32,000 bases of DNA. Source: Candidatus Nanoclepta minutus. Lineage in GTDB: Archaea > Nanobdellota > Nanobdellia > Nanobdellales > Nanobdellaceae. The DNA is taken from NCBI GenBank assembly GCA_003568775.1, contig MWMI01000002.1:1-32000 (forward strand), given 5' to 3'. The translations under genes were made by a program, and so were the position numbers. The notes under the pieces are model-generated. The model saw only the letters and a program-made list of their open reading frames with translations, was not told the origin of the DNA and made no database searches. Positions 1 to 32,000 of the stretch are shown here, piece by piece (position 1 is the first letter of the stretch; the number at the start of each line of letters is the position of its first letter).

Positions 1-183
1 ATATAATTCATTAGCTTCTATCTCTATTATATATTTTAAATCTAGGTTCTCACAGATTATAATACCCTTATCTTGCTTACAGATCACACTTTTATGTGGA
101 TTTTGGGATATTGAGAAAGCTGTTATTAAAGTAAGAATAAACAAAAGTAATATATATAACTTCTTCAAACTTTTTTCATTCAT
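1..183 (-). CDS. Partial CDS (first 61 codons, continues past the window start): secreted or membrane-anchored protein of unknown function
   Basis: Open-ended, so absent from the ORF track. Reverse-strand ATG at 183-181 reads MNEKSLKKLYILLLFILTLITAFSISQNPHKSVICKQDKG... with no stop down to position 1. A charged N-terminus followed by a hydrophobic core resembles a Sec signal peptide. Confidence 0.4.
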   Translation of the reverse strand, partial: MNEKSLKKLYILLLFILTLITAFSISQNPHKSVICKQDKGIIICENLDLKYIIEIEANELY

Positions 184-237
184 TGAATTTTATTTTTAGC
201 GAACTTTTGTAAATTTTTACGAACAATATTTATTAAT

Positions 238-696
238 ATGACAATACTAAGGGAGTTCGAATACGAAGATCATACGGCTGACATAAAGGTTATAGGTCAT
301 GGTAATACACCAAAAAGGGCTATAGAGTCTGTTATTTTAGGGATTGCCAACGTTATTTATGATATCGATAAAGTTGAAAAGAAGCAAGAGATAAACATAA
401 ACCTTAAAGCAAACGATATTTTAGAGATCTTATATAAATCTGCAAAAAATTTTCTTGACCTTTTTTATACAAAAAAAATTGTAATTAGAGATGTTAGAGT
501 TAAACATTTAAGAAAAATAAAGGTAAGGGAAAAGAAAACATTTTTTTGGGACGTCGATATAACATTTTTTGGAGAAGAATATAATCCGGAAAAACATGGA
601 AGAAAAAAGGAAGTTAAAGCAGTAACATACCATGATTTAAACCTAACAAAAATAACAAAATCCCATTGGATAGGAGAAGTTGTTATTGATGTTTAG
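238..696 (+). CDS. Archease (RtcB/tRNA-modification accessory chaperone family)
   Basis: N-terminal FEYEDHTADIKVIGHG and C-terminal KAVTYHDLNL...WIGEVVIDV match the archease signature (HTAD motif, KAVTYH motif). The 152-aa length is typical. Confidence 0.8.
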   Translation: MTILREFEYEDHTADIKVIGHGNTPKRAIESVILGIANVIYDIDKVEKKQEININLKANDILEILYKSAKNFLDLFYTKKIVIRDVRVKHLRKIKVREKKTFFWDVDITFFGEEYNPEKHGRKKEVKAVTYHDLNLTKITKSHWIGEVVIDV

Positions 697-1540
697 AGAT
701 CTCCTCAAAATACCTATATAATGGAACGTTGAAGAATAGGTAGGCATAGGAATCTGCTAGTACTATAAACAACCATATTAGTGAGAACTCTTTTATGATT
801 GGCAGGTCTATTAATAGGTATAAGGGAATCACTACCAAAACTACGAATAGCTCCATTAACAATCCTACCTTCAATGACATCTTTATCCTATCATCAAAGC
901 TAAGGTCCTTTTCTTGGTATACGTTCGTAGATAATACGATGTTATTGTCTATTGCAAATCCGAGGATCCCTATCAATGTAACTAAACCGACCGGTCCAAC
1001 TCTAAGTTTTACAAGGTTTATCAAAGCTAAAGTTATGAACATGTCCCAAAGGATCACCGATATAATACCGATAACCGATCTCCTTTCCCTAAATCTAACC
1101 CAAATTAGGAAGCTGATGATCAAAGTACTTATAATCAACAATAGAGAAAGCTGATTAAATATTATACCTCCAACATAACTACTAAACCTCTGTATGGAGA
1201 TCTCCCTTTCAGATATCCCAATAGCATTTAACTCCTGAATTAACAAATCGCTATTTATATCTCTAGCCTCAATGTAAAAGTTCCCACCAACTTCATATAT
1301 ACTATAATCCGAAACGTTTATCTTGCTTAGTAAAGCATTTAAGTCCTGTAAGCTAGCTTTTGATGGCAAAATTATTAGATAACCACCTGTTATTTCTGTA
1401 CTAAGCTCAAAGAACTTTCCATTTACAATATAGTTATACATAACACTACCAAAGGCTATAAGGAAGATTACTAAAGATACTATGATCAACTCTTTATATC
1501 TAGAATTTATGAGCCTCAAATACCAATCCTGCAAACTCAT
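683..1540 (-). CDS. secF: Protein-export membrane protein SecF (SecD/F family)
   Basis: 285 aa. An N-terminal TM helix is followed by a periplasmic-type loop and then a multi-TM block with ILWDMFITLALINLV...VTLIGILGFAIDNNIVL, which resembles the SecD/F motif (ILhDv...LTiiGySvnDtIV). The size fits archaeal SecF. Confidence 0.65.
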   Translation of the reverse strand: MSLQDWYLRLINSRYKELIIVSLVIFLIAFGSVMYNYIVNGKFFELSTEITGGYLIILPSKASLQDLNALLSKINVSDYSIYEVGGNFYIEARDINSDLLIQELNAIGISEREISIQRFSSYVGGIIFNQLSLLLIISTLIISFLIWVRFRERRSVIGIISVILWDMFITLALINLVKLRVGPVGLVTLIGILGFAIDNNIVLSTNVYQEKDLSFDDRIKMSLKVGLLMELFVVLVVIPLYLLIDLPIIKEFSLIWLFIVLADSYAYLFFNVPLYRYFEEISKHQ

Positions 1541-1591
1541 TTAAGATATCTTCTCGGAAAAGTATTAAAACATTTAACAAAACTTTTTTAA

Positions 1592-2623
1592 ATGAGATCT
1601 TTTATATATTTGGTAGAAATCATACTAGTTACAATTCTCCTAATTTCCTATCTTACATACTTAAGTCCAACTTCATCTCCTAGGGAATACGTAGAAAAAC
1701 TTTCAAGGGAATACGAGATCTCCACACTATGCGCTTCCATTAGTAGGATCCTACAAAATGATTTAGACATATTAGAAGTCGGTATATTAAATTACGTTTC
1801 CTTTAGTAGCTTTCTAAAAAGTTTTTCCCAGAGAATAAAAAGATATGAAACATTAAGAGTTAGTTTTGACCCTTCTTATGGATGTATAGCTATATTATAC
1901 CCGTTTCCTAACATAGAAAGCTACTATTTCTTATCTTCAAACTCTGCATACTTTACTGTTGTAAACTATGAAAACTATCCCTGTTCCTTCAATGCAGATA
2001 GAGACTGGAAGTATATAAAGTTGGATAGTATAGGAAACCCCAACATATCTATTTACTTAATTAAGGAGAATTTAACAAACCTCGATATCTATTCTATATT
2101 TGTATTCGATTCTTATGGAAATCCAATAGAAATTGAATACGTCTCAAAAGATATGTATTCTATAAATATCTCCTTAGACCCTAACTATCAAACGCAGATA
2201 ATTAAATTCCCAATTTATATTTTATTTAGAGTAAAGGGACAGAGCTCTTACCCAGATCTAATCTACTTAAAAGGTAGATATACTAATTTAACTTCAATTG
2301 TCGGGAATACTATCTATCAAGCAGAACCAGAATATGCAAACTGGCTAACTATCTATATAAACACATCATGTATAAAGAAAGGATACCTTACATTTAAATA
2401 TAACATCCTTCCCTCAAAAATCCAGACCTTATCCGATATACAAGCAAATAACTGCTATTCGCCAATGAACGTAACATACTTCAAGGGGAAGTTCTTTGAA
2501 TACTATCCCTTAGATATAGAGAAGCTAATGATAACTGATAGACCAAAAAGTCTGGATTATACTTGTAATATATTAGTTAAAAGTGGCCTAAGCTTATCCG
2601 AATTTACAGTATATGGCTCGTAG
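1592..2623 (+). CDS. Secreted or surface protein with a pilin-like (class III-like) N-terminus and several N-glycosylation sequons; function unknown
   Basis: 343 aa. N-terminus MRS/FIYLVEIILVTILLISYLTYL is a very short charged tip plus one hydrophobic helix. About 6 N-x-S/T sequons counted by eye. Overlaps the next gene by 11 nt. Confidence 0.5.
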   Translation: MRSFIYLVEIILVTILLISYLTYLSPTSSPREYVEKLSREYEISTLCASISRILQNDLDILEVGILNYVSFSSFLKSFSQRIKRYETLRVSFDPSYGCIAILYPFPNIESYYFLSSNSAYFTVVNYENYPCSFNADRDWKYIKLDSIGNPNISIYLIKENLTNLDIYSIFVFDSYGNPIEIEYVSKDMYSINISLDPNYQTQIIKFPIYILFRVKGQSSYPDLIYLKGRYTNLTSIVGNTIYQAEPEYANWLTIYINTSCIKKGYLTFKYNILPSKIQTLSDIQANNCYSPMNVTYFKGKFFEYYPLDIEKLMITDRPKSLDYTCNILVKSGLSLSEFTVYGS

Positions 2624-3479
2624 CCAGTTCTATTTATTGATTATAGGTATCTTAATGGTTTTTCTAATGTACTTTGTTTATCAGATAAACCTAATATCGA
2701 GTGAGATGTCCTACTATAAAAGGAACTATGAAACCTTAGCAAGTTTATATGAATTAAAGAGATATCTAGAAGAAATACAAAGAATCTTCTATTTAAAAGA
2801 TGTGAAATTAATGAGAGTTACTGTATTTTATAACTGTAGCTTTGATAATATATCGATAAAAAATCCTTTTGGATCGGATAAAGTTGCTGTATTCGATAGT
2901 AACTTTAACTATCTATTCACTTCATCTTCAGATACACTAATAAACTTTACAGTAAAATCTAAGGATCCCTACGAAAACAACATATGTATATTCGATGGCT
3001 ATATCGGTTATTCAGAGAACTTTACTATAAACATGAACTTCAGCGGCTATCAACCGATAAAGGCTTACTTCTCATATTTCGAATATAACTTCACGATAGA
3101 TACCTACCAGCCATTCATACTTCCACTAAAGGATCACGATGCTTCCGTCTATTTCGATGATTCCTGTACAGAAATCGAGTTTAGGGTACCAAAAATACTG
3201 ATATACCTTCCCTCTTACTCTTTAGATATAGTTAAAATAGAGAAACTGGATGAGGGAAATAACAGAATAAATGTAAGTATTACCAATACTGGTAGATGTC
3301 CAATAGATCTAACGAACTTCATGTACTTTACTAACAACAATCTATTTACAATCCAACCAAACAAAACTGTATATGGACCATCTTTTATAATAAATCCATA
3401 CGAGACGAAGAACTTTACCTTTTTAAATTACAGTAATACCTTCTGTCTTGTTTCCTTAGGATTCAAGAAATGTATTTAA
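2613..3479 (+). CDS. Secreted or surface protein with a pilin-like (class III-like) N-terminus, very rich in N-glycosylation sequons; function unknown
   Basis: 288 aa. N-terminus MARS/QFYLLIIGILMVFLMYFVY, with Q right after the R-S pair as in some archaeal prepilin substrates. About 10 N-x-S/T sequons counted by eye (NCS, NIS, NFT x4, NFS, NVS, NKT, NYS). Confidence 0.5.
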   Translation: MARSQFYLLIIGILMVFLMYFVYQINLISSEMSYYKRNYETLASLYELKRYLEEIQRIFYLKDVKLMRVTVFYNCSFDNISIKNPFGSDKVAVFDSNFNYLFTSSSDTLINFTVKSKDPYENNICIFDGYIGYSENFTINMNFSGYQPIKAYFSYFEYNFTIDTYQPFILPLKDHDASVYFDDSCTEIEFRVPKILIYLPSYSLDIVKIEKLDEGNNRINVSITNTGRCPIDLTNFMYFTNNNLFTIQPNKTVYGPSFIINPYETKNFTFLNYSNTFCLVSLGFKKCI

Positions 3480-4198
3480 TATTCTGAGCAATCCTCATAA
3501 GGCATCTTTACTATGTAATAACCATCGGTAAGATAGAACTTATTTTTGGCTAACCTAGTTCTATTTATTTGATAAAACAAAAATTCTTCCATCAATTTCA
3601 AACTATAATCTATCCCAAAGACTTTATAGAAAGATTTTATGGCATATTTATTAGGAACTTCCGACTTATCCGATGCAAAAGATCCGAAGATTATCATAAC
3701 GTCTTTTTTACTAAGAACCTTAATTAAATACTTAAAGGGATAAGGGTTATCTAAGGCATCTTTTAGGGATAACAATACGGATTGTCTGTTTTTCTTTATC
3801 TTATATATAGAGGAAAGATCGATGTTCCTAAAATAGAACTTCTCGTTTCCTACTATTTTATCTATATATACCCCATTATAGAAATACTTCCCAAATATCC
3901 TATAGCTGGAAAGCGAGTTATCAAATTTTATAAACACTAGATCATTGTAGTATTTTTCCAAATAAAATAGATCTAAAGCAATTTTCATAGTTTCACTAGT
4001 CTTTTTACTATTAACGATTGCTAGATAGAATAAATTAAGATTCTTATATTTAAGTAACCTATTTAATAGAAAAGTTTCAATATCTCTTCTATTTTCTATA
4101 AAATATGCAAATACAACGTTTTTTATTCCGTTCTCAATATATTTCCTAACTAAATCTTCTTCGTTATCTTTAGGTAATGCTATATCATACATAAACAA
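3476..4198 (-). CDS. Possible RNase P protein component 3 (Rpp30/Rnp3-like TIM-barrel protein)
   Basis: 240 aa. The start MFMYDIALPKDNEEDL...GIKNVVF and the distal VMIIFGSFASDKSEVPNKYAIKSFYKVFGI resemble the Rpp30 layout (M..yDl at the N-terminus, vvisSgA...P.dl...lG near the C-terminus). Similarity is judged from memory only. Confidence 0.4.
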   Translation of the reverse strand: MFMYDIALPKDNEEDLVRKYIENGIKNVVFAYFIENRRDIETFLLNRLLKYKNLNLFYLAIVNSKKTSETMKIALDLFYLEKYYNDLVFIKFDNSLSSYRIFGKYFYNGVYIDKIVGNEKFYFRNIDLSSIYKIKKNRQSVLLSLKDALDNPYPFKYLIKVLSKKDVMIIFGSFASDKSEVPNKYAIKSFYKVFGIDYSLKLMEEFLFYQINRTRLAKNKFYLTDGYYIVKMPYEDCSEY

Positions 4199-4219
4199 AA
4201 AATAAATTTAAGACATAAA

Positions 4220-4393
4220 TTATTTCTTGATTTTTGATGCTTGCTTTCTATAATCCTCCCAAAAATAATCTAAGTTATCCTTAATCAACTGAGCAGGTCC
4301 AGAATATCCACAGTCTAGACAAACCCATATCTTATCGTTAGCATAGAAAGGTACTATGTTCTCGGATCCACATGCAGGGCATACCCATTTCAT
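4220..4393 (-). CDS. Small zinc-ribbon protein (57 aa), not in the ORF track
   Basis: Hand translation of the reverse strand gives MKWVCPACGSENIVPFYANDKIWVCLDCGYSGPAQLIKDNLDYFWEDYRKQASKIKK*. Two CxxCG knuckles (CPACG, CLDCG) form a classic 4-Cys ribbon. The A/T-rich TATA-like sequence cttttatatatat lies ~25-35 nt upstream on the coding strand. Confidence 0.55.
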   Translation of the reverse strand: MKWVCPACGSENIVPFYANDKIWVCLDCGYSGPAQLIKDNLDYFWEDYRKQASKIKK

Positions 4394-4454
4394 AAAGAAT
4401 TATTAGAGACTTTCATATATATAAAAGATTCTAAATCTTCCTTGATTATCAAAT

Positions 4455-5033
4455 TTAATAAATAAAAGGGATAATCTTATATCTCACTTTTTCCGCATAC
4501 TTCTTATAAGAATCCCCAAGCTTTTCTAGATAATACCTTTCCTCCATATTTGCCATATATATTAAGAAACTTAAGGCTATAAAGGCCCCTATAATGGATA
4601 GTATAGTCCCTATAGACATTGAATATCCTAAGAAGAAGAGGAAGTTAGAAAGATAGAAAGGATGTCTAACGATAGCGTTAGGTCCTTTATCCTTTATTTT
4701 CTGATCCTTGAATATACTTATACTGAAGCTCCAATATTCACTGTAATTAACTATAGACCAAACTCCAAAGACGATACCTAAAGCCATGAGTAATATTCCA
4801 AAATAATACAAATATAATGGTGCCTCAATAGAACCCTGAAGATAATTGAAGAAGTATATAACAAAGAAAGATAAGGCATACATTGCAAAGAAATACAATA
4901 TTAACCTTCTGTCTTCATAGCTTACTTCTCCACTTTTTATATTCACTACATGCCTATATATGCCAAAGGCTAATACTACTGCCCATGCCCCAATTAAAGC
5001 ATCTAATAGGGGGTTATAAAAGATATATGCCAT
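4455..5033 (-). CDS. Membrane methyltransferase of the ICMT/PEMT (isoprenylcysteine carboxyl methyltransferase-like) family
   Basis: 192 aa, multi-TM. The C-terminal half has GPNAIVRHPFYLSNFLFFLGYSM, matching the family motif (G.Y..vRHP.Y.g..l...G). Confidence 0.6.
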   Translation of the reverse strand: MAYIFYNPLLDALIGAWAVVLAFGIYRHVVNIKSGEVSYEDRRLILYFFAMYALSFFVIYFFNYLQGSIEAPLYLYYFGILLMALGIVFGVWSIVNYSEYWSFSISIFKDQKIKDKGPNAIVRHPFYLSNFLFFLGYSMSIGTILSIIGAFIALSFLIYMANMEERYYLEKLGDSYKKYAEKVRYKIIPFIY

Positions 5034-5054
5034 AAATATTTTAGGAATTTAAAA

Positions 5055-5768
5055 TTAAATAAAACTTTTGTATCTACCTCTCTTTTCTATACGACTTAAT
5101 CTAATGAGTACCTCATTAGTTTTTTCTTTAAAAGATTTGGAATATCCCTCCATAAAACTATTAAAGGAATCCGAAATCCTCCAGTGCCTTGATTCTAAGG
5201 ATTCTTTAAATAGATGTAAATCGGTTGCGTAGTCCTCAATTCTGTTTGAAAAGAAACTCAATCCAAAGTCTATAAAATAGAGATCTTTATTAACTAGAAT
5301 AATATTTGATGTCGTCAGATCTCCATGAATTATTCCTTCTTTATGCATCTTTCCAACGGATTCCCCAACCCTATATAAAATGCTTTTATAATCCAATTTT
5401 TCTAAAACATCAGATAGTCTATTTCCATTTAAATACTCCATAGCTATAATTCCTAAATCTTCATTAAAATGTACTACTTCTGGAACCTTCATTTTATCTT
5501 TTAATTTTTCCAATATTCTTACCTCTATTCTTGTTCTATACTTTCTAAACTCTTTATCTATTTTTGGATTCCTATAATTTTTTCTATACCTTGCCTTTAA
5601 AATCAAAGGCTTTTTATTACAAGAAAATATTATATCATGCCTTCTTTTTTCATTCAAGACAGATGATAAAAAATCTGAAGAAAGCTTATAAAAATAAAAA
5701 TTCTCTTTTTCTCTCTCCGGCTCTATTATATATACTTTTGCTTCTGCTCCATGAAACAAGAGCTTCAT
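5055..5768 (-). CDS. bud32: Bud32/PRPK-type atypical protein kinase (KEOPS subunit, Kae1-associated)
   Basis: 237 aa. N-terminal GAEAKVY glycine-loop variant, catalytic HGDLTTSNIIL, and FIDFGLS. These motifs and the small size are characteristic of archaeal Bud32. Confidence 0.8.
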   Translation of the reverse strand: MKLLFHGAEAKVYIIEPEREKENFYFYKLSSDFLSSVLNEKRRHDIIFSCNKKPLILKARYRKNYRNPKIDKEFRKYRTRIEVRILEKLKDKMKVPEVVHFNEDLGIIAMEYLNGNRLSDVLEKLDYKSILYRVGESVGKMHKEGIIHGDLTTSNIILVNKDLYFIDFGLSFFSNRIEDYATDLHLFKESLESRHWRISDSFNSFMEGYSKSFKEKTNEVLIRLSRIEKRGRYKSFI

Positions 5769-6526
5769 TCCATACCAAGTCTCTTCTTAAATTCCAACGC
5801 TTTCTTAAAGTATTTTCCCAAATCTTCCTCATTAATATCTATACTTTCTCCATGGCCAATAGACTTCATTCTCTTTATTATATCTTCATACCATGAAACT
5901 AATTCATCGTTTCCAAACTCCTTTCTCAAGGCCTCCAATATTTCCTCCGGACTTATATAAGAATAACCTTTCTTCATCAAGTAATATTGAGCAGAATTCG
6001 TAAATATTAAGTAAATATTTTCGAACGCTTTTATTAAATTAACTTTATAACCTCTAATATTATGTTCGACCCTCAACTTAGCAGCTTCTATGGCCTCCTC
6101 AGATGGTAATATCTTCCCCGCATACAAAAGTTTTTTTAACGAACCGAACAATCCAAAGGGATCTATCAAAGCTTTTCCTGTCCTTATAATGCTAATTATT
6201 AATGGATCTCCATTCTTTACCATTTCCCAGAAAGCAGATAGGGTTAACGTATTTACATGTATTTTCCTAAACTTTTCCTGAGACAGTATCTTATTTAGGT
6301 TATCGAAATAGAAAGTGGATGAAACGTTATCCCACTTGTTATAAACATCGTCAACTACAATAAGTAGATCTATATCGGACTTCTCTGTTTCGTTTCCTTT
6401 AGAGTAGGAACCAAATAGGGTGATGATCCTTATCAACCCGTCTACTTTATTAATCAATTCGTTGGAAAAATCTACAACAGTTTCTAGAATCTTCTCAGGT
6501 ATAGTGGAAACCTCACTTACATCCAT
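5765..6526 (-). CDS. Minimal nucleotidyltransferase (MNT/Pol-beta superfamily) fused to a C-terminal helical KNTase_C/HEPN-like domain
   Basis: 253 aa. LFGSYSKGNETEKSDIDLLIVVDD carries the G-S...D-x-D NTase signature. The C-terminal ~120 aa are helical. Its stop overlaps the bud32 start by 4 nt. Confidence 0.65.
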   Translation of the reverse strand: MDVSEVSTIPEKILETVVDFSNELINKVDGLIRIITLFGSYSKGNETEKSDIDLLIVVDDVYNKWDNVSSTFYFDNLNKILSQEKFRKIHVNTLTLSAFWEMVKNGDPLIISIIRTGKALIDPFGLFGSLKKLLYAGKILPSEEAIEAAKLRVEHNIRGYKVNLIKAFENIYLIFTNSAQYYLMKKGYSYISPEEILEALRKEFGNDELVSWYEDIIKRMKSIGHGESIDINEEDLGKYFKKALEFKKRLGME

Positions 6527-6534
6527 AATCTTAT

Positions 6535-7950
6535 TTAATCTTGTAGTCTTCTAATGTTTTTCGTATGAAGTTCCCTTATATCATCTATACCAAGGTATAT
6601 CATAGCTAACCTCTCTATTCCCATACCCCAAGCTAGTACAGGAACGTCTATTCCAAAGGGCTCCAACATCTCCTTTCTAAAGATTCCTGCTCCAGCAACT
6701 TCTATCCAACCCAACTTCTTGTGTTTAGCATAAACCTCTACAGAAGGCTCCGTAAATGGGAAAAAGGCAGGATAAAACTTTACATCCTCTGCTCCAGCAA
6801 CATTTATGATTATTTCCTTTAAGACCCCCAAAAGATCTATAAAACTTAGATCTTTACCCAAGACTATCCCATCTAGTTGTGTGAACTCTATAAAGTGCTT
6901 AGCATCTATGGTATCATACCTAAAGACCTTATCTATTATAAAATATTTTCCAGGAACTTTTGCCTTTAAAAGTTGCATTGAGGAGAAAGTTGTATCATGA
7001 GATACTAAAATAGGTACTTTTGCAATACGATCATCCCAGAAATTATGGAACTTTATATGCTGTTCCTTCACTTTCTTGTATAAATCTTCTGGAAAATCTA
7101 TTATTTCATCGAAATCCTTTAAGAAGAAGGTATCCATCAAGGATATATCGCCTGCTGGATGGTCCTGTGGAACGAACAGTGAGTCTAGATTCCAAAAATG
7201 TGAAACAACAATCCTATAGTTTTCCATTTCTTCGAATCCCATAGATACAAGCTCCTCTCTAAGCTTATCTAAAAACTCTAAATATTTGTTATACCTTCCT
7301 ATCTCCGCCATAGGAACCCTCATGTTTATATCATACTTGCTAAACTTCTTCTTCTTCCAAACCCCACTATCTAAGACATCCTTAGTATAATGATAGATAA
7401 CTTTCTCTGGATCAAATTCCATTAAGACTTTTTTTCCATTTTCATTAATTCTTGCGTAATATTCTCTCCTTTCAACTAACTTTAATATACCCTTTCTCCC
7501 GATCAAAAGTTTTATCTCATCTTCACTAGCCCTTTTTTCCTTAACTTTCTTCAGTATATCATCGTAAGTTTTAACTCTCTTCTTAAATATAACCTTCCCT
7601 CCAACTATATCTATGGCACCACTCCTCTTTAGAAATCCTAAGGAGAAGGATACCTCATCTCTATCAAACTTTTCCTCCAAATCCTTTATTTCTATTTCCC
7701 TTTCTCTTTCTAATATATCTAATATTCTTTTTTCTGGTAATCCTTCCCTTAAATATTTTTCTCCCAAATCTGTAAGTACATAATTTTTCTCCACTTCTTC
7801 CCTTAGGTCTATAAGTCCCTTTGTATTTAAGAATCCCAAAGTTCTTAAGACCTTATATTCCTCTTCCCCTAAATCTCTTGATAGTTCTGATAAACTCTTC
7901 CATTCCTCTGTTAAAGCTTTCAAAACTTTGTACTCAAGTTCTGTTATCAT
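6535..7950 (-). CDS. pheS: Phenylalanine--tRNA ligase alpha subunit (archaeal type)
   Basis: 471 aa. Class II core motifs FRYDTIDAKHFIEFTQLDG, FFPFTEPSVEV and GAGIFRKEML...WGMGIERLAMI, plus N-terminal winged-helix repeats typical of archaeal PheS. Confidence 0.92.
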   Translation of the reverse strand: MITELEYKVLKALTEEWKSLSELSRDLGEEEYKVLRTLGFLNTKGLIDLREEVEKNYVLTDLGEKYLREGLPEKRILDILEREREIEIKDLEEKFDRDEVSFSLGFLKRSGAIDIVGGKVIFKKRVKTYDDILKKVKEKRASEDEIKLLIGRKGILKLVERREYYARINENGKKVLMEFDPEKVIYHYTKDVLDSGVWKKKKFSKYDINMRVPMAEIGRYNKYLEFLDKLREELVSMGFEEMENYRIVVSHFWNLDSLFVPQDHPAGDISLMDTFFLKDFDEIIDFPEDLYKKVKEQHIKFHNFWDDRIAKVPILVSHDTTFSSMQLLKAKVPGKYFIIDKVFRYDTIDAKHFIEFTQLDGIVLGKDLSFIDLLGVLKEIIINVAGAEDVKFYPAFFPFTEPSVEVYAKHKKLGWIEVAGAGIFRKEMLEPFGIDVPVLAWGMGIERLAMIYLGIDDIRELHTKNIRRLQD

Positions 7951-9595
7951 CTTTCATCTTATTTATTAGTTCGCCAACACTTATTTCAAAACCTGCTACT
8001 GGATACTTTATTTCCAGCTTCTCCAAGATTTCTGGATTTATTTCACCTATCCAGCCTATTAGATTACTACCAATATATATATCTGCTTGTCTTCCCTCAA
8101 TCAAAAACTTGTGATTAGATTCCTTTAAATCAAAATCTATTTTTATCTCCTTAAAAAGCCTCTCTAAAACTGATAAGACATCTGAAAACGAAACTTCAGA
8201 ATTTAAGTATAAATAGAGTAGCCTATCATCTTCCTTCAAGCCACCTTCATAATAGGAAACCCTCCCTACCTCGAAGAGTTTTGCCGGTAGCTTTATAGAT
8301 CCCATTCCCTGCATCACCTGAAATACGGAAGATAAAATGGAAGACCTTATACTGTTATAGTTCTCCGATGCGGGGTTCCTTATTCTTATTATCTCCCCCT
8401 CTGTGAAGAGTTTATTTATATCTTCATTAACTAGTACTGTAGTATAAAGCTCTATAGAGCCCAGAGATACCATTATCTTCCTTAAAGTATTGATCGTTTT
8501 CCTCCTTATAGTTAGGGAACCTTTCGTATAAATGGAGGGATACCTCAGTTTCAACCTGTTGATTCCATAGCCGACTATTATTTCCTCCGCAACATCTTGA
8601 TCCGTATTTATATCTTTCCTATAGTTTAAGTATTCAACAATTATCCTATCATTATTAAACTTACAGTTAATCCTCTTCCTTCCCAGGATATCCTTAATCT
8701 CATCCTTATCCATACTAATACCTATCCACTTAAATATATCAGAAATTAAAAACTCCCTGCTTATAATCCTTAAATCTGGAGTTATAATATCCCTATCTCC
8801 ATAAACTATCTTCAAGCTCTTTATTTTACCTCCATAATCGGCTAAGATTGTTACAATGGAATTGAGTACAAAGATCACATCGTTTAAGGAACTCCCAGTA
8901 ACATCTATAAATATATTCCTAGTCTCTTCAGTAAGTCTTCCTATATCGTTAGAGTTTATAATTGGAGGGAAAGAGATGACTTTCCCCTTCTTATCCATCA
9001 ATACCGGGTATTTACTAAAGCCCTTCAGCAGGTTTCCATAAAGTTTCCCAGTTTTAGTTTTCTCCAGTATTTCTCTTAAGCTCATTTCCCTTTCTTCAAA
9101 AAGAGGAACAAAGCTAACTTCTTCCGGATCTACCGCTTTATAATATACAGGAAAATCTATTAATTCTGCGTTATGAGTACCTATTGCTATCTTTTTTCTC
9201 CTGTTACCAAAAGAAAAGCTTATCTTATCCTGCATCTGTATTATATCCTTCAATCTTTCTTCGTTCATATCAATATCCTCCACTATAGCACATGCTATAA
9301 AAGGCCTTATCTTCTCTACTTCTCTATCAACTATAACTTCCCTTCCACTGAACTCTACCTTATAGTTCGGTATACCTACCTCTATGCCAAAGAAACCTTT
9401 TAGTTCCCTTACCAAACCTGCCAAAGATAAAAGATCTATTCTATAGAAATCTTTCACTTCAATAGACATATATTCTCCATCAAAACCACTTAGTTCGCAT
9501 TTAATATGCATAAGGGCCTCCTCTATCTCTTCCTTTGACAACCTTTTGCCTAATAGCTTAGAAAATTCCAAATAATTTACATTTATAACAGCCAT
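7934..9595 (-). CDS. pheT: Phenylalanine--tRNA ligase beta subunit (archaeal type)
   Basis: 553 aa. The N-terminus MAVINVNYLEFSKLLGKRLSKEEIEE is the typical archaeal PheT start. Lies immediately upstream of pheS and overlaps it by 17 nt. Confidence 0.9.
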   Translation of the reverse strand: MAVINVNYLEFSKLLGKRLSKEEIEEALMHIKCELSGFDGEYMSIEVKDFYRIDLLSLAGLVRELKGFFGIEVGIPNYKVEFSGREVIVDREVEKIRPFIACAIVEDIDMNEERLKDIIQMQDKISFSFGNRRKKIAIGTHNAELIDFPVYYKAVDPEEVSFVPLFEEREMSLREILEKTKTGKLYGNLLKGFSKYPVLMDKKGKVISFPPIINSNDIGRLTEETRNIFIDVTGSSLNDVIFVLNSIVTILADYGGKIKSLKIVYGDRDIITPDLRIISREFLISDIFKWIGISMDKDEIKDILGRKRINCKFNNDRIIVEYLNYRKDINTDQDVAEEIIVGYGINRLKLRYPSIYTKGSLTIRRKTINTLRKIMVSLGSIELYTTVLVNEDINKLFTEGEIIRIRNPASENYNSIRSSILSSVFQVMQGMGSIKLPAKLFEVGRVSYYEGGLKEDDRLLYLYLNSEVSFSDVLSVLERLFKEIKIDFDLKESNHKFLIEGRQADIYIGSNLIGWIGEINPEILEKLEIKYPVAGFEISVGELINKMKDDNRT

Positions 9596-9849
9596 TAAAT
9601 ATCTATTCCGAGCTTCGTAAGGATCTCCTTCTCCTTATTCCTTAAATCCTTCTTAGTTATCCCCCTATACCTAGCACAGGCAGGACATATATAGATTTTT
9701 ATTGGCTGTACTTGGACTAAAAAAGGCTTCTGATCATCGGAAACATCAAGCCTTATTCTTGGACTAACTCTAAGAACAACCGCCTTATCTATCCTTACAA
9801 GCCTACCACAGTAATAACAATGTACATTTGAATACTTCTTTGCCCTCAT
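9595..9849 (-). CDS. rps26e: Ribosomal protein eS26-like zinc-ribbon protein (short form)
   Basis: 84 aa. HCYYCGRLVRIDKAVV ... IYICPACARYRGI mirrors the eS26 pattern (C..CGR.VP.DKAi ... Y.C..CA). It lacks the basic N-terminal extension. Its stop abuts and overlaps the pheT start. Confidence 0.5.
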   Translation of the reverse strand: MRAKKYSNVHCYYCGRLVRIDKAVVLRVSPRIRLDVSDDQKPFLVQVQPIKIYICPACARYRGITKKDLRNKEKEILTKLGIDI

Positions 9850-9905
9850 TCTCTAGATTTTATTATGATCTTTCCAGCCATAGGAAAGTATATTCTAAAA
9901 AAAGA

Positions 9906-9915
9906 TTTATAAAAA
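9906..9915 (+). promoter_or_regulatory. TATA box for serS (leaderless-type spacing)
   Basis: tttataaaaa begins 27 nt upstream of the ATG at 9933, which is the usual archaeal TATA-to-TSS distance if transcription starts at or next to the start codon. Confidence 0.45.
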
Positions 9916-9932
9916 TAAACCAACTTCTTTAT

Positions 9933-11495
9933 ATGCATGTTCCGGTCTTCCCCATAGATTTAGATAAATTTGAAGAAAATATAGGGTTATACATTGATAG
10001 CTTTAGAAAGAGGGGATTGGACGAAGGTAAGATAAGAGTTGTTATAGAGCTTAACAGAAATAGAAAGGAGCTACAAAAAAGGCTAGACTACAAAAAATCT
10101 TTGAAGAATAAGCTTAGTAGGATCTTTAAATTATCGAAAGATTTTAAATCTGGAAAAATAAAGTTAGAAGATTTTAAAAAAGAACTAGAAGGAGTAGGAT
10201 TAGAATATAGCGAAGATATTGAGAAAAAAATTATAGAAAAAATAAAGGAAATTGATGAAGAAATATCTAATATTGAGAAGGAATATGAAAAGGTACTAGA
10301 AGAATTCATCAAAACTGCTTGGAATTTCCCAAACATAATACATCCCGATGTACCAGTAGGAGATGAAAGCTATAATAAGCCAATAAGGTACTGGGGGGTA
10401 CCCAAAGTAACTGATGAAGACGCTTTCTATAGGCTAGTAACGCAGGATGGTAAATATGATTGGAGAATCGTTGAGATATCGGAAGTTAAGGATGAATATA
10501 TAAAGAACAAAGAATTATTAGAGACCCTGATCGATATAATAAAGGAAAGAGGAGATTATATAGCCAATATAAATTATGATGAAGTTCTAGATTTCGAGAA
10601 GTTAAATAGGGATAGGATAGTAGTATATGCTAAAGTTGAGGGAGAGATGCCGCATCATTATGATTTGGTAGATGCTCTTAAATTAGCGGATACTGAAAAG
10701 GCAAGTGAGGTTGCAGGATCAAGGTTCTATTATGAAATAGGTAACTTTGCACTATGGGACCTTGCCCTAAGTATAGAGGGAGTGAAGTTCCTAGAGAAGA
10801 GAGGATACAGACCAATGATAACACCATACTTACTTAAGAGAGATGTACTTAATGGTATCATAACACTCGATGATTTCGAAGATATGATGTATAAGATTGA
10901 GGGAGACGAACTATTCTTAATAGGAACAGCAGAGCATTCTATCACTGCATTCTATTATGACAGCATTATAGAAGAGAGGGAACTACCAATAAAGGTTGTT
11001 GGATGGAGCCCATGTTTTAGGAGAGAGGCTGGAGCACATGGAAAAGATACAAAAGGTTTATTTAGAGTCCATCAATTCCATAAAGTTGAGCAATATATAT
11101 TTTGTAAGCCGGACGATTCTGAAAAATACCATGAAGAGTTGATAAAAAATGCAGAAGACTTTTTAAAGATGTTAAATATTCCATTTAGGACTATGCTCAT
11201 GGCTTCGAGGGATATGGGAAAAAGGAACTATAAACAGTATGATATCGAAGGATGGTTCCCAGGACAGCAAAAGTATAGGGAACTCGTATCTGGATCGAAC
11301 GTTACTGATTGGCAATCCAGAAGATGCAATATAAGATATAGGACGAAGGATAATAAGCTGGAGTTCGTCCATACCTTAAACTGTACCTTAACTGCTGTAC
11401 AGAGGACCCTTTTATGTATATTAGAGAACGGTTATCGTAAAAAGGATGGCAAAGTAATAATACCCAGAGCAATCGAGAAATACCTTTCAATTTAA
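9933..11495 (+). CDS. serS: Serine--tRNA ligase (bacterial/standard type core, with an extended arm and an internal insertion)
   Basis: Core motifs GSRFYY, FLIGTAEHS, CFRREAGAHGKDTKGLFRVHQFHKVEQ and GSNVTDWQSRR. The start is moved to the internal ATG at 9933 (MHVPVFPIDLDKFEEN...) because the track start at 9828 overlaps the divergent eS26-like gene and would include the promoter. Confidence 0.9.
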   Translation: MHVPVFPIDLDKFEENIGLYIDSFRKRGLDEGKIRVVIELNRNRKELQKRLDYKKSLKNKLSRIFKLSKDFKSGKIKLEDFKKELEGVGLEYSEDIEKKIIEKIKEIDEEISNIEKEYEKVLEEFIKTAWNFPNIIHPDVPVGDESYNKPIRYWGVPKVTDEDAFYRLVTQDGKYDWRIVEISEVKDEYIKNKELLETLIDIIKERGDYIANINYDEVLDFEKLNRDRIVVYAKVEGEMPHHYDLVDALKLADTEKASEVAGSRFYYEIGNFALWDLALSIEGVKFLEKRGYRPMITPYLLKRDVLNGIITLDDFEDMMYKIEGDELFLIGTAEHSITAFYYDSIIEERELPIKVVGWSPCFRREAGAHGKDTKGLFRVHQFHKVEQYIFCKPDDSEKYHEELIKNAEDFLKMLNIPFRTMLMASRDMGKRNYKQYDIEGWFPGQQKYRELVSGSNVTDWQSRRCNIRYRTKDNKLEFVHTLNCTLTAVQRTLLCILENGYRKKDGKVIIPRAIEKYLSI

Positions 11496-11528
11496 ATAAT
11501 TTAAATTTTTTACTTATAGATTACCTAA

Positions 11529-11912
11529 ATGAGTGAGAATTCCAATACCAGTGAGATAATAAACGAGATATTAGAATTAGCAAAACAAGGATATAGAAAA
11601 TCACAGATAGGAAGGCTTATTAGGGAGAAGTATGGTAAAGATATAAAAACTCTTGTAGGAAAAAATCTGGAAAAAATATTGGAAGAAAATGGAATAAAAG
11701 AAGACATACCTGAGGACTTACTTAATATATTCAAGAAGATAAACAGAATGCTAAAACATCTAGAAGTTCATAAGAAGGATACACATACAAAAAAGAAGCT
11801 GGAAGAATATGAAAAATCCGTTCAAGTTATTATTAAATATTATAAGAGGACTGGTAAATTATCTAAAGATTTCAAATACTCTAGAGATATCGTTAAGATG
11901 TATGCAACATGA
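11529..11912 (+). CDS. rps15: Ribosomal protein uS15 (S15P/S13e), N-terminally short
   Basis: LAKQGYRKSQIGRLIREKYG, ILEENGIKEDIPEDLLNI, KHLEVHKKDTHTKKKLE and IKYYKRTGKLSKDFKY match archaeal S15P/S13e almost block for block. An in-frame TAA directly precedes the ATG. Confidence 0.88.
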   Translation: MSENSNTSEIINEILELAKQGYRKSQIGRLIREKYGKDIKTLVGKNLEKILEENGIKEDIPEDLLNIFKKINRMLKHLEVHKKDTHTKKKLEEYEKSVQVIIKYYKRTGKLSKDFKYSRDIVKMYAT

Positions 11913-13300
11913 TAGATCGCTTTTTACCCTTTTTAGAGGAAGTTGGTGAGCAGATTAGAGGCTTTATAAGGAATGGTAGTAGTTTTTTAGTTTTATCTGC
12001 TAATACTCCAGATGGCCTATCAGCTTCTCTCTTATTGATCAAGTTCTTTTATGAGAACGATATAGAATCTCACTTTAAGTTCATAGATATGATCGATGAA
12101 TCCTTTTTCCAATATCTATTTGGGAGTCCTGAAAAATCTTATGATCATGATGTCTATATTTTCTTAGATATTGGTTCGAGGTTTATCGGAAAGATATATG
12201 ATAATTCGAGGAATAAGAATAAAAAAATAATAGTTATAGATCATCATGATCTAGTTTCTAAGAATATAAAGTTAGAAAACTTCTATCAAGTAAATCCAAA
12301 TATCTTTGGAATTAATGGAAAGAGAGAGGCATCTACTTCATCTATTGTTTACACGATCTTAAAGCTATATGGACACGTATTCAAAGGGGAAGAAATATTA
12401 GGACTTTCTGGGCCTATTAGTGAAAAACAGGATCAAAAAGAACTTACAGGATTGAATAAGTATGTATTAGAAGATTTAATGAACAAGGATGTTATTCAAA
12501 TAAAGAGGACGATAAAGTTATCCGGATTCCTAAATAAACCTCTATATAAGGTTTTAAGTTCCTCCCTAGATGTATATATACCTGGGGTCTCTGGAAGTGA
12601 TGAGAAATCTATAGAGTTTTTAAGGAAACTTTTCCCAGATAAAGAGATAGAAAAGCTTTATTTTAATGATCTAAAGCCCGATGAAGAAAAAAAATTAGTC
12701 AATGAAATAATAAAAAATAGGGTCTTAAATAACATAATGCAAAACGAAAGGATAGTCGGAGACGTATATCTAATATCAAAAAGTCCCTACGGATTTAAGG
12801 ACGTTGGAGAACTTTCCTTTATAATAACGTCAGCTACATATTTAGGTAAGCATAATTTTTTAGTAAGATACCTAATAAGAAATACTGGTTTTGAAAACCT
12901 TTTAGATATAGAAACTTACTTTAGAGGAAGGGTATCTTCCATAATTTCAGACATAGTTAGAAATAAGGCAAATATCAGTGAAAAAGATGGAATAATTTTT
13001 ATAAAAGTTCCTAACAAAGAAAGGGAAAGCTATACAAGTTATGTCGCAGATGTCCTATCCTATAACGATATATTAGATAAGAGGTACTATATTTCCTATT
13101 CCGAATATAAAGATTATTATGAAGTATCCCTCAGAAGGAGCAAAAAAGAGGGGGAGATCCCAGGGATGGTATTTTCTTTAATCGAAAAGTATAATGGAAT
13201 TCTAAGTGGCAAGGATAATTTGTGCGGTTTCTATATAAGGAAATCTCTGTTTGATGAATTTAAAGATAAGCTATCAGATATACTATTAAAGTTCTCCTAG
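11909..13300 (+). CDS. DHH-family RecJ/Cdc45(GAN)-like protein
   Basis: 463 aa. IIVIDHHD carries the DHH motif III, IFLDIGS carries the motif II Asp, and the motif I region reads LSANTPDGLSAS. Its start overlaps the rps15 stop by 4 nt. Confidence 0.6.
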   Translation: MIDRFLPFLEEVGEQIRGFIRNGSSFLVLSANTPDGLSASLLLIKFFYENDIESHFKFIDMIDESFFQYLFGSPEKSYDHDVYIFLDIGSRFIGKIYDNSRNKNKKIIVIDHHDLVSKNIKLENFYQVNPNIFGINGKREASTSSIVYTILKLYGHVFKGEEILGLSGPISEKQDQKELTGLNKYVLEDLMNKDVIQIKRTIKLSGFLNKPLYKVLSSSLDVYIPGVSGSDEKSIEFLRKLFPDKEIEKLYFNDLKPDEEKKLVNEIIKNRVLNNIMQNERIVGDVYLISKSPYGFKDVGELSFIITSATYLGKHNFLVRYLIRNTGFENLLDIETYFRGRVSSIISDIVRNKANISEKDGIIFIKVPNKERESYTSYVADVLSYNDILDKRYYISYSEYKDYYEVSLRRSKKEGEIPGMVFSLIEKYNGILSGKDNLCGFYIRKSLFDEFKDKLSDILLKFS

Positions 13301-13860
13301 ATTATCCCTTTCCTTTTAAGTCTAATAAAACCTTCTCTCAATATTTTTCTAAATATTCCTCTCTTATTTAAACCTCCAAGTTTTATGGCTGCCTTTCTAA
13401 TGCTTCCCTCCTTTATTAATATTTCTAAATACTCCCTATGCTTCTCCGTTAACCTATCGTCCTTCTCTAACAACAACTTTGCTAGTTCAACAGGATCTAT
13501 CTTCCTTCCCCCCCAGGCAAAATCTTCAGAAGATATTTCATCTTTAAATATTTCCAAGGGCTCGAACTTTATTATAACTACTTCTTTATTTTCGTTTAAT
13601 CCTCTATAATAGCTCCTTAATTCCCTTAATAACTCTTCTTTTGAAGAAAACCCATCTAATTTAGCTTCCTCTTCGGTAATATCTTTTATTTTCTTTAAAT
13701 ATATGTCTATAACCTTAAACTTTCCAATAACTCTTCCACCACAATGAGCAATGAAGGTATCCCCTTTCCTTAAGTTTGGTTTAGTAGTTCTTATAGTAAG
13801 CTTCTTCTCGCCAGACAACAGAGCATCTTTATATCTTCTTAAGAACTGCAAATGTTTCAT
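13297..13860 (-). CDS. ASCH (PUA-like) domain protein with a C-terminal helical, possibly HTH, tail
   Basis: The N-terminus MKHLQFLRRYKDALLSGEKKLTIR fits the ASCH opening (f...y.d.i.sGkKt.eiR). 187 aa. Confidence 0.55.
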   Translation of the reverse strand: MKHLQFLRRYKDALLSGEKKLTIRTTKPNLRKGDTFIAHCGGRVIGKFKVIDIYLKKIKDITEEEAKLDGFSSKEELLRELRSYYRGLNENKEVVIIKFEPLEIFKDEISSEDFAWGGRKIDPVELAKLLLEKDDRLTEKHREYLEILIKEGSIRKAAIKLGGLNKRGIFRKILREGFIRLKRKGII

Positions 13861-13897
13861 AGGAACTATTTTAAAATTATATTTTTTAGATTTATTT

Positions 13898-14512
13898 ATG
13901 TTAACAGAAGCCCTAATTTCATATATATTAGGATCTATAAACTTCTCTTGGATCGTAGGGAAGATACTGAAGTTGGATATGGAAGAATATGGGGATGAGA
14001 ACTTAGGAGCAACTAACCTATATTACGCAGCTAGGGAGAAGTATACAAAAAACATAGCAACCTTTTCCTTCTTATTGGGTGGACTATTAGATATATTAAA
14101 GACCTTTATTCCAACTTATTTGTTTGGACCATTTGCAGGAAGCTTTGCTGTTCTAGGACATTGCTTCTCAATATTTTCCATAGCCATTACAAAAAAGGTT
14201 CCCTCAGGTGTTGGAGCAGCTTCCCTAATAGGTTGGTTGTTGGGAAATAGTCTAGAGGTAATGATACCTTTAGCTGGCTTAGCTATACTAACCTTCCTCA
14301 TAGGCCTTCCCATATTCTATGATACGTTCAAATATGAAAGAGCACATTCTTATTACACATTTGCTACCCTTTCAGCGGCTCTAGTATATGTATCCCTATT
14401 TAACCCACAACAGCAAGTAATATATGGTATATTAATAGCGACTATTTCCTCCTCCTTTGCCAGAGTTTTAAGGTTAAGGAGTATGATTAAAAAATGGCTT
14501 AAACAATCTTGA
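13898..14512 (+). CDS. plsY: PlsY-like (G3P_acyltransf family) integral membrane protein
   Basis: From the internal ATG at 13898: MLTEALISYILGSINFSWIVGKIL...GDENLGATNLYYA...LLDILKTFIP resembles the PlsY pattern (yLlGSipfg...GsgN.GATN..R...D..KG). The track start at 13751 would overlap the convergent ASCH gene by 110 nt. Confidence 0.5.
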   Translation: MLTEALISYILGSINFSWIVGKILKLDMEEYGDENLGATNLYYAAREKYTKNIATFSFLLGGLLDILKTFIPTYLFGPFAGSFAVLGHCFSIFSIAITKKVPSGVGAASLIGWLLGNSLEVMIPLAGLAILTFLIGLPIFYDTFKYERAHSYYTFATLSAALVYVSLFNPQQQVIYGILIATISSSFARVLRLRSMIKKWLKQS

Positions 14513-15392
14513 AATTATTTTTTTCTAAAAACTCTATTAGTTTTTCTCTCGAAAGGTTTAGGTTCCTTAAAATATTATCGATATCTTCTCTTCTAATAGT
14601 TTTTCCATTAGAATACTTCTTGATTTCGTACCATAATCTATTTAGTATATCCTTTTTTCCCTGATTCCTTACTATAGCATTCCTTAAAGGTATGTTTAGA
14701 TAATAGCTTTCTAATAAAATCTTTATCAGGATGTTTATTCTATCTGGTACACCTTTAATGGAACCTTCTAGTTCTATCCTTGCTCTTGGTAGGTCTATAT
14801 TTCTAAACAAATAAGATGTTCCACCCTCCCATTCTAAACCTACATCAACGATCCCTCCAATCAAAAATAGCTCATATTCCCTCAAAGTCCTTTCATCAAA
14901 TAATATTTCTCCCTTAGGATCTAAGATTATTGCTTTATAATTCTCTATATCTACATCCCCTATCTTCCTGTATTTTAATACTATGTTCTTTCCAAGAAAA
15001 GAGTAATCTATATCCCCGACTAATATTAGATTCGTATCAAATAAGAAATCCCTAATTATAGATAATGTGTTGGATACCTGAACCCTTAAACTCGATTTTC
15101 CCTTTCTAGAATGAAGTTCAAATAAAGATAGGTCTATTAAAAATTTCTTTTCTTTTTTCAATTCATCAAAAAATACTTCCTTTTCTATTTCTATCTCTTC
15201 CCTTGCATTTTTATTTAATTTAACTTTTATTATGTTTTCATATATAACTTCCCCTTCATCAGAGTATATCTTCTCTTTATCTAAAAGAAAATTAACTAAA
15301 ACTCTTTGAGCAGTATTTACCCTATATTTATTTCTAAATTTTCTTATAGTCAGATAAGAAAAACTTTTTGAAAAAACCTTCTCAAGGAACAT
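14499..15392 (-). CDS. Probable SPOUT-class tRNA methyltransferase, Trm10-like
   Basis: 297 aa. The C-terminal half has AIILDPKGE, LFLIGGIVD and GVPDRINILIKILLE, resembling archaeal Trm10 motifs. Similarity is recalled from memory and not searched. Confidence 0.45.
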   Translation of the reverse strand: MFLEKVFSKSFSYLTIRKFRNKYRVNTAQRVLVNFLLDKEKIYSDEGEVIYENIIKVKLNKNAREEIEIEKEVFFDELKKEKKFLIDLSLFELHSRKGKSSLRVQVSNTLSIIRDFLFDTNLILVGDIDYSFLGKNIVLKYRKIGDVDIENYKAIILDPKGEILFDERTLREYELFLIGGIVDVGLEWEGGTSYLFRNIDLPRARIELEGSIKGVPDRINILIKILLESYYLNIPLRNAIVRNQGKKDILNRLWYEIKKYSNGKTIRREDIDNILRNLNLSREKLIEFLEKNNFKIV

Positions 15393-15397
15393 AAACC

Positions 15398-15829
15398 TTA
15401 GTGTATAACTACCTCATAATTACTTTTTACAGACATTAAATTTTCCTTATTTTTATTAGACTCTTTATTTAATAGCTCTTTAATGAACAAATAATATAGA
15501 AAAGCTTTTTTATCACCTTTCTCTGAAGATTCTATAAACTTCTTTATTAGAACATTGTTGTTCTTTACTGTATTAGGAATATTATCCAATATTTTTCCAA
15601 TAATCTTCTTAAAACCTTCCCTATATAGATTTTCCAAGTTTTCTTCATTAAAGCTCTCTATTTTCAGATTATTATTTATCTTATTTATAATATACATGCT
15701 AATCTCTCTAATATCTTTTTCCAATTCCTTAAATATATTTTCCTTTAATCCTAACTCGTTAACTAAAGCTTTAACCTTCTCTTCCACATACTCCTGAACG
15801 ACAAGGGAACTTAAGATTTCTATATCCAT
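15398..15829 (-). CDS. Hypothetical helical protein (143 aa)
   Basis: Clean ORF 5 nt upstream of the Trm10-like gene on the same strand. No recognisable motif. Confidence 0.5.
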   Translation of the reverse strand: MDIEILSSLVVQEYVEEKVKALVNELGLKENIFKELEKDIREISMYIINKINNNLKIESFNEENLENLYREGFKKIIGKILDNIPNTVKNNNVLIKKFIESSEKGDKKAFLYYLFIKELLNKESNKNKENLMSVKSNYEVVIH

Positions 15830-15936
15830 AGTTTTTTATTTTAGATTCTCTTTATTGATAAACCTTACTAATAAATAGGGAGGATAGAAAATATTTTAAA
15901 AATCTTTTATACCATTATTACTAGGAAGACAGAACA

Positions 15937-15944
15937 TTTATAAA
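15937..15944 (+). promoter_or_regulatory. TATA box of orphan gene 15966..16595
   Basis: tttataaa lies 29 nt upstream of the ATG. The flanking sequence is nearly identical to the promoter at 16925. Confidence 0.45.
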
Positions 15945-15965
15945 TTTTTAAGAAACATATATTAC

Positions 15966-16595
15966 ATGGTATCCAATACCCAAGATCTGTATGAAAGATG
16001 TATGGAGTTTAGTAGATCTAAAAAGCCTCCATATCCTGGATATACAAAGTATATAGAAAATGAATGCAAATGGTTTGCTAAAAATCTTAGTAGTCTTTAT
16101 AAAGAACATGAAAGCACCATAAAAGAAATTGGAGAAGATCACATAAAAACTTTAGAAAAAATAGCATTTCCTTATGCATTCGCTATCCAGGATATTATCG
16201 AAACTTGGGAATACTTAGAAAAAATTGGAGGAAAAGAAGCGCCAAAGTACTTAATGCTACCATATATTAAGTCCTTAGAAGATCTATATATCGCCTATAA
16301 ATCACGTGCCAGTGAGGATATAAAAATGCAATCATATTCCAACTTAAAGAGGGAAAGAGTAGCATTGGATATATTGCTATCAAATAACCATTTAATACCA
16401 GAAGCTATAGAAATACAAAAATCTAGAGGGCCATTACAATTATCCATGGTAATTAAACTACTATATAAAGAAGGAAAGATTTCCGAGGATATCATGAGCG
16501 AATATGAATTATCTTTACTTAGTAAATATTTAGACTTCAAAAAAAGAAGTATTAGTTTAGTTTGGCTTATCTTTGCTTTTCATAAAAATCCCTAA
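15966..16595 (+). CDS. Hypothetical helical protein (209 aa) with a hydrophobic C-terminal tail; possible paralog of 16956..17564
   Basis: ORF with a TATA box at leaderless spacing. YERCMEFSRSKKPP resembles IEKRCLDHKQPP in the next gene. The C-terminus ISLVWLIFAFHKNP is hydrophobic. Confidence 0.6.
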   Translation: MVSNTQDLYERCMEFSRSKKPPYPGYTKYIENECKWFAKNLSSLYKEHESTIKEIGEDHIKTLEKIAFPYAFAIQDIIETWEYLEKIGGKEAPKYLMLPYIKSLEDLYIAYKSRASEDIKMQSYSNLKRERVALDILLSNNHLIPEAIEIQKSRGPLQLSMVIKLLYKEGKISEDIMSEYELSLLSKYLDFKKRSISLVWLIFAFHKNP

Positions 16596-16764
16596 ATTAA
16601 ATATTTTTCACAAAAAATTATAATAGCAAAAGAGAATTATTAAATTTTAATTTTAAAATAGTTAATTATAAAAGTATAGGAACTGTCCTGTAAGAGATTT
16701 TGGATTAAAAAAGTCTAAAAGAGATATCATAATCTTTATAGAAACAAACTATCTTATGAAAAAT

Positions 16765-16786
16765 AAAGATAGCTCTCCTTGATTAG
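16765..16786 (+). repeat. Box R1: AAAGATAGCTCTCCTTGATTAG
   Basis: First of two direct copies of a G/C-containing box in an otherwise almost pure A/T spacer. See R2. Confidence 0.5.
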
Positions 16787-16849
16787 TCAAATATAAATCT
16801 AGCTTATGATCTGCTTCTTTAGATTACAAATTGAACTGTGTGTTATATA

Positions 16850-16876
16850 AAAGATCGCTCCTCCTTAATTGATTAT
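16850..16876 (+). repeat. Box R2: AAAGATCGCTCCTCCTTAATTGATTAT
   Basis: Direct copy of R1, 85 nt downstream, with the shared core AAAGAT-GCTC(C)TCCTT-ATT. TCCTCCT (16859-16865) is complementary to AGGAGGA at 16914-16920. Confidence 0.5.
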
Positions 16877-16924
16877 AAAAATTTAAAAATTTTTCTTATA
16901 CTGTTATTATCATAGGAGGAAAAA

Positions 16925-16932
16925 TTTATAAT
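16925..16932 (+). promoter_or_regulatory. TATA box of orphan gene 16956..17564
   Basis: tttataat lies 31 nt upstream of the ATG. AATTTATAATTTTTAAAGGATATATATCATAACATGGT aligns with CATTTATAAATTTTTAAGAAACATATATTACATGGT upstream of 15966. Confidence 0.45.
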
Positions 16933-16955
16933 TTTTAAAGGATATATATCATAAC

Positions 16956-17564
16956 ATGGTCGGAGAGTTCTCTCACCGTATAAAAGGATTCTTTGGGGGG
17001 CTAGGAGAGGCTATAGAATTTACGAAGAGATACTATAATATAGCAAAAGATATAGAAAAAAGATGTCTTGACCACAAACAACCACCAAGTATATGTAGAA
17101 ATAGGGTTTTTGAACTTGCTAAGAGGTATGATGATTCCCTTGATATAATATTAAATGGAAACGAGCTAGATTATTATCAGAAAGATATATTAAAAGAAAT
17201 GATTGCATATGATGGCCTAGAAATACCTAGAAGAGTTATAGATATATTAAGAATATTTTATATATTTGGAAAAGAAGATTACCAAGAAAAGATAGCATCA
17301 TCTATCTTCCAACCATTAAAAGATGTATACCTTTACTTAAAAACCAAAGATTACGATAATGCTAACGAAGCGCTAAATTATGCAAAAAGACAACTCTCTA
17401 CCTTCCATGATTATTTGTTTAGTTTGCCATATAATCTAAGAGAAAAGGCAATAAAAACAATCATACAAAAAATAGAAAGTTCTGATAGGCCATTCTACCC
17501 AGACGAGTTGATAGAAACAGCTGAACAGGCTATTAAGCATCCAAGATTTAGATGGTATAGATAA
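16956..17564 (+). CDS. Hypothetical helical protein (202 aa); possible paralog of 15966..16595
   Basis: Clean ORF. It shares the promoter architecture, the MV start and a short Cys/Pro motif with the upstream gene. Confidence 0.6.
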   Translation: MVGEFSHRIKGFFGGLGEAIEFTKRYYNIAKDIEKRCLDHKQPPSICRNRVFELAKRYDDSLDIILNGNELDYYQKDILKEMIAYDGLEIPRRVIDILRIFYIFGKEDYQEKIASSIFQPLKDVYLYLKTKDYDNANEALNYAKRQLSTFHDYLFSLPYNLREKAIKTIIQKIESSDRPFYPDELIETAEQAIKHPRFRWYR

Positions 17565-17587
17565 GGCCCTATATCCTTTTAAATTTA

Positions 17588-17593
17588 TTTTTT
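17588..17593 (+). terminator. Oligo-T tract (possible archaeal terminator) after 16956..17564
   Basis: A T6 run lies 24 nt past the stop codon. Archaeal termination commonly uses oligo-T. Confidence 0.3.
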
Positions 17594-17788
17594 ATGTTTG
17601 ATCTCGTTTATACTCTTCATCTATCTTAAGCTTCTAATAGACACTCGTCGAATCTTTTCCTAAATATAAAAGTATAATAAAAACAAACTAAAGAAGTTTC
17701 TGATTTTAACAGAATCGTATTTTTCATCCGTATAAATCAAGAACAACTCCTTTTATTCCTATCATCTATAATTTTAAAAAAATAAAAA

Positions 17789-18427
17789 TTAAATCATCCA
17801 CTTCTTTAAAAACTTCTTTGGATCTTCCTTAGAAACTATATATAAAATCATACCCTCTCTTACTACATCATCCTTAGAAGGCTCTTTCAACTCGTTATTA
17901 AATCTATAATACAAAACCTTTGTTTCTTCGTTTTCAATGTCCTCTATCTTCTTACCAATTATACCTAACCTATCGTCTACTTTAACTTCCAAAATATAGA
18001 AATCTGTATATTTGTAAATGTTTAGAACATTTGGGAAGATAACAGTATAGCTAAAGTAATCTATTATTTTATCATAGAATATGTACTCCATCCCTAAATT
18101 TTTTATTAATTTAATATACTTAGGTGTAGAAAGTCTAATAACTATCCTATTTACCTTCTTTTCTCTAGCTAAGAAAGAAGACAATATATTTTTTTCTTCA
18201 TTAGGTGTAGCTAAGATATAGATATCTGCCTCACTTATTTCTGCCTCATCTAGGACTTCAGGATCAGTACCATCACCATTTATTGCCCTAATTCCATACT
18301 TCTCAACTATTTCTTTACAGACCTCTGGATCCTCATCAAGGACAGTAACTCTCCAATCATTTTCTAAAAGTTTCTCTATAAACCTCCTACCAAACTCCCC
18401 ACCACCGAATATGACTGCGTATCCCAT
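17789..18427 (-). CDS. trkA: K+ uptake system regulatory subunit TrkA/KtrA (RCK_N + RCK_C)
   Basis: VIFGGGEFGRRF is a Rossmann GxGxxG followed by VLDED. 212 aa. Lies directly downstream of trkH, 4 nt apart. Confidence 0.8.
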   Translation of the reverse strand: MGYAVIFGGGEFGRRFIEKLLENDWRVTVLDEDPEVCKEIVEKYGIRAINGDGTDPEVLDEAEISEADIYILATPNEEKNILSSFLAREKKVNRIVIRLSTPKYIKLIKNLGMEYIFYDKIIDYFSYTVIFPNVLNIYKYTDFYILEVKVDDRLGIIGKKIEDIENEETKVLYYRFNNELKEPSKDDVVREGMILYIVSKEDPKKFLKKWMI

Positions 18428-18431
18428 TCAT

Positions 18432-19847
18432 TTATCTTTTAAACATACTATATAAAAATGCTATTACAACAAAGTATTCTATCCTACCTCCCCACATGAG
18501 GAAGATAAATAATAACTTATAGACTAATGGCATTTGATTTGAAATAAAACCGAGGGATAATCCTACATTTCCCATTGCAGATGCAACCTCAAATAGAGAA
18601 TGCAGAAAGTTTTTTGTATACAATGTAAATGCTATTGATGATATCATTAATATAAGGACGTATAAAAAGAAGTACATACCTGCATTCAATATATCTTCGT
18701 TATCTATTTCTTTATTTATATAGGTTTCTACAACTACTTCTTTTGCCGATCTAGAGATATTTCTGATGTATTTCTTAATCCCCTTAAAGAGTATTATTAT
18801 CCTATCGATCTTTACTGCACCTGAGGTAGATCCCACAGCACCGCCAAATATCATTAAAAGGATCAGGCCGAAGATATAACTTTCGTTCATGTTCAATAAA
18901 TTCAAATAAGAAAACCCAGTACAAGTCATAGCAGAGACTGTATGAAATATAGAATCTAATATATCTATTCCGCTCGAGAAGTACCCCAAAATGCTTACAA
19001 CTGTTATAAAGAGTATCATCCACCTGAGGGGTTCATAAACTCTTATAAACCTGCGATTACCTTGGAAAAACACCTTATAATGGAATAAAAAGCTAGTTGC
19101 TCCAAGGATCATCAGAACTATAATTATTATTTTCTGTGAAATAGTTAGGTTAAGAAAACTAAATGGTATCATTCCTCCAGTCGCTAAAGCTGTCATCGAT
19201 AGGTTAACTGATGTAAAAACATCCATTCCAGTAAAAGATAAAAAAGATGCCCCAAAAAATGTTAGAACTGCATATATCTTAAAGATTTCTTTTATAGAAT
19301 GCTCCATGGTTCCCTCAAACAGTTCTTCTCTTCCTTCAAACTTAACAATATGATATAATATCTTATTATCACTTAATAAATAAACTAAAAAGGCTACTAT
19401 ACCTATACCACCAATCCATTGCTCAAAACTCCTCCAGAACTTAACCGAATACGGTAAACTTTCTAAGTTACTATACATCGTAAAACCTGTAGTAGTCCAT
19501 GCGGACATGCTCTCGAAATAAGAGTCTATGAGGCTTAGACCAGTTAAAAAATAAATTATTCCACTTATGAAAGGCATGATCAACCATGCAAGAGCTATTG
19601 CAGAAATTACAATATGATGCTTTACCTTCAATTTTTCAAGAGGGATATTTATTTTATTTTCTAGTAAAAATCCACCAATATAGAGAATCGCTCCTGTGAT
19701 AAAAAATACTAGGGCATAAATAAATTCAAAGGTATTTAAGGTGAGTAATCCTATTAGGGTAGATACCAAGATAGCCAAAAAGTGAAATATAGAGAATATC
19801 CTAAATATTGCCCCAAAGACCTTCAAAAACAATAGGAAATCTTCCAT
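18432..19847 (-). CDS. trkH: K+ transporter membrane subunit TrkH/KtrB family
   Basis: 471 aa polytopic protein with four pore-loop-like motifs: SAWTTTGFT, ALATGGM, SAMTCTGFS and SAMGNVGLSLG. Confidence 0.8.
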   Translation of the reverse strand: MEDFLLFLKVFGAIFRIFSIFHFLAILVSTLIGLLTLNTFEFIYALVFFITGAILYIGGFLLENKINIPLEKLKVKHHIVISAIALAWLIMPFISGIIYFLTGLSLIDSYFESMSAWTTTGFTMYSNLESLPYSVKFWRSFEQWIGGIGIVAFLVYLLSDNKILYHIVKFEGREELFEGTMEHSIKEIFKIYAVLTFFGASFLSFTGMDVFTSVNLSMTALATGGMIPFSFLNLTISQKIIIIVLMILGATSFLFHYKVFFQGNRRFIRVYEPLRWMILFITVVSILGYFSSGIDILDSIFHTVSAMTCTGFSYLNLLNMNESYIFGLILLMIFGGAVGSTSGAVKIDRIIILFKGIKKYIRNISRSAKEVVVETYINKEIDNEDILNAGMYFFLYVLILMISSIAFTLYTKNFLHSLFEVASAMGNVGLSLGFISNQMPLVYKLLFIFLMWGGRIEYFVVIAFLYSMFKR

Positions 19848-19884
19848 TTTTATAGGATTATGGCAAAATCTTTATTAAACTTAA

Positions 19885-20361
19885 TTATACCACCTGTTCA
19901 AGTATTTGTTTTAGTATATCCCTCTTAGTTAGGAAGGCGTCTATTACGGAAGGCCCTAATAAATATCTTTCATTCATCCAGCTGAGGAAATCTTTATCTA
20001 TAAGATCAAACGGATAAACAACTATGCCCTCTATTTCTTCACCATTAATACTCAACTCTCCTCTTACAGTCCCAACGTAGCTCTTAACTAATAAATTTGT
20101 TCTCTTTTTTGGAGAATATACATACGTTTCTATACAGTCCTTACTTATTTTTTCTATTTCTAAATTTAGTTCCTCCCTCAATTCTCTTTTTAAAGCATCT
20201 ATTTCACCTTCTCCTTCTTCTAAAGTACCACCTGGAAAATAAACTGCCTTATAGTTTTTATTTATAACAAGAAATGTATAAGGATAAGTTATTATCCCTA
20301 CAGCTATCCTTTCATAATTCCTTTCCTTTAAAAAATCTCCAAATAGTCTAAAACTTTTCAT
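19885..20361 (-). CDS. NUDIX hydrolase
   Basis: GGTLEEGEGEIDALKRELREELNL fits the Nudix box Gx5Ex7REUxEExGU. Confidence 0.8.
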   Translation of the reverse strand: MKSFRLFGDFLKERNYERIAVGIITYPYTFLVINKNYKAVYFPGGTLEEGEGEIDALKRELREELNLEIEKISKDCIETYVYSPKKRTNLLVKSYVGTVRGELSINGEEIEGIVVYPFDLIDKDFLSWMNERYLLGPSVIDAFLTKRDILKQILEQVV

Positions 20362-20458
20362 ATAACTTTAGTTAAAAATACTTTTAAAAATAAAAATAAA
20401 TCTAAAATAGTATGGCATGTGGCTCAAAGAAATCAAAGAAAGAGAAAAAGGAACAAAA

Positions 20459-20869
20459 TTAAAATAGAAAAATAAGCAAAAATATAAAGGCTATTATAAA
20501 AATTGCTGCTTTTTTCCAACTAATTAAAAATTTAGGTATATTTATATTTGGTAAAGATAAATGAATAGGTTTAATTATTTCAAATGGAATATTATTTTTC
20601 CCAAAAATATGAATTAAAACTATATCGAAAGGTATAGAACTCTTGAATAAATGCTGTAGATATTTTCTAGATATTTCTAGCTCTGCATTCAATGTGTTAT
20701 CCTTATAACCTCTTACATGTATCTCCAGAAAATTATTTATTGGCTTTATTAATCCAAAAACCTGACCCTTCTTTCTAAACTGCCATCTAGTTTTTCTAAA
20801 ACCTTCTTTATTTATAAGAACTTCTTCCACAATCTTTATATCTGTAAGGACCCTTATTGAACCGATCAT
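20459..20869 (-). CDS. Hypothetical protein with a C-terminal membrane anchor (136 aa)
   Basis: Clean ORF. The last ~20 residues (AAIFIIAFIFLLIFLF) are hydrophobic. No recognisable motif. Confidence 0.45.
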   Translation of the reverse strand: MIGSIRVLTDIKIVEEVLINKEGFRKTRWQFRKKGQVFGLIKPINNFLEIHVRGYKDNTLNAELEISRKYLQHLFKSSIPFDIVLIHIFGKNNIPFEIIKPIHLSLPNINIPKFLISWKKAAIFIIAFIFLLIFLF

Positions 20870-20973
20870 TATTCTCTTTAAATCCGTAGTCTATTTTTAA
20901 TATATGCTTAACAAAGATGAAAACTATATAAGTTTATAAAAAACTTTTTAATTTTAAATATATATACTATCTT

Positions 20974-21591
20974 ATGGTAGTAAAAAATCCATTATCAAAG
21001 ATAAGGGAAAGCTTTGAGATACATCAACTAGAAAAGAAGATAGAAGACGTCTATAGAAAATATGGAGAAATAACATTAAAGTTTGTTAGAGGATATATAG
21101 AAGCACTTAAAAAAGGAAAAGAAATTAGCAATGATGGTTATAGGAGGGTTTTAGAAACTCTATTATGCGAAGATATTATAGAATTTATGAATTACACTTG
21201 GGAAAAATACTATAAGGAAGTAAATATGATTCCTACACAAATAATTTATGGAATTAGTAATTTTGCAAAATATGTTAGAGATACAGATATGCTTAAAGAT
21301 TTCATAAGGGTCCTAAAAATATATGGTGATGTAAGTCATCCCATATTTAAAATACCATCAAGTGAATTGATTTCGTCTCGTATGTTCTATCCTCCATATT
21401 ATGGTACCTTATTAAAAGAAGATGACCCTAGAATAACTTCAGCTGTTAAATGCACATTAGACGAGCTTCTTAAGGAAGAAACAAAACAAAGAGTAAGAGA
21501 AGACGAATATGTTATTGATAAAATTATAGTAAATTGTGCTGAAAAAGCAGGTTTTAGGCCAGATTATATTAAAATTAAAGCATTAGAATAA
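20974..21591 (+). CDS. Hypothetical helical protein (205 aa), possibly a third member of the 15966/16956 group
   Basis: Similar size, an MV start and a helical composition. The A/T promoter region has tttataaa at 20933-20940. Sequence similarity to the other two is weak. Confidence 0.55.
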   Translation: MVVKNPLSKIRESFEIHQLEKKIEDVYRKYGEITLKFVRGYIEALKKGKEISNDGYRRVLETLLCEDIIEFMNYTWEKYYKEVNMIPTQIIYGISNFAKYVRDTDMLKDFIRVLKIYGDVSHPIFKIPSSELISSRMFYPPYYGTLLKEDDPRITSAVKCTLDELLKEETKQRVREDEYVIDKIIVNCAEKAGFRPDYIKIKALE

Positions 21592-21691
21592 AATCATAAT
21601 AAATTTTTTAGAGCTAAATCTTTAGATTTTTATTTTTTATATAAACTTTTTATTTAAAGATTATATTTTTTCTCAACATTTTATAATCAGG

Positions 21692-22909
21692 ATGTCAAAC
21701 CTCTGCTTAATATGTAGGGGCACAAAACTCCTATGTGGAAAGGCTTATTGTCCAATCTTAGTTAAGAGCATCTTAAAATTTAAAATAAAAAATATAACAT
21801 TGAAAAGAGAAGTTTATGGATCTTCTCCCCCTTCAGTTTTTGTTGGAAGAATTGGATATCCTGAAGTTTATATTGGTCCTGCAGCTCCATCCTTTTTAGG
21901 AAATACAGAGATATACGATAAACCTGAAGGTTGGATAAACAAGCCATTAGAGGAAATACTAGATTATAGATTCTCTTTAATATTTGGAAGGACAAAGGTC
22001 AAAGTAAAGGATATCTCAAATAGAACTGTAGAAATAATCCAAGAGATTTCAATGGCAGAAAGACCTGTAGGTATAGAGATGGTGTTCAAGAAGAGTCCTA
22101 TACCAAGAATAAAGTTTGATGAACATACACCACCTCAAGGACCAACAGCTCCTTTATCTAAGATCAGCGTAACAGAAAATATAAGGGTTGATAAAAAAAT
22201 AGAAAAAGCGTATTATGATACTGATCTAAAAGCAAGAAACGCAATAATAGAACTATATAGAAATAAAGTCGATGTATCTAGAATACAAAAAATATTAAGT
22301 GTTGGAGGATTAGGACTAATAAAGAATAGAAGACTCGTACCTACAAGATGGGCTATTACTGCAGTTGATAGTACAATATCAGAAAACCTAATTAAAGAAA
22401 TAAAAGAATTTCCAACTATAGAAAAATACCAGGTATTTATTAGAGAATATATGAAGAACCTGTTTATAGTAATACTAATCCCTAGATCCTGGAGTTATGA
22501 ATGGATGGAGGGATGGTTCCCAAATACTACATGGAATAGGAGTAAAGAAATTGATATTGAAGGTGATTATGAAGATTTTAAGGGAAGGACTACCTATCCA
22601 AGTATTGGAGGTTGCTATTATGCTGCAAGGTTAGCCACTGCAGAATATCTATATAGAATAAAGAGACAGGCTACTGCAATATTAATTAGAGAGATCTATC
22701 CAGGATTTGACTTACCAATTGGTGTTTGGTTTGTAAGGGAAAACTTAAGAGAAACCTTTAAGCAAAAACCATTAGAGTTCGATAATATTAAAGAAGTAAT
22801 AGAATATGTTTCAAAGAAAACAAAGATTGATTTTAATGAATGGATTAAAAGATCTTATTTATTAAGAAAGGTTATTTCTGAAAGGAAAATAAAAGAATGG
22901 TTAAAGTAG
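21692..22909 (+). CDS. nreA: Archaeal DNA repair protein NreA family
   Basis: The N-terminus MSNLCLICRGTKLLCGKAYCPIL is the characteristic Nre Cys cluster. The 405-aa length is typical. The C-terminus ERKIKEWLK looks like a degenerate PIP box. Confidence 0.7.
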   Translation: MSNLCLICRGTKLLCGKAYCPILVKSILKFKIKNITLKREVYGSSPPSVFVGRIGYPEVYIGPAAPSFLGNTEIYDKPEGWINKPLEEILDYRFSLIFGRTKVKVKDISNRTVEIIQEISMAERPVGIEMVFKKSPIPRIKFDEHTPPQGPTAPLSKISVTENIRVDKKIEKAYYDTDLKARNAIIELYRNKVDVSRIQKILSVGGLGLIKNRRLVPTRWAITAVDSTISENLIKEIKEFPTIEKYQVFIREYMKNLFIVILIPRSWSYEWMEGWFPNTTWNRSKEIDIEGDYEDFKGRTTYPSIGGCYYAARLATAEYLYRIKRQATAILIREIYPGFDLPIGVWFVRENLRETFKQKPLEFDNIKEVIEYVSKKTKIDFNEWIKRSYLLRKVISERKIKEWLK

Positions 22910-23748
22910 AATTTATTGAAGTAAAAGAAGCTTTAAGCAAGAGCAATTTACCAGATTTATATTATGCATTAAATCCCTATTTTGGTTGTGAGCATTCATG
23001 CATTTATTGTTATGCAAGAGAGTATACACCTGATAAGGAAGTTTCAGAAAACTGGGGTAAAATTATAAAGGTTAAGAAGAACCTGATAGATCTCTTAAAG
23101 ATAGAAGTGAAGAAAAAGAAAAGGGGAGTTGTAGGATTATCTACTATAACAGATCCCTATCAACCTATAGAAAAGGAACTTGAATTAAGTAGAAAAGGCT
23201 TAGAAATACTTTTAAAAAATGGATTTAAGGTTAGCATTCAAACTAAGTCCGATTTAGTTTTAAGAGACTTAGATTTTTTAACACAGTTTAAGGATCTTGT
23301 AGATGTTGGACTAACAATAACCTTTTTAGATAAGGATATTGCAAAAAAATTTGAAATAAATGCTCCAGAACCTGAAAGAAGGATAAATGCCTTATATAAA
23401 CTATCCGAAAATGGAATAAAAACATGGGTTTTTTATGGACCAATTATACCTAAAGTAAACGATAATTTGGAAATAATAAAGGAGTTGGTTAAGATTGCAA
23501 AGGAAACTAATAGTATTTTTTATTATGATAAATTGAGGATAAAGAAATTTATGTTAAAATCTAATGATCTTTTAATAAAAGAGATAGTTAATTCTTCTAA
23601 AAGTTATGATTGGAAAAATCTGTATAAAAAAATAGAAGAAATATGCAAAGAAAACAATGTAAAATGCTTACAAGCTTTTGAAAATAAAAGAAATAATATA
23701 TTAAGTTTTTTACCCAAAGGTTATAGTATACTACCTATTCTGCTGTAA
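22897..23748 (+). CDS. Radical SAM protein, SplB/DNA-photolyase-like (COG1533-type)
   Basis: FGCEHSCIYCYA is a CxxxCxxC cluster near the N-terminus. The TIM-like length (283 aa) fits. Its start overlaps the nreA end by 13 nt. Confidence 0.7.
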   Translation: MVKVEFIEVKEALSKSNLPDLYYALNPYFGCEHSCIYCYAREYTPDKEVSENWGKIIKVKKNLIDLLKIEVKKKKRGVVGLSTITDPYQPIEKELELSRKGLEILLKNGFKVSIQTKSDLVLRDLDFLTQFKDLVDVGLTITFLDKDIAKKFEINAPEPERRINALYKLSENGIKTWVFYGPIIPKVNDNLEIIKELVKIAKETNSIFYYDKLRIKKFMLKSNDLLIKEIVNSSKSYDWKNLYKKIEEICKENNVKCLQAFENKRNNILSFLPKGYSILPILL

Positions 23749-24505
23749 GAGTTTTCTCAATAACTATTGTTCCTAAGACCATTGAAACTGCTGTAAAGGT
23801 TAATACTGCTATAAGATGACTTAAAGAAGGTATAGTACCGTAAACTAAAGCACTTCTTCCAATTTCTGTAAGATAGGTAAGGGGATTGGCTTCACTTATT
23901 ATCTGTAACCAAGATGGGAAAAACTGCTTTGGAAATAGGGCAGTAGATGTAAACATTAGAGGCATAGTTATTAAATTCATAACAGCCCCCGGAGCCTGAA
24001 CATCTGCTGTATTTGCAGTTAGAGCCATAAAGATCAAAGAAAATCCTATACCAACAGCAACAAGTGATACAAACCATTCTAACAAAGCAATCAAGTTTAC
24101 TGTAAACTGAACCCCCAATACTATACCTAAAAAGAGCAGTATGGACATAGTTAATATACCCCTCGTAACGGCTCCAAGTGCTTTTGCTAAACCAATAGCC
24201 GATTTTGGAGTAGGGGTAGTAAGTATCCTCTTTAAGTAACCTACACGCTTATCAAATACAAGGCTCATTGAAGCAAAAACACCCATGGTCATCATGAGAA
24301 TTGATATCATACCTGGTAGCATATAAGTTAAATAATTGCTTACACCAAAGTATTGATTTAGAAAACTACTAGGCATACCAGCTAAGCTATTACCAAAGAA
24401 GAGAATCCACATTAAAGGTTGTGCTATCATCATAAACCACATATACTTACTCCTAATAAGTTTTAGAAATTCCCTTTTATAGAGAACGTATATCTCTCTT
24501 ATCAT
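23735..24505 (-). CDS. ABC-2 type exporter permease
   Basis: 256 aa with six predicted TM segments, and a 4-nt overlap with the upstream ATPase gene. This is the typical ABC-2 layout. Confidence 0.8.
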   Translation of the reverse strand: MIREIYVLYKREFLKLIRSKYMWFMMIAQPLMWILFFGNSLAGMPSSFLNQYFGVSNYLTYMLPGMISILMMTMGVFASMSLVFDKRVGYLKRILTTPTPKSAIGLAKALGAVTRGILTMSILLFLGIVLGVQFTVNLIALLEWFVSLVAVGIGFSLIFMALTANTADVQAPGAVMNLITMPLMFTSTALFPKQFFPSWLQIISEANPLTYLTEIGRSALVYGTIPSLSHLIAVLTFTAVSMVLGTIVIEKTLTAE

Positions 24506-25458
24506 CTTCTAGCCAACCTTATCCTTCTATATAGCCTTTGAATATTCACTTGTTCTCCCTCAATAGAAGCTCCGGTAAGGTTCATAAATACTGTATCCAA
24601 GCTAGTTTTCTTTAATTTAACACTTTTAACACTACCTATAGCTTTAACAACTTCTGGAATTATCTCTTCGGCATTCTTTGTTTTTATAATAACTTTCCCG
24701 TCTTCTAAAATTACTTCGCCAAATTTAGACAAAACAGATGTATCTACTTTATCTTTTACTTCTAGCTCGATTATATCTGTACCATACTTCGTCTTTAACT
24801 CGTCTGGAGTACCAATCGCTATAATCCTCCCCTTATTTATTATGGCTATCCTATGACAGAGTCTCTCGGCCTCTTCCATATAATGAGTTGTTAGAAGAAC
24901 TGTAACTCCGAAGTCTTTATTTATTCTTTCCACAACTTCCCAAAGTCCTACCCTGGCTCCCACATCCAAACCTATTGTAGGTTCATCCATAAAAAGTACT
25001 TCTGGACTATGGAGAAGGGCCATAGCTACCTCTAATCGCTTTCTCATCCCAGTAGAATACTTTCCTACAGGTCTATTTGCTGCTTCCCATAAATTAAAAT
25101 ATTTCAATAGATCTTGAGCCCTCTCCTTCCAATTTTTCACTCCAGTAAGCTTCGCCTGTATCTCTAAGTTTTCCCATCCAGTAAGTTCGTCATCTACTAT
25201 AACCTCCGAAGCTATCCATCCAACCCTCTTCTTAACTTCCCTTGCATTTTTTACTACATCAAAACCAGCCACAATCGCTTGTCCAGAAGTTGGTTTGGTA
25301 AGACCTGTAAAGATCTTAATAGTAGTAGTTTTTCCGGCACCATTGGGGCCTAGAAGACCAAAGATTTCTCCTTTCTTTATATGAAAGGTTACCCTATCTA
25401 AAGCTATTACATCTCCGTATAGTTTCCTTAGTTCAATTGCTTCAATTGCATATTCCAT
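24502..25458 (-). CDS. ABC transporter ATP-binding protein (DrrA/CcmA-like)
   Basis: Walker A GPNGAGKTT, signature YSTGMRKRL, Walker B LFMDEPTIGLD and H-loop TTHYMEE. Confidence 0.92.
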   Translation of the reverse strand: MEYAIEAIELRKLYGDVIALDRVTFHIKKGEIFGLLGPNGAGKTTTIKIFTGLTKPTSGQAIVAGFDVVKNAREVKKRVGWIASEVIVDDELTGWENLEIQAKLTGVKNWKERAQDLLKYFNLWEAANRPVGKYSTGMRKRLEVAMALLHSPEVLFMDEPTIGLDVGARVGLWEVVERINKDFGVTVLLTTHYMEEAERLCHRIAIINKGRIIAIGTPDELKTKYGTDIIELEVKDKVDTSVLSKFGEVILEDGKVIIKTKNAEEIIPEVVKAIGSVKSVKLKKTSLDTVFMNLTGASIEGEQVNIQRLYRRIRLARR

Positions 25459-25593
25459 GGTTATATAAGAATCTCAATTTGAGCCAATATTTAACCTCTT
25501 TTCTAAGATGTATAAATATGTAGGTTTTATCTAAACACATAACCAATATCTTTTTATAAAAAACTTTAAAAAGAATTATAGGAGAACGACTTT

Positions 25594-26781
25594 TTAGATA
25601 TTCTTCGATTTTAACTCATAAAACTGTGGTGGTAGAGGAGTTTTTGTAGTCTCACATATTAGATATATCCTTTGCCAAACCCTGGGGTGCGTCTCTATCT
25701 CTGTATCAAAAAATAAGGCCTGTATATTCTCTGGAATTTTATTTCTCCTTATAAAATCCTCAGAGCTCTCGTAGGCTACTTTCATTAAAGCATTAATCAT
25801 TCCAGGAGGATAATTAGTCTTTCTTACAGCAGCTATGTCTGCAAGATGCTCCCTTAGCTTTGAGGCCCTAGAAATCAACTTAGACATGATTATAGGGGTA
25901 ATTATATACAAGAGTAATCCTACCACAAGGGATATAAGAGCTAATATAAAAAGGTATCCCTCTCCCTTTCTATCTCTATCAGATCCTCTTCCCGATCTCT
26001 TAAATATAATTCTTGGTAAAACATAAGCCATAAACCAGGCTAATACTAAGACAGCTGCAGAAACTATGGCAAACTTCGTCATAAATTCTGAATCCTTGTT
26101 AATTATGTGAGAAAACTCATGGGCTAATACATTTTCTAACTCATGGTAATCTAATTTTTCTATTGCTCCCTTTGTAAGGATTATCATACTCCTTCCGTCT
26201 GATCCGGAAACTGTCATTGCATTTATTATTGGCCAATCTACTATTTTTAATTCAACTTTATTAGACAGTCCGAAGCCTATCCTTAAGGCATCGAATAACT
26301 GATAAGCCATATATTCCTTCGGATCCTTTAAGTTTGATGGTCTGGCATGTATTATACTAGCTAAAAAGTTTCCAGGATCTCCTTCCGCAGAAGAGCTCAT
26401 TGAATAGACAAAAGTAATGCTAATTAGAAGGGAAATTATAAATAACATCAAAAATGGAAAAGAAGCAAGAATATTATAAAAAATTGGTAAAATAAATATT
26501 ACGACGAACAAAAATAGAAAAATACCTACTATTAGATCTGCCGCTCTAATACCTGGTAATTCCGTTAAAACTAATATTGTCATAATGATATAGATAAATA
26601 TCATTAAAAACAAAGAAACTCCTAGCTCTTCATCAAGAGCTATGTATGTTATATTTGCTATCAAAAAATTAATTAGAGTTAACCAAATAATAGAGAATAA
26701 TAATAAGATCTTACTTTTTCTTTCTATCTCACTTTTAAGGTTAAAAAAATCTTTAGAAGAAAAACCTAAATTTTCTACCAT
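25594..26781 (-). CDS. Membrane-embedded zinc metallopeptidase, M48 (HtpX/Ste24-like) family
   Basis: LAHEFSHIINKD carries the HExxH motif. It is flanked by several TM helices on both sides. Overlaps lemA by 7 nt. Confidence 0.65.
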   Translation of the reverse strand: MVENLGFSSKDFFNLKSEIERKSKILLLFSIIWLTLINFLIANITYIALDEELGVSLFLMIFIYIIMTILVLTELPGIRAADLIVGIFLFLFVVIFILPIFYNILASFPFLMLFIISLLISITFVYSMSSSAEGDPGNFLASIIHARPSNLKDPKEYMAYQLFDALRIGFGLSNKVELKIVDWPIINAMTVSGSDGRSMIILTKGAIEKLDYHELENVLAHEFSHIINKDSEFMTKFAIVSAAVLVLAWFMAYVLPRIIFKRSGRGSDRDRKGEGYLFILALISLVVGLLLYIITPIIMSKLISRASKLREHLADIAAVRKTNYPPGMINALMKVAYESSEDFIRRNKIPENIQALFFDTEIETHPRVWQRIYLICETTKTPLPPQFYELKSKNI

Positions 26782-27368
26782 TGACTTAAGCCCTTAGTAA
26801 ACTCTCCAGATTCTAAGGACCTTCTAGTTTCTTCCGATCTTTCATATCTAAAGTATGGCAACTCCTTCTTTCCAAGCAACTTAGCTATTATAATACCCGG
26901 GAAAGACAATATGTATGTGTTATAATCGTTTATTGCATCGTTTAGAAACTGTCTAGCATATGATACTTTATCTATAGATACCCTAATCTCATTAAAGAGC
27001 ATTTGAAATTGTTGCATAGATTGTAACTGTGGATACTGCGGAAGTTGTAAAATTATTGGCATTATTGTACCAAAAAAGCTTGAGCTAGTATTTATTCTAT
27101 CTGATAGATCTTTACTTGACTTAATAGCGCTTAAGTACTTGCTATAGGATTCTGATATCTGGGTTAATACCTTCTGCTCCAATAATCCTGCTCCTTTTAC
27201 TGAATTTACTAGGTTTGGTAGTAGCTCTGCTACTCTGTTTAGTTCCCTCTCTATTTCAGATTGCGCCTGTCTAACTCTCTGTTCCCTCCTTATTATGCTG
27301 TTATATACTGCGATAAAAAATACTATTATAAAAAAGATTATAGCTAATACAATAAGCAATAGACTCAT
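26775..27368 (-). CDS. lemA: LemA family protein
   Basis: An N-terminal TM helix is followed by VYNSIIRREQRV...ELLPNLVNSVKG, matching the LemA consensus (YN.l...v..a.s.i...l.RR.dLiPNLV..vKg). Confidence 0.8.
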   Translation of the reverse strand: MSLLLIVLAIIFFIIVFFIAVYNSIIRREQRVRQAQSEIERELNRVAELLPNLVNSVKGAGLLEQKVLTQISESYSKYLSAIKSSKDLSDRINTSSSFFGTIMPIILQLPQYPQLQSMQQFQMLFNEIRVSIDKVSYARQFLNDAINDYNTYILSFPGIIIAKLLGKKELPYFRYERSEETRRSLESGEFTKGLSQW

Positions 27369-27781
27369 AATAATCTTCTATGGAAGTTTAGATTATTTAA
27401 AGCTTGTTATAGAAAATGTCCTAGTTTTCATTAAGAACTAAAAATGAACCAAAAAATTATAAAATTCTTTAGTATTCTACTAGTTATAAGCAATTGAATA
27501 AAAATTTATGAACTTATTTCTTCTCTTCCTTCCTCTTTACCATAACATATATTTAGGAGTTGTAATATAAAGTAATAGATACGCAAAAAGAACGATTAAA
27601 AAATAGGAAAAGATAAATCAAAGTATATTATAAACTTTGAAAAATACATAAAAGGTTTAAATATAGTATTTCTTAACTTAATCTAGTATAATTGTGCTCT
27701 TTTTCATTTTATTTCTTCAAATTTAATAAAAAATTAATCTAGCCAAAATTTTAAAATATATAGAAACTACTTTGTATCCCT

Positions 27782-28534
27782 ATGAAAGAAGACATTATCC
27801 TCTGGCACTTAGAATCTCCTGAAGAGGAGAATTGGCTAGAAAGCGAATACATTACATTACTTATAAGATTAGCTGAGAAGAAGTTAAATAAAAAGTATAC
27901 AAAAATTTTAGATATAGCATGCGGAATTGGAAGACATCATAAGTATTTAAGAGATAATGGATTTGAAGTTTATGGAATAGATAATAATGATAACCTTATT
28001 AAAGTTGCTAAAGACAGAAATAGAGGATTTGAAAAATACTATGAAGTAAGAGATATGAGAGAAATAAACTTCAATGAGGAGTTTGATGTAGTTTTGAATT
28101 GGTTCACATCCTTTGGATACTTTAGTCATGAAGAAAACTTAAAAGTACTAAAAAACTTTTATAATGCTTTAAAACCTGGAGGACTCCTAATATTTGACTT
28201 CCCAACCAAATGGAGGGAAGGATATTATATTATGGACTTTGGCGAATACTTGGAAATGAATTATACTGAGAGGGACAATTTTATATATAATCTCTCATCC
28301 AAGCTTTATAAAAAAGAAGAGGATAAATTACAATTTGTTAAGGAACTAAAATTGAGAGTTATAGTCTATCCTCCAAACGAGATAAAGAATATGTTAGAAA
28401 ATTTAGGATTTAAAATTCTGTTTATATTTTCTAATAGAAGTTTAAAAACCTTAAAGAACGATGATAAGGAATTGGAATTATTAAACCTAACAGAGAAGGG
28501 TATCACTCGTTTAACTTGGGTTTGCTATAAATAA
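27782..28534 (+). CDS. Class I SAM-dependent methyltransferase
   Basis: Motif I ILDIACGIGRH, the acidic loop YGIDNN, and the post-I/II motifs VVLNWFTSFGYF and LKPGGLLIF. Confidence 0.8.
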   Translation: MKEDIILWHLESPEEENWLESEYITLLIRLAEKKLNKKYTKILDIACGIGRHHKYLRDNGFEVYGIDNNDNLIKVAKDRNRGFEKYYEVRDMREINFNEEFDVVLNWFTSFGYFSHEENLKVLKNFYNALKPGGLLIFDFPTKWREGYYIMDFGEYLEMNYTERDNFIYNLSSKLYKKEEDKLQFVKELKLRVIVYPPNEIKNMLENLGFKILFIFSNRSLKTLKNDDKELELLNLTEKGITRLTWVCYK

Positions 28535-28539
28535 TTTTT
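28535..28539 (+). terminator. Oligo-T tract immediately after the methyltransferase stop
   Basis: TAA is followed directly by a T5 run. Confidence 0.3.
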
Positions 28540-28635
28540 CGTTTCACGCATTTATAACATAATTAAAATCAAACTTCTATAAAAGCTTTTTCAAACTAAA
28601 TGCTTTATCCTCCTAATACAGAAAAATAAAAATAT

Positions 28636-29328
28636 TTAAGGTTGATAGCCTTTTGTTTCTTCCCTTTCTATAGAAATTCTAGGAGAAGCTAGTTTTATGT
28701 TAAGATAAGAAGGTGATCTACAAATATCAACTATTCCATTCTCACCTACGTATACGAATCCCCTTAATCCTAACTTATCTGGCTCTTTACAAGCAGGTTC
28801 ACATTTAGCTAATACAGTATTTCCCTTTTCTAACTTATATTCTCTTGTAAGTTTTAGTATATCTTCTAGAGGTATTTCTCCATGAATAGATACTAAATGA
28901 TATGACCTTGGTTGATCTATCCTTCCTACTATAAGATATAACGTATTGAGCTTTAAATTTTCTGTAGCATAACCATTCTTTAAACCTATTTTACTATAAT
29001 TAACATAAAATATTTCATTAGCAGAGTGTGCTTTTTCTAATTTATCCACATAACATATAATTCTTACATTAGGGTCATTTATCCCTTCTAATAATTTATC
29101 TAAATTCAATGTATTTCCTGTATTGATATCTACTATCTTTCTGTCTCCAAACATTCCTTTAAACTGTTCTGCTATCTTATTCCCCTCTAACGTATAATAT
29201 ATCTCCATTATAGTTTCTTGTACCTTCTCCTTATTGGTCTCTTTAGCCTCTCTAGCCTCACCTAGTTTTGCAATCCACGAATACTCTGGTAATTCTTCTC
29301 GTGGGGATTGCTCAGATGTATTTACCAT
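28636..29328 (-). CDS. Hypothetical protein (230 aa)
   Basis: Clean ORF with an A/T TATA-like stretch 22-32 nt upstream. Acidic N-terminus, and the C-terminal part contains CEPAC...C. No family recognised. Confidence 0.55.
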   Translation of the reverse strand: MVNTSEQSPREELPEYSWIAKLGEAREAKETNKEKVQETIMEIYYTLEGNKIAEQFKGMFGDRKIVDINTGNTLNLDKLLEGINDPNVRIICYVDKLEKAHSANEIFYVNYSKIGLKNGYATENLKLNTLYLIVGRIDQPRSYHLVSIHGEIPLEDILKLTREYKLEKGNTVLAKCEPACKEPDKLGLRGFVYVGENGIVDICRSPSYLNIKLASPRISIEREETKGYQP

Positions 29329-29399
29329 ATAATAACATATATAGTTAAATTTTTAAATATTACTTACAAATAAACTCTAGTACATCTTATAGAACGGTT

Positions 29400-29419
29400 C
29401 GGATAACTAGCATTATCCG
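29400..29419. promoter_or_regulatory. Perfect 7-bp inverted repeat CGGATAA-N6-TTATCCG
   Basis: cggataactagcattatccg is the most G/C-rich element of this spacer. It lies 72-91 nt upstream of the start of the minus-strand gene 28636..29328. Confidence 0.3.
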
Positions 29420-29481
29420 TCAGGATCTTATGAAATATTTAATTTTCAAAATAGTATAATTGTATTATAGAATTTGCATAA

Positions 29482-29594
29482 TTATAAATGTGCCTTTGTA
29501 CTTCTCAGAGAAATTTTACAATCCCTTAGACTACACTGTAAGATTTTGAAAGGATATGAGAAAAAATATGGTTTGATTAACGGTTTTGATTAAC
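29482..29594 (+). repeat. Repeat unit A (TATA-like box + conserved ~85-nt segment); candidate sRNA gene
   Basis: TTATAAA at 29482-29488. Core at 29531-29594: CTACACTGTAAGATTTTGAAAGGATATGAGAAAAAATATGGTTTGATTAACGGTTTTGATTAAC. Confidence 0.6.
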
Positions 29595-29621
29595 AAAGTT
29601 ATATATTATACAGATTAGGAG

Positions 29622-29734
29622 TTATAAAATTATTTTGAGCTTTTCAAAAGACTTTTTGAAATTCTATATGCTACACTATGAGACTTTGAGAGAGTATAGA
29701 AAAGAACGAGGTATGATTAACAGTTTTTGATTAC
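29622..29734 (+). repeat. Repeat unit B; candidate sRNA gene
   Basis: TTATAAA at 29622-29628, exactly 140 nt from unit A. Core at 29671-29734: CTACACTATGAGACTTTGAGAGAGTATAGAAAAGAACGAGGTATGATTAACAGTTTTTGATTAC. About 75% identical to A over the first 57 nt by hand count. Confidence 0.6.
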
Positions 29735-29783
29735 TAATATTAAATTCTAAGTTTATATCTAATATCAAACAAATTTTAAAAAA

Positions 29784-29969
29784 TTATTTAAAAATAGAAA
29801 CTTTTAATTTATCAATTTCTCTAGATATTTCAAAGAGCGCTATACCAGTTAAAAGTATAGATACGCCTATCTCTGGTTTTTTCATTGCTACTAATATAGA
29901 TCCTAACACTATTATAACCCCTGTAAAAACTTTATATGTAGGTATTTTCATACCTATATCTATTGCCAT
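29784..29969 (-). CDS. Small two-TM membrane protein (61 aa)
   Basis: MAIDIGMKIPTYKVFTGVIIVLGSILVAMKKPEIGVSILLTGIALFEISREIDKLKVSIFK has two hydrophobic helices separated by KKPE. Lies between repeat units B and C. Confidence 0.45.
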   Translation of the reverse strand: MAIDIGMKIPTYKVFTGVIIVLGSILVAMKKPEIGVSILLTGIALFEISREIDKLKVSIFK

Positions 29970-30041
29970 AAATTTTAAAAAATTACATAAATTACAATTC
30001 CGAGACCTTCCTCAAAACCTCGCTAAATAAATAGTATTGTA

Positions 30042-30152
30042 ATATAAATTGTGTACTAAATTTCTTAAAGGAAACTTGAAATCTCTTAGCTACATTATAA
30101 AATTTCGAAAGTATATTGAAAGGGATGAATATAATTAATAGTTTTGATTAGC
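30042..30152 (+). repeat. Repeat unit C; candidate sRNA gene (most diverged of the three)
   Basis: ATATAAA at 30042-30048. Core at 30090-30152: CTACATTATAAAATTTCGAAAGTATATTGAAAGGGATGAATATAATTAATAGTTTTGATTAGC. About two thirds identical to A by hand count. Confidence 0.55.
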
Positions 30153-30207
30153 TAAATAGATATAAATAAATTAAAAATCTTATAACTTTTAAGGAAAATA
30201 GTATAAA

Positions 30208-30654
30208 ATGCCGTTAATAATATCTTCATATATTTACAGATCCGAATCACCTATAAAAAAGAAAGGTATATCTGCGATGTACGTAGATGTAGATAAAAAA
30301 TACCTCAGCGAACAATACGATTTAACGGATCTGTCAAAAGAATATTGGGTTTATGGCAGGATAATTGAAGTAATAAAGGATTCACCTATATCAGAAGATG
30401 AAAGGAAATTGTTGGAACAATATGTTATTAACAGAGAAGTTAAATTATTCTTAGTACCCGGTCTTTTTTATTCTTCTTATGATAGACTTCATTTTGATAA
30501 TGACACATGGAGTATTCTCAGAGACATTGGTATTATTAGGGAAGAATACAAACTTAAAGTAAAGTTATACAAAGTAGAAATAATAGGATCCAATGGTATT
30601 AAGGAAGGGGAAATTAATCTTTATCCTTATAGAGACATTATAGCAGAAAAATAG
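30208..30654 (+). CDS. Hypothetical protein (148 aa), upstream partner of the PaREP1-like gene
   Basis: Clean ORF 11 nt upstream of the next gene. No motif recognised. Confidence 0.55.
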   Translation: MPLIISSYIYRSESPIKKKGISAMYVDVDKKYLSEQYDLTDLSKEYWVYGRIIEVIKDSPISEDERKLLEQYVINREVKLFLVPGLFYSSYDRLHFDNDTWSILRDIGIIREEYKLKVKLYKVEIIGSNGIKEGEINLYPYRDIIAEK

Positions 30655-30665
30655 ATTATAGTATT

Positions 30666-31067
30666 ATGGAAGAACTTATAAATGAAATTAGAAGAAGGTT
30701 AAATATAATTAAAAGTTATTCTAAAAATTATATGGAATCTTTAGATAAAAAAGAATATGGAAAAGCTTCTGAAATGCTATGGGGTATTATAAATAACTTA
30801 GCATCTATATTAAGTATTCTTAATGGAGGTAAACCTATTTCTAAGCATAGTGAACTTAGAGAGTTTATTGAGAGTCTAGCTTATATATTAAAAGATGAGG
30901 AAATTATCGACCTTTTTAGATCATGCGAAATCTTACATGCAAATTATTTTCATAATTTTTTAGATGAAATTTTATTTGAAAGTTATAGAAAGGATGCAGA
31001 GAAACTTATCAATAAACTCCAAGAGCTAATAATAAGAGAGCTTCAAGCTAAAGGTATTAAAATCTAG
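30666..31067 (+). CDS. PaREP1-family (HEPN-superfamily-like) helical protein
   Basis: ASEMLWGIINNLASILSILNGGKPISKHSELREFIESLA...LFRSCEILHANYFH follows the PaREP1 pattern (a.K.WgA...a.ka.a...g....sH..L...v..l......l...a..LH.NFY). Confidence 0.6.
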   Translation: MEELINEIRRRLNIIKSYSKNYMESLDKKEYGKASEMLWGIINNLASILSILNGGKPISKHSELREFIESLAYILKDEEIIDLFRSCEILHANYFHNFLDEILFESYRKDAEKLINKLQELIIRELQAKGIKI

Positions 31068-31603
31068 TTTTTAAATTTTTATTTTGGACTATATAAGCCA
31101 TTTCCATAAAGGTATAAACCTTATTTCTTTGTTATCTATTTTTAAAACATCATTCATAATCACAAGTTATAACAATCAACTCTAGATTAAGAGATATTAT
31201 AAAGATTTAGCAATATGCTGTCTATTAAGATTGAGAAATATAAAATAAAAGAATATGAAATCGAATAAAAGACAACGGATAGAATTATTAAAAACGGTTA
31301 TGCTTTAACCAATTGATTTAGCTTTGATTGAACAATTGCTGGCATTACTATGGATACTAACAGAAATATTAGAAAATATATCAAACCTTTATCTTCTTCT
31401 CCAACTTTGAATTAATTGCTTCGTGTTCTAGAACAGCTTCTTTAAAGTTTTTCCAAGTATAATAAAAACATTCTGTTACTTTTCAAAAAACAACCAACTA
31501 ACCTTAATTTAGAAAAACTGCACTAGACTTTTAAAATACAGCAAAAATGTCTTTTCCTAGTTTATAATTATAATTTTAAAATTCAAATCTTAGATATTTT
31601 TAC

Positions 31604-32000
31604 ATGATCGGTATAATTGTTGGTAAAACATACGAAAATCCTAAAGAATTCTTAAAAGATTTTGAAATAGAAGCTGTAGCACAAGATAGTAAAACAATAG
31701 ATTATGTTAAAGAAATAATAGAAAATGCAAAGACTTTATATATTAGTATAAACCTTAGTGATGAGCTATTAGATGAGGAGGTATTTGACAAAATTGAAGA
31801 TATATATGAAAGGATCGTTGAAAAAACGAACTATAAAATAGATGATGATTATTTAAATGATATATTAGACAACGTTGAAAAAGGCTTATCTGATACGGTA
31901 GCAAACCACATCATAGATCTATTGAAGAGGTTTAGACTAAACAAATTAACATTATATAGACCTTCATCACCCCTTATACCATATCCTATAAATCCTCCTA
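31604..32000 (+). CDS. Partial CDS (N-terminal 132 codons, runs off the window end): acidic hypothetical protein
   Basis: Open-ended, so absent from the track. ATG at 31604 reads MIGIIVGKTYENPKEFLKDFEIEAVAQDSKTIDYVKEIIENAKTLYISINLSDELLDEE... with no stop to the window end. tttataat lies ~40 nt upstream. Confidence 0.5.
   Translation, partial: MIGIIVGKTYENPKEFLKDFEIEAVAQDSKTIDYVKEIIENAKTLYISINLSDELLDEEVFDKIEDIYERIVEKTNYKIDDDYLNDILDNVEKGLSDTVANHIIDLLKRFRLNKLTLYRPSSPLIPYPINPP

Follow-up and report, generated by a model that had tools for sequence, protein, structure and literature searches.

Lineage-specific non-coding repeats with promoter-like anatomy at strain-variable gene junctions of Candidatus Nanoclepta minutus

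Our analysis identifies a real, lineage-specific family of non-coding intergenic repeats in the nanoarchaeote Candidatus Nanoclepta minutus, a hot-spring symbiont, three copies of which (units A, B and C) lie in the window, by which we mean the whole 32,000-nt stretch of DNA that was analysed (contig MWMI01000002.1, positions 1 to 32,000). The strongest pattern, invisible to the first-pass annotation of this DNA, is that the units sit at strain-variable module junctions and recombine with each other; the evidence on the units is clearest for this mutual recombination and for the reshuffling of neighbouring genes. Judging from sequence, we tentatively read the units, at somewhat under even chances, as short, unstructured, promoter-bearing non-coding transcription units that would also be recombination substrates at these junctions.

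The window is chromosomal; among its products are PheRS alpha and beta, SerRS, Nre, TrkAH and an ABC transporter, and three of its proteins are identical to Ca. Nanoclepta minutus entries (RIB35373.1, RIB35390.1 and RIB35386.1). Its G+C content is ~30%, that of the units being about equal to that of the surrounding spacer, and an IVYWREL fraction of 0.468 makes the proteome hyperthermophile-like. Units A–C occupy an 880-nt spacer between a 230-aa gene (− strand) on one side and a two-gene module (30208..31067, + strand) on the other, the latter encoding a 148-aa protein (30208–30654, +) and a PaREP1/HEPN-like protein (30666–31067, +). Because Nanoarchaeota genomes are among the smallest and most tightly packed in archaea (we take that of Nanoclepta to be ~0.58 Mb), such a spacer filled with conserved non-coding repeats is unusual. 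Between units B and C lies ORF61 (29784..29969, − strand), whose predicted product of 61 aa, or 55 aa if counted from the second ATG, contains two hydrophobic segments. Exact look-ups of the 148-aa, PaREP1 and ORF61 products returned no record. The array is preceded by a conserved left flank (29395..29481, +), which contains a hairpin, CGGATAA-CTAGCA-TTATCCG, at 29400–29419. The 148-aa/PaREP1 pair is conserved in all homologous loci, with units only in the Nanoclepta-like ones, and its closest other homologues are on G+C-richer contigs. A second repeat of this gene island, at 31094–31190 (−), is what is left of a DUF4143 ATPase gene at its 3′ end, which encodes the C-terminus.

The three same-strand copies described in the first-pass annotation are present and homologous: unit A at 29482..29601 (nhmmer E = 7e-31), unit B at 29622..29742 (E = 3e-26) and unit C at 30042..30159 (E = 1e-21), all on the + strand. 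Each opens with a TATA-like box (TTATAAAT, 29482–29489, in A; TTATAAAA, 29622–29629, in B; ATATAAAT, 30042–30049, in C), which is followed by a small dyad (TTCTC-A-GAGAA, 29502–29512, in A; CTTTT-C-AAAAG, 29640–29650, in B; an imperfect TTCTT-AA-AGGAA, 30062–30073, in C) and by a core (29531–29594, 29671–29735 and 30090–30152, respectively) whose CTACA block stands 41–42 nt from the box in all three. A T4–T5 run and a tandem TGATTAAC pair had been placed near the 3′ end, and both are there: unit A has TGATTAAC/GATTAAC at 29574–29594, with a T4 run at 29584–29587 and the tail AAAGTTA; unit B has TGATTAAC at 29714–29721, then a T5 run and GATTACT at 29729–29735; unit C has TAATTAAT at 30132–30139 and GATTAGC at 30146–30152, and the promoter region of the 148-aa gene is directly downstream of it. 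All of these elements are on the + strand. The unit segments named as probe targets are CTACAYTRT and GTTTTGATTAAC. Homology is not confined to the core of 57–64 nt: it extends over ~115–120 nt, beginning at the TATA box and running ~7 nt past the second GATTAAC, and complete units of the family measure ~105–120 nt.

The units form a genuine repeat family. Pairwise local alignment scores are 38 for A/B, 33 for A/C and 31 for B/C, compared with 10.2–10.5 ± 1.7–1.8 for dinucleotide shuffles of the units (z = 15.9, 13.0 and 11.7), and none of the rest of the window, taken in 120-nt chunks, comes near these scores. Core identity, counted from CTACA to GATTA, is 69% for A/B, 70% for A/C and 67% for B/C; the earlier hand count of two thirds for A/C stands, and that of 75% for A/B was slightly high. 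With unit profiles, nhmmer finds exactly three copies in the 32-kb window, but the family is larger than the three first reported: L027, a Logan contig found via an ORF61 search, is 100% identical to window positions 19784–32000, reaches 7.9 kb further and carries a fourth copy of the same genome, unit E (L027 7606–7489; ~350–460 nt past the window end), which begins 5–10 nt past the end of a 242-aa gene, counted from its stop codon, and is separated by 149 nt from a 255-aa gene downstream. The genome thus has at least four copies within 3 kb, all on one strand. The island has four long intergenic spaces, and units are found in three of them, with accessory genes on either side that are unrelated. 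Two related metagenome contigs add unit D, the only unit of L002 (a JGI contig), and unit F and the tail of unit G, between which L028 holds a frameshifted ORF61 homologue. Of the seven units now known, six (A–F) are complete and G is a 3′ tail only.

Pairwise identity among the six complete units is 62–77%. TATAA(A/G) opens all six; GTTTTGATTA is common to all six; TTTGATTA, near the 3′ end, is invariant in seven of seven copies. The best-conserved part is the 3′ third, RTATRATTAAYRG-TTTTGATTAAC-AAAATTA, with pairwise identities of 66–90%. The family appears to be restricted to the Nanoclepta-like lineage, and none was found outside it. A strict two-block pattern had no match in viral, metagenome and genome collections; a relaxed pattern matched 11 times on bacterial genome records and seven times on viral ones, none of these matches being significant against the unit profile; a second viral scan for the family and a BLAST of plasmids and phages with the units gave no match. 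The left-flank hairpin, used as an anchor, likewise had no match among metagenome contigs, in a collection that evidently does not include L002, which carries that sequence. Loci with ~50%-identical homologues of the 148-aa protein have no upstream unit.

The units are non-coding, as had been argued before. Open frames of 39 and 31 codons run through A and B in one shared frame, but stops or frame-disrupting indels break that frame in four of the six copies: C needs a frameshift and also has a stop, D and E contain an in-frame TAG or TGA, and F is disrupted by a deletion. At ~64% DNA identity, the A and B peptides are 32% identical; at 76% DNA identity, those of A and D are ~53% identical (counted by eye from the alignment). 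The A/D value is what unconstrained drift would give, since 0.76 cubed is ~0.44, to which synonymous changes add. The A/B/C peptide alignment retrieved no related protein among 5.8 billion, the A/B profile retrieved one match, repetitive and spurious, among 1.84 billion representatives, and blastx of the units against all island proteins was negative. A small protein gene is therefore rejected: the frame is not kept, peptide identity sits at the neutral expectation and the searches gave no homologue. Micro-ORFs such as the hexapeptides MINGFD and MEKD.. were rejected as well, their start codons not being conserved, and so was an origin as the decayed 5′ end of the 148-aa gene (z = 1.5).

It is very improbable that the units are decayed relics of protein-coding sequence, either a gene 3′ end or a small ORF, that ended in ...INGFD and a stop. 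Such an origin would fit the common open frame of A and B, the stop position shared by A, C, D, E and F (one codon earlier in B) and the nearby repeat at 31094–31190 (−), which is demonstrably a relic of the DUF4143 ATPase. However, in-frame stops in C, D and E, frame-breaking indels in C and F, the missing conserved start codon and peptide identities at the level of neutral drift all argue against it; moreover, the units share the same 5′ edge, unlike independent truncations. The first-pass annotation had named membership of an intact longer ORF elsewhere as the finding that would make the copies gene relics, and neither the protein collections (5.8 and 1.84 billion) nor the island blastx yielded a homologue.

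The units also fit no known RNA family, in agreement with the earlier note, which had recognised no tRNA, C/D box or H/ACA RNA. Rfam returned no match at the gathering threshold over the whole window and two chance-level matches (E ~8–9) at an E-value threshold over 29300–30300; ARAGORN found no tRNA in the whole window; and reading for motifs was negative. A C/D box sRNA was rejected, because the candidate boxes read TGATTA rather than TGATGA, i.e. lack the second GA, and CUGA is absent from unit A and not conserved in the six-unit consensus. A tRNA or tRNA half was rejected on the ARAGORN result, the spacer-like composition and the lack of predicted structure. RNAfold minimum free energies on both strands equal those of shuffles (z −0.9 to +1.1), and RNAalifold with three and with six sequences, on both strands, gives no conserved structure or covariation signal; the sole pairing in the six-sequence consensus is an invariant weak 7-bp helix between the UGAUUA copies (−2 kcal/mol), and the minus strand of the six has no consensus pairing. 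Structural RNAs of hyperthermophiles are G+C-rich; given that the G+C content of the units is close to that of the spacer despite a hyperthermophile-like proteome, a structured RNA is unlikely. Antisense complementarity of the units to neighbouring genes does not rise above that of shuffles.

What the units do have is promoter-like anatomy. Nanoarchaeal RNA genes have been described as having T-stretch terminators and a box A that precedes the start, a purine, by 26 nt (Randau 2012, PMC3491384). In the units, TATAAA plus 26 nt leads to A or G at ~29509 (A), ~29649 (B) and ~30069 (C), with an equivalent site in D, and the start predicted in this way coincides in A–D with the beginning of a conserved (A)GAAAUUUU segment. 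The generic mark of an archaeal stand-alone sRNA gene, a TATA/box A ~26 nt before a purine, is found in A–D as a match at the level of sequence. Genes of the window have TTTATAAA/TTTAAATA-type boxes ~30–40 nt before the ATG, similar to those of the units. Homology of the six complete units begins at the TATA box whatever lies upstream, even coding sequence (E), and this 5′ edge is the main support for stand-alone transcription units; we treat that support as circumstantial, given that the + strand of the window has 115 occurrences of TATAAR. Other features speak against transcription units: a T4 run is short for an archaeal terminator, which makes the T4–T5 run weak; the TATA box stands ~10 nt nearer the core in E and F, where it reads TATAAG; and a 12-nt deletion in F has taken out the CTACA block. 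The TATA-like box proposed earlier is thus present in A, B and C (and in D), but its register does not hold family-wide. Likewise, the proposal of a small-RNA gene family retains its promoter box and its negative arguments, but it gains no RNA structure signal and is left with spacer-like G+C and a weak T4.

From the TATA-like box, the start position and the T-run block at the 3′ end, a unit can be read as a stand-alone transcription unit. On our preferred reading, the archaeal TATA/box-A-like element at the 5′ edge would belong to the unit itself, transcription of units A–D would start on the purine ~26 nt downstream of it, and the 3′ end would be the conserved tandem TRATTAAY-RG-TTTTGATTAAC block with its T4–T5 run. 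Each unit would then give rise to a ~70–95-nt AT-rich, unstructured RNA, acting through linear base-pairing or protein binding rather than through a fold; transcription, transcript ends and any RNA function are putative. This reading also fits the fact that a nanoarchaeal genome that is reduced and AT-rich has kept the units.

The same promoter-like segments could alternatively be cis-regulatory modules, that is, duplicated promoter or operator cassettes (“reused promoters”) for downstream co-oriented genes, with the tandem TGATTAAC pair or the small dyad as a putative regulator binding site; promoter reuse upstream of non-homologous genes has been described in prokaryotes (PMC3575422). We consider this unlikely, even though several features suit it: the 148-aa/PaREP1 operon begins 56 nt after the end of C and of D, and the 255-aa gene 149 nt after that of E; a further TATA-like box follows 5–20 nt past the unit end in C, D and E; conservation is highest in the tandem 13-nt half-sites; and a 5-bp dyad between box and predicted start is symmetric, with bases that differ from unit to unit, in A (TTCTC/GAGAA), B (CTTTT/AAAAG), D (TTTCT/AGAAA) and E (TTCTT/AAGAA), where the background expectation is 0.15 per 25 nt. 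Yet only B follows A, and the ORF beyond B, like that beyond G, is convergent, with its 3′ end turned towards the unit; half-site sequence and spacing (1–3 nt) of the dyad vary, unlike those of a protein operator; and homologous operons at 50% protein identity have no upstream unit. The 148-aa protein is modelled as a beta-rich fold with no significant PDB match, and nothing in the model marks it as DNA-binding.

Comparison of the window with L002, region by region at the DNA level, provides the evidence for recombination. Identity is 96.2% in the 148-aa gene, 96.8% in the PaREP1 gene, 97.9% in the 533-nt spacer after PaREP1 (which contains a pseudogene relic), 98% in the right flank of C/D and 93% in the left flank (29395–29481), to the left of which synteny is lost. 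Between these flanks L002 lacks ORF61 and has unit D, which is 76% identical to A, 68% to C and 66% to B; 28 differences in 116 nt have a Poisson P of ~2e-16 at a 3% background rate. Over the first two-thirds of its length from the 5′ side, unit D resembles A, and at the 3′ end it resembles C (P = 0.002 by maximum chi-squared, with no correction for 60 triplets or for the choice of breakpoint); C/D identity jumps from ~80% to ~100% at the left edge of the invariant GTTTTGATTA. From this chimera between similar flanks it follows that L002 holds a single recombinant unit where the window has A–B–ORF61–C. The ORF61 segment of L028 matches that of the window at 90.5% identity, whereas the adjoining units reach just 65–75%. 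Similarity among units is mosaic: the core3 segment of D is 90% identical to that of E, from another locus, and the D 5′ part is closest to A. Core variation comprises 25 transition-only columns and six with transversions; because genes of the window and L002 strains differ by 26:4 transitions to transversions, this excess is the mutation spectrum of the organism and carries no special signature. Part of the excess divergence of the units can be put down to unequal recombination and to gene conversion between them.

On our preferred reading, as the copies are homologous and co-oriented, the units would serve as recombination substrates, and unequal homologous recombination between them would insert, delete and reshuffle small accessory modules. 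The same observations also permit the reading that the units are DNA-level junction repeats only, recombination sites or scars of module insertion and deletion in which RNA is irrelevant and the TATA-like box is either a passenger promoter or an incidental product of AT-rich DNA. We judge this possible but somewhat improbable. It draws on the placement of units in three of the four long island spacers among unrelated accessory genes, on the A/C chimera that replaces A, B, ORF61 and C in L002, on the C/D identity switch and the mosaic similarity, on ORF61, which has units on either side in L028 as in the window but a different outer context in each, and on the second island repeat, which is itself the relic of a gene 3′ end. 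It is weakened by the fact that no recombinase or integrase gene occurs in the ~40 kb available; that as recombination sites the units lack dyad symmetry, a terminal inverted repeat and a target-site duplication; that 62–77% identity is too divergent for efficient homologous recombination; and that it leaves the TATA start of every unit and the conserved 3′ block without account.

Several known classes of element were considered and rejected. A CRISPR array, excluded by the first-pass annotation also, is contradicted by negative tandem- and direct-repeat scans and by the unit spacing (140 and 420 nt), and the CRISPR-DR45 match of the Rfam search is at chance level (E = 8.9). For a MITE, terminal inverted repeats and target-site duplications had been named as the signs to look for; no inverted repeat pairs the unit ends, no duplication occurs in the flanks, and copies occur only within ~3 kb. 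Integron attC sites have an imperfect dyad, an RYYYAAC/GTTRRRY core pair and an integrase nearby; when either strand of the units is folded as single-stranded DNA, z lies between −1.1 and +0.8 and no hairpin spans a unit, the only GATTAAC copies are a direct pair at one end, and no integrase was found. The template and variable repeats of a diversity-generating retroelement do not fit, since A/G and C/T columns both vary (as read from the alignment) and no reverse transcriptase is present in ~40 kb; nor do the RNA repeats of type III toxin–antitoxin systems, since the units are not tandem, are 62–77% identical and are represented by a single copy in a close strain. It is decidedly unlikely that the units are the recombination junctions of an undescribed Nanoarchaeota cassette-exchange system with a putative recombinase, or targets of local diversification; either would account for the 24–35% by which units differ between strains, against 2–4% in their flanks.

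If transcribed, the units would make up an sRNA family that is specific to this lineage and that lacks a stable fold although its bearer is a hyperthermophile; if recombination junctions, they would indicate that accessory modules, including the PaREP1 (HEPN-like) pair, are still being shuffled in an obligate symbiont whose genome is reduced. Either way, the finding is a lead rather than a discovery, because the function is one that we infer.

Compared with known systems, the units resemble MITEs and REP-type repeats in being short, non-coding, multi-copy and intergenic, but they lack terminal inverted repeats, target-site duplications and hairpins, are confined to a 3-kb island and are 62–77% identical rather than near-identical. 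Like reused or putative mobile promoters (PMC3575422), they are homologous promoter-like segments before non-homologous genes (the 148-aa gene for C/D, the 255-aa gene for E); here, however, two of the genome's four copies are not followed by a co-oriented gene, divergence among the units far exceeds that of the “highly similar” groups described, and the genes downstream of them appear to have their own TATA boxes. With nanoarchaeal stand-alone small-RNA genes, the units share a 5′ TATA-like box, a purine ~26 nt downstream (A–D), a 3′ oligo-T, a size of 70–95 nt and an intergenic location; they differ in having neither C/D or H/ACA boxes nor a fold, in being AT-rich rather than G+C-rich, in a T run of only 4–5 bases and in a TATA register that varies within the family, and they are known here from their sequence. 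The proposed cassette exchange would be analogous in outcome to integron attC arrays, although site architecture differs: relative to attC sites and the Vibrio cholerae repeats, the units are without the imperfect dyad, the RYYYAAC/GTTRRRY cores and a nearby integrase, and the unit beside a given ORF is not co-conserved with that ORF. In both systems, co-oriented repeats of ~120 nt bracket small ORFs and a toxin–antitoxin-like module, and at this locus, too, the content between repeats differs between close strains.

The divergence between the window and L002, a related-strain contig that carries a single repeat unit, begins exactly at a perfect 7-bp hairpin, CGGATAA-CTAGCA-TTATCCG (29400-29419): rightward of the hairpin they share 93-98% identity, whereas leftward of it they show no relationship. 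The 12-mer GCATTATCCGTC recurs as the beginning of a 255-aa gene downstream of unit E, the fourth copy of the repeat (position 7353 of L027, the contig that continues the window to the right). The hairpin site (29395-29421) could mark the edge of an island that is mobile or variable. Another strain-level breakpoint lies at about 27570-27690, within the intergenic stretch that precedes the methyltransferase gene; here contig L001 is 98.6% identical to the window over 27687-29362, its alignment ends at 27687, and its last ~118 nt (1677-1794) are unrelated.

In the 7.9 kb by which it extends past the right edge of the window, downstream of the units, L027 carries an island of hypothetical genes (1-7350) with ORFs of 416, 297, 87, 422, 201, 263, 255 and 242 aa. 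The 297-aa ORF has a weak match to a MarR/Csa3-like HTH and the 422-aa ORF is an AAA_14/DUF4143 ATPase; no convincing Pfam, PHROG or NCBIfam assignment was obtained for any of these ORFs, nor is any of them paralogous to a neighbouring one. The intact ATPase gene ends in a second repeat of ~95 nt (L027 4964-5058), further copies of which, at 78-81% identity, lie at L027 2230-2295 and on the minus strand of the window (31094-31190). Translation of the window copy gives, with a frameshift and stops, ...LELIVITCDYE* / ...DNKEIRFIPLWKWLI*; this copy is therefore what remains of the C-terminal end of a paralogous gene for such an ATPase.

The two-gene module encoding a 148-aa protein and a PaREP1 (HEPN-like) protein (30208-31067) is kept in every homologous locus (L002-L008). 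The AlphaFold model of the 148-aa protein is confident (pLDDT 88) and mostly beta, with no significant match in the PDB. Homologues with ~50% identity reside on G+C-richer contigs, adjoining pyruvate:ferredoxin oxidoreductase genes; this setting points to another lineage of archaea, perhaps a crenarchaeal host, and hence to horizontal transfer.

The 61-aa (or 55-aa) ORF, which encodes two hydrophobic segments (29784-29969, minus strand), is a strain-variable accessory gene: L002 lacks it, and the copy in the related contig L028 (869-1056) is frameshifted. Its 3' end is faced convergently, at a distance of 25-47 nt, by repeat unit B (by unit tail G in L028). The convergent geometry resembles that of 3'-overlapping type I toxin-antitoxin pairs, but a T6 run directly 3' of the stop codon probably ends the ORF mRNA before unit B is reached.
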